Of a stretch of DNA of 64,000 nucleotides, positions 1 to 64,000 are shown piece by piece. How positions within the stretch are numbered: position 1 is the stretch's first letter; each line of letters begins with the position of its first letter. A model generated the notes under the pieces. That model ran no database searches. It saw only the letters and a list, made by a program, of their open reading frames with translations, and was not told where the DNA came from. Source of the stretch: a virus. The stretch lies in the IMG/VR virus record IMGVR_UViG_3300045988_133913, positions 2,382-66,381 of that record; one strand, given 5' to 3'. The position numbers and the translations under genes are program-made.

Positions 1-169
1 CCGCGACCAGAAAGGCAAGCTGCGACCATACGCACAGCACACACCAGCGCTGTTCGAGGTCAAGGAATTTACTCGCGGGGAGTATTCGGATGTGCAGACC
101 TTGGTTACTCCAACAGGGCGTGAGACCTTCCGCTTGCTGCTACAAGTGCCAACGCTAGAAAATAAATGA
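1..169 (+). CDS. 3' end of an upstream protein-coding gene (partial)
   Basis: Frame 2 is open from the window edge to TGA at 167-169 and looks coding (RDQKGKLRPYAQH...LENK). The other two frames hit stops earlier. The start lies outside the window. Confidence 0.35.
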   Translation, partial: RDQKGKLRPYAQHTPALFEVKEFTRGEYSDVQTLVTPTGRETFRLLLQVPTLENK

Positions 170-199
170 TTACTGTTTATATTTTATAGGAAATTTGTC
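150..199 (+). promoter_or_regulatory. AT-rich promoter-like region upstream of the small gene cassette
   Basis: GC drops sharply (aaataaatgattactgtttatattttatagg). TTACTG and TATATT boxes are present and an AGGAAA SD sits 8 nt before ATG 200. The hexamer spacing is not ideal, so this is a weak call. Confidence 0.25.
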
Positions 200-448
200 A
201 TGAAAGAAGTAGTAAGCCTTGGTTCCCTGAAAACCGTAGAAGAAGCGTTCGATGTAACGCGCACGGATATGCACGACCTGCTAGAGGGCGGTTTGCTCTT
301 GTTCGAGGAAGCAATGGTTGCCATGTCTATGGAACGTGGTTTGCCGTGCGCAAAAGTGTTTTCTTCTGAGCGTGGAGTGTATTGGGTGTTTGACAGCGAG
401 CTTGTTCTTTCTGAACTAAATGAACGGTTTGGGTTAAGCATAAGGTAA
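200..448 (+). CDS. hypothetical small protein (moron cassette gene 1)
   Basis: ATG at 200 with an AGGAAA SD, 82 aa. It sits in a low-GC island with its own terminator, unlike the flanking structural genes. Confidence 0.55.
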   Translation: MKEVVSLGSLKTVEEAFDVTRTDMHDLLEGGLLLFEEAMVAMSMERGLPCAKVFSSERGVYWVFDSELVLSELNERFGLSIR

Positions 449-452
449 ATTA

Positions 453-686
453 GTGGCTGATTATTCTTTTGACACAACCGGGTTTAAGTCTTTACCAGCT
501 TATACGGGAATACCGTTTGATGCCAAACCGTATAATTACTGGCTTACTTGGGAATCCCGTGCCAAGCGATTATCCTCTGAGATGGGGTTTATCGCAATAA
601 AAGTTTACCAGCCAAGCGGGTCAGATTTATTTAACTGCCATTTGTTCCACACGGACGTGCTTGCGGTGTTAAACATGAAAGACTAA
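453..686 (+). CDS. hypothetical small protein (moron cassette gene 2)
   Basis: GTG start at 453 with a TAAGGT SD 6 nt upstream, 77 aa. An intrinsic terminator follows directly. Confidence 0.5.
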   Translation: MADYSFDTTGFKSLPAYTGIPFDAKPYNYWLTWESRAKRLSSEMGFIAIKVYQPSGSDLFNCHLFHTDVLAVLNMKD

Positions 687-697
687 CCTGCTACAAT

Positions 698-731
698 AGC
701 CCAACCCTTTAATTGGTTGGGCTTTTTGTTT
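698..731 (+). terminator. rho-independent terminator
   Basis: agcccaacc / ggttgggct 9-bp stem, 8-nt loop, then TTTTTGTTT. Confidence 0.6.
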
Positions 732-747
732 GCCCACGGAGAACCTC

Positions 748-1932
748 ATGAGCCTTGATTGCAAGAAACCGAAAGTCTGTACCCCGACCCCAGAGCCGCC
801 TCCGCACCCGCCTACTCCGCCCTTCGAGGTGTGCATCGCGATGGATTACAAGCTCACGTGGGACGGGACACACGCGACCCTTGAGCGGGTAACTACTACG
901 CCAGACGGGTCGTACACCATGTTCAACGTGGTAAACGGCTGTATCGTCAATCCCGGCGTGGGCGACATCCCGACCTACACCCCACCTTACTGCAACCCGA
1001 ACCCCGGCGACTGCCAGCAGGGCGGCGGTGCAGGTGGCACGGTGCGCATCTCCAACCAATCCGGCAACACCATTATCAACAACGGTGACGGGCTGTATGC
1101 CCGCTGCTACGTGCAGGCTGGACCGGGCATCGTGGTAGTGGGCGTCGGTACGGTGTACGACCCTTATGTGATTTCTGGCGGCACGAGTGGTGGCGGGATT
1201 GTAAACGTCGTCGGGCGCGACGGTATCAACGCTACGGTGGACGAAAACAAGGTAGCCTACGTGGGGATGACGCCTACCGGGGTTACGCCCGGCACGTTCC
1301 GGGGTCTGACTATCGGTGTGGATGGGCGGGTGTACAGCTACGACCCCAATCTGGACGGCGCAGGCGTTCGTGCAGGTCGCGGACTAGAGAGCCACAACGA
1401 GCAGGACACGCTGGTTATCGAACACCCGTCACAGCAAGTTTCGGGCAGTATCGACGTCGGCGGCTGGCGGCTTTCCCACAACGATTCCGGGCATTTGCAG
1501 CAGGCACAACAGCTTGCTGCCCCCGTAGCAGACGGGTGCTACATGGTTGGCGGGACAGAGATTTGTTTTACCAACGGCATCGCGACCAGCGTCGGCGCAG
1601 GCAACGGCGGCGGGGGTGGTGGCGGCGGAAACAACGGCGTGCCTGCACCCGGTGCGCTACGCGATATGATTCGTGTGGACTTGGCTTCCACCGGGGCGAC
1701 CGGAACGCGCATCGAATATTTCGGGCAGCGGCTTCAGTTGACCTTCGATAACCCCGGTCAGCTACGGGTGCAGATTCCTAGCTATGTGACCGACATCAGT
1801 CAGGTTAGCGCCAATTCCACGGCGGGAAATTGCACCGCATCCATCGACCCCGGTTCGGGCAATCTGGTGGTTCGCTACGGTGGGCAGGCTTCTGTGGATG
1901 CCCAAGTTATCACAATAGCGTTTAGGGGCTGA
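748..1932 (+). CDS. glycine-rich virion structural protein (putative tail fibre/needle-like)
   Basis: ATG 748 with a GGAGAA SD. The track start at 730 is a TTG inside the terminator. Gly/Thr/Val-rich sequence with a poly-Gly run (GNGGGGGGGGNNG, nt ~1606-1629) and a Pro-rich N-terminus. Confidence 0.55.
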   Translation: MSLDCKKPKVCTPTPEPPPHPPTPPFEVCIAMDYKLTWDGTHATLERVTTTPDGSYTMFNVVNGCIVNPGVGDIPTYTPPYCNPNPGDCQQGGGAGGTVRISNQSGNTIINNGDGLYARCYVQAGPGIVVVGVGTVYDPYVISGGTSGGGIVNVVGRDGINATVDENKVAYVGMTPTGVTPGTFRGLTIGVDGRVYSYDPNLDGAGVRAGRGLESHNEQDTLVIEHPSQQVSGSIDVGGWRLSHNDSGHLQQAQQLAAPVADGCYMVGGTEICFTNGIATSVGAGNGGGGGGGGNNGVPAPGALRDMIRVDLASTGATGTRIEYFGQRLQLTFDNPGQLRVQIPSYVTDISQVSANSTAGNCTASIDPGSGNLVVRYGGQASVDAQVITIAFRG

Positions 1933-1933
1933 T

Positions 1934-3571
1934 ATGCTGGCATGGGAGAGCTATGAGTTCGCGGGCATCGTCCCGCGCCTGCGCAAGAAGCAGTTGCCGA
2001 AGGGCTATGCTACCGTCGCTCACAACGTGGACTTAACCCACGGCAGCATCAAGGCGTTTCTGGAACAGCGACACATCAAGCAGGTGGACGCAAACATGGT
2101 GCGGCTGTACGTCTGGGGTTGCGATATTCTCGTCTGGGACAAGTGTGTCGATGTTGCCGAATGGTTACCCGACTGCCCGCGCCTGTTCGTGACCGGGAAC
2201 GCCGATTATCCGCAGGTGCTAACCAGCGAGAACAAGCGTCTGGTTTATCGGCGTCTAGGTGTGCCAGCCCCGCAGGGCGCACCAGTCGCCCGCGCGAACA
2301 ACGTGGACACCGACCGCTCGCGTGCGGTGGCGTACATCGTGACGTTCGTGAACAGCTTTGGCGAGGAGAGCGGACCATCCAATCCCAGTAACGACGTGGT
2401 TATCGAAGATGGGCAGCAGGTGCAGCTCACTTTTCGTTACAACCCGCCCATCGAGTACGACATCAAGAAACTGCGGATTTACCGCCGCGAGACGGGCTTC
2501 CGTACCGGGCTGGAGAAGGAGCAGGAGCTGGAGACCCATTGGTTCTTCCTGACCGAGCTGGATGCCAACGCGCGTGAATTTACCGATACCACGAGCATCA
2601 TCAATCTGGGGTGGGCGTTCGAGGGACTGGACACACGCGAGCCACCTGTCAAACTCCAGAACATCACGGCAATTCCTTCCACGGCGATTCTTGCCGGAAG
2701 CGTGCAGAACAAACTGCTGTTCAGCCGCAACCTTCAGCCGCACAACTGGATGCTCTCGCAGGAGATGACGCTGGACGACAACATCATCGCGCTGGGTGCT
2801 ATCGGCAACAGCCTGTATGTGGCGACAGACGGACACCCCTACCGGGTGCAGGCAGACGTCGGTTGCGATAGCCGCGACTGTCGAGCGGTGCATAAATACA
2901 CCCAGTCATTCCCGATGATTAACTGCCACGTCGGGCAGGGGGCGATAACCACGCCGTTCGGCTTTATCTACGCCAGCACCGACGGACTAGTCATGCTGAA
3001 CGAAGCCGAACAGCCACGGGTGATTACCAGCGAGGTGTTGTCACAGGACGACTGGCGGCAGCTTGCGCCCCAGACTGCACGACTGGCTTACCATAAAGGC
3101 GCGTTGTTTGTAGTCACAGACAACATCAGCTTCATGCTGTGGCTGGACGGAAACACTTACGCCGACACCAAATACAAGAAAATGGTGACGATTTCAGACG
3201 AACCCGTTGATATGTTTACCACCAGGCAGGGCGAGCTGGTGATGCTGTTCCGCGACGGTACGGTTAGCCAATGGAACGCGGGCAACCGCCTGCGCCCATA
3301 CAAGTGGCTGTCGGCAATTATTGATACCGGGTTTTTGTTCGACCTGACCCGGTTGCGCGCGAGAGTGCAAGACCACGACACAGAGATTAGCATCATCTCT
3401 GACCGCGCCCAGATTTCAAGGAGGTTTCCCGTAGGTGATACCAATATCCCCTTCGGGCGGCATGGACGCCGACCTGAATTTACGATACTGGCGGAAGGAA
3501 CGGGGGAGATAACCGAGATTGTCGCCGGGGTTTGTGTGATTGATATGGGGACAAAGGAGACACCGAAATGA
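1934..3571 (+). CDS. virion structural protein (tail-associated?)
   Basis: 545-aa ORF whose ATG is 1 nt after the previous stop. It sits in the structural operon. No motif recognised. Confidence 0.55.
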   Translation: MLAWESYEFAGIVPRLRKKQLPKGYATVAHNVDLTHGSIKAFLEQRHIKQVDANMVRLYVWGCDILVWDKCVDVAEWLPDCPRLFVTGNADYPQVLTSENKRLVYRRLGVPAPQGAPVARANNVDTDRSRAVAYIVTFVNSFGEESGPSNPSNDVVIEDGQQVQLTFRYNPPIEYDIKKLRIYRRETGFRTGLEKEQELETHWFFLTELDANAREFTDTTSIINLGWAFEGLDTREPPVKLQNITAIPSTAILAGSVQNKLLFSRNLQPHNWMLSQEMTLDDNIIALGAIGNSLYVATDGHPYRVQADVGCDSRDCRAVHKYTQSFPMINCHVGQGAITTPFGFIYASTDGLVMLNEAEQPRVITSEVLSQDDWRQLAPQTARLAYHKGALFVVTDNISFMLWLDGNTYADTKYKKMVTISDEPVDMFTTRQGELVMLFRDGTVSQWNAGNRLRPYKWLSAIIDTGFLFDLTRLRARVQDHDTEISIISDRAQISRRFPVGDTNIPFGRHGRRPEFTILAEGTGEITEIVAGVCVIDMGTKETPK

Positions 3572-4005
3572 CCTACCAGATTGTGAGAATGCCGACAGAC
3601 CAAGAAGAACTCTCGCAGATGATGGAGGAGTATGTACCGTTCCTGAACGCGATGTACACACCTCATGAGCGGGCGATGTTTGGGGATATAGACTTCGCGA
3701 TGAGCTACTGGTTTATGTTGTGGGATACCGGGGCGGGTTACTTCCTGACCCGGCGTAACCCCGCAGGCGAGCTGGTGTTTCTGGCGATGGTTACGAAATA
3801 CCAAGACCTCTGGAATGGCAAGTGGCGCATGGAAGTCCACCGCACGGCGGTATCCAGTGCACCGGGGATTGATGGGCAGCACGAAGTGCAGGCAGCGCTG
3901 GATTACCTGAAGCAGAACAGTGGTCTGTTGCAGTTTGACCGCCTGTATTTCACGAACTACTACGAAGACGGCACGGAAGAAAAGCGATTAGTCTGGAAGG
4001 TGTGA
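3568..4005 (+). CDS. hypothetical virion-module protein
   Basis: ATGA overlap with the upstream gene, 145 aa. Confidence 0.55.
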   Translation: MTYQIVRMPTDQEELSQMMEEYVPFLNAMYTPHERAMFGDIDFAMSYWFMLWDTGAGYFLTRRNPAGELVFLAMVTKYQDLWNGKWRMEVHRTAVSSAPGIDGQHEVQAALDYLKQNSGLLQFDRLYFTNYYEDGTEEKRLVWKV

Positions 4006-4006
4006 G

Positions 4007-4903
4007 ATGCCACGCTCTGACAATGACGGGATGAACTTCGACGACCTGTTCGGCAAGTGGGGCGGGAAGCCTGACAAGAACGGGAAGAAGAAAGATACGA
4101 CGCCGAAAGTTCCGGCGGATAACCCTGCGTGCAAAAACACCGGGGTCACGGATGAAGGGATAGAGCAGTCTTCCCGCTGGAAGTCCATGCTGTCTGCCGC
4201 CATCATGGCGTACAACACATGGAATAGCCTGCGCATGGCGAAGTTGCAGCGCGACCTCGCCAGAAAATATTTGCAGATGAGCAAAGACCATCGCAAGTAT
4301 TACAACGACCGCTTCAAGCCGCTGGAGAAAGACCTCACCAAAGAAGCGCTGAAGCTGAAGAAGTATGAGCGCGACAAAGAGCCGCTTTATACCGGGCAGA
4401 TGCTGGTAAGCGTGCGGGGGAAGAACGCGGGTCAGATTGACAAGGCGGTGTCCTGTACGGGGCGCTACTGCACCGGGCAGCGAGCAGCCATCATAACCGA
4501 CCAGCTCCTCAAGCAGGCGACCCAAGAGAGCCTCGCTGCGGGCATGGCGCATCGCTACACGGACAAGGAAGAAATCGTCCACAACAATCTGCGGTGGGAC
4601 AAGCGCGAACAAGTGCTGAAAATCGGGCGCGACATCCCGGCGCAGGCGTCCAGCTTTGCTCAGCTCGCCGCTGGAATTTTCGGCGACCTCGGCACGCAGG
4701 CTGGCAAGGCAGCGGAAGGCGCGATGAGTTTTATCGCCTACGAGAGCAACCGTGCGCAGACACAGTACCCACCGCGACGGGGGGATATGCAGGTGAGCAG
4801 CTACCGCTACAATCCTACACCGCTTGAGGAGTTCAAGCCGAAGCCGCCGGATGTGTACGTGAAGCCGGAAGAACCGACGCAGACCATAAAAGTGATGGGG
4901 TGA
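4007..4903 (+). CDS. virion/internal protein, tandem paralog 1
   Basis: 298 aa. The C-terminal region (AAGIFGDLGTQAGKAAEGAMSFIAYESNRAQTQY) is shared with the next gene. Confidence 0.6.
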   Translation: MPRSDNDGMNFDDLFGKWGGKPDKNGKKKDTTPKVPADNPACKNTGVTDEGIEQSSRWKSMLSAAIMAYNTWNSLRMAKLQRDLARKYLQMSKDHRKYYNDRFKPLEKDLTKEALKLKKYERDKEPLYTGQMLVSVRGKNAGQIDKAVSCTGRYCTGQRAAIITDQLLKQATQESLAAGMAHRYTDKEEIVHNNLRWDKREQVLKIGRDIPAQASSFAQLAAGIFGDLGTQAGKAAEGAMSFIAYESNRAQTQYPPRRGDMQVSSYRYNPTPLEEFKPKPPDVYVKPEEPTQTIKVMG

Positions 4904-4906
4904 TAA

Positions 4907-5830
4907 ATGAGCGGATTACCAGTCGTTGTAACCACCGGTAGGCTTGAGCGGGTAAATGACGTTTCCATCAAGGCGTTCCCTTGCCCGAAGGTAAACGACA
5001 AGGGGCTGACGGGAGCTTGGTGGTGGGCAGATAAAATCGCCATCGCGGTTGCGCTATGGGCTACCTACGAGACATGGAAGGCGGCGAAGGAAGAATACAA
5101 AATCGGCAAGGACTACTACGACCTTGCGAAAGAACAATGGGATTTCTTCCTCGAAAACTACCGCCCGCTGGAAGACCAAGAGCTGTCAGAGATATGGGCA
5201 GAGCCTCCCTACGAGCCAGATTACCCCAAATCCATCGCAGGGCATACCAACACCATAGACAAGGTTTTCGCCGCCGCAGAACGTCATAGGAGCGCCCTCA
5301 CGGATAAATATTGCGTCTGCCCCGACGTGTCGATGTTCACCAAGACCGACATCATGAAATCAACCGTGCGCGGCGACTCTGATAACTTCGGTCGTCGCTA
5401 CGCCGAGAAGCTGGCGCAGGAGAAGAACGACATCCGCTGGCAGCGACGCATATCGACCGCCAGTCGTGGACGCAACCTGCTATCCGAGAGCGCCTCCCTC
5501 GCCAGCAAGGCGGCAGGGCTGTTCGGGGACTATGCTAAGGCGATGGGCAACGTAGCATCAGGGGCAATGGCGTTTTCCGGCTACGTGAACAACCGGATGC
5601 AGACGGAATACAACCCGGTGCGCCAACGCATCAACGCCCGTGCTGATGTGCCGAATACTTACCGGGGATTCGACGCACAGGCTTACTGGGGCGACGGCAG
5701 CCGGATGCTGGAGAACACTCCGCGCGGGGGCATTTCGTGGCAGCAAGCGGAAGCCAACGCACCCTACGATGGCGCGGGTGGGGTTGCAGGTTACGACCCG
5801 ACAGGATATGCTTCCGCTTCAATGAGATAA
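4907..5830 (+). CDS. virion/internal protein, tandem paralog 2
   Basis: 307 aa. The C-terminal AAGLFGDYAKAMGNVASGAMAFSGYVNNRMQTEY aligns with the preceding gene. Confidence 0.6.
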   Translation: MSGLPVVVTTGRLERVNDVSIKAFPCPKVNDKGLTGAWWWADKIAIAVALWATYETWKAAKEEYKIGKDYYDLAKEQWDFFLENYRPLEDQELSEIWAEPPYEPDYPKSIAGHTNTIDKVFAAAERHRSALTDKYCVCPDVSMFTKTDIMKSTVRGDSDNFGRRYAEKLAQEKNDIRWQRRISTASRGRNLLSESASLASKAAGLFGDYAKAMGNVASGAMAFSGYVNNRMQTEYNPVRQRINARADVPNTYRGFDAQAYWGDGSRMLENTPRGGISWQQAEANAPYDGAGGVAGYDPTGYASASMR

Positions 5831-5842
5831 GGGGACGAAATA

Positions 5843-7174
5843 ATGTACATACCAGATTTATTCGGCGCGTTCATGAAAGGCAAGGAATATGCTAACGACC
5901 GTAACTGGAATGACCTCAAGCAGTATGAAGCGGTAGAAGCCGCTCGCAACGCCAACGACCTTTCCTCGCTGGATATTCTGGGGCAGCGGGCGCAGTTCGG
6001 TGGCAAGATGAGTGTTTTCCAGAACAACGTGGATAACTCCGCACGGGCAAACGAGGTTGCCGAAGCCGCGCAGCCGGGGCTACTTGCCAACGCCAGCACA
6101 GGTAGCATGATTCAGATGGACCAGCGCAGCGCGTTTATGAACAACCGCGACGATTACCAGACCATGCTGAACAACACAGCCCAAGCCAATATCGGTAAGG
6201 GCATCGACGCGGCGGCGGTGCAGATGGGCGCTAACGATTACCTGACGCCTGAACGTGCCGCGCAGATGGGTGGCTGGCGCGGGGAGGACATTTACAACAC
6301 GGCGATGTCCAACAACATCACCACAGGTCATGCGCCAACGGTTGCCGCGCAGGGCGTCGTAACGAATGACAAGCTGTACGATAATAATCTGCTAGGCTTG
6401 GACTACGACCGTGATGTGCTGGAAGGGAATATCAAACGCCAGCCCGTAATCGGTGCTATTAAAGACCGCAACGCCGCCAACCAGTACGCCGACGCGAACA
6501 CCTACCTGACCGACAAGGCGAAGTTAGTGCAGCGAGAGAACCAGCGCCAGCGACAAGGGCTTCTGAACACGATTAGCAACCTCCAGCGCCAGCGTGCAGC
6601 ATTTGCCGCCGACCCGATGATGGCAGGGCAGGTGCAGGAACTCACGCAACAGATAGCCGAGTATCAGGCAGAGCTTCAGCGACTGACTGGGGGCGAAACA
6701 GCGGATGTGTACATCACCGCGCCGGGTCAGGCGATGGCGACGGTGCGCAGCCTCGTGCCGGGCGGGCAGGTGTACCAGCAGGGGGTTGGTCCGCGACCCC
6801 TGCAAGGACAGGTCATCATGCCGCCCCCGCAGCCTGCGCAGCAGCCCGTGCAACAACCCCAATCCGCACCGCAAGCCGCTATTGACCCCAAAGTTCATTC
6901 GCAGAACGTGGAAGCCAAGATGGCGTACGTTGCCGACAAGCAGGCGCAGGGTACGTATGACCCGAACGAAGTCATCATGATTGACGGTGTCCCTTACACC
7001 GCAGGGCAGCTTGTGTACCTCCAGAACGTTCAGCCTAGTATGACAAGCACCGTAGCAGAAGGGGTATCTATGGGGCTGCTAGGGCCGGTGGGTTACGCCA
7101 GCCAGTATTTGCTCGGGACTAATCCTGCGTATGCCCGGCAAATCGCGGCGGCACGTGCAGCAGCGGGGCGGTAA
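5843..7174 (+). CDS. internal virion / ejection protein candidate
   Basis: 443 aa, Gln/Asn/Ala-rich with a Q/P-rich stretch. It lies between the paralog pair and the hydrolase-like gene. Confidence 0.5.
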   Translation: MYIPDLFGAFMKGKEYANDRNWNDLKQYEAVEAARNANDLSSLDILGQRAQFGGKMSVFQNNVDNSARANEVAEAAQPGLLANASTGSMIQMDQRSAFMNNRDDYQTMLNNTAQANIGKGIDAAAVQMGANDYLTPERAAQMGGWRGEDIYNTAMSNNITTGHAPTVAAQGVVTNDKLYDNNLLGLDYDRDVLEGNIKRQPVIGAIKDRNAANQYADANTYLTDKAKLVQRENQRQRQGLLNTISNLQRQRAAFAADPMMAGQVQELTQQIAEYQAELQRLTGGETADVYITAPGQAMATVRSLVPGGQVYQQGVGPRPLQGQVIMPPPQPAQQPVQQPQSAPQAAIDPKVHSQNVEAKMAYVADKQAQGTYDPNEVIMIDGVPYTAGQLVYLQNVQPSMTSTVAEGVSMGLLGPVGYASQYLLGTNPAYARQIAAARAAAGR

Positions 7175-7177
7175 GTT

Positions 7178-8065
7178 ATGGCACGGAGGAAGGGGAATAC
7201 CAACGAATCGCGCAACATGAGTATGGTGTTGCAAGCGTTTCAAAATGCCGGGTTGTCGCCAAACCAAGCGCGGATTCTCGCCGCCGAGGTGGGGCGGGAA
7301 AACGCATTCCAAGACCGCTACCTGTGGGGGTATCACAAAGACCCCGGAAACGGCGCGGTCAATCTGGGGATTATCTCGTGGCAAGGCACACGCGGACGGA
7401 ATCTGGAGAAACAGCTTGCGGCACAAGGGCTGATTAAGAACGGGGTGATGGAGCAGTCACAACGCGCGCTGGATGCACAAGCGCGCTTTTTGGTAAACGA
7501 GATAAAGAACGACCCTGCCTACGCCAAGACCAAAAAGCTGTTTCTGTCCAACCCGAACGTGGACTACAACACAGGCGTCCGGGTGCTGGGTAAGGACTTT
7601 ATCCGCTGGCGCATCGACGACCCGAAGTACGCTGCCAAAGGCGCGGCGTCCCGTGACGGTTTTTATCGGAAGCTAGGCGGGGTAGCCCCGCAAGATGGTG
7701 GCGTGGTGCAGACAGGAGCGTCTGCGCCCTCCGTAGCGCCGCTTATTCCGGCGTCTGGGGCGATAAACGCAGCAGCCAATACCGTGAATGACCTGATGGC
7801 ACAGAACGCTCCCCAGAGCGACCTGATGGGCAAAAACGTGCTGGCTGGCAGCGTAGGCTTCGCCGTTCCAGAAACACCTTTGCAGAACAAACTGTACGGC
7901 GAGGTCGCAGAACAAGGCTTACCGCCGCAGAAAGAATCCATCGCGGCGGTGGCGGCTGATACCATCTCGAAAACTTACGACCAGATGTTTAACCAACCTT
8001 TGGTAAAATCCTCCAGTCCTAGCATCGACGCGCTGATGCAAATCTTTAACGCTCTGGAAGTCTGA
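7178..8065 (+). CDS. putative virion-associated peptidoglycan hydrolase (lysozyme-like, GH108-like DPG motif)
   Basis: The N-terminal segment AAEVGRENAFQDRYLWGYHKDPGNGAVNLGIISW resembles the E...Y..DPGG..K.GI signature of GH108 muramidases, with looser spacing. The gene sits immediately upstream of the giant virion protein. Confidence 0.35.
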   Translation: MARRKGNTNESRNMSMVLQAFQNAGLSPNQARILAAEVGRENAFQDRYLWGYHKDPGNGAVNLGIISWQGTRGRNLEKQLAAQGLIKNGVMEQSQRALDAQARFLVNEIKNDPAYAKTKKLFLSNPNVDYNTGVRVLGKDFIRWRIDDPKYAAKGAASRDGFYRKLGGVAPQDGGVVQTGASAPSVAPLIPASGAINAAANTVNDLMAQNAPQSDLMGKNVLAGSVGFAVPETPLQNKLYGEVAEQGLPPQKESIAAVAADTISKTYDQMFNQPLVKSSSPSIDALMQIFNALEV

Positions 8066-8067
8066 TA

Positions 8068-11000
8068 ATGGCGAAGAACAATTCTCTCGAAACTCCCCTC
8101 TCCATGCCTAAACTGCCTGACCTCGACCAAGACCTGTTCGGCGCGGGCGCAGGGGCGATATTCAACCAGTCCGATGACCTGCTCAACCCGAAGGCGGTAG
8201 CGCCTCTGGGGGCGCAGCAAGGCAAACTTTCTCCGGCTGCACAGGCGCTGGCATCGGCACAGCGTGAGCAGAACGACCTGCTGAACTACGCGACTGAACA
8301 GCAGGCGAAAATCCAGCAGCAGGAAGCCCGCCAACAGGCAGCGTTTGACCGTCAGCAGGCGGCACAGCGCCGGGAAACCGACGCGGCTATCCGCCAGTAT
8401 CAGCGGGACAAAAAGGAGCGCGAGAAGGCGCTGAAAGAGAAAGCGAAGGAACAGGGCGGTGTGCTAGGCGCTGGCGCGGATGGTTCGTTTGTCCTGAAGC
8501 CGATGGTTGAAACCATCCTAGCTGATAAGAATTGGAAGGACATCAAGTCCAGCTTCCAGCGCGAGGACGAGGCGCAAGGCTGGCTGAAAGAAAAAGCCGT
8601 TCAGTTGAAGGAGCAGGGCATCCCCGAAGACCTCATCAACAACGAGCTGCGGGTGGCTGGCGCGCTGTTCAAGCAGGATACGGACGCCTACACCAAGCAG
8701 CGTTCGGAAGACCGTGCTGACCCGCTCGATGCGGTTTCATGGCTAGGTAAGGCAGGGCGCAACCTATACAAAGGCACGGTGCTGTGGCTATCCCCGGTAT
8801 GGAACAAAACCATCGGCAAAACGGGGCTTACTTTCGACACGGAGGAGTTTGTCCGCGAACAGAATGACGCGATAAATTCCATTGATTCAACGTTGTCCGA
8901 CAAGATTCACTTTGCCCAAGAGAACAACGAATACCTGACCCAGAAACGCCGGGCGCAGGGTAAGGACGGACTTGTTGCAGGATTCACAGGCGGCATCGCC
9001 GATATGTGGAAAGCGGACAATATGCTTTACACCATGCTGGACTCCGCCGCTTACATTCCTTACTCCGCCGCTGTAGGCGCGAGTGCGGGGGCGTTTGCTT
9101 CTCGCGTCGGCGCGGCTACTCGTCTTACCCCGGCGATTGAAGGTATTACCGCGCGGGTAAACGCCGCTGCGGCTGCACCGGGTGCAAGTCTCGCGACGCG
9201 AATCGGCGCTAAAGCGGCTTCTCACCTGTTATCTTCCGAGGTAGCGGGTGGTATGGCGACTACCGGGTTCTTTGCCGCCACGGACGCCGCTGGTGGCGCA
9301 TACGACGCCGTTTACAACCAAGACGAGGACACCTTCCGCCAGACCTACATCAAAGCAAACGGCGAGGAAAACTGGAACAACCTCGTGCAGTATTACGGCT
9401 CTGCGGGCAAAGCACGTGCAGCGCTCGCAGAACAGGCTGCGGTATCGGCAGGTAATTCCGCCTTCATAAACACCGCGCTGCTAGGCGCTGCCGGTTTGGA
9501 AACTACGCTGCTCAAGGCGAACAAGTTTGGGCTTCAGACGTTTGCGGGCAAGCGCTTGGCGACGGCTGGCGCTAACTCCGTGTCTGAACTCCTCGAAGAA
9601 GGCTTGACGCAATATTCACAAAACGTCGGCGCGCAGCCTGCGACTGGCGTGGATTTGCTGGAAGGCGTGCCGGAAGCAGCCGCTATCGGTTTCGTCGCAG
9701 GCGGCTCGATGGCAGGCGGTACGCAGGTGCTTGGTGCGCTAGGCAAAGGCGTAAAAAACTACGTCGCTCCAGAGTTCGATGCAGCACGGCTTGACCCTAC
9801 GCAGTACGTGCATCAGAATCAGTTGGACTACGACAGCTATCGGCAGGTGGTCGGGCGCGAGATGGACAACATCGCACGCACCGGACGCCGGGCTAAGTGG
9901 CACGAAACTGACATCGGCTCTGCGCAGCAGATGGCGTATGACACGATAATCGACGACCCGTCCAAGTGGGAATCCTTTACGCCAGACCAGCGCGCGCAGA
10001 TGCAGGAGTACCTGAAGCAAGCCTACAACATCAACACCAACCCGTATGCCCAAGTGGAGCGTCAAACGCTGACTGACATTTGGGAGAATGGCGACACGCA
10101 CGTACTGAATGCTTGGCTGCAAAGCGAGGAAAAAGGCATCGGCGAGGACATACGCAACGCCTTCCGTGTCAAGCACGGTGTCGAGTTAGAGAACGTGCCG
10201 GATGGTGTGCGCGCCTACTCTGAAGCGCTGGCTAACGCTATCGACTACCAGATTGCCGCCCCGGTACTACGCGACACGAACGAGCAATGGAAGGCGATGC
10301 GGGATTACGTCAAGACCCAAGTCGAGACTAACCCGACGCTCACCCGCGAACAGCAGAAAGGCATCGACGCCATTCTCGCTAATTACCTCGATGCAGGTCG
10401 TCGTCGCTTGACCGATGAGCAAGTCGCGGCGGCACAATCACAACCGACAGGACAACCCAATGAGCCAGCAAATACCGGCGCAGGACAAGGCGCGCCTACT
10501 GAAAATACTCAACCAGTCGCAGGAGAAAGCGGTGCAGCTCCGGCAGCAGGAGCAGGAAGCACAGGCGGAGAAACCCAAAGCGTGGGGCAGCCTGACGCTG
10601 CACCGGCAGGAGGAGTTAATCCTCAAGGCGCTGGAGTCGATAATGCACAGCAAGGAAATCAGCCCGGCGGTGGGACAGACGCTCCCGCCCAAACTGTTCA
10701 GCCTGCTGGAGGAGCAGCGCAAGCACCTGCATCTGGGGCGCAGCCGGGAGTTACAGCCCCGGTTGGAAATGCTGGTCAAACGGCTGCGGGACAAAGGGCT
10801 GCTGGACAGACCAGCGCAACCGGACAACCCGCTCAACCGATTAACCCCGGCGCAGCGCCGCAGGCAGGAAGCAGCGGAGGCGTTGGAGCTGCGACGCCAG
10901 AACGCAATCCAAATGGTGGAAGCAACCAAGCTGCTACCCAAGCGGTCGGTGTAACGGGCGCTTATAGCCCGCAGGCTGATTTACGCGATGCTAGTCATGC

Positions 11001-14000
11001 GTGGGCACAGTTATCCAAAGCGCAAAAATCAGCTCTCGCGAAAATTGGCATCAGCACCCCGGCGCAGTTGCTGGATATTCTGAAAAACGACGACACAGTC
11101 GCCGAAGCCGGGCAACGTCTGGCGCGGACTGGTCGCGTGCGCAGCATGACGATGAAGTCGGTGCAGGACGCGCTGAAAGCCGCCCGTGACTACATCACGT
11201 CGCCAGAGTGGGTGTTTAACAAGCTGACCCAAGACCAGCTCGGGCTTAGTGCCAACGAGGCAAGTATCCCCGCGGCGGTCGCAGCGCTTCAGGCAAGCGA
11301 CGAAATTACCGCACGGAAAATTAGCCAGCTCGCCAAAGGCGCGGCGGAAATCTACGGGCTGGAGGACGCCTCTAAGGAAGACAAAATCGCCTACGCAGCC
11401 AAGCTGCTGCTTGACATCGCACAGCTCGCCAAGACCTCACCACAGCTATTAGATGTGGCGATGCGGCTCAAGGGCGCGCCGGAATCGTGGTTTCAGGACG
11501 ACGTTGACAAGCTGCTGAAGAACGACATCTGGGCGACGCTCCAGTCTGCACCGGGCATTTTTGAACAAGCCGGGGTGGACTTCAGCCAGTCCCGCCCGAA
11601 CGTCACCCAGTCACAGCAGAATCTCTGGTCGGCGCGTGCGGTATTGTTCACGCTGAAGCAGAACATCAAGGCAGGCGATGCCAGAAGTAAAGCGGTTCAG
11701 GCAGGGCTGGATAAAGCCGCCAAGCGCATCACCGACATGGGCGGCGAAAAAGGACGCCTCTCGCTGCTGTTTTCGATGCTGGAAGCCGACAGCCGGGGCG
11801 AAGACCTGACAGGTTTTCTGGAAAACTACTACATCGGTTCGCGCGCTTCGGCAGATGCTATCGCGGGCGTTATCCGCGCGTATCAGGATGCGAAAACCTA
11901 CATGGCATCCCCCGACTTCCAGAACAGCCTGCGGGCGGATAACTGGCTGCGGCAGGCGGACAAGTCGGTTTACGTGCAGGCTATCCGCGATTATGTGCGC
12001 AATAATTACGCAGCATTCAACCAGATGCTGATTCAGGATGCCGAAGTGGCGTCTGGCAAGAGCGCCCGCACGCGCGTCGCTGGCACGAATTTTGAAACGC
12101 AGGCAGTAAACACCGACATTCTTGCCGACGTACTGGCTGATGTGGTGCATAACACCGCACGCCTCGGACGGGAGTATGCAGGCGAGATTGCCCGCTCCTA
12201 CGCCGGACGGGATGAAAACGGCAACCGGGTTATCAAGCCGTCTGCGGTCAAGCGTTTTCTGGAACAAGCAGATACCATCGCAGCTAACCTTCGGCAGCAG
12301 TATCTGGACGGTAAGCTGGCGCAACAATCCACCCAGCCTGAAGACGAGTCCGAGCAGTTGGTACAACAGGGCGACGACCTTTCCCGCCTGATGGAGGAGT
12401 TCAACGCCGGGCAGCAACCGGATGCCGACGCGGTCATGGGCGACCTCGACGACGCCGTTCGCGGCATTCCGGCGCAGCCGCGCAATGGTGAGAAGCAGAT
12501 TAAAAACGGTGGCTTCGACAGCCCTGAAGCGGCAGAAGACGCGCTTTCCCCGGAGTTGTTCCAGCACCCGGAAACGGTGGAAGAACTCGATACGCTGTTG
12601 CGGTCCATCGCAGAAACAACTGGGCTAGACCCGCTGCTGGTCGGCGAGTATATTGCTCGTGAGTGGTTGAGCCAGTCGGAAGAAGACTACGCAGATGCGT
12701 CAACAGACGAACTGCTGGACATGGTGTACGACGCGGCTAACGATATTTGGATTTACGTTGGAGAACAGAATGCAACACAACAAATTGCAGATACAAAACG
12801 TCTCGAAGGACCTCGCTCGATTACTGCCGACGGACGGCGCATCACGCGACAATCTCAAGACCCTACTGGGTCACTGGCAAGAGCGTTACAGCCGAACCTC
12901 TCCGGCGGCGCATACGCACAGCTAGCCCGTCCTAGCCAGCCTGCCCCGGTGCGACTTGCGATAGCACCTGTCGAGGAGATTGTTGCCGAGTTCGGCGGGC
13001 AGGAGTTCTCCCTCGCTGAGATTATCGAGAATACCGAAAACCAGCGGGGAGACCGTTCACCCACGCTAGGCGAACTCGCACCGGAAGATAACAACGCCCC
13101 GCGCCCGGTTATCGAACTGACGGTAAATGGCGTGAAGCACCGGGGCAGGCTATTCCGCTGGCGTGACCGCAAGAACGGTCGTAATCGTCGTCATGTGGTG
13201 TTTGTCCACGACGGCGACGCTTTCGGTATGCGTGGGTGGGACGATAAGTGGATAGACTTTGGTAATGCTGTTACCCGCAAGCGTGTGGACAGCATCAACC
13301 AAAACGACGGCATCCGCATCGAGGTGCTGGCAGACCAATCTGAAAATCAGGAGCAAACAAATGATAAAACCGAGAAACGTACTCAGCGAACTGGGCGCAG
13401 CGAGACCGAGGATGAAAACAATTCAGGAATCGTGGGGGACGTTCGAGATGCCGATGTCGCCGCGCGAGGAAGCGACAACACGGATGCGCGAGCTGATGAA
13501 TCCGAGCAGGACGAAGGTTCTGGGCAGTCCGATGAAAGTGAACGCGGAAGTGGAGCGGCTGAAGGACGACTAGAAACCCCTGCGCCCGTAGATGTTCCGC
13601 AGGGGCTAGACTACACCCCCGAGCAGGTAGCAGAAATTGACCCGGCGTCGCTTACGGCGGATGAGCGTGCAGCACTTAACCGCCAAGACGATACGAGCGA
13701 GTTTATTGCTAACGCCCTCTACGACATCGAGGGCGCGCTGGAAGATTTCGGTGGGGAAGATTCTGCCGCCCTGCGCAGCGGGCTTGCCAAAATGGCAGCG
13801 CTGCTGGCAGACCCTGCTGCGCCAAGACGGGCTACGCCGACGACGGTTACCGAACAAGCCGCCGGGCGCAAAGAGGTTGCCGACATTATCACCGACGAGG
13901 AGCGCGACATTCTCGACGCCTACCTCGAAGACGTCGGTAACACCGAGCAGAGCGCGGAGGAGTTTGCCGAAGAAGCCATCGCCGACAACCAGTTCGAGGA

Positions 14001-17000
14001 TAGCAGCCTGCCGAAGAAAGTCCGCGCTGTGCTGGAGCGTATCTGGAACGCGCTGCGCAACGGCATGGCGGCTGTCTCGATGGCGTTGGCGGTTCACCTC
14101 GGCTCAAGTATGGTCGTCAGCCAGCCTGCCGAAGCCGCGAACCTCACTCCGCAGGCAGGCGAGGTGGTTATGAGCAGCGCTGCCAAAGCGTCGCTAGACC
14201 ACATCATCGACACCGCCGACAACGGTGGACGCCCGTTTGTGATTGCCGACAAAAAGGCGGGCAAGCTGTACCTGATGAACGCCGAGGGCAAGGTGGTGGA
14301 CACCACTCCGGCGCTGTTTGGCAAGACGCCTTCCGACGCCGCGAAGACGGCGGGTGCTACGGGTGCGGGCAAATACGACCTGACCTACAACCGCGACACC
14401 CGTCTGCCATCCGGTTACGCGGGCAGCGTGCAGTCGTTCGACACCGGAGCAAATGGCGAGCAGTTTGCCATCCACCGTGTTATTGACGTCAAGGGGCAGA
14501 ACCGTCAGAGCCGACTGGATAGCAAGACCGTCCGCGACAACCGCATCACGCTTGGTTGTATCAACGTTCCGGCGGAGTTCTACGACGCCCACCTAGACAA
14601 CGAGCTAGGCGCGGTGCTGTACGTGTTGCCGGAAACCGCTAACTGGGGTGGCGACCTGTATGGCAAGACCCCCCGTCAGTCTGCACAGCCGACGCCACAG
14701 GCGGTTAAAATCGCAACCGAGGGTACTTCCCTTACCCCAGAGCAGTTACTGGCTGCAACGCGCTCTCAGGCGGATAATCTGATAGCGAACGTACGTGGCA
14801 ACATGGACAACGCCAGCTACCAGCCTGTGCAGGTAACACCCGAACAGTTACAGGCGGCGACGGAAGCCGGGCGGAAGGTAACGACCCAACCTGTGCAGGC
14901 GCAAGCGCCCATCCAGATTGCGGGCGTCCAGCCGTCCACGCAGACCGCCTATATCAGTCCGGTCATGGTAAACGGTGTATCCGCTAACACCCTTGTCGTG
15001 CCGTTCGAGGCGCATACCCCTGCCGAGATGCAAGCAAATGGCGTGTTCGACACACAGCCTGTAGGTAACAAGACCGAGAGTGGGGATAGCCTGTACACCA
15101 TCGCGTCGTGGCTGGCTGCCGCGTTCGCTGCGGGCAAGGTGAATAGCCGTCGCAAGAAGCGTCTGGAGAGCCGCAAGAAAGCCAACGAGGAACGGTTGGC
15201 GCGGATTGAAGCGAAGAACAATCCAGAGCTGAAGTCTGAACCGGAGGACACTTCCGTCGTTCCAGACGAAGCCGAGGTGGAAACCGCCGTCGCCGACAAC
15301 CACGACGTGCAGGCAGCCTTTGCGAAACAAGCCGGTACACACAACCCGCAGACGCCGCTGTCGCAGGCGGTCGCGCAGGCTGTGCGCCAGCAGAACGTGC
15401 TGGAGAATAAAGCCGATTGGATTCATGCATTCGCGATGCGGTATTCCAGCGATGAGGCGCAGTACCAGCAACTGCTCGCCACGATGGGCAATTTCGAGTA
15501 CAACCTCGGTGGTGTGCTGACCGACCGCTCTTACACCCAGAGTGGTGACTTCCGTGACCGCAGGCGCTGGCGCGGCGACCAGACTGATGCAAGCCGTGTG
15601 GGGATGTTGCAGGCGTTCATGCGCTTCGCAGGCGGGGCGACGGTTGCGTTCGATAATCTGTTGCACCGTGTCGGGTCTGCCGCGTTCGGACACGAAGCCG
15701 ACAGCGCCATCGCCAGCAAGATGCTCTCGCAGGTACGCGCCAAGTCGTCCGGGGCGTATGCGCAGCTACACAAGACGCTCATCCACCCACTCGTCATGCA
15801 GACCGCCACGCTTGCCAGCCAGATGCGTCGGGGTCACGGCGAGATTGAAATCGACACCGGCAGAACCGCCACGCTGAACCACATCCTCAACGAAGGCGCG
15901 GAGCAGATGTGGAAAGGTGCAGAGCTGGAAATCGCCAAGATGAAGCTGGACTTGCAGGAGGTGGAAGCGCAAATCCGTTCTACCGCTGCCGGGTCGCAGA
16001 TTCAGCAGACGTGGACGAGCAAGCAGTTGCAACTGCTGAAGGACATCGAAGCCGCCCAGACACTCCTAGACCGCCAGCGCGATATGTACTACGGGCGCGA
16101 GGAGTGGGACGGCACGACTGACCTGCCGGGTGGTTACACCGAGGCGCAGGCTAAGACCGAGCTGCAAGCGCTCAAGGATAAATACGGGGAAGACTTCGCC
16201 AAGATTGAAGCGCACAGCAAGGAGCTGGTGCAGACCATTCAGGGCATCCGCAACTTCGCCGCCGCTGCTGGGGTAGTAACCAACGACCAGCTAGCGATGT
16301 ACAACGAGATGGGCTTCAAGGAGTACGTACCGCTGTATTCGCCGCAGGAAGATGTATCCAAGACTGACGAAAGCATCAGCATCATGCAGACCTCCCGCAT
16401 GGACAGACTGCTGGAAGGTATCCCGCTGGCACAGGCGAAGTCGATGGGGCTGACCCGCGACCTCTCCCGCTTTAAGCGTAAGGGCGCAACCAGCCCGGCG
16501 GAAGACGCTTATACCAACATGAAGGTGTATGCGATGAACACCGCAGGACGTGTGGGGCAGCAGGGCTGGTTGCAGGCGGTGCAGCAGCTCTACGAAGGCA
16601 CAATCGGCAAGCCGTACTCCGTGGCGGGTAACCTCGGCGAAGAAACGCTAAAAGAGCTGAACAGCCAGCCGGAAGGCAAGCTGCCGGGGCTGATTCGTGT
16701 GCGTCCGGGTATGGAGGATTACCTGCCTGCCCACTTGCAGACCGCCATCGCAGCACCGGGTGGACGCATCCGCGCTATCCGCGCCAAGGGCTACAACAGC
16801 GCAGGCGAGCTGGTGGACTACCACTACTACTTCACGGACAAGGCAATCCAGCAAGAGGTTTACTACACCTCGGACACCAGCGAGAGCTTCATGATGCGTA
16901 TCGGGCGCAACGCCGGGACAATTACCCGGTTCGCCGCGCGGATGATGACTACCTTCCGCCCCGTCTGGAACGTGTACAACTGGGTGCGGGACAGCATCGA

Positions 17001-18762
17001 GCGGATAAGCATTATGATTGCCCGCCCGGTCAAGGACAAAAACGGTGACCTCATCAACCGCTGGACGCTTGCCAAGACCTACGCATCGCACCTCGCGCGT
17101 CTCGCTTCCAGTCTGGAGGCGCAGAACGAAATTATGCGCTACCTCTCCACAGGCGAGCTGGTGACAGAACTTCAGCGCACGCTGGATGAAGCCGTCGGGG
17201 AAGGTGCAATAAACCTGATGACGACCCAGACGGACAAGCACTCCGTGATGAGCGACCTGCGCAAGTCCGACCTTGACCGCCTGCTGGATACCACCTCAAG
17301 GATGCTTGGCACGACGGCAAACAAACTGGGTGTCGGTCAGGGCAAGGCATGGCTAGGGGATATTGCCGAATACTACGTGCAGCGCATGACGGAAGTGCCG
17401 CAGGTAACGACGGCGCTGGCGTCTTATCTGGCGTACCGCGAACTTGGCGTGAACAAGCACGAGCGCGCCAACCGGGTGCGCGACCAGTATGACCCGACCC
17501 GCACCCGCAGCGAGATTGTGCGCGGGCTATCTACCATGTACCCATTCGTGCGTTCCACCTTCTCCGGTCACTACAACCTGATGCGGACGCTGAGTGAATA
17601 CTGGAATCCCGGCGAGCGTGGCTTCACCACCCTGTACCTCGCTGGCGGCACTGCTGCCATGATGGCAATCCTTGCCCTCGCCGCAGGCGCTATCGGCGAC
17701 GACGATGACGGTGTGCCGCTGGTTGCCCGTATGCCCATCGGTACACTCATGAACGGCATCCCCATCCGCACGCCGGATGGTGGTGTCTGGAGTGCGCCTG
17801 TAGGCTTCGGGATGCCCAAGCTGATGTGGGGGACGGCGGTCAACCTTTACCGCCTCGCCTACGGCGAACAGAGTGCTTCTGACATGAGCCGCTCCATGCT
17901 AGGACTGGTGATGGACAACACCTCACCTGTGCAGGTGGCAAGCGGCGCGGCGTTCGACCGCGATGTGGGCGCGGGCGCGGCGCTTAGTTTCGCCCCGCTG
18001 CTGGCTGTGCCGTTTGTCGAGATGATGACAAACACGAAGGCATACACCGGGCAGAAAATTTACAACCGCGAAACGCCCAGAGGCGAACGTGATGCCGACC
18101 AAGGTGGGTTCAACATACCGGAAGCCTACAAGGACACCGCACAGACTCTCACCGGCATGGGTATCGACGTGCGCCCGGAAACGCTCAAGCACCTGCTGGA
18201 AACATTCAGCTATGGTCCGCTCAAAGCGATACCGACCTCCCTGCTGGCGGACAAGTCCGAGAAGTACCTCGGCAACCGCGAGACGAAAGGGGAAGCCGCA
18301 GGCGCGCTTGTTACCGCTATCGGGATGGACATGGCGTGGTCGCCACACGCGCTGGACGACGAGGCGCGGGTGTACCAGATGCTCGACGATATTTACCCTA
18401 TCTTGGGGAGATACGGCATTACCGAAATCTCGCACGACAAGAGCGAATACAAGCGCTTCGGTATCGAGGGGCGGGAGAACCGCAAGGCACGTCTGCTATA
18501 CGCCAAGATGGTCGCCGCTGGCGCACCAGAGTGGGAAGCGTCCTTTGTCCGCGACGCGGTTATGCACAAGACCTCGCGCCAGAAAGCCATCAAGGAGTTC
18601 CAAGCAGGGTCGGAAGCCTACCTGAAAGCGAAGGCTAACGGGGAGGAAAACGAACAACTGCGTGCAGCCCTTGAAAACCAATGGAATGCCATCGAAAATA
18701 GCGACCAGAATTTCCTACGCCAATACAACGAAGACGCCTATGAGATGCAAGACGACTACTAG
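8068..18762 (+). CDS. giant (3564 aa) virion-associated multidomain protein
   Basis: A single 10.7-kb uninterrupted ORF whose ATG is 2 nt after the upstream stop. It has an N-terminal coiled-coil and Gly/Ala-rich segments, a P/A/G/Q low-complexity linker, an acidic block, an internal hydrophobic segment and an L,D-transpeptidase-like segment. Its size class matches N4 gp50 or Bcep22 gp75. No T7-like RNAP motifs were recognised by eye. Confidence 0.85.
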   Translation: MAKNNSLETPLSMPKLPDLDQDLFGAGAGAIFNQSDDLLNPKAVAPLGAQQGKLSPAAQALASAQREQNDLLNYATEQQAKIQQQEARQQAAFDRQQAAQRRETDAAIRQYQRDKKEREKALKEKAKEQGGVLGAGADGSFVLKPMVETILADKNWKDIKSSFQREDEAQGWLKEKAVQLKEQGIPEDLINNELRVAGALFKQDTDAYTKQRSEDRADPLDAVSWLGKAGRNLYKGTVLWLSPVWNKTIGKTGLTFDTEEFVREQNDAINSIDSTLSDKIHFAQENNEYLTQKRRAQGKDGLVAGFTGGIADMWKADNMLYTMLDSAAYIPYSAAVGASAGAFASRVGAATRLTPAIEGITARVNAAAAAPGASLATRIGAKAASHLLSSEVAGGMATTGFFAATDAAGGAYDAVYNQDEDTFRQTYIKANGEENWNNLVQYYGSAGKARAALAEQAAVSAGNSAFINTALLGAAGLETTLLKANKFGLQTFAGKRLATAGANSVSELLEEGLTQYSQNVGAQPATGVDLLEGVPEAAAIGFVAGGSMAGGTQVLGALGKGVKNYVAPEFDAARLDPTQYVHQNQLDYDSYRQVVGREMDNIARTGRRAKWHETDIGSAQQMAYDTIIDDPSKWESFTPDQRAQMQEYLKQAYNINTNPYAQVERQTLTDIWENGDTHVLNAWLQSEEKGIGEDIRNAFRVKHGVELENVPDGVRAYSEALANAIDYQIAAPVLRDTNEQWKAMRDYVKTQVETNPTLTREQQKGIDAILANYLDAGRRRLTDEQVAAAQSQPTGQPNEPANTGAGQGAPTENTQPVAGESGAAPAAGAGSTGGETQSVGQPDAAPAGGVNPQGAGVDNAQQGNQPGGGTDAPAQTVQPAGGAAQAPASGAQPGVTAPVGNAGQTAAGQRAAGQTSATGQPAQPINPGAAPQAGSSGGVGAATPERNPNGGSNQAATQAVGVTGAYSPQADLRDASHAWAQLSKAQKSALAKIGISTPAQLLDILKNDDTVAEAGQRLARTGRVRSMTMKSVQDALKAARDYITSPEWVFNKLTQDQLGLSANEASIPAAVAALQASDEITARKISQLAKGAAEIYGLEDASKEDKIAYAAKLLLDIAQLAKTSPQLLDVAMRLKGAPESWFQDDVDKLLKNDIWATLQSAPGIFEQAGVDFSQSRPNVTQSQQNLWSARAVLFTLKQNIKAGDARSKAVQAGLDKAAKRITDMGGEKGRLSLLFSMLEADSRGEDLTGFLENYYIGSRASADAIAGVIRAYQDAKTYMASPDFQNSLRADNWLRQADKSVYVQAIRDYVRNNYAAFNQMLIQDAEVASGKSARTRVAGTNFETQAVNTDILADVLADVVHNTARLGREYAGEIARSYAGRDENGNRVIKPSAVKRFLEQADTIAANLRQQYLDGKLAQQSTQPEDESEQLVQQGDDLSRLMEEFNAGQQPDADAVMGDLDDAVRGIPAQPRNGEKQIKNGGFDSPEAAEDALSPELFQHPETVEELDTLLRSIAETTGLDPLLVGEYIAREWLSQSEEDYADASTDELLDMVYDAANDIWIYVGEQNATQQIADTKRLEGPRSITADGRRITRQSQDPTGSLARALQPNLSGGAYAQLARPSQPAPVRLAIAPVEEIVAEFGGQEFSLAEIIENTENQRGDRSPTLGELAPEDNNAPRPVIELTVNGVKHRGRLFRWRDRKNGRNRRHVVFVHDGDAFGMRGWDDKWIDFGNAVTRKRVDSINQNDGIRIEVLADQSENQEQTNDKTEKRTQRTGRSETEDENNSGIVGDVRDADVAARGSDNTDARADESEQDEGSGQSDESERGSGAAEGRLETPAPVDVPQGLDYTPEQVAEIDPASLTADERAALNRQDDTSEFIANALYDIEGALEDFGGEDSAALRSGLAKMAALLADPAAPRRATPTTVTEQAAGRKEVADIITDEERDILDAYLEDVGNTEQSAEEFAEEAIADNQFEDSSLPKKVRAVLERIWNALRNGMAAVSMALAVHLGSSMVVSQPAEAANLTPQAGEVVMSSAAKASLDHIIDTADNGGRPFVIADKKAGKLYLMNAEGKVVDTTPALFGKTPSDAAKTAGATGAGKYDLTYNRDTRLPSGYAGSVQSFDTGANGEQFAIHRVIDVKGQNRQSRLDSKTVRDNRITLGCINVPAEFYDAHLDNELGAVLYVLPETANWGGDLYGKTPRQSAQPTPQAVKIATEGTSLTPEQLLAATRSQADNLIANVRGNMDNASYQPVQVTPEQLQAATEAGRKVTTQPVQAQAPIQIAGVQPSTQTAYISPVMVNGVSANTLVVPFEAHTPAEMQANGVFDTQPVGNKTESGDSLYTIASWLAAAFAAGKVNSRRKKRLESRKKANEERLARIEAKNNPELKSEPEDTSVVPDEAEVETAVADNHDVQAAFAKQAGTHNPQTPLSQAVAQAVRQQNVLENKADWIHAFAMRYSSDEAQYQQLLATMGNFEYNLGGVLTDRSYTQSGDFRDRRRWRGDQTDASRVGMLQAFMRFAGGATVAFDNLLHRVGSAAFGHEADSAIASKMLSQVRAKSSGAYAQLHKTLIHPLVMQTATLASQMRRGHGEIEIDTGRTATLNHILNEGAEQMWKGAELEIAKMKLDLQEVEAQIRSTAAGSQIQQTWTSKQLQLLKDIEAAQTLLDRQRDMYYGREEWDGTTDLPGGYTEAQAKTELQALKDKYGEDFAKIEAHSKELVQTIQGIRNFAAAAGVVTNDQLAMYNEMGFKEYVPLYSPQEDVSKTDESISIMQTSRMDRLLEGIPLAQAKSMGLTRDLSRFKRKGATSPAEDAYTNMKVYAMNTAGRVGQQGWLQAVQQLYEGTIGKPYSVAGNLGEETLKELNSQPEGKLPGLIRVRPGMEDYLPAHLQTAIAAPGGRIRAIRAKGYNSAGELVDYHYYFTDKAIQQEVYYTSDTSESFMMRIGRNAGTITRFAARMMTTFRPVWNVYNWVRDSIERISIMIARPVKDKNGDLINRWTLAKTYASHLARLASSLEAQNEIMRYLSTGELVTELQRTLDEAVGEGAINLMTTQTDKHSVMSDLRKSDLDRLLDTTSRMLGTTANKLGVGQGKAWLGDIAEYYVQRMTEVPQVTTALASYLAYRELGVNKHERANRVRDQYDPTRTRSEIVRGLSTMYPFVRSTFSGHYNLMRTLSEYWNPGERGFTTLYLAGGTAAMMAILALAAGAIGDDDDGVPLVARMPIGTLMNGIPIRTPDGGVWSAPVGFGMPKLMWGTAVNLYRLAYGEQSASDMSRSMLGLVMDNTSPVQVASGAAFDRDVGAGAALSFAPLLAVPFVEMMTNTKAYTGQKIYNRETPRGERDADQGGFNIPEAYKDTAQTLTGMGIDVRPETLKHLLETFSYGPLKAIPTSLLADKSEKYLGNRETKGEAAGALVTAIGMDMAWSPHALDDEARVYQMLDDIYPILGRYGITEISHDKSEYKRFGIEGRENRKARLLYAKMVAAGAPEWEASFVRDAVMHKTSRQKAIKEFQAGSEAYLKAKANGEENEQLRAALENQWNAIENSDQNFLRQYNEDAYEMQDDY
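10440..10950 (+). repeat. low-complexity Pro/Ala/Gly/Gln-rich linker-coding region inside the giant gene
   Basis: Translation is TGQPNEPANTGAGQGAPTENTQPVAGESGAAPAAGAG...QAGSSGGVGAA. This produces long shadow ORFs in other frames. Confidence 0.6.
14050..14650 (+). other. internal hydrophobic segment plus L,D-transpeptidase-like (YkuD-like) domain within the giant protein
   Basis: MAAVSMALAVHLGSSMVVSQPAEAANL is a TM/signal-like stretch. It is followed by FVIADKKAGKLYLMNAEGKVV...FAIHRV...ITLGCINVP, which resembles the His/Cys catalytic motif (H...S.GCIRM) of L,D-transpeptidases. Confidence 0.4.
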
Positions 18763-18763
18763 A

Positions 18764-19249
18764 ATGAGCCGCTGCCGCCGACCGCTCATCGAAATCTGCC
18801 CGGCGACCAGCCAGATAAAACTTGACCTCGCGTCCTGCGGCGTCTGTACGGCTGTCCCTGCGCTTCTTCTGCGCAGGGGAGGGTGTGTGGAGCGGGAGCT
18901 GGTTTGCGAGCCTGTAAAACCCGCTGAGTGCGGTTGCTGTCCATCGCTTCCACCCCGTCCGCGATGGGTGGATAAACCGCAACCGTCGGTGATTTACCCG
19001 CTACACGACATCGACTGCGACGGGATGTATGTGTTCGTGCTGGACGACATGATGAAAGAGCTAGGGCTTGGGCGGCTGGAAGCGGTCGTGCTGGTCGAAG
19101 ATGACGGCACGTACCCCGCCGAGCGCCACCACACGAGTGAGAAGAACTACGTCGAGACGGCTATCCGCTTCGACGTGGACTACCTGCCCTACCAGATGCC
19201 GCTGCGTGGCATCGACACGTCCAACCTTGCCGCTACGAGGGGGTGCTGA
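18764..19249 (+). CDS. small Cys-rich protein
   Basis: ATG 18764 is 2 nt after the giant-gene stop, and the track ORF from 18662 is trimmed accordingly. The N-terminus has about 10 Cys in 60 aa (CRRPLIEICP...CGVC...CVERELVCEP...ECGCCPS). Confidence 0.5.
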   Translation: MSRCRRPLIEICPATSQIKLDLASCGVCTAVPALLLRRGGCVERELVCEPVKPAECGCCPSLPPRPRWVDKPQPSVIYPLHDIDCDGMYVFVLDDMMKELGLGRLEAVVLVEDDGTYPAERHHTSEKNYVETAIRFDVDYLPYQMPLRGIDTSNLAATRGC

Positions 19250-19587
19250 TGTATATTCCGCTTTTTGGTTTCCAGACGCACCTGCGCGAAGGACTGCCCA
19301 TCGACGGTCGCCACCTGCCGATACCGGAGACGGCGTACCAGCACCTGCTCTCGCGGCTAGACGACGGCGACTGGTCGTATCTGGAGCTGCGCGAGGGGCG
19401 TGTCAGCGAGATTGTGCGCGTGCATAACGTGTGCGGTAAACTGGTTATCGACCGGGGTGTGGAGTGTACCGCCCCGCGCTGCCAGCGCTGTGGCATCGGC
19501 GTGTTTTTCGTAATGACCGCACAGGGTGTCCGTGATGCCGTCTGCCAGATGACCGACAAAGATTGTGAAAAAGGAGACTGCCCGTGA
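19249..19587 (+). CDS. small Cys-containing protein, tandem paralog a
   Basis: ATG 19249 overlaps the upstream TGA (TGATG). The C-terminal ...GVRDAVCQMTDKDCEKGDCP is paralogous to the next gene. Confidence 0.55.
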   Translation: MYIPLFGFQTHLREGLPIDGRHLPIPETAYQHLLSRLDDGDWSYLELREGRVSEIVRVHNVCGKLVIDRGVECTAPRCQRCGIGVFFVMTAQGVRDAVCQMTDKDCEKGDCP

Positions 19588-19907
19588 GATACGTCCAATT
19601 CGCCGGGTTTAACTCGAATACCACCGACAAGCTGCTCGATACCGACCTCGACTTGCCTGTGTACGAGCAGCACCTCGCCCTGCTGCGCAAGCGCCTCTCT
19701 GCCGACGGCGACTACACCTACCTCGTGCTGTTTGATGGCACGCAGACAGAAGTAGTGCAGCTAACTAACCACGGCGGGGCGCTCAAACTCACCCGCGCGC
19801 TGGAAGATACCCCCGCGCAATCGTTCCCTACCGGAACGTGCGTGCGGTGGGAACTTACCCCGGCAGCGGTACGCGATATTGTCTGCCAGATGGAGTGCTG
19901 CCCATGA
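19584..19907 (+). CDS. small Cys-containing protein, tandem paralog b
   Basis: GTG 19584 with an AAGGAG SD 7 nt upstream and a GTGA overlap. Ends ...AAVRDIVCQMECCP. It aligns along its whole length with the previous gene. Confidence 0.5.
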   Translation: MRYVQFAGFNSNTTDKLLDTDLDLPVYEQHLALLRKRLSADGDYTYLVLFDGTQTEVVQLTNHGGALKLTRALEDTPAQSFPTGTCVRWELTPAAVRDIVCQMECCP

Positions 19908-20332
19908 GCGCTGTATTAGTAAAATTCGTCAGTTGTGTGCTGCTTCTGGTGTTCGGCATCATGTTCGGGTTCGACCTCGTGCCGCCGTATTATCGTGTCG
20001 GCACGGCTGATGCTAATTCATGGGCAGTCGCCCTGATGACGCTGTGCCTTGCGCAATCCGCTATGACGCTACTTGCCATGAGGGACTGCATCCGCTGCCG
20101 GGTGTGGAGCGATTTTCTCCTCCAAATTACCGGGCTGGTGTTTATAATCCTCGGCGGCGCGTTTGTAACCAAATATCCACCGTTCACATGGGCGATGTGG
20201 CTATTCCCCTTGCTAGGGTTACTGTGCCTGACGACCGGGCGGGAGTTCAGCAGATACTCCAGAAACAAATTGCAACCGCCCTCCATCCGGTCTGGAGGTG
20301 CTGACCGGATGGAACTGCATGACCGAACTTAA
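19904..20332 (+). CDS. 4-TMD membrane protein (holin/antiholin-class candidate)
   Basis: ATGA overlap at 19904. Four hydrophobic helices are predicted. It sits immediately upstream of the holin-like gene and spanin. Confidence 0.5.
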   Translation: MSAVLVKFVSCVLLLVFGIMFGFDLVPPYYRVGTADANSWAVALMTLCLAQSAMTLLAMRDCIRCRVWSDFLLQITGLVFIILGGAFVTKYPPFTWAMWLFPLLGLLCLTTGREFSRYSRNKLQPPSIRSGGADRMELHDRT

Positions 20333-20681
20333 TGGAATCCACACGAACTTAGCGGCAGGCGTCGGTTTTGCTTTCTTCGCGGTGCTGGTCGGCACGCGCT
20401 GGAGTGAAATTGGTCTGCGGGACTATATAATCATCATGGTGCTGGCGCTTCTTTCCACGGCTTTTGCCATCGAGCGCTGGTTTTCTGACGGCACAGTCGT
20501 TACCTGTTCCCTCATTGGGTTCGGTATCGGCTATCTGGCAGACGACGTGTATATCAACATCAACGCGACGCTGCCGGATGTGATTAAAGGTATTATCGGG
20601 GACGGCACAGAATGGCTGCACAACAAGGTGCGGCAGGTGTTGGGGCTTGCCCCGAAAGACGATGACGAGGAGGACGAATGA
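20319..20681 (+). CDS. holin candidate (3 TMD, charged C-terminus)
   Basis: MTELNG... with three hydrophobic segments and a DDDEEDE tail. The start is uncertain: either ATG 20319 or GTG 20298 as in the track. An ATGA overlap links it to the next gene. Confidence 0.5.
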   Translation: MTELNGIHTNLAAGVGFAFFAVLVGTRWSEIGLRDYIIIMVLALLSTAFAIERWFSDGTVVTCSLIGFGIGYLADDVYININATLPDVIKGIIGDGTEWLHNKVRQVLGLAPKDDDEEDE

Positions 20682-21025
20682 ACTACAAACCCTATATTTA
20701 CGCCGCTGCCTGCCTGTTCATGCTCTGGTGTGGCTATGATGCTGGCAAAACCGTGGGTCGGCAGGATATGCAGAAAGAAGTCCACGCGGCAAAGCTGGAA
20801 GTGGACAACATGAAGCGCCGGGCGCAGGAGATGGCAGACAACCACGCGAAGCAGATGAGTGCCGCCAGCAAGATGTATCAGGAAGTACGTGCAGAAGCCG
20901 AAGCTAAACAGAAAGAAAGGATTGTAAAAGTGCGGGAGATTGTGGAGAAGCCCGTGTACCGTAGCGACTGCATCGACAAATCAGGGTTGGATGAAATCAA
21001 CAAGGTAATTGGAGGAAGCAAATGA
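20678..21025 (+). CDS. i-spanin (Rz-like)
   Basis: N-terminal TMD (YIYAAACLFMLWCGY) followed by a charged coiled-coil periplasmic domain, 115 aa. It is in lysis-cassette context. Confidence 0.6.
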   Translation: MNYKPYIYAAACLFMLWCGYDAGKTVGRQDMQKEVHAAKLEVDNMKRRAQEMADNHAKQMSAASKMYQEVRAEAEAKQKERIVKVREIVEKPVYRSDCIDKSGLDEINKVIGGSK

Positions 21026-21546
21026 ACGAACTCGACTGGATTGCCGAAGGGCGCAAACTCATCGGCGTGGAAGAAAACGCCAACACCTCTAAGGTCGTCG
21101 CCATGTGGCGCGATGGCTTCGAGGCGTCGGGACAAGCCGGGCGGATGAAAGAGTCCGTGTGGAATACTGGCAGCACGCCGTGGTGCGGAGGCTTCGTCGC
21201 CGCCTGCCTCGCCCGTGCAGGTCTGGGCAAGCACGTGCCGAAAGACTTTCCGCTTGCGCGTGCATGGGCTAAGGTAGGCACACCGCTCTCTAAGCCCGCG
21301 TATGGCTGCGTGGTCGTCTTTACACGCGACGGTGGGGGTCACGTTGGCTTTGTCGTCGGTAAGGACACTAAGGGCAACCTGATGGTGCTAGGCGGCAATC
21401 AGGGCAACCACGTCTGCATCAAACCGTTCAGCAAAGCGCGCGTGCTGGCGTATCGCTGGTGCGGGCAGACAGGCGCACCTGCACAGGGTCGGTACGACCT
21501 ACCGCTACTGTCGTCGGATGGCAAGGTGAGTACGAATGAAGCGTAG
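21022..21546 (+). CDS. endolysin, Cys/His (NlpC-P60/CHAP-like) peptidoglycan hydrolase
   Basis: STPWCGGFVAACL with a Cys and GGHVGFVVG with a His are typical of a Cys-His papain-fold cell-wall hydrolase. ATGA overlap with the spanin. No signal or SAR segment. Confidence 0.55.
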   Translation: MNELDWIAEGRKLIGVEENANTSKVVAMWRDGFEASGQAGRMKESVWNTGSTPWCGGFVAACLARAGLGKHVPKDFPLARAWAKVGTPLSKPAYGCVVVFTRDGGGHVGFVVGKDTKGNLMVLGGNQGNHVCIKPFSKARVLAYRWCGQTGAPAQGRYDLPLLSSDGKVSTNEA

Positions 21547-21638
21547 TGCTCAGTTATATAAATAATTTATTGTGCAGCAGGCCATAACCGGCCCTCCGTG
21601 TTCGTAAGTTATTGATTTGTGTAGATGGGTAAAATTCC

Positions 21639-21926
21639 ATGTTTACTAAACTATTGATTTATAAATATACTTTCATCAGGCCGCTGGCGGCCCTACTGCT
21701 AACTGCCTGCACCCGCGTTACCGTCCCGTATCTCGCGCATGAACCGCCTGCTGACCTAACGCAGCCCTGCCCTGCACTGCAACCGCTGGCGGGCATGACG
21801 GGCAAAGACATGACGCTGTGGATAATCACCGCTGCCAACCAGTATCACGACTGTGCTGCCCGCCACGCCGGGCTGGTGCAGGCAACCCGCATCGAGGGGT
21901 CTGTCACGCGGTATGAGTGGCGCTGA
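21639..21926 (+). CDS. o-spanin (Rz1-like outer-membrane lipoprotein)
   Basis: Signal peptide with an LLTAC lipobox, then a short Pro-rich mature peptide with three Cys. It is separated from the i-spanin by the endolysin gene and a low-GC spacer. Confidence 0.5.
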   Translation: MFTKLLIYKYTFIRPLAALLLTACTRVTVPYLAHEPPADLTQPCPALQPLAGMTGKDMTLWIITAANQYHDCAARHAGLVQATRIEGSVTRYEWR

Positions 21927-21949
21927 CCCATTTGTGACCCACAATCAAC

Positions 21950-21984
21950 AAAAAATGAGCCACAAACGAATTTGTGGCTCATTT
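21950..21984. terminator. bidirectional rho-independent terminator between the convergent late (+) and early/middle (-) arms
   Basis: aaaaaat GAGCCACAAA cgaa TTTGTGGCTC attt. This is a 10-bp perfect stem with T/A tracts on both sides. Confidence 0.65.
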
Positions 21985-22001
21985 AGTCTGCACAAGTGCG
22001 A

Positions 22002-22283
22002 TTAGAGGATGGAGACGTTCAGATTTTCTGACGGCTTGAAATGGATATAGGTCTTTGCAGGGATGGTAATCGGCTCACCATTCTGCGGGTTTTTGCCTTT
22101 GCGCTCGGCACGGGTTTTCTTCTGGAATGAACCCACATCGCGGATTTCTACACGCCCGCCTGCACGGAGGGTTTCTACGACGTGCGACCACATGGCGTCC
22201 AGAGCCTTGCGCGCGCTGTCTTGGGTGATGCCTGCGTCTTTAGCGACGGCTGCAATCAGTTTTACTTTGCTAAGATTACTCAT
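22002..22283 (-). CDS. HU/IHF-family histone-like DNA-binding protein
   Basis: A 93-aa protein matching the HU signature (SK..LIAAVA...AGITQDSARKALDAM...RAGGRVEIRDVGSFQKKTRAERKGKNPQNGEPITIPAK). Confidence 0.65.
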   Translation of the reverse strand: MSNLSKVKLIAAVAKDAGITQDSARKALDAMWSHVVETLRAGGRVEIRDVGSFQKKTRAERKGKNPQNGEPITIPAKTYIHFKPSENLNVSIL

Positions 22284-25200
22284 GAGTTTTCCTCGGTTAA
22301 GTTTTCATAACCCTCGAGTGATATATCGAGGGGGATTTTTACGCAGATACATTCAGTCTTACCTGCGCCTCTGGAGACGGTAAAGCCTCCCAAGTCGATT
22401 TTCTGGGGTTTTATCACCTTGCCGTAGAGCGCCTCGAGGTTGCTGATAAACTCCGGCGCGCCGATGTTCTGGCGCTTGCACCACTGCTTAATAGCTGGCA
22501 TCGAAATGAACGCGCGTTCTTCCTTCATCTCGTAGCGTATCTGGATACCACGACCCGGCACCGTCTGTTTCTTGACGTAGTTCACGTCGTTCATCACGCC
22601 CTTGCCGGGCTGGTCGGGCATATCTGACGGGCGGACATGGGCGGCGACCACAATCCGCGCGCCCTCATGCTCGTTCATAAACTGCGCAATCATGCCTTCC
22701 GGTGACATCAGGCTCTGTCCGATAGTCTGCTTGCCTTCAGCGATAAGCCCCAGCAGGTATTCCAGCAGGTTGTCGAGGTCGTAGTTAATCAACCCCAAGT
22801 CACGAGCGATACGCATCCCAACCATCATGCGAGTAGTCATGTACGACCAGAAGCGGTAGTTGCTGCCGATGCTTGCACGCTTGCGGATGAGCTTCTCCAT
22901 CTCGTACAGCTCGTCTTCGATTTCTTCCTTGTGGGTCGTCACGTAGCGGATATAGACGTCGCCTGCCACGCCGTAGTTCTGCGGCAGCTTGCGGATAAGG
23001 CGTTCGTTTTCCTCGAACTCCTCCGGGGAGTAAACCTCTCCTAGCGGCTTGACCTTTATCTCCAGCACCCGGCTCATCTGGGCAGAAGCGTCATGGCTGT
23101 GGTTGGCAAGCGAGGCGATGATACTGCTGTTTGCGCTCATCACGGGCAGGCACGACCAGAATGTAGTGTTGAGTTGCAGGTTCTCGCCACCTGACTGCAT
23201 CCGGTCTTTGCCGCGCCCTTGCGTGAGCTGGTAGGCAATATCGGAAGCGTCTTTCGGCGAAATATCGGTCATCTCGTCAAAGCCAGCGGCTATGTTGTTC
23301 ATGATGCCGAGCTTGGCGAACCGGGCGATGTAGGTGTCTTCCTTGTTTATCATCAGCCCGGTACGCGGTGACGGGTCGCCGTAAACAGAAATGCCAAGTG
23401 AGAGCGCGGCTGACTTGCCCGCGCCTTTCTCGCCTGTGAGGAACAGAAGCGCGGCACTCTCCAGCGCGCCGATGGGCATCAGCGGAGAAGCGAAAGCCGC
23501 AGCGAGTGTCGTCTGCGCCCACTCCATGCCCTTGCGGTTGTAGGTTTCCGCAATCGCTTTCCATGTGTCGAGTGAGCCGCGCGGACGGGTCAGCCCGCTA
23601 TAAATCGCGGCTTTTCCCTTCGGTGCAATTTCGATGACGCTGCCGTCTGCCTTGTACAGTTTGTCGCCTAGCAGGAAACTCTGTTGGTCTTTGTCCCATC
23701 CGAGCTGGTCTGTGACCGTGGTTTCGGCAAGGGTAGATTCGGTTTGCTTGAGAAGTTCGATTAGCATCTGTCCCATCAACTTTCTGTCTTTGTCGTGCAG
23801 CAGAAAACCGACAGAGCCGAGGTAAGCGTTTAGCCCCTGCCCCATCAGGGTCTCGCCCGGTATCTGCACATCATCATACCCTTTCAGGTGGTGTTTGCGA
23901 AAGACGTAGCTCATCTGAACTTCGCCTGTTGCGGTGCGGGCTTTAATCCGCTGCACCGGATAAACGGGGTATGGGTAAATATTGCGCCAGTACCAGTCGC
24001 CTTCGGCGTCCTTGCAGCGCACGAAACATCCGCCTTCGTTTACCCTAACCGTCTGATATTCGTATTTGGGCAAGTTGGATTCGGGTTCAGCGGCTGGTGA
24101 TAGGTCTTCCCCCTCCGCTGCCCACCCAGACGGCACAGGAAGCGTTATCGCGGGTCGTGGCGGCAGGTCAGTAGTCTGACTAGGGGTGGCGTCCTTTGGG
24201 GCGGCAGGCGTCACCTCCTGCGCGAGAAGCGGGGCATTCGGCACGCTGATGGGTGACTTGATTATGCCTGCAAACGGACAACCCTCGCACGCTTCCGGAC
24301 GGTATTCGGCGAAGGTGCTACAGTGCATGGGCTTGATGTCGTTGGCTTCCAGCCATGCGAACTTTTCGTCGATGCTGTATTCGCTGTGCCACTTGGGGTC
24401 AGTCGAGAGGCGCTCTGCCGTTTCGCGTCCGTCGGTGCAGAAACGCAGCACGGAAAGCGCCGCACGCCACGTCGGCTCTTTGCCATCGTTCATGGTGCGG
24501 ATTTGCTTGCATCCGGCAACGATGTCTGCGGCGTTGCGTTCTGGGAAGTCTGCTTTGGGAATCTGGAAAAAGCGCATGAGCGCAGCATCAGTCACCGCCT
24601 TCACGTAGTCCGGCACGTTTACCTGCGGAAGCGTAGGAACATGACTGGTCGCCTTCGGCACGTAAGCGTCGAGTTTTTCTTTGTAGAAGGCGTAGGGCAT
24701 GGTCGCGCCCACGACGCGGATTTCCACCAGCGCCGCACCCGTCATACCACCTTTCATATTCCACGTGCCGGGCAGTCGCAGGACGCTGGCAATATCGCGC
24801 GTCCGCATCGGGTCGGCGTGCAGCCCCAGAGCTTCGCAGGCGGCGCGCAGGCGGTCGGCAAGGTACTGCCATTCGTCGGGTGTTACTTCCGCCTCCAGTG
24901 CCCAGTAAACGTGCAATCCTGCTGCGCCAGACGCGACCACCCACGGGCAGGGCATACCGCTTGCGACACAGAAATCGCGCAGGGAAGTCAGCGCTTCGGC
25001 GCGGGTTTTGTAATCCTTTTTCTCGCCCACGTCGAGGTCAAGCCATAACGCTTTGACCGCACGGGCGTTGTTGCGCGTGCGAAGCTGGTTTTTCTCGCCC
25101 TTGTGGGTCTGCACGGTATGCCAGCCTTGCTTGTACGCAGCCAGCGCGAACCACACGTCACGCGGCAGTTGATAAAAATAGCCTGCGGTCTGGACAAGTT

Positions 25201-25330
25201 CGTCTTGGCGCTCCAGCACTTTCTGCCGCATCTTGCCGTCTTTCAGCCCGCCGTCATCTGAGTGGGCATACACATACACCCCGGAGGCGGGCAGGACGGC
25301 ACGGAGAAAGTCTGTGAGGGAAGCGGTCAT
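22280..25330 (-). CDS. primase-polymerase (PrimPol/AEP) fused to a D5-like SF3 helicase
   Basis: The N-terminus has LWLDLDVG (DxD) and SGAAGLHVYW (sGxGxH), the PrimPol motifs. The mid-region has a Cys cluster (CSTFAEYRPEACEGCPFAG). The C-terminus has Walker A (GEKGAGKS) and Walker B (FDEM). 1016 aa. Confidence 0.75.
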   Translation of the reverse strand: MTASLTDFLRAVLPASGVYVYAHSDDGGLKDGKMRQKVLERQDELVQTAGYFYQLPRDVWFALAAYKQGWHTVQTHKGEKNQLRTRNNARAVKALWLDLDVGEKKDYKTRAEALTSLRDFCVASGMPCPWVVASGAAGLHVYWALEAEVTPDEWQYLADRLRAACEALGLHADPMRTRDIASVLRLPGTWNMKGGMTGAALVEIRVVGATMPYAFYKEKLDAYVPKATSHVPTLPQVNVPDYVKAVTDAALMRFFQIPKADFPERNAADIVAGCKQIRTMNDGKEPTWRAALSVLRFCTDGRETAERLSTDPKWHSEYSIDEKFAWLEANDIKPMHCSTFAEYRPEACEGCPFAGIIKSPISVPNAPLLAQEVTPAAPKDATPSQTTDLPPRPAITLPVPSGWAAEGEDLSPAAEPESNLPKYEYQTVRVNEGGCFVRCKDAEGDWYWRNIYPYPVYPVQRIKARTATGEVQMSYVFRKHHLKGYDDVQIPGETLMGQGLNAYLGSVGFLLHDKDRKLMGQMLIELLKQTESTLAETTVTDQLGWDKDQQSFLLGDKLYKADGSVIEIAPKGKAAIYSGLTRPRGSLDTWKAIAETYNRKGMEWAQTTLAAAFASPLMPIGALESAALLFLTGEKGAGKSAALSLGISVYGDPSPRTGLMINKEDTYIARFAKLGIMNNIAAGFDEMTDISPKDASDIAYQLTQGRGKDRMQSGGENLQLNTTFWSCLPVMSANSSIIASLANHSHDASAQMSRVLEIKVKPLGEVYSPEEFEENERLIRKLPQNYGVAGDVYIRYVTTHKEEIEDELYEMEKLIRKRASIGSNYRFWSYMTTRMMVGMRIARDLGLINYDLDNLLEYLLGLIAEGKQTIGQSLMSPEGMIAQFMNEHEGARIVVAAHVRPSDMPDQPGKGVMNDVNYVKKQTVPGRGIQIRYEMKEERAFISMPAIKQWCKRQNIGAPEFISNLEALYGKVIKPQKIDLGGFTVSRGAGKTECICVKIPLDISLEGYENLTEENS

Positions 25331-25333
25331 GGG

Positions 25334-25639
25334 TTAGCCTCTATCGCGGGTCAGGTGTGAGCTAATAATTTCCATCGCTGTCGCAGAGCGCTGGTTGTAA
25401 CTGATTTCTTCCGGTATGGGGAGTTGTCCATCCTTGACAAGCTGGGTAAGCACGTCGGTGATAACCACCAGCCTTTGGGCGATGGACGGTGTGCTGATGC
25501 TGCGTTCCTTGCGCAGGTATTTGTCTAGGGTGATGTAGGGGATTCCGGCAAGCGTGGCGACTACCGGGCGCTTGACATCGCTATCGCGCATGGCGACTAG
25601 CAGGTCGTCGATTACTGTTTGATAGCGTTTCTTTTTCAT
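25334..25639 (-). CDS. hypothetical protein (possible small DNA-binding protein)
   Basis: 101 aa, ATG 25639, immediately upstream of the primase-helicase. Confidence 0.45.
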   Translation of the reverse strand: MKKKRYQTVIDDLLVAMRDSDVKRPVVATLAGIPYITLDKYLRKERSISTPSIAQRLVVITDVLTQLVKDGQLPIPEEISYNQRSATAMEIISSHLTRDRG

Positions 25640-25675
25640 GATTCGGTAAGCGGCACGTCCCTGTGCCTGTTTGGT

Positions 25676-26635
25676 TTAGAGTGTTGCCATGCCCGCAGGT
25701 GCGGTCTGTTCGTTTTGAGGTTGCATCTGCGCTTGTTGCTGCCATGCAGGCGGTTGCGGTTGCGGTTGCGCCTGTGCTTGTTGCTGCCACGCAGGAGGTT
25801 GTTGACCTTGAGGCTGCATTTGAGGCGGCTGTACCTGACCTTGTGGCGGAACTTGCATTTGCGGCTGCTGCGGCGGGGCTGCGTTGACTGTGGCGTTTTC
25901 CGTCGTGTTGTCGAAATGGATGTCCAGCAGGCGGTCAGTCGTACCGTTAGTCATCGCCTCAACCATCGCCTGAATGGCAGGTTCGGACGCGAAGCGAACT
26001 TCGTTGCTGCGGTTGCGCAGGTCGTACAGGCTGAACGCAACGACGGGTACAGACTGGCTGCCATCGAACGAAAGTTGCACGGTAAAGGTAAACGGCATGA
26101 TGCCGTGCGATGCTTGGAAGTCGCCCATCGTTTTCAGCAGGGTAGCGAAACTGCACGTGCCGACGTTCGCGTTGCCAGACTGGCGCACGGACTTATAGCC
26201 GAAATCCACCACATACAGCTCGTGCTGCGGGTCGTTTGCCAGCATGACGATAGCGCGCTGGCGGTAGTTACGCTGCACGAAACCGGCTGGCAGCGGGCTG
26301 TCGAATTTCTCGTCCGGGAGCGGATAACGGGAAAGCGTCTTGGGCGCAACACCTGTCTTCTCGCTCTCGTCGTAGGTACGGTCGTAGAAGACGTAGTGGA
26401 ACTGCGGATTGACCGCAACGATATGCACATCGAGCGTCAGTTCAGAAAGCTGCACCGGTTCGCCGCCGCCTTTGGAGATGTTGAAGCGGTTGCTTTTGAA
26501 GGTGATGCGGTTCGGCGCGTTGGTCGCGAGAGCGGCTGCTTGCTGCCATTGCGCGGCGATTTTCGCGGCGAAGTCAGCGTTCATCTGCGGGACTGGCACA
26601 TTGGCGTTGCCAAAGGGAATGACTTGGTTTGTCAT
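25676..26635 (-). CDS. hypothetical protein with C-terminal Gln/Pro-rich repeat tail, a candidate ssDNA-binding/annealing protein by context
   Basis: 319 aa with a GGAG SD. The C-terminal ~70 aa are PQQPQMQVPPQGQVQPPQMQPQGQQPPAWQQQAQAQPQPQPPAWQQQAQMQPQ. It sits between a helicase and the primase. Confidence 0.45.
   Translation of the reverse strand: MTNQVIPFGNANVPVPQMNADFAAKIAAQWQQAAALATNAPNRITFKSNRFNISKGGGEPVQLSELTLDVHIVAVNPQFHYVFYDRTYDESEKTGVAPKTLSRYPLPDEKFDSPLPAGFVQRNYRQRAIVMLANDPQHELYVVDFGYKSVRQSGNANVGTCSFATLLKTMGDFQASHGIMPFTFTVQLSFDGSQSVPVVAFSLYDLRNRSNEVRFASEPAIQAMVEAMTNGTTDRLLDIHFDNTTENATVNAAPPQQPQMQVPPQGQVQPPQMQPQGQQPPAWQQQAQAQPQPQPPAWQQQAQMQPQNEQTAPAGMATL
25690..25900 (-). repeat. 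imperfect tandem DNA repeats encoding the Gln/Pro-rich tail
   Basis: tgcttgttgctgccatgcaggcggttgcggttg and tgcttgttgctgccacgcaggaggttgttg are near-identical ~27-bp units. Confidence 0.5.
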
Positions 26636-26666
26636 GGGGATTACTCCGGGTTGGTTAAGAAAAGGG

Positions 26667-27311
26667 TTAAGCGGATTTACGGGGGGCGGAAAGTTTGGTT
26701 TCCACGTAGTGTCCGAACGGGCTGGCGGCTAGCAGGTGAAGCTCTGGTTGTCCGGCAAGCGCGCGGTGAACATTCAGCTCCTGCACACGGGTCGCGAACG
26801 CCTGCTGCTGGTTGAGAATCTGGTCGTAGGTGGTAACGCCATCGTCCAGTTGCTGCTGCTGCTTGTTCAGCTCGTCTGCGCTGATAAGGGCGGCGTTTAG
26901 CAACACCTTCCAGTTATGCTCGCAGGCAAGGCGCTCAACCGCCAGCACGCTGTCCGGTACAAGTCGCGCCTGCTGCGCGTACAACACGTGCTGCGTGGTG
27001 ATGATGCCATCGGCAAGCAGTCTGTCCAGCCAAGCCCCGGCTGCCTCGCGTCCGCCCGCTTCTTCGGTCGGGAAGCTGCACTTGACGCTCTGGCGGCGAG
27101 CGAATGTGCCGACACCATCGAAGGCGAAGTGTTTTGCACCTTCTGCGTCCATACGACTGAGCAGATGCTCCTCGGCAGTTGCCTTAGCGGTTTTCAGCAT
27201 CTTCTCCCAGTCCGATAGCTTGCCAAGCTGTTCGTTGATACGTACAATGAACTCCGCGCACGCTTTGTCGGATGAATAAATTTCCTGTGGGATTTCTATT
27301 TGTTTCGGCAT
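26667..27311 (-). CDS. hypothetical replication/recombination-module protein
   Basis: 214 aa, ATG 27311. No motif recognised. Confidence 0.45.
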   Translation of the reverse strand: MPKQIEIPQEIYSSDKACAEFIVRINEQLGKLSDWEKMLKTAKATAEEHLLSRMDAEGAKHFAFDGVGTFARRQSVKCSFPTEEAGGREAAGAWLDRLLADGIITTQHVLYAQQARLVPDSVLAVERLACEHNWKVLLNAALISADELNKQQQQLDDGVTTYDQILNQQQAFATRVQELNVHRALAGQPELHLLAASPFGHYVETKLSAPRKSA

Positions 27312-27403
27312 AAATGCCTCCTGTATGATTGAATGGTTAGTCAGAATGTGCGTATAAGTTTACCCCTTGATAGCCTAGCTGTCAAGGGGTTCTTATTTGA
27401 AAT

Positions 27404-29029
27404 TTAGTGCTCAAAGCCGGAAATGTTTTTCGTAAATAAATTAACAATGTTCCGCTCAATGTTCACCCCGCGCTCCAGCGCCGAGAACGCCAGCTTGTCC
27501 TGCGCGCCTGCCGAGAGATGCACCACGAACGTCTCCTTCGCCGTCTGCCGCGCCGACGACAAGCGCTCAAACATCTGCTGATACATGAACGCCCCGGTCA
27601 GCGGTACGCCGTAGCAGATGATGTAATCCGCACTCGCCAGCTCCACCCCGAACGCCGTCGTGCGCGGGTGACACACGAGGACGTGCGGTTCTCGCTCGTC
27701 GAGAAAATCGCGCAGAATTTTAGAGCGCGCCAGTCCGGTCACGCTGCCGTCAATCTTCTCACAGCTAAACCCTTCGCTGCGGATGAACTCCACCAGCATA
27801 TCGTTTACCGCCGTGAAGCTGGAAAACACTACCTTCTTGCGTGGTGTCGCGCGGAGCAGCTCTGCCAGACGGGTCAGCTTGGGCGTGGCGTCCACCTGGA
27901 CAACGCTGGCTTCACCTTCCTTTTTCGCCCGCACCGCGCCACCAGACACCTGCAACAATTTTTGCGCCAGCGTGGACGCTGTCGTTGCTTCAACGGTGTT
28001 GGTGTCAATCATGTACTGCAACTGCTCCACCAGCTCCTTGCTCATCGCCCGCTGTTGCGGCGAGAGCGGTACGTCTTCCCGTAGCACCTGTGGCACAGGG
28101 ATTTTCATGAGCTGTTCTTTGTCGAAGCGGATGCAGGGCGACATGGCGGCTTTAACGAGCGCTTCGTGTCCGTGCTTGGGAATCCACTTGAACTGCGTAA
28201 TCTTCTGCATCGTCATGTATTTCCAGCGGATGTACTGGTCTGGCACTTGCGTCGGGTTGATGAGCTTAACTTGCAGATAGATTTTATCCGGTGCGCCCGG
28301 TGTTCCGGTCAGCCCCCATCGGTAGGGGCATTTGCTGGCGACCTTGTGCGCTGCCTGCCAGCGCTGCGTCGGTTTGCCGTTGCTGCCGCCGTACTCGGTC
28401 AGCTCATCGAACACGCAGATGCCGATGCGTCCGGCTTCTACCTTTTGTCGCAGCTTGTCCGACACCTTGCCACGCTCTGCGCGGGACAATCCGTCCGGGT
28501 TGATGAGATAAATATCCGCAGGCTTGTCCACTTCCCCCATGCGGTCGTTGTGGATGAGCTGGACGCGCTTCTGCGGAAACCACTCCTCACAGGTTTTCTC
28601 CCACTCGCCGCCTGCCGCGACGGTCAGCGGGGCAACAATAAGCGCCGCCTGCACGCCCATGTAGCGCTGGAGGTAGTCGATAGCTAGCAGCGTCGAGAGC
28701 GTCTTGCCTGTGCGCGGCGTGCTGGTGACGAAGGCGTAGGGGTTGCTGGCGAGGAAGGCGGCGGTCTCCATCTGCCACCACCACGGGGTATGCCCGTGCT
28801 TGGATGTGGGCGGGTCGTAGTAGGTGCTGAACGGGTCGCAGCCCTCGGTGTCGATGCCCATGTTGGACAGCATCTTCAGCACGTCGTTGTGGTGTGGCAG
28901 GGCGATGACGTCGCCGTCTGGCAGGTGTAGTGTCGGGAAAATAAATAGCTGGTTTAGCAGCTTGACGTGTTCGGGGTCGTGCGGCATCGGCACGACGATT
29001 TTTTTAAGATTGGGAAGAACAACCGCCAT
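27404..29029 (-). CDS. SF2 helicase (SNF2/DEAD-like)
   Basis: CVFDELTEYGG (motif II DExx), GLTGTPGAP (motif III) and a C-terminal helicase domain (LVCHPRTTAFGVELASADYIICYGVPLTGAFMYQQMFERL). The start was moved to ATG 29029, which overlaps the upstream TGA. Confidence 0.7.
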   Translation of the reverse strand: MAVVLPNLKKIVVPMPHDPEHVKLLNQLFIFPTLHLPDGDVIALPHHNDVLKMLSNMGIDTEGCDPFSTYYDPPTSKHGHTPWWWQMETAAFLASNPYAFVTSTPRTGKTLSTLLAIDYLQRYMGVQAALIVAPLTVAAGGEWEKTCEEWFPQKRVQLIHNDRMGEVDKPADIYLINPDGLSRAERGKVSDKLRQKVEAGRIGICVFDELTEYGGSNGKPTQRWQAAHKVASKCPYRWGLTGTPGAPDKIYLQVKLINPTQVPDQYIRWKYMTMQKITQFKWIPKHGHEALVKAAMSPCIRFDKEQLMKIPVPQVLREDVPLSPQQRAMSKELVEQLQYMIDTNTVEATTASTLAQKLLQVSGGAVRAKKEGEASVVQVDATPKLTRLAELLRATPRKKVVFSSFTAVNDMLVEFIRSEGFSCEKIDGSVTGLARSKILRDFLDEREPHVLVCHPRTTAFGVELASADYIICYGVPLTGAFMYQQMFERLSSARQTAKETFVVHLSAGAQDKLAFSALERGVNIERNIVNLFTKNISGFEH

Positions 29030-29421
29030 CACCACACCGCCAGCTTGTCCACGTATTCCTGCTTGTGCGCTGGGAGCGCCGGAGCGTTCTTCTTGAGCCA
29101 CGTAACCAGCACCTCGAGGTTCTCACTATGAATGCACAGCCACTCGCCCCCTGCGGCTTCTATGGCGGCTTTCTGGCGCTGCTGCATGACCTCGTTTGGC
29201 TTGGCTTTTAATTCCGGTCGTGTATGGTGGTTGTTGCGGTCTTTCTTGACCTCGACACCGAGGAAGCGTCCGTTGGTTACGATGATGCGGTCAGGGTGTC
29301 CTGACGCGCCGTATCCGAAGGTCATCGGGCAGAAAGTGTAGATATGGCTGAAGGCGATGTAGGGGTCGAGGATTTGTTTGATGCGTTCTTTGACTGCCTT
29401 CTCGGTAAGTTTTGCGGGCAT
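29029..29421 (-). CDS. VRR-NUC domain (PD-(D/E)XK) nuclease
   Basis: GHPDRIIVTNGRFLGVEVKKDRN matches the G.PD...E.K core of VRR-NUC. ATG 29421 has an AGGAGG SD. A helicase partner is adjacent. Confidence 0.6.
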   Translation of the reverse strand: MPAKLTEKAVKERIKQILDPYIAFSHIYTFCPMTFGYGASGHPDRIIVTNGRFLGVEVKKDRNNHHTRPELKAKPNEVMQQRQKAAIEAAGGEWLCIHSENLEVLVTWLKKNAPALPAHKQEYVDKLAVW

Positions 29422-29609
29422 GGGTAAGCCTCCTGATGCAAGGATGTGAAAAGAAAAAAGGAAGCGGTTAGCTTCCCCTGTTTTTCGCTTTCCCACCTGA
29501 GAGGTCTACCCCCACGGAGAGTTACTAACCGCTTGGTGGACACCCCCGGCACGCTGACGGCGCAGTGCGAGAGGTAAATAAAGCACTGCCGAGGGCATCC
29601 ACCAAGCGT

Positions 29610-29867
29610 TCAGGATGAACGTTTGGACTTCAAATTTCGTGAGCGGTTGGCGTGGGTGGAGGTGATGCGGCGATTGCTCTTGGCATTGCTCCCGCCCTTC
29701 GACAACGGCTTGATGTGGTCTATGTCTTTACCTTCCAGCGCCGCCTTGCCATGCTGGGCGATAGCCTGCCGACGTGCGGTATTGCGCATCGCCCGCAGTT
29801 TTTTCTGCTCTGGTTTGGCGTGGAATTGCTCGTACTCCCGTTTGTAGTCACGTTTACGTGTTGCCAT
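29610..29867 (-). CDS. free-standing HNH endonuclease
   Basis: EGKDIDHIKPLSKGGSNAKSNRRITSTHANRSRN is an H-N-H motif. ATG 29867 lies about 15 nt after a terminator. Confidence 0.7.
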   Translation of the reverse strand: MATRKRDYKREYEQFHAKPEQKKLRAMRNTARRQAIAQHGKAALEGKDIDHIKPLSKGGSNAKSNRRITSTHANRSRNLKSKRSS

Positions 29868-29882
29868 GTTAGTGTCCTGTAG

Positions 29883-29931
29883 AAAAAACACGACCAGAAT
29901 ACCAGAAAAACCACAACCCAGTATTCTGGTC
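29883..29931 (-). terminator. rho-independent terminator (- strand) upstream of the HNH gene
   Basis: GACCAGAATAC / GTATTCTGGTC 11-bp stem followed by U6 on the - strand. Confidence 0.5.
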
Positions 29932-29978
29932 GCCAACAATCCCAAGGAGTCTTACGCCTGTGGCACGGGTAGCCCACA

Positions 29979-30043
29979 GGAAGGACGGCACGGGCAACAA
30001 CAGACCGAAACCGGAGAGCTTCGAGAAACCATGCCGTCCTTCC
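29979..30043. repeat. 12-bp-arm inverted repeat (GGAAGGACGGCA / TGCCGTCCTTCC) with 41-nt spacer
   Basis: Seen directly in the non-coding stretch between the exonuclease and HNH genes. Confidence 0.5.
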
Positions 30044-30192
30044 TATGCGCTAGTTCCAGCGGGTGCTTTCTTGAGAGTACCTGACATGAGGAAAATCTCC
30101 ACCCGCCGGATGTGTCGTATATTACCGAGAAGCCCTGATGCTGTCAAGCCTTCCTGCCGTTAAACTCGCACGAGATGACGAAACACGCTCGA

Positions 30193-30894
30193 CTACGCCG
30201 TAGTCTCGCGCGCGTCGTTTTTACGTCCATTGAATTCGCACGAGATGACGTCGCACCAGTTCTTGCACAACCCAGACGGCTTCGGGGGAAACTGGTTGTG
30301 CAAGTGGGCATCAGACAGCAGTCCCATATTGACCTTCATCTGGGTCAGGTGATTACCCGGCTGGTACTCCTGCCTGTCGCTTTCGCCTGAAAACAGGTAA
30401 ACGAAAATCGTCAGAATCTTCTTTACCTGCGGATAGTGCGCGGCAACGCAGTGCTTGATGAAGTCGTGCTGCATCGAGGCGTCGCGCTTCTTTCCCGTCT
30501 TCCAGTCCACGCAGATGATGGTTTTCTGGTCGCGGCTGATTAGCATCGCGTCCACGATGCAGCGCTGGTAGGCGGTTTTAGCACTCCAGTCCACAGGCGC
30601 GCCATTAAAGTCCACCGCGAGTTTTACCTCCGCGCCGAGGAAGATGTTACGCATCCGCGCCAGCGTCCCCATTGCCGGAAGCAGGATGGACGGCAGGGGC
30701 TTCCCGTGCTTGAGGTAGTTTTCAATCGCCGCGTGCAGCAGCGTACCAAAGCGCGTGTGGTCGGTATCCTGAAACTTGACCTCACGGGTGATGTACTTCG
30801 CCTCGTACTGGCGCGGGCAGGTGAGAAACGTCTGAAGCGACGTTGGCGACTGCGGCATCATTTCTGATTCGCCCCATAGCTGCTGTACACCCAT
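30193..30894 (-). CDS. PD-(D/E)XK exonuclease with Cas4/AddB-type Fe-S cysteine cluster
   Basis: An N-terminal Cys (CPRQY) plus a C-terminal C..C..C cluster (CKNWCDVISC), and a D...D/E.K nuclease core (CVDWKTGKKRD). 233 aa. Confidence 0.6.
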   Translation of the reverse strand: MGVQQLWGESEMMPQSPTSLQTFLTCPRQYEAKYITREVKFQDTDHTRFGTLLHAAIENYLKHGKPLPSILLPAMGTLARMRNIFLGAEVKLAVDFNGAPVDWSAKTAYQRCIVDAMLISRDQKTIICVDWKTGKKRDASMQHDFIKHCVAAHYPQVKKILTIFVYLFSGESDRQEYQPGNHLTQMKVNMGLLSDAHLHNQFPPKPSGLCKNWCDVISCEFNGRKNDARETTA

Positions 30895-30923
30895 ACAATG
30901 CTGTTTGTCATGATTTACTCCTT

Positions 30924-31703
30924 CTAGGCAAATTTAACTTCACGCAGGCTATCGCGCCATACCTTTTCGGCAGTCGACACGCTACGCCAACCTACACTAC
31001 CCAGTTCGCCTACGTTAAACATTGCCCACGCTCCCGTCCCATTACCATGCGCAATCGCTTCCGGTTTTACGTCGTATGCCCACACTCTGCCGTTACTATC
31101 CATAGCGATAAACTTCGCCCATTCTGGAAGGACAAGTTCAGCACCGTAGTAATCCCGCACAAGACGACTTCCGTCTCCAAGTCGCTCGCACTTCTCCGCC
31201 TCAACATAACGCATCGCCACTTGACACATCTTTACACCCAACGCTGAAAGGAAGTTATCATCTGCCACACTCATTACGCCAGAATGTTTATAAAAAGCAT
31301 TCCACTGCTGATTTAGTGCAACAGGTGTATATGGCTTGCCCAATATGGACGGCAAGGAGTTCATGATGTTACATAAGGCTGTCTCCCTTGAGATTACATC
31401 CTCATTCGCCAGCGTATACTCAATGGCTATTTTGGTTTTGAGGTCAAGCATCCAGTCCTGCCCGTCGTCTTTGCAGCAGGTCAAGGTATCCTTCCAGCTT
31501 TCGCCGTCATTAAACCGGACTACCGCATCCAAGCAGGTAAGCGCGGCTCCATGCCATATCTTTCTGGCGTCCAAACAGTATGGTTCGCCAAGGAACGCAA
31601 AAATCTCACCGTCGGCGTTGGCAGCGATATATGACGCATGGCGTTTAACCTGCAAGATGCGTCCATAAAACAGGACGTTTTTGAAGTGTTCATTGATTTC
31701 CAT
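30924..31703 (-). CDS. hypothetical protein, paralog family A member 1
   Basis: 259 aa. It aligns end to end with 36408-37142 (ESWKDTLTCC / ENWKDTLTHC, VRDYYGAELVLPEWAKFIAM / VKDYYGADLIVPTWARFIAM, WRDSLREV / WRDSLQEV). Confidence 0.6.
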   Translation of the reverse strand: MEINEHFKNVLFYGRILQVKRHASYIAANADGEIFAFLGEPYCLDARKIWHGAALTCLDAVVRFNDGESWKDTLTCCKDDGQDWMLDLKTKIAIEYTLANEDVISRETALCNIMNSLPSILGKPYTPVALNQQWNAFYKHSGVMSVADDNFLSALGVKMCQVAMRYVEAEKCERLGDGSRLVRDYYGAELVLPEWAKFIAMDSNGRVWAYDVKPEAIAHGNGTGAWAMFNVGELGSVGWRSVSTAEKVWRDSLREVKFA

Positions 31704-31748
31704 AGTGTACCTCGGTTAGTTTGTGGTTAAGAGCCGCTTACGGCGGCA

Positions 31749-32009
31749 TCATAAGATTTCTTCCATAGCCTTCCGCAGACCGTGCAGCATCTTCATCGCT
31801 TTGAGACTACTACCGTCATTTAGCTCCTGCATAATCGCACCCAATTCGTCGTAGGTAGTTCTCAGTATCACGATAAAATCTTCTGCAACCGTTGTCGCTA
31901 ACTTATCCGCAAACTTGTACACATACGGGTTCAGGTCATCTGGTTGTGGCTTCAGTTTGAAACCGGCTTCAAGGGCAAGTTGTTGCACCGTATCTTTTTT
32001 AAGGTTCAT
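31749..32009 (-). CDS. hypothetical protein
   Basis: 86-aa ORF in the early arm. Confidence 0.45.
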   Translation of the reverse strand: MNLKKDTVQQLALEAGFKLKPQPDDLNPYVYKFADKLATTVAEDFIVILRTTYDELGAIMQELNDGSSLKAMKMLHGLRKAMEEIL

Positions 32010-32011
32010 GG

Positions 32012-32191
32012 TTAGTCTCCACTACTTGAGCTGCTTGAATCGTCTGAACTGCTACTATATGAGCTGCGCGATGAATGGCTTGATGAACTGTTGTCGTCAG
32101 ACAAAACCGCAGATGCCAAAGCCCGCTCCATCGGGTCGCTACTTGTCAGGCTGCGTACCGGATTGCGAACTACTTTTGATAATTTACTCAT
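32012..32191 (-). CDS. small Ser/Asp-rich protein
   Basis: 59 aa (MSKLSKVVRNP...SSSSHSSRSSYSSSSDDSSSSSSGD). ATG 32191 has a GGAG SD and an ATGA overlap with thyX. The longer track ORF is rejected. Confidence 0.45.
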   Translation of the reverse strand: MSKLSKVVRNPVRSLTSSDPMERALASAVLSDDNSSSSHSSRSSYSSSSDDSSSSSSGD

Positions 32192-32829
32192 GCTTGTACT
32201 CCAGTTAGTGCCGCCCACGCTACAGGAAACAGCGGGGCGATAATGTCGCTCACCATGTGGGCAAGCTCTTGAATTTCTTTTTGTGCGTGGGCGTCGCTGC
32301 GCAGGCGGTAGAAGCGGACAAACGCCAGCAGGCTGCCTGTCCACACCCACTCGGTCATCATGCCCTGCGGCAGCAGGAAACGCGCCTGCTCCGGGGCGAC
32401 GCCCATATCGAGGAAGTTGTGATACATAACCTGCGCGCCCTGCATGAAGGCGACGTAGGTTTCCCGCAGCTTCTCCTGCTTCTCATCGTCCAGCAGCTCA
32501 CCGCTACCCTGCTTGACATTCTCCGCCTTAGCGCGGAACTCCGGCACGAAAAATCCCGGCGTGGATGATATGTATCTGCGCGAGATTTCACTTTCAACGA
32601 ACCCCACCTTATGCTTGAAAGCCTGCGCACGAACGGCTACGGGCGCACGAACGCGCAGGGTGATGGCGGTATGGGCAAAGGGTATCTCATGCCCGTGCCG
32701 CGCCAGATAGGCGATGAGCCGAGCGTTTTCCTCATCGGTGTAAAGCTCCGGGGATTTGTCAAACGAAACCCGTGCAGCCCGGACAACGCTGTCGTCGTTG
32801 CCCATGTGGTCGATATATTCCACGCTCAT
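32188..32829 (-). CDS. thyX: flavin-dependent thymidylate synthase ThyX
   Basis: ARHGHEIPFAHTAITLRV, SEISRRY and QARFLLPQGMMTEWVWTGSLLAFVRFYRLRSDAHAQKEIQELA match the ThyX family pattern. Confidence 0.65.
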   Translation of the reverse strand: MSVEYIDHMGNDDSVVRAARVSFDKSPELYTDEENARLIAYLARHGHEIPFAHTAITLRVRAPVAVRAQAFKHKVGFVESEISRRYISSTPGFFVPEFRAKAENVKQGSGELLDDEKQEKLRETYVAFMQGAQVMYHNFLDMGVAPEQARFLLPQGMMTEWVWTGSLLAFVRFYRLRSDAHAQKEIQELAHMVSDIIAPLFPVAWAALTGVQA

Positions 32830-33473
32830 GTGAAAGCCTCCAGCGACGGCGCGCGATAGTTTTTGCCCTTTTTGATTTTGCCCTGTTCATCAAACACCGG
32901 CTGCCCGTCCTCAAACTTGCTCCAGTTGGAAGCGTTTACCACCTCAAGTGCCGCGTGCAGGTCGTAGCCCATCATGTAGGCAAGCCCGGCGCAGGTCACG
33001 ATGAGGTCGCACAGGGCATCCAGCGTCGGAACAGGCGCGGGGTCGAACTTGGACACGCCCTGTTTCAGTTCGTCGGCGAGGTCGCCAATCTGCGGGCATC
33101 CTGCACCGATGGCTTCCGTCAGCTCGGCGGCTTCCTCGAACAAGCATCCAGCCTGCACCATCTGATTGCGCAGCGCAGGTGTCGGCACTGCACGGGAGAA
33201 CCACTCGGCGATGCCGTTCAGCACGTCGTCTTCAGTCCACTCCGGCGTGGCAAAGTATTTCTGATACTCCCGGCGCAGCATCGTGTCCTGCGCGTAGAAG
33301 CGGGCGTCCTGTGGTGTACCGAACCCTTTTTGGATTTCCGGGCGGGCAGACCCGCCGGAACACGTCGCCATGTAAGTACCGTCGGCGTCCTGCACAACCG
33401 CCAGTTGCAGCCCCATAACACTTGCACTCCAGACGCCGCAGTCGAACGTCCAGTCTAAGGGTTTCAAATTCAT
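32826..33473 (-). CDS. MazG-like nucleotide pyrophosphohydrolase domain protein
   Basis: The C-terminal half (EEAAELTEAI...IGDLADEL...DALCDLIVTCAGLAYMMGYDLHAALEVVNASNWSKF) resembles the MazG/HisE all-alpha NTP-PPase fold. Confidence 0.45.
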   Translation of the reverse strand: MNLKPLDWTFDCGVWSASVMGLQLAVVQDADGTYMATCSGGSARPEIQKGFGTPQDARFYAQDTMLRREYQKYFATPEWTEDDVLNGIAEWFSRAVPTPALRNQMVQAGCLFEEAAELTEAIGAGCPQIGDLADELKQGVSKFDPAPVPTLDALCDLIVTCAGLAYMMGYDLHAALEVVNASNWSKFEDGQPVFDEQGKIKKGKNYRAPSLEAFT

Positions 33474-33691
33474 CGTTTTTCTCCGTTTACATCGTCAAGG
33501 GCTTGCTGATAGCCTGCCCGAAATGCCATCCACGCCAAGTTCACCCGGTAGTCCCGGAACGTCACGCTCTTACTGGTAGCGTTGAGGTCGTAGTTAAACC
33601 TGAACCGGTAGGCGTTTTTGTAGGCATTCACCTGTTGCTGCCATGCTAGGAAGCGGTTGGCGTAGTGCAGATTGTTGATATTATTTCTCAC
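33470..33691 (-). CDS. small hypothetical protein coupled to the DNA polymerase gene
   Basis: GTG 33691 overlaps the polymerase TGA (GTGA) and has a GGAG SD 8 nt upstream. 73 aa. Confidence 0.35.
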   Translation of the reverse strand: MRNNINNLHYANRFLAWQQQVNAYKNAYRFRFNYDLNATSKSVTFRDYRVNLAWMAFRAGYQQALDDVNGEKR

Positions 33692-35721
33692 AGATATTTC
33701 TCCGGGTGTACCGTGAATAACTTGCCGTAATTCCTGCCGACGTCCACCTCGCAGTCGAGGACGCCCTGCGGAAACCACGGCGGACTGGTTTTCATTGCGC
33801 GGCAATGGATAATCGCCGCTGCCGCTGCGTCCCGCTCCGGCACGACTGATACCCACTCGTCATGTACGTTCAGGTTTATCGGCACGCCTGCTTTGGCGAT
33901 TTCCAGCGCTTGCCATTTGAGAATGTCAAATGATTGTTTCTGCACAAGATTTTCCGATAAGGCGCTTCCCCAGATGCGCTTACTCAGCATCCCTCTGCCT
34001 TTCATCTGGTCGTACACATAGTTTGTTTTACCTTCCTCATCGGCTTCTCGGCGCAGGTTCTGATACCAGATGCGTGTGCCGTTCGGGAACAGGATAGAGG
34101 GAATAACTACCCCGTGGAAGGTGCTTGTGCCGTCGGCGAAAAACATCCGGTCATCTGCACCGCCGAACCACATCTGCTGCCCACCGTACATCACATCCAG
34201 CGCGCGCTGGCAGGTCTTCCAGAACTGGACAATCTTGTGGTTCTTGGTACGGAAAGCCGCGATAAGTTCATCTGCCATATCTGCCGCTTCTTGGTTTTTC
34301 TCCAGTATCATCCGGTACTTAAACGTAGCAGCCGACATACCGTAACCCGCCGCGAGGCAGACGAGCTTGCCCATCTGGCGCATGGCTTTACCTTCTTTGG
34401 ACTTCTCCACCTTCGCCGCGTGCAGGATTTCATCGTAGGTCTTGTGGTAAATCGCTGCCGCCATATCCACGTAGGGGTCGAGGTCGTCCTGAAAGACTTT
34501 TACCAAGTCCTGCTGGTCGGACGCCACAGCGTTTACCCGCAGCTCAATCTGGCTACTGTCCGTCGGCAATACGATATGCCCTTGCTTTGCCCGCATACTT
34601 TGGCGTAAGATTGGTTCTTTAGAACGCTTCGATAGGTTCTGCCAATTACAGGCTTCACCTCCGCCGAAGCGCCCTGTATGGGCAGCGGCGTAGGAAAGGT
34701 AAATCGGCGCAAGCCCCCGACTCGCAATATCCAGAAACGTCTGGGTGCGGGTCGCTTCCATACTGGACTGTGCGCCTAGTTTGGTTTCAACCAGCAACTG
34801 CACCGTTTCATCGTCATGGTCTTTGAGAGCCAAAAATTCTTGGTCAGTCTTGCTTACCGCAGGAATTAGCTGTTTCTTTTTCTCGCTCCACTTCATCGGG
34901 CAATCCACACCCAGATTTTCCAGCAGCTTGACGAATTTCGAGCTGCTACGCAGGTTCTTGTGCAAGTCATCGAGGTCGGTAAAGCCTAGCACCGCTGCCA
35001 GCTCGGACAACTTTTCCTGCCGCTCTGCTTCCAGCCGCACGGCGTAGTCTTGTAGCAGCGGCACGTCGAGGTCGAATGCGGGCTTTGTCCACATTTTGGT
35101 CGTCAGGTCGCTCATCAGCAGCTCGCTCACCTGACACATGGGCAGCATATAGCTGTAAAGCTCGTAGCCCAAGTCGCTGTCGAGTATGCAGTAGTCGCCG
35201 TAGGCTTGCCACTGCGCCTCGGTCATGTCGTCGGCGTGAACGCCTAACATATCGTGGACAGTCCCGCGTTTCTGCTCCGCTACAAGCCCCTGCGCCTGCA
35301 TCCAGCCGGACAGTTTAGCAAGGCTCTTACCGCCTGCTACGCGGTCTAGCGCGGACAATTTCGCCATGATAACGGTGTCCACGGTGAACAGCGGGTGGAC
35401 GTTGTAACGCAGTCCAAGAATGCCTTGGTCGAAGGTGCAGTTGTGGGAAATAAACGGTGAAGTTTCATAGGCTTGGACTAATTCTTTGATATAAGGTAAC
35501 CCTTCTTCCCTACGGTAAAACTCGGCAGGGTTGCTACCGACCTTTATCGAAACTCCAATCATTTCAAACTGGTTGCAGCGGATATACTTCTCCGTAGTGA
35601 TTTTTGACAGAGAATAATCCTTGTCGTAGTAGGTTTCAAAGTCTATGACGATGGGCAATCCCCAGTTGATTTTGGACGGGTCGCGGTAAAGGTCAGTCGG
35701 GGTCATTTGTTTTCTCCTCAC
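33688..35721 (-). CDS. family A DNA polymerase with 3'-5' exonuclease domain
   Basis: The exonuclease site is PIVIDFETY. Pol motif A is PTDSSQIELRVNA, motif B is RQMGKLVCLAAGYGMS and motif C is NLNVHDEWV. 677 aa. Confidence 0.85.
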   Translation of the reverse strand: MRRKQMTPTDLYRDPSKINWGLPIVIDFETYYDKDYSLSKITTEKYIRCNQFEMIGVSIKVGSNPAEFYRREEGLPYIKELVQAYETSPFISHNCTFDQGILGLRYNVHPLFTVDTVIMAKLSALDRVAGGKSLAKLSGWMQAQGLVAEQKRGTVHDMLGVHADDMTEAQWQAYGDYCILDSDLGYELYSYMLPMCQVSELLMSDLTTKMWTKPAFDLDVPLLQDYAVRLEAERQEKLSELAAVLGFTDLDDLHKNLRSSSKFVKLLENLGVDCPMKWSEKKKQLIPAVSKTDQEFLALKDHDDETVQLLVETKLGAQSSMEATRTQTFLDIASRGLAPIYLSYAAAHTGRFGGGEACNWQNLSKRSKEPILRQSMRAKQGHIVLPTDSSQIELRVNAVASDQQDLVKVFQDDLDPYVDMAAAIYHKTYDEILHAAKVEKSKEGKAMRQMGKLVCLAAGYGMSAATFKYRMILEKNQEAADMADELIAAFRTKNHKIVQFWKTCQRALDVMYGGQQMWFGGADDRMFFADGTSTFHGVVIPSILFPNGTRIWYQNLRREADEEGKTNYVYDQMKGRGMLSKRIWGSALSENLVQKQSFDILKWQALEIAKAGVPINLNVHDEWVSVVPERDAAAAAIIHCRAMKTSPPWFPQGVLDCEVDVGRNYGKLFTVHPEKYL

Positions 35722-35999
35722 GGTCTTCTCGCCAATAAATTAACTCCCCATGACAAATCTTCTGCCACGACTATCTCCATGCCTAGCACCATACTAAGCT
35801 CTGCGTCAGCCGCAACGGGAGGGTCTATCTCCATGCACAGCGCTTGGTAAGTAGCTACGTCTAGCACTATATGGGTAGGTTCTTTACCGATGCGGCGCAT
35901 ATAGTCATTACGTGCAGAATCAAATTTCTTCAATAAACTTTGTAATGTGCCTTTGCTAAGGTCTATATGTTGGTTCATGACTGTTTCTCCGTTATTCAT
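35718..35999 (-). CDS. hypothetical protein
   Basis: 93 aa with an ATGA overlap. Confidence 0.45.
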   Translation of the reverse strand: MNNGETVMNQHIDLSKGTLQSLLKKFDSARNDYMRRIGKEPTHIVLDVATYQALCMEIDPPVAADAELSMVLGMEIVVAEDLSWGVNLLARRP

Positions 36000-36411
36000 C
36001 TTCTATCGGGTAATGACGAAGGGTGTTGATAACATCGTTGTCAACGCCCGGCTCAAACGTACCGATACGCACGGCATCTATTTCATAGCGCTGCGGGACT
36101 ACCCATACCCCGTGCTGTTCTTCTGGCTCTATCGGGTAGCTGAACACGCTCCCGTCGTCATCGGTTGCCACCCACTCATGGTCTGAGGGAATGCTGATTT
36201 TCACGCCGTAGTAATTGACTACCCGCGTAGAGCGGTGACTAAAGTGTCTGTGTTTCATTGTTCTCTCCTTCGCCCCATGCAATGGGCAATCACGAGTAAT
36301 CCACCAGTAACTTCCATCTGCTCCCTGCCCATGATTGTTGTCGAGTACGGGGCAGGTGCAGCCTTGTTCGATTGCTTCATCGCTGCCGGGATTTGGTATT
36401 GTTGTGTTCAT
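35992..36411 (-). CDS. hypothetical protein with N-terminal CxCP...WW...CPxHG zinc-ribbon-like motif
   Basis: GCTCPVLDNNHGQGADGSYWWITRDCPLHG, 139 aa. Confidence 0.45.
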   Translation of the reverse strand: MNTTIPNPGSDEAIEQGCTCPVLDNNHGQGADGSYWWITRDCPLHGAKERTMKHRHFSHRSTRVVNYYGVKISIPSDHEWVATDDDGSVFSYPIEPEEQHGVWVVPQRYEIDAVRIGTFEPGVDNDVINTLRHYPIEDE

Positions 36412-37142
36412 ACCCGCACCTCCTGAAGGCTATCTCGCCAGTTTGCTATACTTGTTGACTCATCCCGCCAAGCGACCTGCGCCACGCGACCTCTACCCAT
36501 TGACGACCAAGTTTGGGTAGATTTATCAGTAACGATATTGTCTGGCTTAACTTCGTAACACCATACGGCGCCGCTTATCTGCATAGCAATAAACCGCGCC
36601 CATGTCGGAACGATAAGGTCAGCACCGTAATAGTCTTTGACTATGCGAGATTCTGGTTCTTTATGTCTAGCAAATAATCGGTTATACAATTCTTTAGTAA
36701 AATCCTCATCCTGTAGAAACTTCGATACTGCGTGTTTCATCCAACTGTCCCATGTAGCTTGCAAAGTATTACCTTCAGCCCGATAAGATAGGGCGTCCGC
36801 AAGGCTGTTAAGTTCGAGTTCTTTCGCCTCGCTTTGGAGTAGCCCAATCACGTGCAAATTCCACGCCTGCTCCAGTTTGGCAGCCTCCTCAATCATCCAT
36901 TTCTGGTCGTGCGGGCAGTGGGTAAGGGTGTCTTTCCAGTTCTCGTCTTCGAGTTTTGCGCGGGCGTCAATATTCCAAATCTCCCCGCCCGTCACATCCC
37001 ATACGCTACCGATAACGCATGGTTCATCCGTGAATGCCGTAATTGTTCCGTCTTTATCAACAGCTAGCCAGTTAGCATTAACATTGATACGTAGGGCATT
37101 ACCGTAAAACATCACGGTCTTATAAGGTGTTTTAAGTTTCAT
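36408..37142 (-). CDS. hypothetical protein, paralog family A member 2
   Basis: The start was moved to ATG 37142 (MKLKTPYK...), which forms an ATGA overlap with the upstream membrane-protein gene. It aligns with 30924-31703. Confidence 0.55.
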   Translation of the reverse strand: MKLKTPYKTVMFYGNALRINVNANWLAVDKDGTITAFTDEPCVIGSVWDVTGGEIWNIDARAKLEDENWKDTLTHCPHDQKWMIEEAAKLEQAWNLHVIGLLQSEAKELELNSLADALSYRAEGNTLQATWDSWMKHAVSKFLQDEDFTKELYNRLFARHKEPESRIVKDYYGADLIVPTWARFIAMQISGAVWCYEVKPDNIVTDKSTQTWSSMGRGRVAQVAWRDESTSIANWRDSLQEVRV

Positions 37143-37426
37143 TTCTCCATCTCCCGTATAACAGCCGCACTGACAGAAAGCACAAACTGTAATAAAGCAA
37201 CCGCAATCCACACCTCCGGCACAGTCACTATGCCGATAGTGTTTATTAACAATACGCCGATAACCGAAATAACACCGCCAATCATCCGCGTACTTGGATA
37301 CGGTCGCTCCGTAAACACAATCGCCTCCACTTCTTTGTGAAACGTCCAAAGCAAACAGCCTACGGCGGCTACCAGTATCGCCACATCAAACGCTTGCACC
37401 CATAAAATGGTATATGATTCGTTCAT
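37139..37426 (-). CDS. small integral membrane protein
   Basis: 95 aa with three hydrophobic segments. Confidence 0.45.
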   Translation of the reverse strand: MNESYTILWVQAFDVAILVAAVGCLLWTFHKEVEAIVFTERPYPSTRMIGGVISVIGVLLINTIGIVTVPEVWIAVALLQFVLSVSAAVIREMEK

Positions 37427-37542
37427 TTCTGCACCTCCCGTTCTTTTTCTTTTCTACTTGCGGCTACTTCTTTTTGAATCGCCACTACTTCCACTACTGC
37501 ATTCATAAGCGCTGCTACTTTTTGTTTGAAACCTATTTTCAT
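37423..37542 (-). CDS. very small ORF (39 aa)
   Basis: AAGGAG SD then ATG, with an ATGA overlap to the downstream gene. Not in the track because it is under 60 aa. Confidence 0.3.
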   Translation of the reverse strand: MKIGFKQKVAALMNAVVEVVAIQKEVAASRKEKEREVQK

Positions 37543-37563
37543 AATAAGCTCCTTGTTAAAATT

Positions 37564-38211
37564 TCAAGCCATTCTCTGTGCAAAAGCTATTGCAGCTTCC
37601 TTACTAGAAAAGCACAAGCCTCTGCTAAGCCGGTATTTATCGTCATCAATATCTAGCCATTGCGTTTCATAATAACCGTCGTCTGCCGTAATATCAGCGT
37701 AATAATAGCGTTCTCTCATACGGACGCCCGGAAGAAAGTTTACTATACGCATCCAACGGTCAAGCAATACTTTCTCTATACCCTTAGTCCGTATGCTACG
37801 CAATGCTTCTCTGCATTGCTCCTCAATATCATCCGAATATACACCTTTTCGTATCGACTCCCACAAGAATGTGTCTTGATATTGACACAACTCATCTAGC
37901 ACAGCGCTAGGGATTTTGTATCCTTTATTGTGGTGCTTGTATAGGGCGACATAAACACTAGCGAAGTAATTAAAAGTGCCTTTGTTATCACTATCGGTTA
38001 CTAGCTCGATGAGTTTAGCGTAACCCGCAGCGCTTTTTCTTTGCCGCTCTGCCGCTTCTTTTTTAGCCGACGCTAGTTCTTTTTTAAGTGCTGATATTTC
38101 TCTTGTAAGAGTTGCTACTTCTTCTCTAAGACTCTCAATTTCTCTCATAGTCTGTTCGTGTGGGTCAAATGCGCTTCTATAAAGTCTTTCGTCGTCTTCC
38201 CAAGTATTCAT
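37564..38211 (-). CDS. hypothetical protein, family B member 1 (shared C-terminal module), low GC
   Basis: The C-terminal YYYADITADDGYYETQWLDIDDDKYRLSRGLCFSSKEAAIAFAQRMA is conserved in two neighbouring genes. GC is ~40%. Confidence 0.55.
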   Translation of the reverse strand: MNTWEDDERLYRSAFDPHEQTMREIESLREEVATLTREISALKKELASAKKEAAERQRKSAAGYAKLIELVTDSDNKGTFNYFASVYVALYKHHNKGYKIPSAVLDELCQYQDTFLWESIRKGVYSDDIEEQCREALRSIRTKGIEKVLLDRWMRIVNFLPGVRMRERYYYADITADDGYYETQWLDIDDDKYRLSRGLCFSSKEAAIAFAQRMA

Positions 38212-38231
38212 AAGTTCCTCGGCTAAATTAA

Positions 38232-38369
38232 TTATTTACGTTTCCAGAACATCGCGTCGGTCAGTAGGGCGATGCCCGCGAAAGCTATCGCGAACACCGC
38301 ACATACCAGACTAAAGCACAGGCTGCCGATGAACCAGTCCCATGCGTGGGAAAGGATGAAGTCAATCAT
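38232..38369 (-). CDS. small hydrophobic peptide (45 aa)
   Basis: MIDFILSHAWDWFIGSLCFSLVCAVFAIAFAGIALLTDAMFWKRK. Its ATG overlaps the upstream stop (ATGATTGA). It is too short for the track. Confidence 0.3.
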   Translation of the reverse strand: MIDFILSHAWDWFIGSLCFSLVCAVFAIAFAGIALLTDAMFWKRK

Positions 38370-39009
38370 CGTGAAGCATCCTCTTGGCGCGGGCTACCGC
38401 CTCATCCTGTGAGAGATACACCAGCCCACGGCGGAACAGGCGAACATCGTCAGCATCGCCTTCCCACTTGAACTCACGGTAATACCACGTCTCACATGGT
38501 ATGGGGACGTAGTATGCCTGCCCGATACGCAGCGCATCTTTTAGGTGGGTTTCTTGTTCAGGCTTTGCTGCTGCGGTAGCGTCTACTTTCGTCAGGAAGC
38601 ACTTGTTGCGCTTCAGGTGGGTAACGTTCACCGGGTTGCCTGTCCACTCCCACTTGGCGTACCGCTCCGGCTTATCCGGTTCAGGCGTGTAGTAGGTCGG
38701 ATACATAGCGAATATGCACAGAAGCCCTTGCACGCGCGCCAGATGCTCATATAAGCTCTCGTAATAGCGCGTCGTACCATCCGGGGATTCCTCCAGCATA
38801 GCGGTAATGACCGGGTGCATCACGCCCATCGAGACGGACGTCGTGAAGAACCGGGGAAGCCCGCGTTCTACGCACATACGGATAATGAGTTGCTGTTTGT
38901 CTGCGTTGGTGCGAATATCGTCTTTCAGTTTATCCCACAGGGATAATAATTCCTTCGGGGTATATTTGTTAATACCTAGAAAAAGGCTGTAAATATGTTC
39001 TTCAGTCAT
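38362..39009 (-). CDS. hypothetical protein, family B member 2
   Basis: The start was moved to ATG 39009 with a GGAG SD. The C-terminal AYYVPIPCETWYYREFKWEGDADDVRLFRRGLVYLSQDEAVARAKRML matches the family motif. Confidence 0.55.
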   Translation of the reverse strand: MTEEHIYSLFLGINKYTPKELLSLWDKLKDDIRTNADKQQLIIRMCVERGLPRFFTTSVSMGVMHPVITAMLEESPDGTTRYYESLYEHLARVQGLLCIFAMYPTYYTPEPDKPERYAKWEWTGNPVNVTHLKRNKCFLTKVDATAAAKPEQETHLKDALRIGQAYYVPIPCETWYYREFKWEGDADDVRLFRRGLVYLSQDEAVARAKRMLHDD

Positions 39010-39721
39010 GATTAACTCCGTTGTATTTGTGGATTGCGCCGAACCAATTATGTGCTCCCAAAGAAAGCACAATGGAAGGGATTAGTTTGTTGTTAATGAG
39101 ATAGCCCCAGACGTATTCGTCGTCGTAAATAATGCCGTCTTTCTCAGCAAGGGTTTTTGCCCCGTAAACAAAAAGGTGCAGGAATTCGTTGGCTAGACGT
39201 GTCGGCACAACCCACGTGCTGCCAGAAAGCCGCCCGCCAGACTCGAAAAAGGTCGCGACGTAGTCGGCGAACTCGTACTCCCACGCGCGCGGAACAGTAG
39301 GGGTTTGTTCTACCTTGCCATACCAGCGAAGCGCTGCAAAATCAACCCATGCTGTATGGGTGGCTTGGGGATAATTATCTGCGGCGTTGGTGACAAATAG
39401 CGCCTTCAACCACATCATCGCGATGTATGGCATAGTCAGCGGCTCTTGTACCGTTTTATCTGCGTACTTCTCGGCGATTACTTCCGCCACTCTCTGCACC
39501 TCGCCTTCCAGCGAAGTGTCGATGTACGCGGGTGTCTCCCTGCCTTCCAGCAGTTTTTCGATTTCTGGCTTCAACGCCTCGCTGGTGTAAACCGTCATCG
39601 GGTTGTCCAGCTCGGCTAGCGGTTTGAACCGCTCCAGATACCACGGCACGGAACGCTCGTCCGTACCGGGCAAACCCTTCCAGCCAATATCGAAAAAGGC
39701 TGTGACAATATGCGGTTTCAT
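39002..39721 (-). CDS. hypothetical protein
   Basis: ATG 39721 with an ATGA overlap, 239 aa. No motif recognised. Confidence 0.45.
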   Translation of the reverse strand: MKPHIVTAFFDIGWKGLPGTDERSVPWYLERFKPLAELDNPMTVYTSEALKPEIEKLLEGRETPAYIDTSLEGEVQRVAEVIAEKYADKTVQEPLTMPYIAMMWLKALFVTNAADNYPQATHTAWVDFAALRWYGKVEQTPTVPRAWEYEFADYVATFFESGGRLSGSTWVVPTRLANEFLHLFVYGAKTLAEKDGIIYDDEYVWGYLINNKLIPSIVLSLGAHNWFGAIHKYNGVNHD

Positions 39722-40614
39722 ATCATGCCCTTTGCCCAACGCACAGCAGTTTCGCTATGGAAAAAGCACAAGCCTTTTGTGAATCGGTGCTGGTCGATTG
39801 TGTCGCCTTTCCAAGTAGTACAAATTGGTCGGTCATCTTCGGTAATTGCGGCGAAGTAATACAAATCGCCGGGCTTAATCTGCGCAGCAAAGCAAACCAT
39901 GTTGTACCACTTCTTAGCCAGTCGTTCGTTGTAGTCCACAAGTTTGTCCACAAGCTGCTTGCATTGGTCATACACCGCTTGTGGGTAACAGTTATTCAAG
40001 ATGGCGGTGCGGACAAACTCCGCCTGCTTGCGCTTAAACAACTCTGCGGCAGCGTTGCGGTCAGCCTCCGGCAGGCGGTTATCATGTAGATAGCAAAACC
40101 AATATGCCAAACTGGAAAGTTCGGGTTGGTCGTTGGTACGCAATCCACAGTACAGTTTTTGGAATATTCTTTCCTCCGGCTTCTGGCTGTTAAACGCTTT
40201 CAGGAATTTCTTAAATGGTTCAATCCTAGCAAAAATAATTGCTCCCCGATTAGGAATGTCCTGAACAACCTCCCATACCGTGTAGCGGCACTTCAACCCG
40301 GCAAGGCTGTGCAATTCCTCGTGCATCTTTTGGACTTCATCGACAAGCCGGGTGCGTTGCAACTCATACTGGGCGCGGGTTTTCAAATCTTCAGCACAAC
40401 CCGGATGGTAATAACCCTCGTGAAGCAGTTTGTGCAGCACGGCAGGAAACTTAAAATGCACCAGCGCGGCTTTCAATTCATTAGCTGCGCTGTGTTCTCC
40501 GGTCGCTTTCAGCTCTACTGCTACCTGTGTCAAAGCCCACCAGAAATTCAGCGGGATTATCTGGGCTTCTTCTACCGCTCTATCTAAGCGTGATTTCAGT
40601 TCTTTAACGTTCAT
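39718..40614 (-). CDS. hypothetical protein, family B member 3
   Basis: ATG 40614 (MNVKEL). The track start at 40632 is a TTG. The C-terminal LYYFAAITEDDRPICTTWKGDTIDQHRFTKGLCFFHSETAVRWAKGMI matches the family motif. Confidence 0.55.
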   Translation of the reverse strand: MNVKELKSRLDRAVEEAQIIPLNFWWALTQVAVELKATGEHSAANELKAALVHFKFPAVLHKLLHEGYYHPGCAEDLKTRAQYELQRTRLVDEVQKMHEELHSLAGLKCRYTVWEVVQDIPNRGAIIFARIEPFKKFLKAFNSQKPEERIFQKLYCGLRTNDQPELSSLAYWFCYLHDNRLPEADRNAAAELFKRKQAEFVRTAILNNCYPQAVYDQCKQLVDKLVDYNERLAKKWYNMVCFAAQIKPGDLYYFAAITEDDRPICTTWKGDTIDQHRFTKGLCFFHSETAVRWAKGMI

Positions 40615-41014
40615 TACCTTTCTCCAAATCAATTAACCACTCCAGATATTGCTTTGCTTTCTCCAAGTCACGCACGCCACCTTTTTCTTTGTAGCGGGCG
40701 AGGTATTTAATTATGTTCCCCCGCAGGAAGCCCGCGTATTCGGCGGGCGTTAGCCAGCTTCGCAGTAGGTCAATAGGCTGCGGGTTCATCTTGATATAGT
40801 GGTCGCCGCCAACCTGATGGCGCGGTGATTTTTCCGCGAGGCGCTTCATTTTCTCTTGTTCAATAATAACCTCTACGGCTTTAGTAAAACCTTCCTCGCG
40901 TTCATCCAGATATTCTTCAGTCAAGTCTTCGTGCGATGTCTCGGCAAGGAAATTCCTGTATGTTCTGGCTAGCGCCCTCACCCCTTCGCGGGCGAGCTCA
41001 TCGTAGTCTTTCAT
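40604..41014 (-). CDS. DUF3310-like phage protein
   Basis: The core QVGGDHYIKMNPQPIDLL...FLRGNIIKYLARYKEKGGVRDLEKAKQYLEWL matches a motif common in phage DUF3310 proteins. Recognised from memory. Confidence 0.45.
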   Translation of the reverse strand: MKDYDELAREGVRALARTYRNFLAETSHEDLTEEYLDEREEGFTKAVEVIIEQEKMKRLAEKSPRHQVGGDHYIKMNPQPIDLLRSWLTPAEYAGFLRGNIIKYLARYKEKGGVRDLEKAKQYLEWLIDLEKGNER

Positions 41015-41642
41015 TTCCCCACCATCTGTTACAAGGAAACGTGTACACCTCCTTCATGTGTTGCAATAATGTATCCGGCGATGCCCACATATAGGGCGGC
41101 ACAGGCGGCGCTTCATGGCGATAGCGCTCGCGCAGTTCATCGTACCCCCACAGGCAGGCGTAAGCTGACCTAAGCACGGTAACGTGCAGCTTGCCGGGCG
41201 GTATCGGGTTGCTGATGGCGTTACGCCATGCGCAGGCGAACAGCCCCAGAAAACCAACCTTAGCAACCGCTGCGGGCAGTTCGTCCAGCGCTATACTGGG
41301 GATAACCACCCAGAGGTTCAGCTCCGTGCCGACCTCCGGGTAAATCGCCATGCCGTCCATCAGACACGGCTCTCGCGCTATGCCGGATAGTCCACACAAG
41401 GACTCACACAGAATGTCGCCGTGAGTCTGTGATGGGTAGTCGTCATCCGGCACGTGGTTTATGAACATCTGGGCGGCGGCGACGTCGGCTTCGGTGTTGT
41501 AGTCCTTCATCGCCACCAGCGGCTGTTCCATCGGTATCGAGAACTGCACATACCTCGTTTTCGCGTCCTTTAGCAGATGCAGCCATGTGAACCCCCACCC
41601 CGCAGCCCTGCGGGGCTTACGGGGCGGTTTATGTGCGCCCAT
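40998..41642 (-). CDS. hypothetical protein
   Basis: Start moved to ATG 41642, adjacent to the upstream stop. Confidence 0.45.
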   Translation of the reverse strand: MGAHKPPRKPRRAAGWGFTWLHLLKDAKTRYVQFSIPMEQPLVAMKDYNTEADVAAAQMFINHVPDDDYPSQTHGDILCESLCGLSGIAREPCLMDGMAIYPEVGTELNLWVVIPSIALDELPAAVAKVGFLGLFACAWRNAISNPIPPGKLHVTVLRSAYACLWGYDELRERYRHEAPPVPPYMWASPDTLLQHMKEVYTFPCNRWWGNERLR

Positions 41643-41643
41643 G

Positions 41644-42303
41644 TCAGCCTCCCATCGCGGCGGCGATTTCGGTTTCCAGTTGCGCAAGCGATTTAGGGTT
41701 CACGTCGCCCGCGCCGATAGCCGCTGCGGTCAGACTGATAGCTTCCTCGTCGGCGTGGGTCTGTAATTGGGGCGGTACTTGTGCCTGAACAGTTCCAGCG
41801 GACTGCCCGGCGGCGTAAGACTGTGGGGATTGCGGCTGTGGGGCAGGCGCACCGAGGTCAGCCATAACAGGCGTTTCCGGGGCGGGTGGCGTGATAGGAC
41901 TCGCCGCCGGGGCCGCAGCTTCTTCCGCCGGTTTTTCTTCTTTCGGCTTGCGGGTGCGCTTGGGCTTCTCAGCAGGCGCAGCGGTTTCCAGCGCTTCTAC
42001 GCGAGCCAGCAGGGCGGCGACGTCCGCGCGCAGCGTGTCGGCGTGCTTCTCGGCAGCTTCGGCGCGAGCGATGGCTTGAGCGGCGATGTCGTTAGCAACG
42101 GCTGCGCGGTGGATAGCCGTGTCCAGTGCAGCGAAGGCTTGCGATAGCGCCCCCGGCATCGGGAATTGTGAATCTTTGCCATGGATAACCCAGTCAACAA
42201 TCTTGGTGAAGTTGTTGTACATCAGGTCAAGGGTGTCGCTGTTTACTTTCGAGGAAAGTTGGGTGGTAGGTACAGAGTTTGTCATGGTATCTCCAGTTGT
42301 CAT
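41644..42303 (-). CDS. hypothetical coiled-coil / Pro-Ala-rich protein
   Basis: 219 aa. The central stretch is KPKRTRKPKEEKPAEEAAAPAASPITPPAPETP. Confidence 0.45.
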   Translation of the reverse strand: MTTGDTMTNSVPTTQLSSKVNSDTLDLMYNNFTKIVDWVIHGKDSQFPMPGALSQAFAALDTAIHRAAVANDIAAQAIARAEAAEKHADTLRADVAALLARVEALETAAPAEKPKRTRKPKEEKPAEEAAAPAASPITPPAPETPVMADLGAPAPQPQSPQSYAAGQSAGTVQAQVPPQLQTHADEEAISLTAAAIGAGDVNPKSLAQLETEIAAAMGG

Positions 42304-42324
42304 GAGGGTTTTCGGGGGTTAAAT

Positions 42325-42882
42325 CTATACGGTTTCTTCCGGTTCGTCAAGTGCGGATTCGTTGGTATCCGGCTTGGCGTCTGATGTTTCAAGGGAAAGC
42401 CATGTGTCGTGTCGCTTCTCGGCGAGGTAATCCAGAATGACTTTCACCTCTTGCTGTGAGCCAGCGTACTGCTCCAGCAGGTCGGGGTCGTAGATGCCGT
42501 CGCGCAGAATGTCACTCACACCATGCACAAGGCAGTAGTCCACGGCGTACTGGGTAGACCATGAGGTCAGCCCCTGCACTTTGGACTGCGAGAGGATGCC
42601 GTTGTTGTACATGATGTAGGCGGCGACGTCGCGCACCAGAATGAAGTGCAGGGCAAGCGCGATGCGCTTCGGGTCGTCGCGGATAACGCGCGCCTTCTGG
42701 TTCAGGGCGATGCGACGGCGTGCTTGGGCAAGCTCGCCTGCATTGTGTGGCAGCTCCAGCGCGCGGTCGTAGTCGATAAGCCGCTGTTCCGTAGCCGCAA
42801 GACGTTGCTCCAGATGTTCGATGCGGCGCATGGCTGTGTTGATGTGGTGCAGTAGCGAAGCGTTGATTTCTTTCTGTTCCAT
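42325..42882 (-). CDS. hypothetical protein
   Basis: 185 aa. Confidence 0.45.
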   Translation of the reverse strand: MEQKEINASLLHHINTAMRRIEHLEQRLAATEQRLIDYDRALELPHNAGELAQARRRIALNQKARVIRDDPKRIALALHFILVRDVAAYIMYNNGILSQSKVQGLTSWSTQYAVDYCLVHGVSDILRDGIYDPDLLEQYAGSQQEVKVILDYLAEKRHDTWLSLETSDAKPDTNESALDEPEETV

Positions 42883-43176
42883 TTAGTTCTCCCATGATAT
42901 TTGGATGTAGTGTTTAGCGTAGTCAAGGCGGAAGCCGATGCGGCGCAGATGGTTGTAAAATCCGCTGTGCAGCCTTCTCGGAAGCGTTACAACCACCGCC
43001 TTGTCTAAGTGTCGGGTCGTGACCAGCGCGGGCTTGTAGCAGCCGTCAACCTGCTTCCAGAGGTCGAAACCCAAGTCCTTACGGCAGTAGAGGCGCAGAC
43101 GCTTTAGCTGATGGTTGCGCGCCAGCACCTGCGCCAGCATAACCGCACGCAAAGCTTTGGTTTGCTGTCTCGTCAT
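42883..43176 (-). CDS. hypothetical basic protein
   Basis: Start moved to ATG 43176 (MTRQQTK). The longer ORF would overlap the upstream gene by 50 nt. Confidence 0.4.
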   Translation of the reverse strand: MTRQQTKALRAVMLAQVLARNHQLKRLRLYCRKDLGFDLWKQVDGCYKPALVTTRHLDKAVVVTLPRRLHSGFYNHLRRIGFRLDYAKHYIQISWEN

Positions 43177-43234
43177 AATCCTAGCAGGTCGAGGATGTGT
43201 AGCCAGACGCCTGCGATGAGAAACAGCAGTACCG

Positions 43235-43699
43235 TCATGCGCCCTCCCCGGTGCTGTCGCCGTCTCCTGCGTCGCCGCCTCCACCTCCGGTGTCGCCGTC
43301 GATTACATCGAGGAAGTCTTTAAGTCGTTCTGCAAACGCTCGCAGCCAATACTCACCCCATTCTTTCGGGATGTTCTCCAGAAACGCTTTGGTTTCCTTC
43401 GCGATGAACGCGCTAATATCGTCGGTGCGCTTAAAAACGCCTGCGATGGCTATCGGCACATAAGTCGGGCTGTCCAGCTTCTTAGCTTTCTCCATGAAAA
43501 TAGCTAAGGCGTGCAGCTCCAGCCCGTCGCCGCAGCTCTCGATGAACTTCTCGGTGTCGAAATTCGCGGGCAGATTTTCTTGGGCGTGGATTGCGTCGCG
43601 TGCGGAAGCCTCCGCCTTCGGGCGGTACAGCTCCACCAACGCCTGAACGAGCGTAAGCGCACCCATAAGTTCAAAGCCATTGTTTGCAGGTTTGCTCAT
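43235..43699 (-). CDS. hypothetical protein with Gly/Asp-rich C-terminus
   Basis: Start moved to ATG 43699 with an ATGA overlap to the upstream gene. Ends ...DGDTGGGGGDAGDGDSTGEGA. Confidence 0.45.
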   Translation of the reverse strand: MSKPANNGFELMGALTLVQALVELYRPKAEASARDAIHAQENLPANFDTEKFIESCGDGLELHALAIFMEKAKKLDSPTYVPIAIAGVFKRTDDISAFIAKETKAFLENIPKEWGEYWLRAFAERLKDFLDVIDGDTGGGGGDAGDGDSTGEGA

Positions 43700-44538
43700 T
43701 TTGTGTCTCCTATTTTGGATTCTAAAAGGGATTGATATTTGTGTAGGACATCCTGCACGTAGGGCTTGAGTTGCTGGATAATGCCGCTCTCGCCTGCGTA
43801 AGCCGCGCTGTGGCGCTTCTTCCGCAAAAGGTCTACAAGTGATTGCGCCTCTTTCTTGGAAAGGCAAACACCAGCGGCGAGGTCAGGGTAGTACACCACG
43901 CCCTGCACGTCTTGCGCTACCGTGTACAGAATATACTTGGCGGCGACGGGCATCTTGGCAGCCGTCAATGCGTGTTCCGTAGCTGTAGAGTTTAAGCCAA
44001 AGAACCGTTCTACGTCGTTTCGCTTGAAGAAGGCACGAATACTCGCCTCCAGCTTGTCGGCAGTGGTGGCGTTTCCATCCAGCCTTGCCACCTTATTGCA
44101 CTCGTACTGGATGCGGTCGCGTACCACGTCATAGTCGCTCTGCGCGTTGGTCGTAGTAACGTACCAGATTTCCCTGTCGATACCGCTAAACTCCGCACTC
44201 GCTTCGTACCGGGGAATATTCACCTCTCGCATAGCAGCTCTCGCCTGCCGCTGGTGTTTGTCGGAAAGGGTCTTGCCGCTGGTATAAACACGTGTAGCGC
44301 GGTGCAGCAGGTCGCCCTGCACGTGATACAGCCAGCCTGTCTCATCCAGCAGGTAGCGCCTACGCCGGGGGAAGTGGCTCTCGTCCAGCCGGTAAACCTC
44401 CATCGCCTCCCAGATAGAAGTGAAGTAGGCAACTTCGGGCGCGCGCTTGCCGGTGAAGAAAACCACAACAAAGGGCTTACGTGTGGGGAAGTTCAGCTTG
44501 GCGCTGCGCCCGTTATGGTTAAAGGTAAAGGCTGTCAT
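43696..44538 (-). CDS. hypothetical protein
   Basis: 280 aa. Confidence 0.5.
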   Translation of the reverse strand: MTAFTFNHNGRSAKLNFPTRKPFVVVFFTGKRAPEVAYFTSIWEAMEVYRLDESHFPRRRRYLLDETGWLYHVQGDLLHRATRVYTSGKTLSDKHQRQARAAMREVNIPRYEASAEFSGIDREIWYVTTTNAQSDYDVVRDRIQYECNKVARLDGNATTADKLEASIRAFFKRNDVERFFGLNSTATEHALTAAKMPVAAKYILYTVAQDVQGVVYYPDLAAGVCLSKKEAQSLVDLLRKKRHSAAYAGESGIIQQLKPYVQDVLHKYQSLLESKIGDTK

Positions 44539-44541
44539 GAT

Positions 44542-44862
44542 TTAGTCCTCCAGAACATAAACGCGCAAGTGCGCGAGGTCGCCGTAAGTCACCTTATGTT
44601 TTTCCTTGCACGAAGCATCCAAACTCGCTAGAGTTCGGGCGTCCTCCGCCGGATAAATCCGCACGCGGTTAGCTATAGCTTGTGGGTGTATGCGGATAAC
44701 GTCCGCGCCCCTATATGACTCATGGTAAAGATTGACAAGCTCTTGGAAGAAGCCAAAGGGGAAGTCATAGCCCCAGACTTTGAAAACCTCCTGAAGCCGC
44801 ATAGCGGCAACAGTCAGGCTCTTGTTGGTGTTTATTTCCTCGGGGAAAGGGTAGATAATCAT
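44542..44862 (-). CDS. hypothetical protein
   Basis: 106 aa. Confidence 0.45.
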   Translation of the reverse strand: MIIYPFPEEINTNKSLTVAAMRLQEVFKVWGYDFPFGFFQELVNLYHESYRGADVIRIHPQAIANRVRIYPAEDARTLASLDASCKEKHKVTYGDLAHLRVYVLED

Positions 44863-45077
44863 TTGCCAAGCTCCGGGTTAAAGGTTGTTACGGCGAGTTC
44901 CATAGCGCCGAAAAAGTCCATCAGGATTTCCGCTAAATCGTTGTGGGTGTACATCTCGTGGACCTTCCATAGGCGTCGTCCACCCCCTCTTTGAGGTGTA
45001 AGTAGTGGTAAAGCATTACCCACTCGCAGGCGAGGCGTTTCAGGCGGTTTCTGGTTTCGATGTTCATAAAGTTTCAC
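44859..45077 (-). CDS. hypothetical small protein
   Basis: 72 aa with an ATGA overlap. Confidence 0.4.
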   Translation of the reverse strand: MKLYEHRNQKPPETPRLRVGNALPLLTPQRGGGRRLWKVHEMYTHNDLAEILMDFFGAMELAVTTFNPELGK

Positions 45078-45094
45078 TCCGGTTATTTGTGAGT

Positions 45095-45106
45095 GGGGGG
45101 GGGGGG
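45095..45106. repeat. G12 homopolymer (C12 on the coding strand) in the 5' leader of 44859-45077
   Basis: gagtGGGGGGGGGGGGtgcagg is visible directly. Confidence 0.7.
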
Positions 45107-45112
45107 TGCAGG

Positions 45113-45829
45113 TTAAACCCGCAGCCCCATGATGACGACGCGAATATTCTTCGCCCAGTTATCCTCCCCGACAAGGTGGGCGTGCAGTTGAGTGCCGGTG
45201 CATTTAATCTTCGCGCCGGTAAAGTTCTTCTTCGATGATGGCAGGATGGTGTCCAGCGTAGCGAGGTAGGCGGTATTTAATCCTGTGACCGGCACGAATG
45301 TAGATGCGCAGTCGCCCTCGCCGTCGCGCTGAGGCTCGGTGGCGAACATGATACTATCGAAATCCCCCGGTACCACGCGGGGCATATCCGGGAAAACCCC
45401 GCCTATGGTGTACAGGTTCATTGTCGATAGCAGGGTGTTGCGGGCGTCGTAGCACTCCAGCCGCCATACCGGGTCGCCGCCGGTGGAAATTTTCCCGTCG
45501 CTAGATACTGAGGCTTTCTCGTCGGTAGGGAATGCGCGGGTGGTGTATGTGCCTGCGGGAAGTTTGGGCGGGTAGAAAGTAACGCCGTCGGCAGGAAACC
45601 ACGACGGCACGGGTTTGTCCGCAAAGGCATGGGGCAGGTCGATGGTGATGCCGATATGCCCGTTGGTCGCCCATACCTGCCCACAAGGGGCGAAGTGGAT
45701 GCCTTGAAGGTATTGGCACACATCTTTGACTGCGAGAAAGGCTTTCGGCGCTTTCCACAGGGCGACGGGGATTTCGATGCCGTCTGGCAGCCAGTTGAAA
45801 TCGGCACGGGGGGATGTGTTTTTGCTCAT
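45113..45829 (-). CDS. hypothetical protein
   Basis: 238 aa with an SD upstream. Confidence 0.5.
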   Translation of the reverse strand: MSKNTSPRADFNWLPDGIEIPVALWKAPKAFLAVKDVCQYLQGIHFAPCGQVWATNGHIGITIDLPHAFADKPVPSWFPADGVTFYPPKLPAGTYTTRAFPTDEKASVSSDGKISTGGDPVWRLECYDARNTLLSTMNLYTIGGVFPDMPRVVPGDFDSIMFATEPQRDGEGDCASTFVPVTGLNTAYLATLDTILPSSKKNFTGAKIKCTGTQLHAHLVGEDNWAKNIRVVIMGLRV

Positions 45830-45845
45830 GGTTAGACTCCAGATT

Positions 45846-45895
45846 GTTTGTAGGGGTTAGGTTGTGTGGGGCGGTGCAATCCGCACCGCCGGGGG
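45846..45895 (-). promoter_or_regulatory. conserved early-arm upstream element (CCCTAACCCC-type motif plus 8-bp-stem hairpin), copy 1
   Basis: - strand sense: CCCCCGGCGGTGCggattGCACCGCCccACACAACCTAACCCCTACAAACAA ... GGAG ... ATG. Confidence 0.35.
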
Positions 45896-45904
45896 TGGGG
45901 TGGG

Positions 45905-46246
45905 TCAGATATAGTACACTACGGGCTTGCCCTCATACTCGCCTGACCATAGTAGATAGCCTTCGTCGCTGGCTTGTTCGGTAAGCGCGTCAATGATGGT
46001 TTCATCATCGTTGTCTGCGTCGTCGGGGTCATAATATTCGTCTCTGACGTCGTCGGCGGTTAGCTCCTTAATGTCGCAACATAGCCCGATGACGTCCAGC
46101 TCGTATGGCTCGTCGTCGCCGTATGTTTCTTCAAACATTTCTATGAGCCTCTCGTAAACCCCGTAAGGGTAGTAATCGCGGTCATACTCTTTGAACTGTT
46201 GTTGCAGTTGGCGTGCAGATGTGATGGGTATAATTATGGATGCCAT
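45905..46246 (-). CDS. hypothetical acidic protein
   Basis: 113 aa, rich in Asp/Glu/Tyr. Confidence 0.45.
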   Translation of the reverse strand: MASIIIPITSARQLQQQFKEYDRDYYPYGVYERLIEMFEETYGDDEPYELDVIGLCCDIKELTADDVRDEYYDPDDADNDDETIIDALTEQASDEGYLLWSGEYEGKPVVYYI

Positions 46247-46261
46247 GATTTTTTCTCCGGT

Positions 46262-46285
46262 TTGTGTTAGGGGTTAGGGTTGTTT
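46262..46285 (-). promoter_or_regulatory. conserved upstream element, copy 2
   Basis: - strand sense: AACAACCCTAACCCCTAACACAAACCGGAG then ATG. Confidence 0.35.
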
Positions 46286-46699
46286 ACAGGTGACGGGCAG
46301 GAATGCGTGGCTATACAGCCGCGTTGAGTTATTCAGCGCAGTGGTGTAGCGGCGCATCCGCCGCAGCATGATTGCCCGCAGTCTGTCGTAGCGGTCATTG
46401 TCGCGGGCACTTAGGTAGTAGCTGGTCAGAAAGCCCGGCGGGCTCATGTGGTAGCCGTTAAGGGTTTTGTCCGCCGCCGTCTGCGCGCGGATGAAGATGT
46501 CGTCGTAGTGGTCGTAGCGGTACTTCAGCAACGCCTCGCACAGGTCAGGGCTGGCTTGCTTGTTGTAAAAGACGCCCACATGGTAGCACCTACCGCTGAA
46601 ATCGGTTGTACGGGTAGCGTAGGGAAAGCGCTTGCGCACATGGCGGTTAAGGCTGGCGCGGATGGTGATGGGGGTTTTATAGTCGGTGTGGTCGCGCAT
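46274..46699 (-). CDS. hypothetical protein
   Basis: 141 aa. Confidence 0.45.
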   Translation of the reverse strand: MRDHTDYKTPITIRASLNRHVRKRFPYATRTTDFSGRCYHVGVFYNKQASPDLCEALLKYRYDHYDDIFIRAQTAADKTLNGYHMSPPGFLTSYYLSARDNDRYDRLRAIMLRRMRRYTTALNNSTRLYSHAFLPVTCKQP

Positions 46700-46878
46700 G
46701 GCTTACTCCGGTTTGTTGGGTTGCTGTTTGGGCTGTCTCTTGAGCCGCGTGTTGCGCGTCGGATGCCGATTGGTTGAGTGTGGTCGGCGTGTCTGCGGGC
46801 GTGGGTGTGTCGGCTGGTAAAAGGTCGGGATGGGGGTGTGTAACAGCATGGGGTTTCTCCGGTTGTGGGGGGTGTGGG

Positions 46879-47382
46879 TTAGCCTTGCGCGGCAATAGCG
46901 CTGGCTACTTTGGCGGCGTAACGGGCAAGGCTCTCGCCTACCCCGCCGAACATATCGCCGCTGTCCTCGTGCAGTTGACAAACTAGCCTGCGGTTGCTAT
47001 GGCCGGGTCTAGCAAGGCAGTAATTCAGGCAGCGCTGGTAGTATTCCTCGCCTTCAGGAGAGCGCGCGGCTACCATTTCCGCCGCGTGTTGTGCGTCGTA
47101 GTACGCCGCCGCGCGCTCCAGTAATTCCTCAAACAGTATCCGCGCGCGGTTACGCTTGCGTATTGCCCGTTCGTATTCCTTGCGATATTTCGTACGGTCA
47201 AGGAAGGCCACGCCGTAATTGTAGTGGTTTGCAATCTCTCGCAGCAGGTCAGCACGGCGCGCTTCTTGCGGGCGCGCGTCCGTACTCCATTTCCGGTGTA
47301 GTTGGTATGCCTGTTCGGCGTAGGCAAGGGCGTCGGCAAAGGTTGTTTTTATGCCGTAGACGCTAGTGGTGAGGATGTGCAT
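46879..47382 (-). CDS. hypothetical protein
   Basis: Start moved to ATG 47382 with an AGGAG SD 8 nt upstream. Confidence 0.45.
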   Translation of the reverse strand: MHILTTSVYGIKTTFADALAYAEQAYQLHRKWSTDARPQEARRADLLREIANHYNYGVAFLDRTKYRKEYERAIRKRNRARILFEELLERAAAYYDAQHAAEMVAARSPEGEEYYQRCLNYCLARPGHSNRRLVCQLHEDSGDMFGGVGESLARYAAKVASAIAAQG

Positions 47383-47411
47383 TTTTATACTCCTATTTTT
47401 GTATGGGTGGG

Positions 47412-47912
47412 TTATTCCTGTCCGGTTTGGGCAAGGATTTCCTCGCACTTGGCGAGGGCTTGGGCAAACACTTCGCCACGTGTCATGCCCTTCAAAATGG
47501 GGTCATGGGCGGCAGGTGCGTAGGCGTTGAAGGCGACGGCGTCATCGCGCAGGGCGTCGCGCAGGTATTCCACGTCTTCTAGCTGGTCGGTGCGGTAGTC
47601 ATCTTCCAGCAGCCGTATGGCAAGTTCTGGCAAAATCCCTTCCTGTCCATAGTACGGGCTGAAGTACCACTTGCACAGCCCATGCTCGTCGTCTAAGACA
47701 AGCGTGTCGTATCCATTGGTAAGAAAGACGCTCCCGCTTTGTTGATTAAAGTCAATATAGACGCCTACGTCGTCAAACGATTCAGGTAGGGCGTTGCTGA
47801 TGCCCTCCCCCGCGTCTGCGTAAGCGCGTAGCAGATTGGCTGCTAGGTCAAGCTCATATGCGCCGAACCTGTCCAAGGTTGTCATGGGGTATAGGGTGTT
47901 TTGTTTTTTCAT
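47412..47912 (-). CDS. hypothetical acidic protein
   Basis: 166 aa. Confidence 0.45.
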   Translation of the reverse strand: MKKQNTLYPMTTLDRFGAYELDLAANLLRAYADAGEGISNALPESFDDVGVYIDFNQQSGSVFLTNGYDTLVLDDEHGLCKWYFSPYYGQEGILPELAIRLLEDDYRTDQLEDVEYLRDALRDDAVAFNAYAPAAHDPILKGMTRGEVFAQALAKCEEILAQTGQE

Positions 47913-47924
47913 GTTTTATCCTTG

Positions 47925-47965
47925 TGTTGTGGATTAGGGTTGTGGCGGTGCGTAGCACCGCCGGG
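47925..47965 (-). promoter_or_regulatory. conserved upstream element with hairpin, copy 3
   Basis: - strand sense: CCCCCGGCGGTGCtacGCACCGCCACAACCCTAATCCACAACACAAGGA ... ATG. Confidence 0.35.
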
Positions 47966-47987
47966 GGTTTATTGTGTGGGTGGGTTA

Positions 47988-48749
47988 TCATTCATATTCG
48001 AGTATTTCACCAACGTTTTCTTCCAGCCACTCTCTGGCTAATTCAGCCAGTTTTTTGCGGTCGGTTTCTGAATACGGCAGGAGTTTTTCGTCTTTGACAA
48101 TATCTGCGCAGATTTTATTGATGACTTCTTCTTTAACGTCTTTATCCCAGTAAATATAGCAGTCGTCCATGTATTCATCTACATATACTCCCCATTCATC
48201 TACGCCACCAATGGTAATCGTGAACTTACCAGAAATGGGAGAATCATAGAAAATGTTCGTTATATAGGCGCGGTCTATATATTCGTGTGCCTGTTTAGCG
48301 ACGTCATTATAAAAATAAACGTCGATACAATAGCCTTGTGAATAACCGAATGCCCTAAATCCGTCTAACTCGTTTAATGCGTCTGCATTTTCTAACATTT
48401 TGACATAATCTTTCGCTGTTACGTCTGAAAGGTCGGCTAGCATATCTGAAAGCTCATCCCCCGCAACAAAGCCAGCTTCGTAGGGGTCATAACGCATCCA
48501 TTCTTCGGTAAGGGCGCGCGGGTTTTCCTCAAATTCAGCAATCTGTTCGGCGCTGTAATGTTTTTTTGTTTTCGCACCTTCACTAGCGAAAACGATTATA
48601 GCTGATAAGTCGTGCCGGGTATTATAAACCCCTACCATAGGGGTATCGTTCATAAAGTCGTCGAAGTAATCGCTAGCCAAGTTGATGTCATAGCGAAAAC
48701 TATGGCTGAATTCTGCGTCAATAATGGTTTTGAAGGGTAAGTTTTTCAT
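47988..48749 (-). CDS. hypothetical protein encoded in a low-GC island
   Basis: 253 aa. GC is ~42% against ~60% in the flanks. Asp/Glu/Tyr-rich. Confidence 0.5.
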   Translation of the reverse strand: MKNLPFKTIIDAEFSHSFRYDINLASDYFDDFMNDTPMVGVYNTRHDLSAIIVFASEGAKTKKHYSAEQIAEFEENPRALTEEWMRYDPYEAGFVAGDELSDMLADLSDVTAKDYVKMLENADALNELDGFRAFGYSQGYCIDVYFYNDVAKQAHEYIDRAYITNIFYDSPISGKFTITIGGVDEWGVYVDEYMDDCYIYWDKDVKEEVINKICADIVKDEKLLPYSETDRKKLAELAREWLEENVGEILEYE

Positions 48750-48802
48750 GGTTTTTATCCTTGTTTGTGGGTAGCGTGTTAGTCTTGTATCGGTTGCCCG
48801 TG

Positions 48803-49330
48803 CTACGCCATCATGTCGCAGCGGTCGGCAAGTCTGCCGCTTGTGGCGGCATCCACCATCGCGCTCACCGCGTGGCGCACCGCGTAGTCAGCGTCGTCGC
48901 GGATGTCGCAATAGTCGCGGCGACGGTGTGGGTACTTGGCGAGCTTGTCGCGCAAGGCGCACGTCGCGGCAACCGCGCAATCGCGTAGGACGCGGCGCGC
49001 GCCGGGGTAGCTACCGGCACTATACGCGCACGCCAGCGCAAGCGTCTCAAGCGGCAGACGGCACAGCTCCAGCCATGCCGCGTCATAGGCGCGGGTTGCC
49101 AACAAGGAAGCGTCTGGCGCGTCTGCGGCGGTAAGGTCTGCGACGCGCCACAGGTTCGCCTGTGCGTCGAGGTCGTCGGCGAGGTCGCCAATTTCGCTGG
49201 CGAGGTTGTCGGCGACGTCAGCCGCCAGCAGGTTATGCGGGCGCGGCAGACGGTCGAGGTGCGCCGGGTTAAGGCTCTTTTGCAGAGCATCAAGGTCTGC
49301 GATGGTTTTGGGTTGGGTTTGATTGCTCAT
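48803..49330 (-). CDS. hypothetical protein
   Basis: 175 aa, Ala/Asp/Leu-rich. It is the most upstream gene of the compact early cluster. Confidence 0.45.
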   Translation of the reverse strand: MSNQTQPKTIADLDALQKSLNPAHLDRLPRPHNLLAADVADNLASEIGDLADDLDAQANLWRVADLTAADAPDASLLATRAYDAAWLELCRLPLETLALACAYSAGSYPGARRVLRDCAVAATCALRDKLAKYPHRRRDYCDIRDDADYAVRHAVSAMVDAATSGRLADRCDMMA

Positions 49331-49345
49331 TTTTGACTCCTTTTA

Positions 49346-49366
49346 TACTTTTGTTAGGGGTTGATG
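49346..49366 (-). promoter_or_regulatory. conserved upstream element, copy 4
   Basis: - strand sense: CATCAACCCCTAACAAAAGTATAAAAGGAGTCAAAA then ATG. Confidence 0.35.
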
Positions 49367-49372
49367 CGTTTG

Positions 49373-49412
49373 TATCGGATAGCACCCGGAATAGTATGGA
49401 TGCTATCCGATA
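49373..49412. repeat. 12-bp-arm inverted repeat (TATCGGATAGCA / TGCTATCCGATA)
   Basis: A perfect inverted repeat with a 16-nt spacer, just upstream of the copy-4 element. Confidence 0.5.
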
Positions 49413-49471
49413 CAAGCTAGCCGTGGTTTGTGGTTTAGGGTGGCTAGCTTGCATCGCGTTGTGTCGTCTGA

Positions 49472-49506
49472 TACTTATATAAGTACAGGCTGGCGACGTT
49501 GTCGCC
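49472..49506. promoter_or_regulatory. AT palindrome (TACTTATATAAGTA) followed by a GGCGAC-GTT-GTCGCC hairpin with a 3-nt loop
   Basis: Seen directly. Confidence 0.3.
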
Positions 49507-50344
49507 GTTAGTGTTTTATGCGTCGTCTTTGTTGGCGCATTTCAGACATTTACAATGGCTTCCGCAGTCTTTTTCAGCAGTTACATTCACCATTTTCAGT
49601 CTATTCCGCGTGCCGGTACGTTTCGTTTTGTGTCCTTGCCAGCATCCGCGTCATGTAGTGGTTCGCGCGCTATCGTATGCACGCGGCTACATTCTTTACC
49701 GTTTCCCGCTTGCTACTTTGCTAAGGTAGCGCGCTTGTTACGTTTTCCCCTATTGTTAAAGATTGCGCCTTGCACCCGGATGAGGCTAGCGCGAGGTTAA
49801 TTCCTCAATGTATCCGATTTTTCGTGCAGCGGATAGTAGCTGCCGTGCATATTGTTTAGGTGTTAGCACTTGCCTTTGCAAGGTATGGCACGTTGTGTTG
49901 TTGTGCATTGCCTTGCTTGATGCCAGCGGCTCGCCGTAAGGCTCGCTCGCTGTATGGGGCGCATTATAGCGGTTTGTGGGTGGCTTGTCAATAGGCAATC
50001 TTGTTTTTTGTTGATTGCTTATTGCGTGATGATAGGTTGTTGGCAACCATATCAGCATCGCGCCGCCGTCATATTGTTACCGCTATAACGTCGTCCTGTT
50101 TGATTACGGTAATGCCTTTGTCGTGCCAACGTTGAAAACTATTTAGATAACATACAGATATTGGAAAACGTTGAAAGAGTAGAAAAGGATTGGCGACGGA
50201 TTAGCAGCGCAAAATTGTCGGCGAGCGGGAAATTTTTGGCGGATTGTTGTCCTTATATATTGTGCGCAGACGGCACCAACTTTTGCACGCGGTTTTGTTG
50301 TCGCCGTTTTTGTACGCTAACTTTTTCGAGCCGTCGTTGTGTTT

Positions 50345-50359
50345 TTGCTTTTGTTGCCG
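50345..50359. promoter_or_regulatory. second GC hairpin with a GTT loop (TGCCGC-GTT-GCGGCA)
   Basis: Seen directly. Same architecture as 49492-49506. Confidence 0.3.
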
Positions 50360-50369
50360 CGTTGCGGCA

Positions 50370-50560
50370 GTTTGCGACGGATTTTGTCAAGATTAAGATT
50401 TTGAAATGTTAAATGCTGAATTTTGTTAGGTAGTAGGATTCATGCGTAGTTAAGATGGATTTTGAAAAAAAATTGAATTCAATACACAAAATCTTGAATA
50501 TCTTAAATCGGAAAATTAAGGTATTGATTTTGTTCACATTTAATAGCCGAATCTTGAAAA
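50370..50560. repeat. iteron-like array of (G)AT(T/C)TTGAA repeats
   Basis: gattttgt, aagattttgaaatg, gaattttg, ggattttgaaaaaaaa, aatcttgaa, tatcttaaa, tgattttgt and aatcttgaa give about 8 copies in ~190 bp. Confidence 0.45.
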
Positions 50561-50834
50561 GGGGGGTTTTTTGTTGAATCAATATTTTATTTGTTGATTA
50601 TATATAATCCCGAAAAAAACCTGTTTGTTTTGACTATATTAAGATTGGCGATGTTAATTAACATCGGGATTTTGGGGGTTCGGCGAAAGAGAGAGGGGTT
50701 TTGTGATTGTGGGATTATTTGCACGGGCGAAAAATGATGGCGGGGTTTTTGGGATTGCACGGCGCGCAAAAAGATATTACCAAAACATGGACAACTCATT
50801 AAAACCAAAAAGGTCGAAAAAAGGAAAAAAGGGG

Positions 50835-50878
50835 GTATATATATATATATTCAATATATTATTTTTTTTTTTTTTTTT
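50835..50878. repeat. (TA)7 microsatellite followed by a T18 homopolymer (DNA-unwinding-element-like)
   Basis: tatatatatatata ... tttttttttttttttttt is visible directly. Confidence 0.8.
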
Positions 50879-51399
50879 AGCCGATTTTTTCCTCTCCCTC
50901 CTGCTGCTGTTGAATGCCGCCGCCGCCCGCAACCCCCTGTTTTTTCTAGGGTTTTTTATTTCCAGTCAATATAAATCCACATAACATTATTATTGTACAA
51001 TGTTGTAAACATTATTTGTTCAACATTTAAATCTTAACAAAAAAACCATCAACATTTTCAACACGTCTCGAAATTTATTTGCAATCCTCGAAATTCCGCT
51101 TCACGTCTACGCTTCGCGCCCCTCAAAACATTTCTGACGTGTTAATTAACATTTCCCGATTTTTTATTGACAACATTAACCTCAAATTATGTTGGTAACA
51201 TTATTCGTTATTCCAGATAATCCAATAATTCAGCGCCGCAAATGTTATTTTTCGCCGCGCTTTTCCTCGCCATTTCCGCCTGCCGTTTTACGTCATGTTC
51301 AATACTTATTAACACCCTAGTATAATTTAACGCTAATCAATCTTTGCATCTTGATAACCACGCCGCCACCTATCATCCCAAACCGAGATGATAACGTAC

Positions 51400-51540
51400 C
51401 GTGAATTTCGTGGGGCGAGGGCGTCGAAGGGGCGGAGTTGACGGGGGGACCCCGGGACTTGGACACGTGGAGTCGAGGGGGGCTGGGTGAATATATACCC
51501 ACCCCCGCAGACCACCTGCCCCTCCCAGAAATCTAAGGGA
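51400..51540. other. G-run-rich block (potential G-quadruplex/structured region)
   Basis: ggggcgagggcgtcgaaggggcggagttgacggggggaccccgggac...gaggggggctgggtg...cccacccccgc. Includes a CGGGG-GGA-CCCCG 3-nt-loop hairpin. Confidence 0.35.
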
Positions 51541-51771
51541 AACAATAATCATTCCCACCAAGCCGCCAATGCCCCCGGGAAGCCTACGTCCATTACGCTT
51601 CTTGTGGCTTTCTAATATGCTCGGGTGCAGTCTACGTAGCCCATGTCGCCACCAAGCGTCCTGTCCGCTCTCTACAGCCCGGTGCAGCCCACACCCTACC
51701 ACCCACCCCTCCCCCTGCAATCCGCCCAAGAAAAAGCCCCCCATCGCTGGAGGGCTGCCAAAAAATTTTCC

Positions 51772-52245
51772 TCACGAGCCGGGTGCAGTCTCCGCCGCTT
51801 CCTCCCCGGCTTCCTCACCAGCGTTACCCTTACGACCCTTCATCGCCTTCAGGAGGTCAATAGACTTCGCCATCACTCCCACCTGCTGTTCCAACCGTCC
51901 CTGCCCTTCTTTCAGCGCAGCAACGTCTGCAATCAATGCGTCGAGGTCGATGTTCTCTCCATCCACCATAGCTTCCGCGTAGCTGTCAGCGAAAGCCTGT
52001 GCAGTCAGAACCACACCCATCCCCGTGCCGTCAAAGACCACGTAGTGTCCAAGCGGCAACGTCACTTCCTTCCAGTCGTATTTGACAACGACGACAGGAC
52101 CTCCAGCACGCTCGGAACGCTCGCACGTGCCGCCTGCCGCTTCAACATCCGCTGAAAGCTCCGCAAAGTTATCGCCACCAGACTCATCGCCCAGCGCCAC
52201 AAACTTGAAGGCTACAATCGGTTTTTCTTTCTTGTATGCGTACAT
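51772..52245 (-). CDS. hypothetical protein, first gene of the - strand arm
   Basis: ATG 52245 (MYAYKKEK) with a GGAG SD 7 nt upstream, 157 aa. It is isolated from the rest of the arm by the 2.4-kb non-coding region. Confidence 0.45.
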   Translation of the reverse strand: MYAYKKEKPIVAFKFVALGDESGGDNFAELSADVEAAGGTCERSERAGGPVVVVKYDWKEVTLPLGHYVVFDGTGMGVVLTAQAFADSYAEAMVDGENIDLDALIADVAALKEGQGRLEQQVGVMAKSIDLLKAMKGRKGNAGEEAGEEAAETAPGS

Positions 52246-52383
52246 AATACACTCCACTTACGCCCGCCAGCCCGTGCAGCCCCATGCCGCCAGTCGCAAG
52301 CGTAGCGTGTAAGGCATTCTAAGGGTTATACATTTTTACCTCAACCCTTCCATCAGCCCAAACCGTCCTTTACAATCCCCCAC

Positions 52384-52442
52384 GCCAGCCGCAGCCTGCG
52401 ATAGCACAAGCCATTGCGGAACCCCCATACCCTGCGGCTGGC
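52384..52442. repeat. 11-bp-arm inverted repeat (GCCAGCCGCAG / CTGCGGCTGGC)
   Basis: Lies in the divergent region between the - and + arms. Confidence 0.4.
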
Positions 52443-52465
52443 GTCCCCACACTATCTCCGTTACA

Positions 52466-52503
52466 ATCTCCCATAAACCGTTAAGTGTATGGGAGATTTT
52501 TTC
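52466..52503 (+). terminator. terminator-like hairpin plus T6 immediately upstream of the packaging operon
   Basis: ATCTCCCATA / TATGGGAGAT 10-bp stem, 12-nt loop, then TTTTTT. Confidence 0.4.
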
Positions 52504-52504
52504 T

Positions 52505-53233
52505 GTGTCCTCACAAACCACCCCCACCAGTTCGCTAAACCTCAACGAGCAGGCAGCAAGCGCGTTGCGGTCTGCCACCACCCCTGCCTCAACTCCTCCC
52601 GCCGCCAAAACCACCCTCGCACCAGTCGTTCCAGACGACGCCCCGCCTCCGGTGGAGTTCACCCTGTGGGAAGTGCTGGCATCCGACCTCGCTATCGGTA
52701 TGACACCTACCCCCGCCATACTGAAAGCCTACGATATTAGCAAGGAACAACTTGACCTCCTGCAAGCCAACCCCTTCTTCCAGAAGCTGCTGCAAGCCAA
52801 GCAGGACGAAATCGCCGAGAGTTCCCGCAACCCGTCGGAAGCCGCCTTCGTGCAGAAAATGCGCTTTATCGCGGACAAGGCAACCCCCCGCCTGCTCGCG
52901 CGCCTGACCGACAACGAGACGACCAACAAGGACTTCGCCACACTCCTCCAGATGGTTGTGCGGCTTGCCCGGCGTGAACCCCCGCCGCCTCGGGACGACG
53001 CCCCGCTAGCCCCCGCGCTCACAGGCCCTACCGTTACGTTTAACATCGTCGGTGTGCCGGGGTTAGACCATCTGGCGGCAGCTCAGGTAGTGCAGGCCCC
53101 ACCCATCCCGCATACCCCCTCCCCTCCGCTCTCTCACCCGACGTCCACGCCGCCAACCCCCGACACGACCCTGCCCTCACCCGTCGGCCCTGAACCTTCC
53201 GCTGACGACCTGTTGCAGATGGGGGTGCTGTGA
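52505..53233 (+). CDS. small terminase subunit candidate
   Basis: A 242-aa ORF directly upstream of the large terminase, overlapping it by TGATG. GTG start. The call rests on position only. Confidence 0.4.
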   Translation: MSSQTTPTSSLNLNEQAASALRSATTPASTPPAAKTTLAPVVPDDAPPPVEFTLWEVLASDLAIGMTPTPAILKAYDISKEQLDLLQANPFFQKLLQAKQDEIAESSRNPSEAAFVQKMRFIADKATPRLLARLTDNETTNKDFATLLQMVVRLARREPPPPRDDAPLAPALTGPTVTFNIVGVPGLDHLAAAQVVQAPPIPHTPSPPLSHPTSTPPTPDTTLPSPVGPEPSADDLLQMGVL

Positions 53234-54714
53234 TGGCGACCACCTACCGCGCATACCCTACGATGGAGCGATTCCACGCGGACTACGGCAAATATTTCAA
53301 CCGCTTCGTCGCGGGACCCCCGGGAAGCGGCAAGTCGGTCGGAAGCGCTTTGGAGCTAATCGGTATCGGGCTGCGGCAAGAGCCCACGGCAGAAGGAATA
53401 CGCCCGACGAAATTCGCCATCATCCGCTCTACCTACGGCGAGCTGGAGCGTACCACGCTGGAAACGCTTCGCCAGTGGCTGCCGCCCCAGTACACCAAAA
53501 TCAACAGGAGCAAGCCGATAACGGTTCACTGCCGCCTGCCGCTGCCAGACCATACCATCGCCGATATGCGATTCGAGTTGATAGCCATCGAGTCCTACTT
53601 CGACCTCGGCAAGCTCGACTCGTATGAGGCGACCGCTATCTGGTTAAACGAGATGACCGGGCTGCCGAAAGAGCTGGTGGGTAAGGCGGGCGAACGGGTC
53701 GGGCGTTATCCGCCTGCGAATATGTGGGACGATGGCAAGAACCATTGCACGCTCTACTGTGTCATCGGCGACTACAACTACCCGCCCAAGGACCACTGGC
53801 TGGTCGAGTACCTCCACTCCGGCACGCTGCCACCTAACACCATGCTCTACGAGCAGCCGCCTGCGCTTATCGAGACGGTCAATCCCGACACAGGCGAGAC
53901 AACCTACGCGGTAAACCCCCACGCCGAGAACCTGACTAACCTCGACGGTGGGCAGAAATATCTGAACGACCTTGCGACCTACGAGCGCATGGGGCTGACC
54001 GATATGATTCAGACCCGCCTCTTGTGCCGCTATGGTCGTGCAGGCGGCGACGGCAAGAAGGTCTTTACCAACTTCGACAAGGACTTCCACGTGGCGGACA
54101 ACCCGCTTGAACCCGCCAAGCTCACCGACTGCCTCATCAGCATCGACACGTCAGGTATCCACCCCTGCGCGCTCATCTGGCAGCACGTGCGGTCAAAGTG
54201 GCAGATAGCCGATGGGATTTACGGCGAGGAGATGGGACTGGAGGAGTTCATCGACGACGTGCTGACACCGCTTCTTACTCTGCGCTACGCCGGATGCAAC
54301 ACGCTCTGTGTCTGCGACCCGGCAAACGCCCGCGACGCGCGCACCGCCATCACGCCTATCGACCTGCTGCGGGAAAAAGGCTACGACGCTATACCTGCGC
54401 CCACTAACCGCTTCAAGGAGCGCCTGCAAGCCAGCGAGATAATGCTGAACCGTCGCGAGAAGGGAAGCCTCGTGATTAGCCCCTCGCTTGGCGAACTGGT
54501 GGATGCGATGGACGGCGGGTATCAGTACCGCAAGCTCAAAGTCGGGGGGCTGAACACGGTCTTCTCCGCGCAGCCCGAGAAGAACAAATACAGCCACTGG
54601 GCAGATGCCTTCCAGTACGGCGCGCTGCATATCACCTCAAGTGTGCTGTCAGATGATGCGCTGGACAAAGCCAGACGGCTCGCGGCGGCGAGCTTCGCCC
54701 GCGCGCGGGCATGA
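53233..54714 (+). CDS. terminase large subunit
   Basis: Walker A-like GPPGSGKS near the N-terminus, an Asp-containing segment (ISIDTSG) consistent with the C-terminal nuclease domain, and position before the portal gene. Confidence 0.75.
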   Translation: MATTYRAYPTMERFHADYGKYFNRFVAGPPGSGKSVGSALELIGIGLRQEPTAEGIRPTKFAIIRSTYGELERTTLETLRQWLPPQYTKINRSKPITVHCRLPLPDHTIADMRFELIAIESYFDLGKLDSYEATAIWLNEMTGLPKELVGKAGERVGRYPPANMWDDGKNHCTLYCVIGDYNYPPKDHWLVEYLHSGTLPPNTMLYEQPPALIETVNPDTGETTYAVNPHAENLTNLDGGQKYLNDLATYERMGLTDMIQTRLLCRYGRAGGDGKKVFTNFDKDFHVADNPLEPAKLTDCLISIDTSGIHPCALIWQHVRSKWQIADGIYGEEMGLEEFIDDVLTPLLTLRYAGCNTLCVCDPANARDARTAITPIDLLREKGYDAIPAPTNRFKERLQASEIMLNRREKGSLVISPSLGELVDAMDGGYQYRKLKVGGLNTVFSAQPEKNKYSHWADAFQYGALHITSSVLSDDALDKARRLAAASFARARA

Positions 54715-54801
54715 CGCGCCTTCGCCTACCGCTTTCCCTGCACCTACACTACCCTGCTATAATCCCTCAACTTTTTCACGAACCAGCAAGGACCACCACT
54801 C

Positions 54802-56910
54802 ATGGCAGTCATCCAGCACATCGACGATAACCAAGACCTCAAGGCGTCTCGCATTGAGAAGACCATCACCCCGCATGAGGAGCTAGGGCTTGAGGTCATG
54901 CGCCAGTTCCGCCATGCCCGCACAGTCCGCGCCAGCAAACAGGTCGGCGAGTACACGCTCGACAAGCTGCTGCATGAGTGCTACAAGGCGCGGGACGACC
55001 AGTTGCTTTGCGACGAGGCGGAGCTGCGCGAGAAGTTCCCGCCGTGGGCAGCGATGCCTGTTAGCATCGTGGCGTTTAAGGTCAATATTCTGGTGAGCCT
55101 TATCCGTGAGACGCTGGTCGATATTAGCCGTGCGCCGTTTATCGTTGATCCTACCCCAGAGCCTGAGATTCCACAGGATGAAATCCGCGCCCGGATGCAG
55201 GCAATTTACGACGAGATTACGTCCATCAGCGCGCAGGTGGTGCAGGAGCAGCAGGCGTTCGTAGCCGGCGCAGTTGAGGGCGGCGCTGCGCCCTCCGACG
55301 CGGTAGCTTCATCCGAACTACCAGGGTTGCCTCCAGAAGCCGTCATGGAGCTTCTCAAGCAGGCTAAGGTGGAGATGCGCCAGCAGGTAATCGACCACGC
55401 CAAGCAGCAGGCGCGGTTACTGGAACAGGAGCTGTACGACAAGACGACCGAGGGCGGCTATCGCCGTGCGGTGATGGAGTTCGCGGATGACTTCGCGACT
55501 TACCCTTATGCCTGTATGCACGGACCGTTTCCGACGGTGCGCACCGAGAGTGTGTGGAAGGATAACAAGTTCACCGAGGAGACCCGGGTGTCGTGGGTAT
55601 TCGAGCGGGTGTCGCCGTTTGATTTTTACTGGACGGAAGACAGTACCAATACCCAAGACGGGACGGCGGTGTTTATCCGTAAGATGGTCGGTTATGACTA
55701 CCTCTACGACTGCCGGGAACTCGCCAAGTCCGACGATAAGAGCGGCTACCGCTTCGACGTCATCGACGAGCTTATCGAGGATGCGCAGGAAGGTCATGTG
55801 CCGCGGGAGTGGCTGCTGTGGTTCGACCAGAGCCCAGAGACCCGCCAGACGTCGCTGGAGTGGTCGCGCGGGCAGAGTGCGGAAATCCTTATCCGCTATG
55901 GGCGGTTCAGCGGGTATGAGCTGAAAGAAATGGGTTTTTTGGATTTGGAGGAAAAGAAGCTCTACGAGACGAAAATCATCATGTGCGGCGGGCAGGTTAT
56001 CTACTGCCAGATTAACAACAACCCTAGTCAGTACAAGCGCCCGGTGTTTACCGCCAGCTTCGAGAGCCGCAACAATTCCATCGTCGGCTGCGGGCTGGCA
56101 CAGAAACTCCTCTCGCTGGACAAGGCATACCGCGCCACGATGAACCTCGCGCTGTACAACCTGTCGCTGGCGAGCGAACCTGTGACCGAGGTGGAGGTTA
56201 ATCGCATCTTGCAGTACGTGCCGGATGACTGGATTGAAGACCCGAAAATCGCGCCCGGTATGGTGGTGGTTGCCGACGGCGACCGCATGGGCAACGGCTC
56301 ACGGGCTATCAAGTTCACCCAGATTCCGACAACCACCGAGGCGGCGCTGCGTCTTGCCAACTACATCTTCGAGCAGGCGCACGTTATCAGTAACATCCCC
56401 GCCGCCTTGCATGGGCAGCCTGTGGGTAGCGGGGCTAACCGCACGGTGCGTGGGCTGCTGACGCTTCAGGGCAATACGCTGAAACCCATTCAGTCAGCGC
56501 TCATGAATCTGGACTTGGGCGTTATCGAGCCGATGGTGACGCTGCTGTATATGCTGCTGGTTATGTACGACGAGGACTTCGAGTACACAGGAGACGCGAA
56601 GATTGTTGCTAAGGGCGCGGCGAGTATGGTCGAGCGCGAGATGGACAAGCAGACGGCGATGGAGAATATGCAGATTCTGGGGCAGCTTGGCGAGCTGATA
56701 CCAGAACATATCCGCCTGCCCGTCATCGAGAACCTGCTGCGCACTGCCGACATCCTGAAGCCGGGTCAGACGCTTTCGCCGCCTGTGATGCAGCAGATAG
56801 CCTCGCAGTTAGGGCAGATGCAACAAGGCGCACCAGACGGCATACCGGGACAAGCCCCGCAGCCGCAAGGTGCGCCTGTACCACAGGAGCAAACGCTCCC
56901 GCAGACGTGA
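54802..56910 (+). CDS. portal protein
   Basis: 702 aa directly after the terminase, with a Q/P-rich C-terminus. The call is by position and size. Confidence 0.6.
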   Translation: MAVIQHIDDNQDLKASRIEKTITPHEELGLEVMRQFRHARTVRASKQVGEYTLDKLLHECYKARDDQLLCDEAELREKFPPWAAMPVSIVAFKVNILVSLIRETLVDISRAPFIVDPTPEPEIPQDEIRARMQAIYDEITSISAQVVQEQQAFVAGAVEGGAAPSDAVASSELPGLPPEAVMELLKQAKVEMRQQVIDHAKQQARLLEQELYDKTTEGGYRRAVMEFADDFATYPYACMHGPFPTVRTESVWKDNKFTEETRVSWVFERVSPFDFYWTEDSTNTQDGTAVFIRKMVGYDYLYDCRELAKSDDKSGYRFDVIDELIEDAQEGHVPREWLLWFDQSPETRQTSLEWSRGQSAEILIRYGRFSGYELKEMGFLDLEEKKLYETKIIMCGGQVIYCQINNNPSQYKRPVFTASFESRNNSIVGCGLAQKLLSLDKAYRATMNLALYNLSLASEPVTEVEVNRILQYVPDDWIEDPKIAPGMVVVADGDRMGNGSRAIKFTQIPTTTEAALRLANYIFEQAHVISNIPAALHGQPVGSGANRTVRGLLTLQGNTLKPIQSALMNLDLGVIEPMVTLLYMLLVMYDEDFEYTGDAKIVAKGAASMVEREMDKQTAMENMQILGQLGELIPEHIRLPVIENLLRTADILKPGQTLSPPVMQQIASQLGQMQQGAPDGIPGQAPQPQGAPVPQEQTLPQT

Positions 56911-57183
56911 TTAGAGTTTGAGGTGGGCGGCGACGGCCGCCAGGACGCTCTGGAGTGTCTCCCACCCGCGATTGTCTCGGGGTGGCGGTATGACTACCGG
57001 GTTGTGCCAGTAAAGGCGTCTGACGCCGCCCAGTGAGCCATCAGACTCATATTTGACCGCCCGGTTGTCACCAAAGCGAACTTGGATTGAACCGAACATG
57101 GTGCTGGTTACAATGCCGTAGCCCCAGATGATGTCGTACACTTTGTCATCGACGGTGACGGTTTGGTTGTCTAGGAGTGCCAT
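56911..57183 (-). CDS. hypothetical protein encoded antisense within the late operon
   Basis: ATG 57183 with an AGAGGG SD. 90 aa. Its stop abuts the portal stop. Confidence 0.45.
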   Translation of the reverse strand: MALLDNQTVTVDDKVYDIIWGYGIVTSTMFGSIQVRFGDNRAVKYESDGSLGGVRRLYWHNPVVIPPPRDNRGWETLQSVLAAVAAHLKL

Positions 57184-57197
57184 GTTAATATACCCTC

Positions 57198-57416
57198 TTG
57201 AAGTTATTGGAGAAGGTCATGAGATTACCACCCCCGCTCAGAAAAATCCACGACAGGTTTGTTGCGTGGGCTGCCAGCCAGCGATGGCTGAATGACTACC
57301 TCATCGCGTGGGTCACGGAGGACGACGGTCAGGAGGTCGCGTGTATCTATTGCACAATCGTCCGCGTTGCACTAATATTTGGTTTTATTGGATTTATCGT
57401 AGGACTGCTGGTGTGA
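57198..57416 (+). CDS. small protein with C-terminal TM helix
   Basis: GGAGAAGG SD. VALIFGFIGFIVGLLV is a C-terminal hydrophobic helix. Confidence 0.45.
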   Translation: MKLLEKVMRLPPPLRKIHDRFVAWAASQRWLNDYLIAWVTEDDGQEVACIYCTIVRVALIFGFIGFIVGLLV

Positions 57417-57417
57417 T

Positions 57418-57918
57418 ATGCCACCGAATCTGAAAACAGGAAAGAGCCAAGTTTCCTCCGCGTCCAGCGAGGGGCTAGGGCTTCCGGGTGATTTCCGGGG
57501 GCGTGTCCATGAGTACAACGATACGAATCCGGTTGAGAATGTCGTTTACCCTTACGCGAAACAGAAGCAAGCGCTGCTGGTTGTCCAGCCGGGGCAGCAG
57601 ATGGTGCTTACCTGCTATGCCGAGTACGACACGACTAAGGTCGAGATTTACAAGGTGATGCCCAGTCAGGGCGTACCTGTGCAGGGTTCAGGCGGATGTT
57701 GCCCGGTGGTTACTATCGGGCGGAGCATCATCCTGCGCCGCGCCAAGCTGGAATGTTGGCGGTTGGATAAGTGCAATCCGGTGTTTGTGATTAAGACGCC
57801 GGGGTACTACGAGGTCGAGGTGAGTGGGGACACGTCGGAAACAACGGTGACTGCGGTGGTAACACCACTTCAGGAAGTAAATGTGTTTGCCCAAACAGCG
57901 CCTTGCGCGTGCGGGTGA
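57418..57918 (+). CDS. hypothetical structural protein
   Basis: 166 aa. Confidence 0.5.
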   Translation: MPPNLKTGKSQVSSASSEGLGLPGDFRGRVHEYNDTNPVENVVYPYAKQKQALLVVQPGQQMVLTCYAEYDTTKVEIYKVMPSQGVPVQGSGGCCPVVTIGRSIILRRAKLECWRLDKCNPVFVIKTPGYYEVEVSGDTSETTVTAVVTPLQEVNVFAQTAPCACG

Positions 57919-57928
57919 GGAGGGAAAG

Positions 57929-58459
57929 GTGAAGGCAAGGGCTGAATCTGAATACACGCCCCGCGTACTGTTCGACCGGAAGACGCGCGCTATTGACGAT
58001 TCCGGCAAGAAGGCGTATTCGGATATTTTTTATATCGCGCCCGGTGAGTCGGCGTTATTGTCGCTGTATGGCGCGCCGGAAGTGCTGAAGGGCAAGATTA
58101 CGAACGAGGATGATGGCATCCTGCAAATAGAATCCGATAGCTGTTTCGTGCTGTACAAAGTGTCGTTTGGTCCGGTGGCATCGCTTCACGTCGAGCGTCA
58201 ATGCGGCGAGCGGGTGAACATTCAGGATGAGTACGACAAGCTGGTGGCAAACCGCCAAGTGTTCTTCGAGCCTGTGCGCCGCTGCGGCGACTTGTGGACG
58301 ATGAGCGGCTGCGATAACTACGCGATGCTGAACATTCCGGGGTTCTATATGTTTGAAGTATCTGACCCGGAATTGTTTAATATTACACGTTTGGAAATGG
58401 TTAAACAAAATGTGTTTGAAACAAACGCTGTACCGGATAATTTTAAGTTTGGGAGTTGA
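57929..58459 (+). CDS. hypothetical structural protein
   Basis: GTG 57929 with a GGAGGG SD. The track's earlier start overlaps the previous gene. Confidence 0.45.
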   Translation: MKARAESEYTPRVLFDRKTRAIDDSGKKAYSDIFYIAPGESALLSLYGAPEVLKGKITNEDDGILQIESDSCFVLYKVSFGPVASLHVERQCGERVNIQDEYDKLVANRQVFFEPVRRCGDLWTMSGCDNYAMLNIPGFYMFEVSDPELFNITRLEMVKQNVFETNAVPDNFKFGS

Positions 58460-58462
58460 GAA

Positions 58463-60529
58463 ATGTCTTGCAAGATGACCCTTGATGTCAAGGATTTACA
58501 GAAACACCTTAAAGACGATTTTGTCAGTAAAGGCGAAATTGTTAATGGCAATACCCTGAAATTAACTCGTGAACAGGGCGGTACAGTTGAAGTCGTTTTA
58601 CCGGAAGGACAAAAGATTACGTCTTTCGATTTGGCAAATCGTGGCGGTAAGAATGTTTTAGAATTAAAAACATCTGACGGTAAAACGTTTACTGCGCATC
58701 TCCCAGAGGCACGGCAGACAGAAGACAAACACGTTACAGCCTTTGAAATAAATACCGTAGGCAATGACACGAGCCTGACACTTCGTCGTAGTGATGGTGA
58801 GAAGTTTGTGGTGCATCTGCCGCCGCAACAGCAAGGCGGTGGAGGCGGTACAGACCTTCATATCACAGGGTTTGAGTATGAGCCGAGAATAAAACCCGGC
58901 AAAACTGTGATTAGCCATACGTTGGTTATTACTCGCAGCGACAATAAGACCTTTGAGGTTGAGATACCGATTCCCAACGTTGGTGGCAATCCTGGCAACC
59001 CCGGGGGCACAGATATTTATCTGACCGATTTGGTTACTGGTGTTCCGCCAGTCGAAAAGTTAGAAGATGTAGGTGATGGATATTATTTTACCAAGAATAT
59101 TCCCCTGCAAGGTGTACTCAATAACGGTAATCTCGTAGAAACTAAACAACCGCATAACCGTTTGTATTTCTCCGCCCAGAAGTCAGATGACCCTAGAGAA
59201 GCCGTTGAGCGTCGTCCGGTTATGGATATTACGTTAGGCGCAAACGGTACGGAGTTGCGTGTTGTCCGTGATGATACCTCCATTACGACACTTAGCCTTC
59301 CCGCTGGCGGTGGCGGCGGTGGCGGTGGCGGTGGCGGCGCAGACAAGTTTGTGTCGGGTCTGAACAGTACGATTGAGTACGGCGACACCCGAACCGTAGG
59401 CGGAGTTTCGTACAGTAAGGCGACCATTACTGCGCGCTTCAACGACGGGACTTCTGTATCGACTAAGCTGCCGTTTGAGGTAGCTTTTGACGAGCGCACT
59501 GGAGAGCAGCTTTTCCCCGGCGCTGGCGGCGGTGCAGCAGGCACTACCGTAGTTAAAGATGTCGCGCCTAGCACTTCCAAAAACCGCACGATTGTTATTA
59601 CGGATTCTAAGGGTGTTACCAAAGAACTTACCTTGCCGGATAACTGGTTTAACGGTAAAGACGGCAAAGACGGTAAAGACGCGGATTCCGTTAAAGGGCA
59701 ATTTATCACGCAGGATATGTTCAGGAAATTCCACGAAGCGAATATTATTGCCGAGCAATTAGCCGCGCCGATTCAGATTGGAGCTTATATTGGTAATGAA
59801 TTGCCGTTGCCGGGTAATATTCAGGCTGGTGAGGCTAAGTTTGTGGTTGCCCCATATCTTCCGAAGTTGGCGTCAGAGTTTGTTATAAACAAGCCACAGG
59901 GGGCGCAAGTCCATGAGGGTACTGTTTATAATTCCCCGTTATCAGTACGTCCAGTTAAGGGTTTGGCTACTTCGTGGGTAAATCTGATTCCGGGCTTCGA
60001 CAAAATTGCACCTGCTGACGCATGGTCATATCTGGAGGCTAAATACTATGGCGAAGAAGGAAGAACCCCAGGGTTCCTGAGCGGCGCGGCGAGTAACACT
60101 TGGCATCCGGGTCATGCGTACCGTACTATTCCGCTCGCTAAACCGTTACTTAGCGCAGATAATATGTTCTTGCCAGTGCCGATGCGATTCCATGCGTTTA
60201 ACTACCATATTCACGGTGCTACTTTCGCTATGGACGTATTTGAGCTGGTGGATATTGCGGACAACGGTGGGCTGATACAGACCGATAAGATGTTCTACCG
60301 TGGTACTATGTACACCCAAACCTTCCCGCACGGGGATGGTTACTTCCCTGCGTTTATATCTGTTGAAGGTATGGCTCACGCGGAATACTTGAAGTTGGCA
60401 TCCCGTTTGTCTAACTTTGTTATTTTCCGTATCCGCGAAATACGCGAGCAGGAAGAAAAGAACTTCGCAGCGGATAAGTTATTCGATGCGTATGAAACTT
60501 ACGGTGTCGGGCGACCGAACCACGGATAA
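58463..60529 (+). CDS. tail fibre / receptor-binding protein candidate with internal repeats
   Basis: Four ~40-aa tandem repeats (..TL.L.R.DG.kF.v.LP.), poly-Gly runs, a collagen-like DGKDGKDGKD and a low-GC 5' end. Confidence 0.55.
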   Translation: MSCKMTLDVKDLQKHLKDDFVSKGEIVNGNTLKLTREQGGTVEVVLPEGQKITSFDLANRGGKNVLELKTSDGKTFTAHLPEARQTEDKHVTAFEINTVGNDTSLTLRRSDGEKFVVHLPPQQQGGGGGTDLHITGFEYEPRIKPGKTVISHTLVITRSDNKTFEVEIPIPNVGGNPGNPGGTDIYLTDLVTGVPPVEKLEDVGDGYYFTKNIPLQGVLNNGNLVETKQPHNRLYFSAQKSDDPREAVERRPVMDITLGANGTELRVVRDDTSITTLSLPAGGGGGGGGGGGADKFVSGLNSTIEYGDTRTVGGVSYSKATITARFNDGTSVSTKLPFEVAFDERTGEQLFPGAGGGAAGTTVVKDVAPSTSKNRTIVITDSKGVTKELTLPDNWFNGKDGKDGKDADSVKGQFITQDMFRKFHEANIIAEQLAAPIQIGAYIGNELPLPGNIQAGEAKFVVAPYLPKLASEFVINKPQGAQVHEGTVYNSPLSVRPVKGLATSWVNLIPGFDKIAPADAWSYLEAKYYGEEGRTPGFLSGAASNTWHPGHAYRTIPLAKPLLSADNMFLPVPMRFHAFNYHIHGATFAMDVFELVDIADNGGLIQTDKMFYRGTMYTQTFPHGDGYFPAFISVEGMAHAEYLKLASRLSNFVIFRIREIREQEEKNFAADKLFDAYETYGVGRPNHG
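59306..59338 (+). repeat. (GGC/GGT)11 trinucleotide repeat encoding Gly11
   Basis: ggcggtggcggcggtggcggtggcggtggcggc. Confidence 0.7.
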
Positions 60530-60540
60530 GGAGAAACTAA

Positions 60541-60681
60541 ATGTCTTGCTCATCATGCAAACAAGGTAATACGGGTGGTCGGATTATTCCGGTCATCCCG
60601 CGTCAGCAGCCGCAAGAGCCGAAGCAAAGCCACGCACTTCCCAAAGACGTGCGTAACAAACTACGGTATAACGGCAAATGA
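60541..60681 (+). CDS. small ORF (46 aa, Cys/Pro/Gln-rich)
   Basis: AAGGAG SD then ATG 60541, with an ATGA overlap to the next gene. Too short for the track. Confidence 0.35.
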   Translation: MSCSSCKQGNTGGRIIPVIPRQQPQEPKQSHALPKDVRNKLRYNGK

Positions 60682-60917
60682 AAAAGGACGTCTTCATTGC
60701 GCTGCCGGATGATTCCTGCAAAGAATTTATTGCTTTCCTCGAAGGCAAAATTGAGCAATGTCGCCGCGACAGCCAGCAGGCTGCGGCGGCGTTCACCCTG
60801 AAAATGGACGAGAGTCAGCGCGGGGTGGCGCTCTTGGCTGCGGGTAGTCAGGCAGCGTATGAGGACGTGTTACAAGCATTCAAACAAGGTATGGGATTGA
60901 AATATGGCAAAAATTGA
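60678..60917 (+). CDS. hypothetical protein
   Basis: 79 aa. Confidence 0.45.
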   Translation: MKKDVFIALPDDSCKEFIAFLEGKIEQCRRDSQQAAAAFTLKMDESQRGVALLAAGSQAAYEDVLQAFKQGMGLKYGKN

Positions 60918-61773
60918 CTTTAGCGCGCCGTCTATCGACGAGCGCCGGGCAAACGCTGCTGCGGCAGCGCAGGCGGTTGCACAAGCTGCGGTAAACACGG
61001 ATATTCCTGAAGATGACCCGTTGCTGTACGGTACAGGGGCTGAACCGGCTGATGAGGACGGAGACCAAGACGACGATAGCTGGTTAGACCAGTTGACGCC
61101 TTTCCAGTCAGAAACCGGGGAAACGAATCCATACGCGCGTGTAGCCGCGCCAGCGGCACCACAAGCGCCGGAAGCACCGAAGGAAGGGTTTACCCCGCAG
61201 CAACAGCAGGAGAACCTTGACAAGCTGTATGAGGGGCTGGAGCATTTGGACGAGGATTCAGCTCGTGAGCTGAAGACGAAAATCCTAGACCCGGTGTTGA
61301 CCAAGCAGGAAGAACGTTTAGCCCGTCTGGAGAAGGAGCGCCAGCAGGAAGCAGCGCAGCAAGCGAAGACACGATTGGACGTAGCAACTAAAAAGATTTT
61401 GTCAAAACATCCAAAAGCTGCTAGTATTCTCCAAAGCACTCAGTTTATTGAGTTTATTAACTCCGGTGTATCGAAATACGCCACCGAGAAACCAAGTGAT
61501 TTATTAGCCGCCGCATATTATCAGCACGGGGACGCTGAGTATGTGATTGGCGAACTCGACAAATTTGTCGAGTCGCGGAAGAAGCCGAAACCACCCGTGG
61601 GTGCTGAACCGCAACAAGGTAGGGGGACAAGCGGGGTCGCTCCGGCGAAAGCTGGACGCAAGATGAGCTACGCGGAATACGAAGCGAAGGCACAGGCGAT
61701 TATGGCTGCGCCGCGCGGAACATATCCGCCTCATGCGTTACGCGACCTTGAATTACAGTACCATAGCCAATAG
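60904..61773 (+). CDS. scaffolding protein candidate
   Basis: Acidic, coiled-coil and Ala/Gln-rich, 289 aa, immediately upstream of the capsid gene. Confidence 0.5.
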   Translation: MAKIDFSAPSIDERRANAAAAAQAVAQAAVNTDIPEDDPLLYGTGAEPADEDGDQDDDSWLDQLTPFQSETGETNPYARVAAPAAPQAPEAPKEGFTPQQQQENLDKLYEGLEHLDEDSARELKTKILDPVLTKQEERLARLEKERQQEAAQQAKTRLDVATKKILSKHPKAASILQSTQFIEFINSGVSKYATEKPSDLLAAAYYQHGDAEYVIGELDKFVESRKKPKPPVGAEPQQGRGTSGVAPAKAGRKMSYAEYEAKAQAIMAAPRGTYPPHALRDLELQYHSQ

Positions 61774-61782
61774 AGGTTACTA

Positions 61783-62751
61783 ATGTCAAAACCTATCGCT
61801 GCAAGTGGTTACAAGGATATATTCGCGACCCCGCTTGGGAAGGGTGTCGAATATGGTGGGACTATTATCCGACGCAACATCGAAGATAGTCTCATCCCGT
61901 ATATCTGTAATACGACTATCCTGAAACCGCTTACCCAATGTGCTGAACTCATCGAGTTCCGCAAACCCGCCGAAGTCGGCGCATGGCGTCCGTATGAGAT
62001 GAACCAGCGCCTGATTCCTGATGAGCCGCATTCTGACCGGATGTGCATTCAGATTTGTAATCAGGCATACAAGTCCATCAAAATCGACAAGGAAACCATC
62101 CGCCGCGCCTGTAATTACTGGGATGCCTACGAGCAGGAGTTCTTGGATTCCGCATGGAATAACCTCGAAGAACTGCTGAACAACGATGTCCTGACCGGCA
62201 TGATGACCCAAGTTGCCAGTTACAACATTGGTAAACAGGCGGGTCGCTACGGCAACATCGACCTCGGTTCGCTGACTGCGCCGCTCGACCTGACCCCGGA
62301 CAATATCGTGGTGTTCTTCGATAAGATGAAGACTACGCTGAAAGAAGCCAAACGCTGGTATCCGGGTGAGATGGTGCTGGTTATTCCCGAAGCGCTGGAA
62401 ACCCTGCTGCTGGTTACACTGTTTAATAAACAGATGTGCTGCAGCACCGGGGAACTCCTGCTGTTCAAAGGACTGGTTGCCAAGAACATCCTCGGATTCA
62501 CCGTGGTTTCTAGCCCGCGTCTGCGCCCGACGATTGACCCGGCGACCAAGAAGCTGGTTTACCCGGTTCTGGCGGCTTGGAACGAGGCTTACGCCCACAC
62601 GTCCCAGATTGTTGAAGCGAATCTGGAGAACATTCCGCAGTCTTTCGGCGTGCAGTACAATATGCTCTGCGTCTATGGCGGCGGCGTGATTTACCCGGAT
62701 GCGATGGCACTTGCCTACGCTTCCTTCTCAACTTCTGGTCTTGCACCGTAA
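61783..62751 (+). CDS. major capsid protein candidate
   Basis: 322 aa with a GAGG SD. It follows the scaffold-like gene, and the next gene has a very strong RBS. Confidence 0.5.
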   Translation: MSKPIAASGYKDIFATPLGKGVEYGGTIIRRNIEDSLIPYICNTTILKPLTQCAELIEFRKPAEVGAWRPYEMNQRLIPDEPHSDRMCIQICNQAYKSIKIDKETIRRACNYWDAYEQEFLDSAWNNLEELLNNDVLTGMMTQVASYNIGKQAGRYGNIDLGSLTAPLDLTPDNIVVFFDKMKTTLKEAKRWYPGEMVLVIPEALETLLLVTLFNKQMCCSTGELLLFKGLVAKNILGFTVVSSPRLRPTIDPATKKLVYPVLAAWNEAYAHTSQIVEANLENIPQSFGVQYNMLCVYGGGVIYPDAMALAYASFSTSGLAP

Positions 62752-62763
62752 GGGAGGAAAACA

Positions 62764-63387
62764 ATGGCTCATATACAAATGTGGGTACAAGGCGAACAGT
62801 CTCTTGTGTCCCTCGACTGCGGGGAGATTTACAAATTCTCTTGCCCGAAATCCAAGCGCACGGCGATTGAGTACGACCGTGGTTACTTCACCCACACCGC
62901 CGTTCTCTCGCCGAACCAAGCATACGACCAGCGCGGACAGGAGTCCCAAGTGTGGCGTATGCTGCAAGAGGCTAAGGTAGGCGACTACCTCTGGCTGGTG
63001 CTTGTTCCGCCGATGCACAAAATCGACGACGTGTTCGCTTACAACGACACGCTCATGATGGAGAACTCCTCTCTGGCGTCCTTCGGCGGCATCTCCGTTT
63101 CGCTGGTAACAGGCAAGTTCAAAGCCCCGGATGCGGACAAGAACTGCCCGATGGCTGGCGAAGAATCGCACGGCACGCTGGCATTCCCGGAACACACCGT
63201 GGCAACGCCTGCCAAAGCCCAGTTCTTGTCCAAAGACGTGACTATGGTAAACGACCTCGAAACATGGACAGGCGTCGGCTTGAAGATTGACGCGCTGCCG
63301 AAAGACGGTGCGCTCGCTAACATCACCGGACGTCTGGTGGTTGGCGCGCACACCCGCGACTACGAAGGTCAAATCACCCTGTTGTAA
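62764..63387 (+). CDS. hypothetical structural protein (decoration/head-associated?)
   Basis: AAGGGAGG SD, 207 aa. Confidence 0.5.
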   Translation: MAHIQMWVQGEQSLVSLDCGEIYKFSCPKSKRTAIEYDRGYFTHTAVLSPNQAYDQRGQESQVWRMLQEAKVGDYLWLVLVPPMHKIDDVFAYNDTLMMENSSLASFGGISVSLVTGKFKAPDADKNCPMAGEESHGTLAFPEHTVATPAKAQFLSKDVTMVNDLETWTGVGLKIDALPKDGALANITGRLVVGAHTRDYEGQITLL

Positions 63388-63396
63388 GGAGGGCAA

Positions 63397-63567
63397 ATGG
63401 CTGACAAAAGCAAAATCTCCTCGCTGAAAGCCAAGTCCAAAATGATGAAGCCTGCTTCATCTGCGGAACAGGCAATCAAGGGGAACAAAGCAAAAAAATC
63501 TGACATTGATATGCCTAAGAGCATGGGCGATAAAAAGTCCAAACTCAAGGCGAAGTCGATGATGTAA
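63397..63567 (+). CDS. small highly basic Lys/Ser-rich protein (56 aa)
   Basis: AAGGAGGG SD. MADKSKISSLKAKSKMMKP...KSKLKAKSMM. Confidence 0.45.
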   Translation: MADKSKISSLKAKSKMMKPASSAEQAIKGNKAKKSDIDMPKSMGDKKSKLKAKSMM

Positions 63568-63570
63568 CCA

Positions 63571-63595
63571 GTGCCGCCTTCGGGCGGCGCTTTCA
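63571..63595 (+). terminator. UUCG-tetraloop hairpin, terminator candidate
   Basis: GCCGCC ttcg GGCGGC then gcTTTC. The T tract is weak. Confidence 0.35.
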
Positions 63596-63610
63596 AATAT
63601 GGGGGAAACT

Positions 63611-63901
63611 ATGAGTGCTTCTGCTGAACGAACCGACCCGATGTCTTTCGTCGGAAACCCGACCATCAAGACAACCGAATTTACCACGACGTATCCGCCG
63701 CTGGAGAACGTCGATGCGCCCTACCTGCTGAACAAGGGCAACAACCAGCTTTACCCGAACATCCCGGAGCTGCGCGCCCGCTCGGACGCCTACGTACCGT
63801 ACTACGGCGAGGTCGCGGTGAATAACGCCAGCGCGGAAGTAACCGCGCTCAACAAGGCGATTGCGCCTACCGAAACTGACGAATCAATGGCTGCCCTATG
63901 A
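63611..63901 (+). CDS. hypothetical protein
   Basis: ATG 63611 with a GGGGGAA SD, 96 aa. Confidence 0.45.
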   Translation: MSASAERTDPMSFVGNPTIKTTEFTTTYPPLENVDAPYLLNKGNNQLYPNIPELRARSDAYVPYYGEVAVNNASAEVTALNKAIAPTETDESMAAL

Positions 63902-64000
63902 GAAACCTTCTGCTGACTTACGCTAGAGACCTAGACGACGCTCGCCCCGGCTATGAGTTTTCTATCTGGTCGGCAGAGCAGCTTTTGGGCTATTTCAACG
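63898..64000 (+). CDS. 5' end of a downstream gene (partial)
   Basis: ATGA overlap with the previous gene. The ORF runs open to the window edge (MRNLLLTYARDLDDARPGYEFSIWSAEQLLGYFN). Confidence 0.4.
   Translation, partial: MRNLLLTYARDLDDARPGYEFSIWSAEQLLGYFN

What the first reader, a model, noticed from the sequence alone, without database searches (positions are those of the whole stretch)
45846..49366. Recurrent 'CAACCCTAACCCCTAAC' element (often with an 8-bp-stem GGCGGTGC hairpin) upstream of early genes
At least four early genes (starts 45829, 46246, 47912, 49330) are preceded, 20-45 nt before the SD, by a near-identical C/A-rich motif on the coding strand. The forms are ACAACCTAACCCCTACAAACAA, CAACCCTAACCCCTAACACAAAC, ACAACCCTAATCCACAACACAA and CATCAACCCCTAACAAAAG. 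Two copies carry an immediately upstream CCCCCGGCGGTGC-(N3-5)-GCACCGCC hairpin. This looks like a phage-specific promoter or an RNA-processing/antitermination site family for the early gene cluster. It does not resemble the sigma70 consensus.
Basis: seen in the sequence. Interest (0 to 1): 0.6.

Follow-up and report, generated by a model that had tools for sequence, protein, structure and literature searches.

The report
G-free C/A leaders before early genes
The repeated 'CAACCCTAACCCC' sequence is real, but it is most likely part of a structure-free, G-less stretch of messenger RNA that helps ribosomes start on each early phage gene (sometimes behind a small RNA hairpin), and not a new kind of promoter.

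Summary
The core word occurs three times in the window, always on the coding strand just 5' of an early-gene Shine-Dalgarno, and this exceeds what composition alone gives. These are the most similar members of a wider class: all nine consecutive early genes (starts 49330 to 45077, minus strand) have G-free, U-poor C/A leaders. G-depletion continues through the first ten codons, and predicted RNA openness around the start codon is about 1000-fold higher than for other genes. In 12 related metagenomic phage genomes the composition is conserved but the sequence is not. Orthologous leaders carry 0, 1, 2 or 7 CCCTAA units or unrelated C/A strings. The hairpins keep pairing through G.U wobbles and one compensatory change that fit only the transcript strand, and they are precisely present or absent between genomes. 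No phage RNA polymerase or sigma factor is detectable. A perfect TTGACA-17-TATAAT promoter, with invariant hexamers in seven relatives, heads the cluster. Best reading: a translation-initiation leader (C/A enhancer or standby-like landing pad) plus an optional RNA hairpin, forming junction modules of a mosaic early operon. A promoter is unlikely, and a Rho-loading (rut-like) role is not excluded. All functional claims are inferred.

The parts
45841..45869 (-). G-free C/A leader of the RusA-like gene (ATG 45829). Contains motif copy 1, ACAACCTAACCCCTACAAACAA (45865-45844), followed by SD GGAG at 45840-45837.
   Evidence: Relatives carry two leader alleles at this position, one without the TAACCCC word.
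45870..45890 (-). Hairpin 1: GGCGGTGC-GGATT-GCACCGCC (8-bp stem, 5-nt loop). On the transcript it follows the stop codon TGA (45907-45905) and a C-run (45904-45891).
   Evidence: The stem is conserved and the loop variable in relatives. It is absent in L006.
46259..46286 (-). G-free C/A leader of the 113-aa gene (ATG 46246), with motif copy 2. The stop codon TAA of the upstream 141-aa ORF lies inside it (46276-46274).
   Evidence: Orthologous leaders have 0, 1, 2 or 7 CCCTAA-type units.
47922..47943 (-). G-free C/A leader of the 166-aa gene (ATG 47912), with motif copy 3, ACAACCCTAATCCACAACACAA.
47944..47962 (-). Hairpin 2: GGCGGTGC-TAC-GCACCGCC (8-bp stem, 3-nt loop). On the transcript it follows the stop codon TAA (47990-47988) and the C/A-run 47987-47963.
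   Evidence: region MFE -18.6 kcal/mol, z = -4.6.
49343..49366 (-). C/A leader of the first early gene (ATG 49330), with weak motif copy 4 (CAACCCCTAAC).
49363..49456 (-). Three consecutive hairpins directly 5' of the first early leader (stems of 14, 11+ and 5 bp). Their sequences differ between relatives but pairing is kept.
   Evidence: MFE -48 kcal/mol, z = -7.9; 6 of 30 pairs compensated.
49963..49991 (-). Consensus sigma70 promoter TTGACA-17-TATAAT heading the leftward early cluster, about 630 nt upstream of the first early ATG.
   Evidence: 12 of 12 match. (hexamers invariant and spacer sequence variable in 7 relatives).
47394..47416 (-). G-free C/A leader (TAACCCACCCATACAAAAATA) of the 167-aa gene starting at ATG 47382. 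It begins with the stop codon TAA of the upstream gene (47414-47412).
46861..46882 (-). G-free C/A leader (CTAACCCACACCCCCCACAACC) of a 48-aa ORF starting at ATG 46849. Relatives have a 24-nt hairpin inserted here (GGCGGCGC-ACCCT-GCGCCGTC).
46700..46735 (-). C/A-rich leader of the 141-aa gene (ATG 46699). It lies inside the 3' end of the upstream 48-aa ORF. It is a crossover site for gain or loss of the 141-aa gene in relatives.
45081..45108 (-). G-free leader with a C12 run (CACCCCCCCCCCCCACTCACAAATAACC) before the GTG 45077 gene.
48750..48790 (-). C/A-rich (two G) leader of the 253-aa gene (ATG 48749). It is part of a short junction patch conserved in all relatives while the flanking genes differ.

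Best explanation
The motif is the most repetitive part of a G-free, U-poor, C/A-rich 5' leader that precedes every gene of the early operon of an uncultured ~66-kb podovirus-like phage.

**Proposed mechanism (every functional step is inferred; none was measured).**
1. Host sigma70 RNA polymerase starts at the conserved consensus promoter (49991-49963) and transcribes the leftward early genes as a polycistronic RNA.
2. At each gene junction the RNA reads: stop codon, C-rich run, optional GC hairpin, 20-30 nt of A and C only, SD, a G-free spacer, AUG, then G-poor first codons.
3. With no G and little U, this stretch cannot base-pair. The ribosome-binding region stays open and acts as a C/A-type translational enhancer or 30S landing (standby-like) site in a 56% G+C genome.
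4. The hairpin, where present, is an RNA structure on the transcript. It most likely insulates or stabilises the neighbouring cistrons, or serves as the 5' structural flank of the landing site.

**Why the four sites look alike.**
- The alphabet is restricted to A and C.
- TAA is the only stop codon possible without G, which gives TAACCC words.
- CCCTAA/CCCCTAA units slip.
- Recombination between leaders shuffles the mosaic early genes.
For: **Shown by computation**
- G-free, T-poor C/A tracts: 11 in the minus strand of 44.8-49.5 kb against 1.06 expected (maximum 5 in 200 simulations). There are only 3 on the whole plus strand, and late genes lack them.
- Nine early genes compared with 45 other genes:
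  - G at -35..-13: 4% vs 22% (p = 1e-5).
  - T at -35..-13: 9% vs 26% (p = 6e-5).
  - G in the first 10 codons: 7% vs 23% (p = 5e-5).
  - Probability that -25..+9 is fully unpaired: 3e-3 vs 3e-6 (p = 5e-4).
- 38 non-redundant early leaders from 12 genomes are 40% A, 42% C, 7% G and 11% T. There is no position-specific consensus except AA before GGA.
- The same architecture, with different hairpin sequences, occurs in relatives with only 63-65% protein identity.
- Sequence is not conserved at orthologous sites, and copy number varies (0, 1, 2 or 7 units).
- Hairpin pairing is 128/128 cells on the sense strand against 122/128 on the antisense, with G.U at three stem positions plus one T-A to C-G compensation.
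- The hairpin is precisely present or absent between genomes.
- The sigma70 promoter is conserved, and no phage RNAP or sigma is detected.

**From the literature**
- C/A-rich stretches upstream of ribosome-binding sites enhance translation, and CA tails of 16-18 nt give maximal standby activity (PMC5934652).
Against: - No transcript, ribosome-binding or expression data exist. The host is unknown.
- RNA openness is a prediction that follows almost automatically from the composition, so it is not independent evidence.
- TAACC, CCCTA and CTAAC are about 3-fold over-represented even given composition (the leaders are not independent). The three strong copies are more alike than composition explains. 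A sequence-specific reader of CCCTAAC is therefore not excluded.
- Classical standby sites rescue structured ribosome-binding sites, but these are predicted open.
- The junctions also satisfy a rut-like C/G >= 3 criterion over 78 nt.
- The strand preference of the hairpins rests on only 4-5 independent substitutions.
- The hairpin's own role is the least certain step.
Confidence: 0.55

Rival explanations
1. **Rho-loading (rut-like) sites.** Each junction is a Rho-dependent attenuator laid out like lambda tR1 (C-rich rutA, hairpin, C/A-rich rutB). It would couple early transcription to translation, or allow temporal control by an unknown antiterminator.
For: - Sense-strand 78-nt windows with (C+1)/(G+1) >= 3 sit on the junctions 47988-47870, 46898-46756, 46305-46197 and 45880-45792.
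- C-rich runs flank both sides of the hairpins.
- The lambda tR1 order RutA-BoxB-RutB is documented (PMC4344519).
- A highly structured, conserved ~630-nt leader lies upstream and could in principle be a put-like modifier.
Against: - The tracts always end at the SD and continue into the first codons. Some lie inside translated upstream ORFs (46735-46700), where ribosomes would exclude Rho.
- U is strongly avoided (9% vs 26%) although UC dimers are good Rho ligands, and A is as enriched as C.
- No boxA is present, and hairpin loops are not conserved.
- Equally C-rich windows occur in the late region.
- Attenuators before nearly every gene of an operon with one promoter would be costly.
Confidence: 0.15
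2. **Binding sites for one trans-acting factor.** CCCTAAC-containing C/A tracts, including the C/A-rich hairpin loops of the upstream leader RNA, would be recognised by a host or phage RNA-binding protein or by a G/U-rich small RNA. Known parallels are Hfq on A-rich motifs and GcvB on C/A-rich enhancers. This would make the early genes a post-transcriptional regulon.
For: - TAACC occurs 14 times against 4.1 expected, and CCCTA 12 times against 4.7, in 38 leaders.
- The three W copies are more similar than composition predicts.
- C/A-rich loops are displayed on covarying stems in the leader RNA.
- C/A-rich enhancers are known sRNA targets (PMC5934652).
Against: - The word is absent from many orthologous leaders (6 of 11 relatives at the RusA-like gene).
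- Its position and copy number vary (distance from the last TAA to GGA ranges from 3 to 48 nt).
- The leaders are related by descent and recombination, so the enrichment statistics are inflated.
- No candidate binding protein or complementary G/U-rich RNA was identified in the window.
Confidence: 0.12
3. **The first reader's reading.** The motif, with the hairpin as an upstream terminator or a structural part, is a promoter for a phage-specific transcription system.
For: - The motif recurs upstream of genes, is non-sigma70, and sits 12-37 nt before the ATG, a geometry compatible with short leaders.
- A 3,564-aa virion-size ORF of unknown function exists.
- PeSL cassettes of T4-type phages combine a stem-loop and a promoter at similar junctions (PMC2839356).
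Against: - No RNAP or sigma is detected in the window or the missing 2.3 kb. The giant ORF has no hit to N4 vRNAP families, Pfam or PDB, and no DxDGD or T7 motif-B signature.
- The motif is not conserved at orthologous sites and its length is variable.
- The G-free signal extends past the ATG.
- Hairpin wobbles fit the non-template strand and the loops vary, unlike N4 promoters.
- A conserved consensus sigma70 promoter heads the cluster, and a second sigma70-like promoter lies at 42350-42322.
Confidence: 0.05
4. **Recombination scars.** The similarity among leaders is mainly a by-product of illegitimate or homologous recombination and slippage at low-complexity junctions of a hyperplastic region, with no selected function of its own.
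For: - Early genes between 49327 and 46872 are replaced among relatives while short junction patches persist.
- Gain or loss of the 141-aa gene has its crossover inside the C/A leaders.
- There is a (CCCTAA)x7 expansion in L003 and a precise 24-nt hairpin indel.
Against: Neutral scars would not produce:
- Strict G avoidance in all nine leaders.
- Its extension into coding N-termini.
- Its persistence in relatives with 63-65% identity and unrelated sequences.

This process is better seen as acting on top of a selected composition.
Confidence: 0.1

Closest known systems
C/A-rich translational enhancers and ribosome standby sites (CA-repeat tails; the tisB standby site made of a single-stranded region plus a 5' stem-loop)
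   Same: - A 20-30 nt single-stranded C/A tract sits immediately 5' of the SD.
- Its length is in the range that gives maximal effect for CA tails (16-18 nt or more).
- In several junctions a stable stem-loop flanks the tract on its 5' side (PMC5934652, PMC6690012).
   Different: - The ribosome-binding sites here are predicted open, not sequestered, so this is an enhancer or unstructured initiation region and not classical standby.
- The feature is applied systematically to every gene of a phage early operon and continues into the first codons.
- No 30S or S1 binding was tested.
PeSL cassettes (promoter-early stem-loops) of T4-type phages
   Same: - Short composite intergenic modules run from the upstream stop codon through a stem-loop to the SD and start codon.
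- They are concentrated between ORFan genes in a hyperplastic early region.
- They are associated with insertion, deletion and replacement of genes between close relatives (PMC2839356).
   Different: - PeSLs are defined by a strong sigma70-consensus promoter with an AT-rich upstream region. No promoter-like site exists in these junctions, and they are C/A-rich, not AT-rich.
- Terminator activity of the stem-loops is untested, and they lack U-tracts.
Lambda tR1 / nutR region (rutA - boxB hairpin - rutB)
   Same: - A C-rich, G-poor tract lies on each side of a short GC hairpin in an early phage transcript.
- The C/G ratio meets rut-like criteria (PMC4344519).
   Different: - There is no boxA.
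- The loop sequence is not conserved, so there is no N-type recognition.
- The tracts abut the SD and start codon and avoid U.
- They occur at nearly every junction.
N4-type DNA-hairpin early promoters for virion RNA polymerase
   Same: Short GC hairpins lie upstream of early genes in a podovirus that also encodes a ~3,500-aa virion-size protein.
   Different: - N4 promoters need a template-strand hairpin with a conserved loop (-10G/-11G) and a T7-like vRNAP (PMC4496689).
- Here the loops vary (9 different loops), and the stems are 8 bp.
- Wobble pairs fit the non-template (RNA-sense) strand.
- The giant ORF shows no RNAP signature.
REP-like extragenic palindromes acting as intercistronic mRNA stabilisers
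   Same: A short GC-rich palindrome with a conserved stem recurs at several intercistronic sites and is precisely present or absent between related genomes.
   Different: - There are only 2-3 copies per phage genome.
- No multi-copy family with this stem was found in bacterial genomes (scattered single hits in unrelated taxa).
- The stabiliser function is untested.
- The REP properties themselves are recalled from general knowledge and were not checked in a paper here.

Membership tests
C/A-rich translational enhancer / standby-type leader | Single-stranded, low-structure tract of about 16 nt or more immediately upstream of the ribosome-binding site | tested here: met
   - G-free tracts of 20-31 nt end 0-3 nt before the SD.
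- Mean unpaired probability at -30..-1 is 0.75 vs 0.49.
- The 35-nt open probability is 3e-3 vs 3e-6. This is a prediction only.
C/A-rich translational enhancer / standby-type leader | C/A-rich composition | tested here: met
   38 non-redundant leaders are 40% A, 42% C, 7% G and 11% T.
C/A-rich translational enhancer / standby-type leader | 5' flanking stable stem-loop (tisB-type standby) | tested here: inconclusive
   - It is present at 3 of 9 junctions in the window: 45870-45890, 47944-47962, and the three-hairpin element 49363-49456.
- It is dispensable in some relatives.
C/A-rich translational enhancer / standby-type leader | Ribosome-binding site sequestered in structure and rescued by the tract (classical standby) | tested here: not met
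   The SD and AUG regions are predicted open. The element is therefore filed as an enhancer or unstructured initiation region, not classical standby.
C/A-rich translational enhancer / standby-type leader | Measured 30S/S1 binding and increased translation | not testable with these tools
   This needs toeprinting, binding assays or reporter fusions.
Single-subunit phage RNAP promoter (T7/T3/SP6 type) | Genome encodes a T7-like RNA polymerase | tested here: not met
   - No hit in PHROGs, Pfam or PDB for any early or middle protein or for the giant ORF.
- The missing 2.3 kb has only ORFs of 232 aa or less.
Single-subunit phage RNAP promoter (T7/T3/SP6 type) | About 23-bp sequence of fixed length, conserved among copies and at orthologous sites | tested here: not met
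   - Orthologous leaders carry 0, 1, 2 or 7 units or unrelated C/A strings.
- There is no positional consensus.
N4-type hairpin promoter | Virion RNA polymerase with T7-like catalytic motifs | tested here: not met
   - The 3,564-aa ORF has no N4 vRNAP PHROG, no Pfam hit and no PDB hit.
- It has no motif-B pattern with the arginine, and no DxDGD.
- A very divergent enzyme cannot be excluded by sequence alone.
N4-type hairpin promoter | Template-strand hairpin with a conserved loop (-10G/-11G) and loop-closing G:C (PMC4496689) | tested here: not met
   - Nine different loops of 3 or 5 nt occur.
- G.U wobbles fit only the non-template/RNA strand: 128/128 cells paired vs 122/128.
PeSL cassette | Strong sigma70-consensus promoter inside the cassette | tested here: not met
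   No promoter-like site (at least 9 of 12 match) lies between 44.8 and 49.4 kb. The only perfect one is at 49991-49963, upstream of the whole cluster.
PeSL cassette | Stem-loop between the upstream stop codon and the downstream SD and start, in a hyperplastic ORFan region, associated with gene shuffling | tested here: met
   mosaic gene content, conserved junction patches, a gene indel with its crossover in the leaders, and a hairpin indel.
Lambda-type nut/tR1 site | C-rich, G-poor rut region of about 70-80 nt | tested here: met
   C/G >= 3 in 78-nt windows at four junctions. The criterion is not specific: late-region windows also pass.
Lambda-type nut/tR1 site | boxA consensus and a boxB hairpin with a conserved loop | tested here: not met
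   - No CGCTCTTA (up to 1 mismatch) lies next to any junction. The total count is below chance (32 vs 50 expected).
- The loops vary.
Lambda-type nut/tR1 site | Rho-dependent termination and factor-dependent antitermination | not testable with these tools
   This needs in vitro Rho assays or bicyclomycin experiments.

The most novel reading that the evidence does not exclude
The C/A tracts, the junction hairpins and the conserved ~630-nt structured leader RNA (whose hairpin loops are themselves C/A-rich) may together form a phage-specific post-transcriptional control system.

One factor (Rho, Hfq, S1 or a phage protein or RNA) would read CCCTAAC-type C/A tracts at every early junction. The abundant leader RNA would act as a cis-antiterminator (put-like) or as a sponge that frees the early messages.

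None of the evidence excludes this. Nothing supports it directly beyond the word enrichment, the rut-like composition and the covarying leader structure.
Probability: 0.1. Interest if true: 0.7.

Novelty: new variant of a known kind. Interest (0 to 1): 0.3.

Why it matters
If correct, this is a clean natural example of a phage solving the problem of RNA structure in a G+C-rich genome. It writes every early ribosome-binding region in a two-letter (A/C) alphabet and pairs that with optional RNA hairpins.

- **For annotation:** G-free tracts flag true start codons. Two starts, 47382 and 46849, were corrected this way. They also warn against reading recurrent upstream words as promoters.
- **For phage evolution:** the data show promoter-less junction modules, with microsatellite-like CCCTAA units, acting as crossover points for shuffling early ORFan genes. 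This is a variant of the PeSL idea.
- **For synthetic biology:** it offers compact, structure-free leaders for expression design.

It does not reveal a new transcription system.

Tried and rejected
- **Megablast of 45-50 kb against 50,697 phage records:** no match. No annotated close relative could be used.
- **Rfam, gathering thresholds and a permissive scan of 44.5-51.7 kb:** nothing relevant.
- **Exact motif scan of IMG/VR:** 49 loci, almost all unrelated telomere-like (CCCTAA)n or other contexts. Only the phage's own relatives were informative.
- **N4-like hypothesis, prompted by the 3,564-aa ORF:** rejected. There are no vRNAP family, Pfam or PDB hits and no catalytic motifs, and the hairpin properties do not match.
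- **T7-like RNAP hidden in the part of the genome outside the window:** rejected.
- **Intrinsic terminators:** the hairpins lack a U-tract on the sense strand. The antisense tails (GGGGGTTTATT, GGGGGTGGGG) are not consistently T-rich among relatives.
- **Dimeric-protein operator:** unlikely, because the half-site spacing is 3 or 5 nt and the stem substitutions are wobble-type.
- **RNase III sites:** 8-bp stems are too short, and stem lengths range from 5 to 23 bp in relatives.
- **Lambda boxA:** absent.
- **Host REP-like origin of the hairpin:** It is uninformative and did not identify the host.
- **RusA-like protein in GTDB genomes:** no prophage or host hit.
- **Nearest cultured relative (Rhizobium phage RHph_TM3_14A):** it has no G-free leader system, so it cannot serve as an experimental proxy.
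- **G-quadruplex potential of the G-rich template strand** (for example (TTAGGG)7 in L003): considered but not tested.

Full report
**What the window is.** The 64-kb window is most of a ~66-kb phage genome.
- It encodes a terminase (53230-54714), a portal (54802-56910), internal virion proteins and a 3,564-aa ORF (8068-18762) on the plus strand.
- On the minus strand it has a leftward cluster (49330 down to 22002) with small ORFan genes followed by replication genes: a RusA-like protein, thymidylate synthase, DNA polymerase, helicase and primase-helicase.
- No annotated phage is close. Megablast finds nothing. The DNA polymerase is ~30% identical to KPP25-like Pseudomonas and Rhizobium phages, and the portal is at most 26% identical to any cultured phage.
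- Close relatives exist only as metagenomic contigs, several with Human Microbiome Project-style sample numbers. Two are ~66.3 kb. The window lacks ~2.3 kb, which holds only ORFs of 232 aa or less.

**The observation.**
- The core AACC[CT]?TAA[CT]CC occurs exactly three times in both strands of the window. All three are directly upstream of early genes, and none is inside a coding region.
- Even allowing for the odd composition of these tracts, three tracts sharing that core is unexpected (0.04-0.05 expected; 0 of 5000 simulations).
- The fourth copy is weak.
- The motif abuts the SD. It does not lie 20-45 nt before it.

**The motif is the tip of a broader feature.**
- G-free, T-poor C/A tracts of 20 nt or more are strongly concentrated on the minus strand between 45.0 and 49.5 kb: 11 against 1.06 expected, with a maximum of 5 in 200 simulations. 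Only three lie on the whole plus strand.
- Two tracts exposed start codons that crude ORF calling had missed (47382 and 46849).
- After that correction, all nine consecutive early genes have such leaders. Late genes have none.
- Compared with 45 other genes in the window:
  - G at -35..-13 is 4% vs 22% (p = 1e-5).
  - T at -35..-13 is 9% vs 26% (p = 6e-5).
  - G in the first ten codons is 7% vs 23% (p = 5e-5).
  - The predicted probability that -25..+9 is completely unpaired is 3e-3 vs 3e-6 (p = 5e-4).
- A signal that spans the SD-AUG spacer and the N-terminal codons belongs to the mRNA initiation region, not to an upstream promoter.

**Comparative evidence.** Twelve related genomes were examined.
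- The early region is a mosaic. The AT-rich non-coding region upstream (51557-49327) and everything from the RusA-like gene onward are conserved. The genes in between are replaced, gained or lost, and only short junction patches persist.
- At orthologous junctions the composition is kept but the sequence is not.
  - The RusA-like gene has two leader alleles, and only one carries TAACCCC.
  - The 113-aa gene's leader reads ACAACCCTAACCCCTAAC..., ACAACCCTAACCCAAAC..., ACAACCTTAACCCTAACC..., ACAACCCAAAC..., ACAACCCTAACAC..., or ACAA(CCCTAA)x7... in different genomes.
- The 141-aa gene is present or absent, with the crossover inside two C/A leaders.
- In 38 non-redundant leaders the 26 nt before the SD are 40% A, 42% C, 7% G and 11% T, with no positional consensus except AA before GGA.
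- The words TAACC, CCCTA and CTAAC are ~3-fold enriched over composition, at variable positions.
  - Part of this is explained by TAA being the only stop codon possible in G-free sequence.
  - Upstream ORFs actually stop at the TAA of TAACCC words at 47990-47988, 47414-47412 and 46881-46879, and inside the motif at 46276-46274.
- Relatives with only 63-65% protein identity keep the same order: stop, C-run, GC hairpin, C/A tract, SD. Their hairpin sequences are unrelated.
- The nearest cultured relative lacks the system.

**The hairpins.** Sixteen distinct instances of the GGCGGTGC family were aligned.
- All 128 stem cells pair on the sense strand. Controls with the partner slid by one to three columns give 25-65%.
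- Variation consists of U.G or G.U at three stem positions, plus one T-A to C-G compensation. On the antisense strand the six wobble cells become A.C mismatches, giving 122/128.
- These are only 4-5 independent events, so the preference for the transcript strand is suggestive, not proven.
- The loops vary freely: nine different loops of 3 or 5 nt.
- The hairpin is missing upstream of the RusA-like gene in L006. It is precisely absent (24 nt) from the window's 46849 leader, although relatives have it there.
- No U-tract follows it.
- Directly before the first early leader there are three consecutive hairpins (49363-49456; MFE -48 kcal/mol, z = -7.9). Their sequences differ among relatives but keep pairing, with 6 of 30 pairs compensated.

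**How early genes are transcribed.**
- A perfect TTGACA-17-TATAAT lies at 49991-49963 on the minus strand.
- In seven relatives both hexamers are invariant while the 17-nt spacer drifts. This is the expected signature of a working sigma70 promoter.
- A second sigma70-like promoter at 42350-42322 is conserved in distant relatives.
- No RNA polymerase or sigma-like protein is detectable.
- The giant ORF has no DxDGD and no T7 motif B with its arginine, and only one D.D.D, at residue 18.
- Host RNA polymerase therefore suffices, by inference, to explain early transcription.

**Mechanism proposed (inferred).** The early operon RNA carries a structure-free A/C landing region at each junction that keeps the ribosome-binding site open.
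- Known behaviour supports this. C/A-rich stretches upstream of ribosome-binding sites are translational enhancers, and CA tails of 16-18 nt give maximal standby activity (PMC5934652).
- A functional standby site can consist of a single-stranded region plus a 5' stem-loop (PMC6690012).
- The strong avoidance of U as well as G argues for selection against any pairing, and not merely for C-richness.
- The hairpins are most likely generic RNA structural elements that insulate or stabilise neighbouring cistrons or flank the landing site. This is the weakest step.

**Rivals.**
- *Rho loading.* The layout resembles lambda tR1 (RutA-BoxB-RutB; PMC4344519), and the junctions pass a C/G >= 3 test. Against this, the tracts are welded to the SD and start codon, some lie inside translated sequence, U is avoided, boxA is absent, and late-region windows pass the same test.
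- *A sequence-specific trans-factor* is allowed by the word enrichment, but disfavoured by the variable presence, position and copy number.
- *The promoter reading* is disfavoured on all counts above. N4-type hairpin promoters require a template-strand hairpin with a conserved loop and a vRNAP (PMC4496689).
- *PeSL cassettes* of T4-type phages (PMC2839356) are the closest evolutionary analogue: junction modules between shuffled ORFans. They are defined by an internal sigma70 promoter, which is absent here.

**Verdict.**
- The finding is real, but it is best explained as a variant of known things and not as a new transcription signal.
- Interest is modest (0.3).
- The most interesting leftover is the conserved ~630-nt structured leader RNA upstream of the first early gene, which has no Rfam family and displays C/A-rich loops.

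Noticed in passing
window 49331-49962 (minus strand): The ~630-nt stretch between the consensus sigma70 promoter and the first early gene looks like a structured non-coding leader RNA.
- It is conserved in blocks, and its indels are not multiples of three.
- RNAalifold on 7 relatives gives 134 pairs, 36 of them with compensatory changes.
- Several loops are C/A-rich (ACAACAACACAAC, ACCCTAAACCACAAACCAC, AGGACACAAAACGAAACGTAC).
- It has no Rfam match.
   Followed up: partly
window ~49472-49487 (minus strand): A palindrome, TACTTATATAAGTA, lies inside the leader and is invariant in all relatives. It could be an operator or a hairpin. Its function is unknown.
   Followed up: no
window 50000-51350: This is an AT-rich (GC ~0.44), almost ORF-free region, 82% conserved in L001.
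- It has an A17 run (50864-50880), an (AT)7 run and about nine AATGTT/AAATGTT words (about 50990-51220, minus strand).
- The words look like iterons.
- It may be an origin of replication or lie near the genome ends.
   Followed up: no
window 42322-42350 (minus strand): A second sigma70-like promoter (TTGACG-17-TAGATT) lies upstream of gene 41644-42303. It is conserved as TTGACT...TATAAA in the 63-65% relatives L072 and L073, and is followed by a C/A-rich leader (TTTAACCCCCGAAAACCCTC).
   Followed up: partly
L003 3686-3740: A (CCCTAA)x7 array sits at the motif position in the leader of the 113-aa gene. Its complement is the vertebrate-telomere-type hexamer TTAGGG. This shows that the unit slips, and the complementary strand would be G-quadruplex-prone. 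An assembly artefact is not excluded.
   Followed up: partly
window 45092-45103 (minus strand): A homopolymeric C12 run lies in the leader of the GTG 45077 gene. It is longer in L055 and replaced in L002. This is either length polymorphism or sequencing noise.
   Followed up: no
window 8068-18762 (+): This 3,564-aa ORF downstream of internal-virion-protein genes has no Pfam or PDB hit, only one weak PHROG hit of unknown function, and no recognisable RNA polymerase motifs. It is a giant virion-size protein of unknown function.
   Followed up: partly
window 46703-46849 and 46879-47382 (minus strand): Two gene starts were re-assigned using the G-free leader plus SD.
- A 48-aa Pro/Thr/Arg/Gln-rich ORF starts at ATG 46849 and is conserved as a 48-49-aa ORF in relatives.
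- A 167-aa ORF starts at ATG 47382, not at GTG 47448.
   Followed up: yes
window 48761-48848: A short patch covering the 3' end of the first early ORF and the next junction is conserved (77-85%) in all relatives, while the flanking genes differ. It is a likely recombination boundary.
   Followed up: partly
window 31714-31760 (minus strand): The same junction architecture occurs outside the early block: hairpin GCCGC-CGTAA-GCGGC followed by CTCTTAACCACAAACTAACC and an SD, before gene 30924-31703.
   Followed up: no

What the first reader, a model, noticed from the sequence alone, without database searches (positions are those of the whole stretch)
49331..51771. 2.4-kb non-coding region with iterons, (TA)7T18 unwinding element, GTT-loop GC hairpins, long inverted repeats and a G-rich block
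This is by far the largest gene-free stretch. It contains a 12-bp-arm perfect inverted repeat (49373-49412) and an AT palindrome plus GGCGAC-GTT-GTCGCC hairpin (49472-49506). A second TGCCGC-GTT-GCGGCA hairpin lies at 50345-50359. About 8 copies of (G)AT(T/C)TTGAA fall within 190 bp (50370-50560). A (TA)7 plus T18 tract (50835-50878) and a G-run block with a CGGGG-GGA-CCCCG hairpin (51400-51540) complete the set. Iterons plus an AT-rich DUE is the classic layout of a replication origin. Small GC hairpins with 3-nt loops are the promoter form used by N4-type virion RNAPs. G-rich blocks near genome ends can be packaging or terminal-repeat boundaries. The region may combine ori, early promoters and the physical genome terminus.
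Basis: partly seen in the sequence, partly recalled or inferred. Interest (0 to 1): 0.65.

Follow-up and report, generated by a model that had tools for sequence, protein, structure and literature searches.

The report
Phage control region with folded leader RNA
This 2.4-kb gene-free stretch is the conserved control region of an uncultured, human-associated phage: it holds a textbook host-type early promoter, a ~630-base folded leader RNA, a terminator and an extremely AT-rich core that may be the replication origin. It shows no N4-style hairpin promoters and no demonstrable genome end.

Summary
The stretch 49331-51771 is real, non-coding and conserved in more than 40 metagenomic contigs of a ~66-kb phage with no cultured close relative. 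Most listed features exist, with corrections: one hairpin is 10 nt off, the run is T17, and only 4 exact 'iterons' are present.

Supported by tests:
- A perfect sigma-70 consensus promoter lies on the - strand (49991-49963). Its hexamers are invariant in 21 sequences while the spacer varies.
- It feeds a ~630-nt untranslated leader. The leader's hairpins carry 44 compensatory base-pair changes and an invariant 21-nt loop, and it matches no Rfam family.
- An invariant intrinsic terminator (51756-51735) ends the small leftward gene.
- The (TA)7/T17 core is the least stable duplex of the window and a sharp GC-skew flip. It is flanked by invariant palindromes and by AACATT repeats enriched in four sequence sets (three lineages).

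Not supported:
- N4-type hairpin promoters. The three hairpins are not conserved and no virion RNA polymerase was detected.
- A fixed genome end. Contig ends scatter, at least 20 contigs read through, one assembly closes into a circle and one is a dimer.

The origin idea remains plausible (about 35%) but unproven.

The parts
49328..49956 (-). About 630-nt untranslated, highly structured leader RNA of the leftward early operon. It runs from the predicted transcription start to the ATG at 49330. Shine-Dalgarno GGAG lies at 49337-49340.
   Evidence: RNAalifold on 15 sequences: 100 pairs, 44 with compensatory changes, covariation term -14.1. Pair counts: 97% paired against 27-40% when partners are slid; 0/500 shuffles reach the observed value. 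MFE -198 kcal/mol, z = -5.6. No Rfam match.
49963..49991 (-). Early promoter P1: TTGACA (49991-49986), 17-nt spacer, TATAAT (49968-49963). A 12/12 match to the sigma-70 consensus.
   Evidence: Hexamers are invariant in 21 sequences (CATAAT in L011) with at least 9 different spacers. It is the only 12/12 match found for the - strand gene cluster.
49607..49650 (-). Hairpin whose stem covaries (AUGCUGG/CCGGCA, AUCGGUG/CACCGA, AGCGAGG/CCUCGC). Its 21-nt loop GGACACAAAACGAAACGUACC (49635-49615) is invariant.
   Evidence: Helix 12: 5 pairs with changes on both sides. The loop is identical in 15 sequences from two clades.
49753..49762 (-). boxA-like UCUUUAACAA in the leader, followed by a covarying hairpin (49700-49742).
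   Evidence: Exact in window and L023; GGTCTTTAACAA in L011; diverged (TCTATAACAA) in others. The 13-mer match is not significant window-wide. This is a lead only.
49370..49455 (-). Two adjacent long hairpins just upstream of the ribosome-binding site.
   Evidence: Helices 18-19 and 19-21. Arms change in a compensatory way between lineages.
49492..49506 (.). GGCGAC-GTT-GTCGCC hairpin, lying inside the leader.
   Evidence: Present. The loop becomes 7-8 nt in L005 and L023, and the hairpin is absent from the L011 clade.
49920..49953 (-). Optional 34-nt hairpin at the 5' end of the leader (presence/absence polymorphism).
   Evidence: Deleted in the 99.3%-identical L042 and absent in many relatives.
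50198..50292 (.). 95-nt block, nearly identical in the first three relatives compared. Function unknown.
   Evidence: alignment. It is less uniform in the 15-sequence set.
50355..50369 (.).
   Evidence: Found only in the window/L041/L042 lineage.
50380..50674 (+).
   Evidence: GATTTTG 5 against 0.5 expected; ATYTTGAA 4 exact. Only 2 of 5 GATTTTG copies are conserved in L005/L006. GATTTTTG-type copies also lie left of the T-run in L011.
50596..50609 (.). Perfect 14-bp palindrome GATTATATATAATC inside an invariant 21-nt block.
   Evidence: Invariant block 50592-50612 in 15 distinct sequences.
50650..50665 (.). Perfect 16-bp palindrome GATGTTAATTAACATC (left copy of TGTTAATTAACA).
   Evidence: Both copies are present in every locus that covers them; invariant block.
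50816..50893 (.). AT core: purine tract GAAAAAAGGAAAAAAGGGGG, (TA)7 at 50836-50849, TTCAATATATTA, T17 at 50862-50878, then a partly complementary TTTTTTCCT.
   Evidence: TRF. Least stable 50-bp duplex of the window. GC skew flips from +0.4 to -0.4 here. A T16-27 run plus TA repeat is kept in the L011 clade without alignable flanks. Repeat lengths differ between 99%-identical genomes.
50891..50939 (+). C-run block mirroring the G-run/T-run block on the left (50561-50835).
   Evidence: Largely conserved.
50983..51202 (+). Array of 8 same-strand AACATT copies, plus 3 AATGTT copies elsewhere in the core.
   Evidence: Window 11 against 1.9 expected; L005 10 against 1.8; L011 (AACRTT) 7 against 1.5; all 0/1000 shuffles. 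L010 5 against 1.2, 4/1000. L011 carries an inverted 19-nt pair of this motif flanking its T18.
51011..51040 (-). Candidate leftward promoter TTGTTA-18-AATAAT.
   Evidence: 9/12 match in window and L006. It lies inside a 35-nt block invariant in 15 sequences. Function is inferred.
51140..51174 (+). Right copy of palindrome TGTTAATTAACA (51140-51151) followed by TTGACA (51167-51172). Invariant 35-nt block.
51192..51221 (+). Candidate rightward promoter TTGGTA (TTGGCA in relatives)-18-GATAAT.
   Evidence: Function is inferred.
51410..51516 (+). G-run block, invariant TGGACACGTGGAGTC (51460-51474), and a hairpin GGGGGGCTGGGTG/ACCCACCCCC with an ATATATA-containing loop (51477-51506).
   Evidence: dG -23.7, z -4.3. 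Most conserved part of the right half, 0.98 identity. The layout G-runs, ATATATA, C-runs recurs in L010, L011 and L015. The CGGGG-GGA-CCCCG hairpin (51442-51454) is not conserved.
51497..51734 (+). C-rich repeat modules bounded by CCGCAGACC / GGTGCAG(T/C)C motifs. Copy number varies between strains.
   Evidence: Relatives carry an extra ~98-nt module or lack one. GKTGCAGYC at 51624, 51681 and 51782. At least 6 GTGCAGAC copies in L010. Least conserved part of the gap.
51735..51756 (-). Intrinsic terminator of the leftward gene 51772-52245.
   Evidence: 9-bp stem plus T-run. 40-nt invariant block. An equivalent terminator follows the homologous gene in L011.

Best explanation
The stretch is the phage's main intergenic control region. 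It sits where the leftward early/replication gene arm and the rightward packaging/structural arm diverge.

**Shown or strongly supported**
1. Host RNA polymerase starts at a consensus sigma-70 promoter (49991-49963, - strand).
2. It transcribes a ~630-nt untranslated leader that folds into a chain of about a dozen hairpins before the first early gene. One hairpin presents an invariant 21-nt loop, presumably a recognition site for a protein or another RNA.
3. At the right edge, an intrinsic terminator ends the lone leftward gene 51772-52245.
4. The middle 1.4 kb is an AT-rich block under strong purifying selection. It holds invariant palindromes (GATTATATATAATC; TGTTAATTAACA twice, 488 bp apart on either side of the core), AACATT repeats, promoter-like blocks, and a (TA)n/T16-27 core that is the easiest place in the genome to melt.

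**Inferred**
- The palindromes and AACATT sites bind a sequence-specific protein that controls outward transcription. The candidate promoters are 51040-51011 leftward, and 51167-51221 rightward.
- The same protein-bound, easily melted core is the most likely site of replication initiation (about 35%).
- The leader most likely protects the long untranslated, C/A-rich transcript and the 27-kb operon from premature termination, or sets mRNA processing and translation of the first gene.

It is not an N4-type hairpin-promoter region, and it shows no sign of a fixed genome end.
For: **Promoter**
- 12/12 consensus match.
- Hexamers invariant in 21 sequences with at least 9 different spacers, including a clade with only 79% TerL identity.

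**Leader**
- 7-sequence set: 40 of 120 pairs compensatory.
- 15-sequence set: 44 of 100 pairs compensatory, 97% of cells paired against 27-40% in slid controls.
- Folding z-score -5.6.
- No conserved ORF.

**Terminator:**

**Core**
- Least stable duplex of the window.
- GC-skew flip at 50800-50900.
- Invariant blocks listed.
- Both palindrome copies present in all loci that cover them.
- AACATT enrichment in four sequence sets, three lineages.

**Architecture**
- The same layout is kept, without alignable sequence, in the L011 clade, and on the right half in L010, L014 and L015.
- Sense strands of flanking genes are C- and A-rich, and the two halves of the gap continue that skew outward from the core.
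Against: - No transcript ends are mapped, so every promoter except P1 is a weak consensus match (9-10 of 12).
- Strand assignment of the hairpins is not decisive. The + strand alignment folds about as well (-125 against -123 kcal/mol), although its covariation term is weaker (-5.9 against -9.9).
- One natural variant (contig 3300007091_000006) lacks P1 and the leader core, so they are not indispensable, or another promoter substitutes.
- No DNA-binding protein for the palindromes was identified. The flanking proteins have no family hits.
- For the origin component: there are no long regularly spaced iterons, no initiator gene was recognised, and the skew polarity is opposite to the bacterial origin rule.
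Confidence: 0.55

Rival explanations
1. The main function is a replication origin. Short repeats bind an initiator, perhaps the 1016-aa primase-helicase. The (TA)7/T17 tract is the unwinding element. Flanking transcription activates it.
For: - Least stable duplex of the window.
- The core is conserved across clades.
- AACATT and GATTTTG motifs lie on opposite sides of the core in two clades.
- L011 has an inverted 19-nt pair flanking its T18.
- The gene arms diverge here and converge near 21.5-22.3 kb, so they are co-oriented with forks leaving this point.
- The phage encodes its own primase-helicase, helicase and DNA polymerase.
Against: - The motifs are 6-7 bp and irregularly spaced (14-76 bp). 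Several copies are not conserved.
- No initiator gene was identified.
- The GC skew flips + to -, the opposite of the bacterial origin pattern, and the window-wide cumulative skew has several extrema.
- All the sequence features are equally expected of a promoter/operator hub.
Confidence: 0.35
2. The small GC hairpins with 3-nt loops are N4-type early promoters, read on extruded single-stranded DNA by a virion-packaged RNA polymerase (the 3564-aa protein).
For: - Three such hairpins against 0.28 expected locally.
- The genome layout resembles N4: convergent arms and a ~3500-aa virion-size protein.
Against: - The hairpins are not conserved.
- They share no conserved flanking sequence. N4 promoters have conserved bases at -11, -10, -8 and +1 (PMC4496689).
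- For leftward early transcription, the template-strand loop is GTT, with a central pyrimidine.
- The giant ORF shows no vRNAP similarity in PHROGs, Pfam or PDB sequences.
- A conserved consensus sigma-70 promoter serves the early operon.
Confidence: 0.03
3. The gap contains the physical genome ends (terminal repeat boundary or cos site), or the pac site where packaging starts. The G-run/ATATATA/C-run element and the GTGCAG modules upstream of the small-terminase-like gene would be terminase recognition sites.
For: - The gap lies 0.7 kb upstream of the terS-like/TerL genes.
- The repeat modules have one orientation and extend to the terS-like gene start in L010.
- Many contig ends fall in the gap, 6-7 of them at the T-run.
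- The element 51460-51516 is nearly invariant.
Against: - Contig ends are at more than 15 different positions. Those at the T-run come from both sides with ragged T counts, as expected of homopolymer failure.
- No contig ends at the ATATATA element.
- At least 20 contigs cross the whole gap.
- One contig circularises with only a 55-nt overlap, one is a 132-kb dimer, and the identical sequence occurs in another permutation.
- The nearest cultured TerL relatives (30-33% identity) include Mx8, which from memory is a headful packager. That would mean no fixed ends.
Confidence: 0.15
4. The covarying inverted repeats of the left third act as DNA (operators for dimeric proteins, or cruciforms) or as a + strand RNA, not as a - strand leader RNA.
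For: - The + strand alignment folds equally well.
- Some wobble positions favour the + strand (GGCGAC/GTCGTC in L005, L023 and L037).
- GATACTTATATAAGTATC is a loop-less perfect palindrome in L035 and L037.
Against: - The promoter points leftward into these repeats.
- The covariation term is stronger on the - strand (-9.9 against -5.9).
- Helix 15/18 needs G-U pairs that become A-C mismatches on the + strand.
- There are a dozen hairpins with different sequences, which is hard to reconcile with operators for one protein.
Confidence: 0.12

Closest known systems
Coliphage T7 early region (host promoters A1-A3, long leader with RNase III hairpins before gene 0.3). From my own knowledge.
   Same: A strong host-type promoter sits several hundred nt upstream of the first early gene. 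The leader is untranslated and contains long hairpins. The region lies in the non-coding zone between the end of the late genes and the start of the early genes.
   Different: Only one consensus promoter is seen here. The leader is much more structured (about 12 helices) and has an invariant 21-nt loop. No phage RNA polymerase gene was found, and no terminal repeat is shown.
Lambda nut sites / E. coli rrn boxA antitermination leaders. From my own knowledge.
   Same: A boxA-like UCUUUAACAA (rrn boxA is UGCUCUUUAACAA) lies in the early leader and is followed by a covarying hairpin. It heads a very long single-strand operon.
   Different: The match is exact in only some lineages and is not significant on its own. 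No N-like protein was identified and there is no second copy elsewhere in the window.
Iteron plus AT-rich-DUE origins (lambda ori, P4 ori/crr, iteron plasmids). From my own knowledge.
   Same: Short repeats lie next to the most easily melted DNA. The phage encodes its own primase-helicase, as P4 does.
   Different: The repeats are 6-7 bp, irregularly spaced and partly unconserved, instead of 17-22-bp phased iterons. No initiator gene is adjacent.
N4 virion-RNA-polymerase hairpin promoters (PMC4496689).
   Same: GC-rich 5-6-bp stems with 3-nt loops are present. The genome layout is N4-like and there is a ~3500-aa ORF.
   Different: The hairpins are not conserved, conserved promoter bases are missing, and no vRNAP similarity was found.
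Large structured non-coding RNAs found in phages (GOLLD, ROOL; Rfam families). From my own knowledge.
   Same: Size around 600 nt, many covarying helices, phage-encoded, function not obvious.
   Different: No Rfam match. It is positioned as a 5' leader of an operon rather than a free-standing gene. Long-range helices are weakly supported.
Simple-repeat tracts in promoter regions of mucosal bacteria, for example (TA)n between the hifA/hifB promoters of Haemophilus influenzae. From my own knowledge.
   Same: (TA)n and poly-T tracts lie in a divergent control region. Their lengths differ between otherwise 99%-identical genomes.
   Different: No promoter hexamers flank the tracts at the right spacing, and no evidence links tract length to expression.

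Membership tests
Sigma-70 (housekeeping) promoter | -35 TTGACA and -10 TATAAT hexamers separated by 16-18 bp | tested here: met
   12/12 match with a 17-bp spacer at 49991-49963 on the - strand.
Sigma-70 (housekeeping) promoter | Hexamers conserved while the spacer sequence drifts | tested here: met
   21 sequences, at least 9 spacer variants, hexamers invariant apart from CATAAT in L011.
Sigma-70 (housekeeping) promoter | Mapped transcription start | not testable with these tools
   No RNA data are available.
Structured cis-regulatory / non-coding RNA | Base pairs maintained by compensatory substitutions | tested here: met
   44 of 100 pairs against 5-10 in slid controls; 0/500 shuffles reach the observed value.
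Structured cis-regulatory / non-coding RNA | Membership of a described RNA family | tested here: not met
   No Rfam 15 match at the gathering threshold; only chance-level hits at E up to 5.
Structured cis-regulatory / non-coding RNA | Transcribed strand identified | tested here: inconclusive
   Promoter direction and covariation term favour the - strand. Total alignment energies are similar on both strands.
Intrinsic (Rho-independent) terminator | GC-rich stem-loop followed by a U-run directly after a gene's stop codon | tested here: met
   51756-51735 on the - strand: 9-bp stem, TTTTTCTT tail, 16 nt after the stop. Invariant, and mirrored in L011.
N4-type virion-RNAP hairpin promoter | Hairpin with a 5-7-bp stem and 3-nt loop carrying conserved bases (-11 purine, -10G, -8G, +1C), shared by all promoters (PMC4496689) | tested here: not met
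   The three hairpins share no such bases. For leftward transcription the template loop is GTT.
N4-type virion-RNAP hairpin promoter | Conservation of the hairpins in related phages | tested here: not met
N4-type virion-RNAP hairpin promoter | Presence of a virion RNA polymerase gene | tested here: not met
   The 3564-aa ORF has no vRNAP hit in PHROGs, Pfam or PDB sequences. A fold-level test was not done.
Iteron-type replication origin | Three or more direct repeats of about 17-22 bp with helical phasing | tested here: not met
   Only 6-8-bp motifs with irregular spacing.
Iteron-type replication origin | Adjacent AT-rich DNA-unwinding element | tested here: met
   43 nt of pure A/T. Least stable 50-bp duplex of the window.
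Iteron-type replication origin | Origin activity or initiator binding | not testable with these tools
   Needs experiments or marker-frequency data.
Physical genome terminus / direct terminal repeat | Independent contigs end at the same base, or carry a long terminal duplication | tested here: not met
   Ends scatter over more than 15 positions. The only terminal duplication found is a 55-nt assembler overlap.
Physical genome terminus / direct terminal repeat | Read-start pile-up or two-fold coverage step | not testable with these tools
   No read data are available.
nut / boxA antitermination site | boxA consensus followed by a stem-loop in an early leader | tested here: inconclusive
   10-nt exact core in some lineages, diverged in others. 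A covarying hairpin lies 20 nt downstream. The match is not significant alone.

The most novel reading that the evidence does not exclude
The ~630-nt leader is a new class of large structured phage RNA with a function of its own, rather than a passive untranslated region. Possible roles are rendering host RNA polymerase termination-resistant or capturing a host factor. Its invariant 21-nt loop (GGACACAAAACGAAACGUACC) on a freely covarying stem would be the recognition element.
Probability: 0.3. Interest if true: 0.7.

Novelty: new variant of a known kind. Interest (0 to 1): 0.5.

Why it matters
The phage family is abundant in human-associated metagenomes and has no cultured member. Dozens of 63-69-kb contigs carry it, from HMP samples and from records labelled ZHAN15, VALL22 and SUKU23. 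This region is its only obvious control centre.

The work gives concrete, testable handles:
- a consensus promoter;
- a large covariation-supported RNA with an invariant loop and no Rfam family;
- two kinds of invariant palindromes that should identify the regulator or initiator;
- a hypermutable (TA)n/poly-T core.

It also shows why assemblies of this phage break here. The cause is a homopolymer, hairpins and repeat modules, and these breaks should not be mistaken for genome ends.

Tried and rejected
- **Similarity to cultured phages.** Nucleotide searches found nothing. The nearest portal and TerL relatives are 23-33% identical and not syntenic.
- **tRNA and Rfam searches.** Nothing found.
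- **Hidden genes in the gap.** Rejected. The 123-aa and 93-aa ORFs are artefacts of G-rich and poly-T sequence.
- **Host clues.** No Neisseria/Pasteurellaceae uptake sequences. No match in GTDB genomes to TerL or the leader core.
- **Second copy of the leader elsewhere in the window** (a nutL/nutR-like pair). None found.
- **boxA significance.** Not significant on its own.
- **Terminators within the 27-kb operon** as support for antitermination. Not enriched.
- **Function of flanking proteins.** No family hits. The homology search for the 157-aa protein returned only unnamed close relatives, so no structure prediction was run.
- **Cumulative GC skew as an origin locator.** Several extrema, so uninformative at window scale.
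- **Greedy ORF tiling** to test 'largest gene-free stretch'. Uninformative, because spurious ORFs fill the gap.
- **T-run as a + strand terminator.** Convincing in L011 (10-bp stem plus U18) but weak in the window, where the stem is A/U only. Left open.

Full report
**Context**

The window is a phage genome.
- + strand packaging and structural genes run from about 52.5 kb, round the window ends, to 21.5 kb.
- - strand early and replication genes run from 49.3 kb down to 22.3 kb. They include a primase-helicase, a helicase, a DNA polymerase and a RusA-like resolvase.
- The phage has no nucleotide match among 50,697 cultured-phage records. Its portal and TerL are 23-33% identical to the nearest cultured phages, which are not syntenic.
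- It is common in metagenomes. IMG/VR, JGI, ENA and Logan hold dozens of 63-69-kb contigs of close relatives, including HMP samples and records labelled ZHAN15, VALL22 and SUKU23.
- A stretch of 10.5 kb of the window is 100% identical to ENA contig ERZ27262842 k119_86306 (66,444 nt). That contig is broken at a different place from the window's source.

**Check of the observation**

The gap 49331-51771 is real.
- Its left edge is the ATG of gene 48803-49330.
- Its right edge is the stop of a genuine - strand gene, 51772-52245. Substitutions there concentrate at third codon positions, and the protein is 35% identical to its L011 homologue.

The listed elements are present with these corrections:
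- The first inverted repeat has 15-bp perfect arms.
- The second GTT hairpin is at 50355-50369.
- The homopolymer is T17.
- ATYTTGAA has four exact copies.

Evidence that the gap is non-coding:
- Between two clades no ORF is conserved, and the one similar segment matches in all frames.
- Indels are not multiples of three.
- Gene callers leave 2.4-2.6 kb empty on 20 contigs, apart from spurious 87-93-aa ORFs on two loci.

Composition:
- All five lowest-GC 100-nt windows of the 64 kb lie in the gap.
- The least stable 50-bp duplex is at 50836-50885, -48.5 kcal/mol against a mean of -74.3 (sd 5.4).

**Left third: promoter and leader**

The - strand carries TTGACA-17-TATAAT at 49991-49963, a 12/12 consensus match.
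- In 21 sequences, including a clade whose TerL is only 79% identical, the hexamers are invariant (CATAAT once).
- The 17-nt spacer takes at least nine different forms.

From the predicted start (~49956) to the ATG at 49330 there are about 630 nt without a conserved ORF. Evidence that this leader is structured:
- It folds far better than shuffled sequence (z = -5.6).
- With 7 sequences, RNAalifold predicted 120 pairs, 40 of them with compensatory changes.
- With 15 sequences, it predicted 100 pairs, 44 compensatory, with a covariation term of -14.1.
- Counting pairs gives 97% standard pairs against 27-40% when partners are slid by 1-3 columns. There are 44 covarying pairs against 5-10 in those controls, and 0 of 500 column shuffles reach the observed values.
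- The hairpin at 49607-49650 is the most telling. Its stem has three different complementary versions, while its 21-nt loop GGACACAAAACGAAACGUACC is identical in all 15 sequences.
- No Rfam family matches.

Caveats on the leader:
- The strand is assigned from the promoter direction and the stronger covariation term (-9.9 against -5.9). The total alignment energies are similar on both strands.
- A boxA-like UCUUUAACAA (49762-49753) followed by a covarying hairpin suggests a nut/rrn-like antitermination site. The match is not significant alone and has drifted in several lineages. I treat it as a lead.
- One contig (3300007091_000006) lacks 49457-50020, that is P1 and the leader core. So another promoter must be able to serve the early genes.

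**Right edge**

- A 9-bp GC-rich stem with a T-run at 51756-51735 (- strand) follows the stop of gene 51772-52245 by 16 nt. It lies in a 40-nt block invariant in 15 distinct sequences and has a counterpart in L011.
- To its left lie C-rich modules bounded by CCGCAGACC and GGTGCAG(T/C)C motifs. Their number differs between strains: there is an extra ~98-nt unit in most relatives and a missing one in L005. This is the least conserved part of the gap.
- Just upstream is the best conserved part of the right half. It comprises TGGACACGTGGAGTC and a hairpin GGGGGGCTGGGTG/ACCCACCCCC around ATATATA (dG -23.7, z -4.3).
- The layout G-runs, ATATATA, C-runs, then repeat modules, terminator, small - strand gene, and terS-like gene recurs in L010, L011 and L015. 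L014 keeps the AT-rich and G-run parts.

**Centre**

- The core is GAAAAAAGGAAAAAAGGGGG-(TA)7-TTCAATATATTA-T17. It is conserved in every close relative.
- The L011 clade keeps it as T18-(TA)4-5 with unalignable flanks.
- Tract lengths vary: T16 to at least T27, and (TA)5-7. They differ even between genomes 99.3% identical.
- GC skew is +0.2 to +0.43 to the left of the core and -0.19 to -0.39 to the right. The flip occurs within 50800-50900.

Around the core, 15 distinct sequences share invariant blocks:
- the 14-bp palindrome GATTATATATAATC (50596-50609);
- the palindrome TGTTAATTAACA, twice (50652 and 51140), on either side of the core and present in all loci that cover them;
- a 35-nt block that coincides with a - strand promoter-like TTGTTA-18-AATAAT (51040-51011);
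- a 35-nt block ending in TTGACA (51167-51172).
- A further conserved + strand candidate, TTGGTA/TTGGCA-18-GATAAT, lies at 51192-51221.

Repeats:
- The statistically enriched repeat is AACATT/AATGTT. Counts are window 11 against 1.9 expected, L005 10 against 1.8, L011 (AACRTT) 7 against 1.5 (all 0/1000 shuffles), and L010 5 against 1.2 (4/1000).
- There are eight same-strand copies to the right of the core.
- In L011 a 19-nt inverted pair of the motif brackets the T18.

**Genome ends**

- Contig ends inside the gap map to about 49680, 49790, 49934, 50013, 50225, 50280, 50565, 50615, 50850-50878 (five or six contigs), 50905, 50941, 51498, 51588, 51702 and 51720.
- Those at the T-run arrive from both sides and carry ragged T counts (17, 19, 20, 24, at least 27). 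This is what a hypervariable homopolymer does to assemblers.
- One break is at the apex of a long hairpin. Others are in the repeat modules.
- At least 20 contigs cross the whole gap.
- Contig 177994 repeats its first 36 nt 55 nt from its end. This is a k-mer overlap, giving a 66,663-bp circle.
- One scaffold of 132,087 nt carries the region twice.
- So assemblies behave as circles, and there is no positional signal of a fixed end. Without reads this cannot be excluded. TerL's nearest cultured relatives are too distant to decide.

**N4 hypothesis**

- N4 early promoters are hairpins with a 3-nt loop and bases conserved among promoters (-11 purine, -10G, -8G, +1C) (PMC4496689).
- Here three GC-rich 3-nt-loop hairpins occur against 0.28 expected, but none passes the conservation test.
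- They share no such bases.
- The 3564-aa ORF has no detectable virion RNA polymerase similarity.
- The early operon has a conserved host-type promoter.

**Synthesis**

The region is best read as the phage's central control region.
- Shown: non-coding status; conserved architecture over at least four lineages; the consensus early promoter; the covariation-supported leader; the terminator; and invariant palindromes and blocks around a uniquely meltable, hypermutable AT core that is also the pivot of compositional skew and of gene orientation.
- Inferred: the palindromes and AACATT sites bind a regulator or initiator; further promoters fire outward from the right AT-rich arm; the core doubles as the replication origin (about 35%); and the leader confers antitermination or processing control.
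- The right-hand G-run/ATATATA/C-run element and the GTGCAG modules are conserved and unexplained. Packaging recognition is one candidate (about 15%).

Noticed in passing
window 52258-53233: The real gene upstream of TerL is the + strand 242-aa ORF 52505-53233, a small-terminase-position gene conserved in L010, L011, L014 and L015. The - strand ORFs 52336-52719 and 52729-53046 are spurious. TerL starts at ATG 53233. A strong hairpin plus T-run (52466-52502, dG -16, z -3.95) sits immediately before the gene's GTG start, and L011 has an analogous hairpin plus T7. This suggests terminator/antiterminator control of the late operon.
   Followed up: partly
window 8068-18762: The giant 3564-aa ORF occupies the position of the N4 virion RNA polymerase but shows no detectable similarity to it. 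It has only a weak YkuD-like stretch (residues 2057-2169) and an unknown PHROG.
   Followed up: partly
window 45095-45106: A G12 homopolymer lies in the short spacer between the RusA-like gene and the next - strand gene. It is the only other long homopolymer in the window, and the adjacent segment is an indel hotspot in relatives.
   Followed up: no
window 46872-49327; L005, L020, L024, L046-L064: The first early genes next to the gap are mosaic. Different lineages carry unrelated first genes (175, 168, 158, 142, 130 or 94 aa) behind the same promoter and leader.
   Followed up: partly
L006 + L024 (contig IMGVR_UViG_3300007091_000006): This natural variant lacks window 49457-50020, that is promoter P1 and the conserved leader core. 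The junction is at a TTGC(A/G)T microhomology. Its last hairpin has an ~85-nt insert, and the contig breaks at that hairpin's apex.
   Followed up: partly
L047/L053 (ENA ERZ28637325 scaffold_49, 132,087 nt); P0009, P0027: Several assemblies of about twice the genome length (126-132 kb) carry the region twice. They are dimer or concatemer-like scaffolds.
   Followed up: no
L053, L054, L055 locus ends (first early gene): Three long contigs from different samples all break at a short direct repeat (CAATACTGGCGGATTTGTC duplicated) inside the first early gene. This is another recurrent assembly break outside the gap.
   Followed up: no
window 21546-22280: This is the convergence point of the two gene arms. 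It contains A/T-only runs (21554-21571, 21657-21669) and one of the least stable duplex windows (21629). It is probably a bidirectional terminator zone, and the replication terminus if the origin is in the gap.
   Followed up: no
window 37240-37251 and 37349-37564: A near-copy (TGTTTATTAACA, one mismatch) of the gap palindrome lies next to the second lowest-GC region of the window (GC 0.40-0.43). It may be a secondary control region.
   Followed up: no
L015 1-90: A more distant relative (TerL 74%) starts its contig with 3.5 tandem copies of a 22-23-nt unit (TGTACAGGCGTAAGCTGATTGGG), where the window has AACATT repeats. True iteron-like repeats therefore exist in that lineage.
   Followed up: no
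window 30119-30147 and 29457-29479: A second good - strand promoter match (TTGACA-17-TAATAT, 10/12) and a strong - strand terminator lie inside the replication gene cluster. This hints at a separate middle transcription unit.
   Followed up: no
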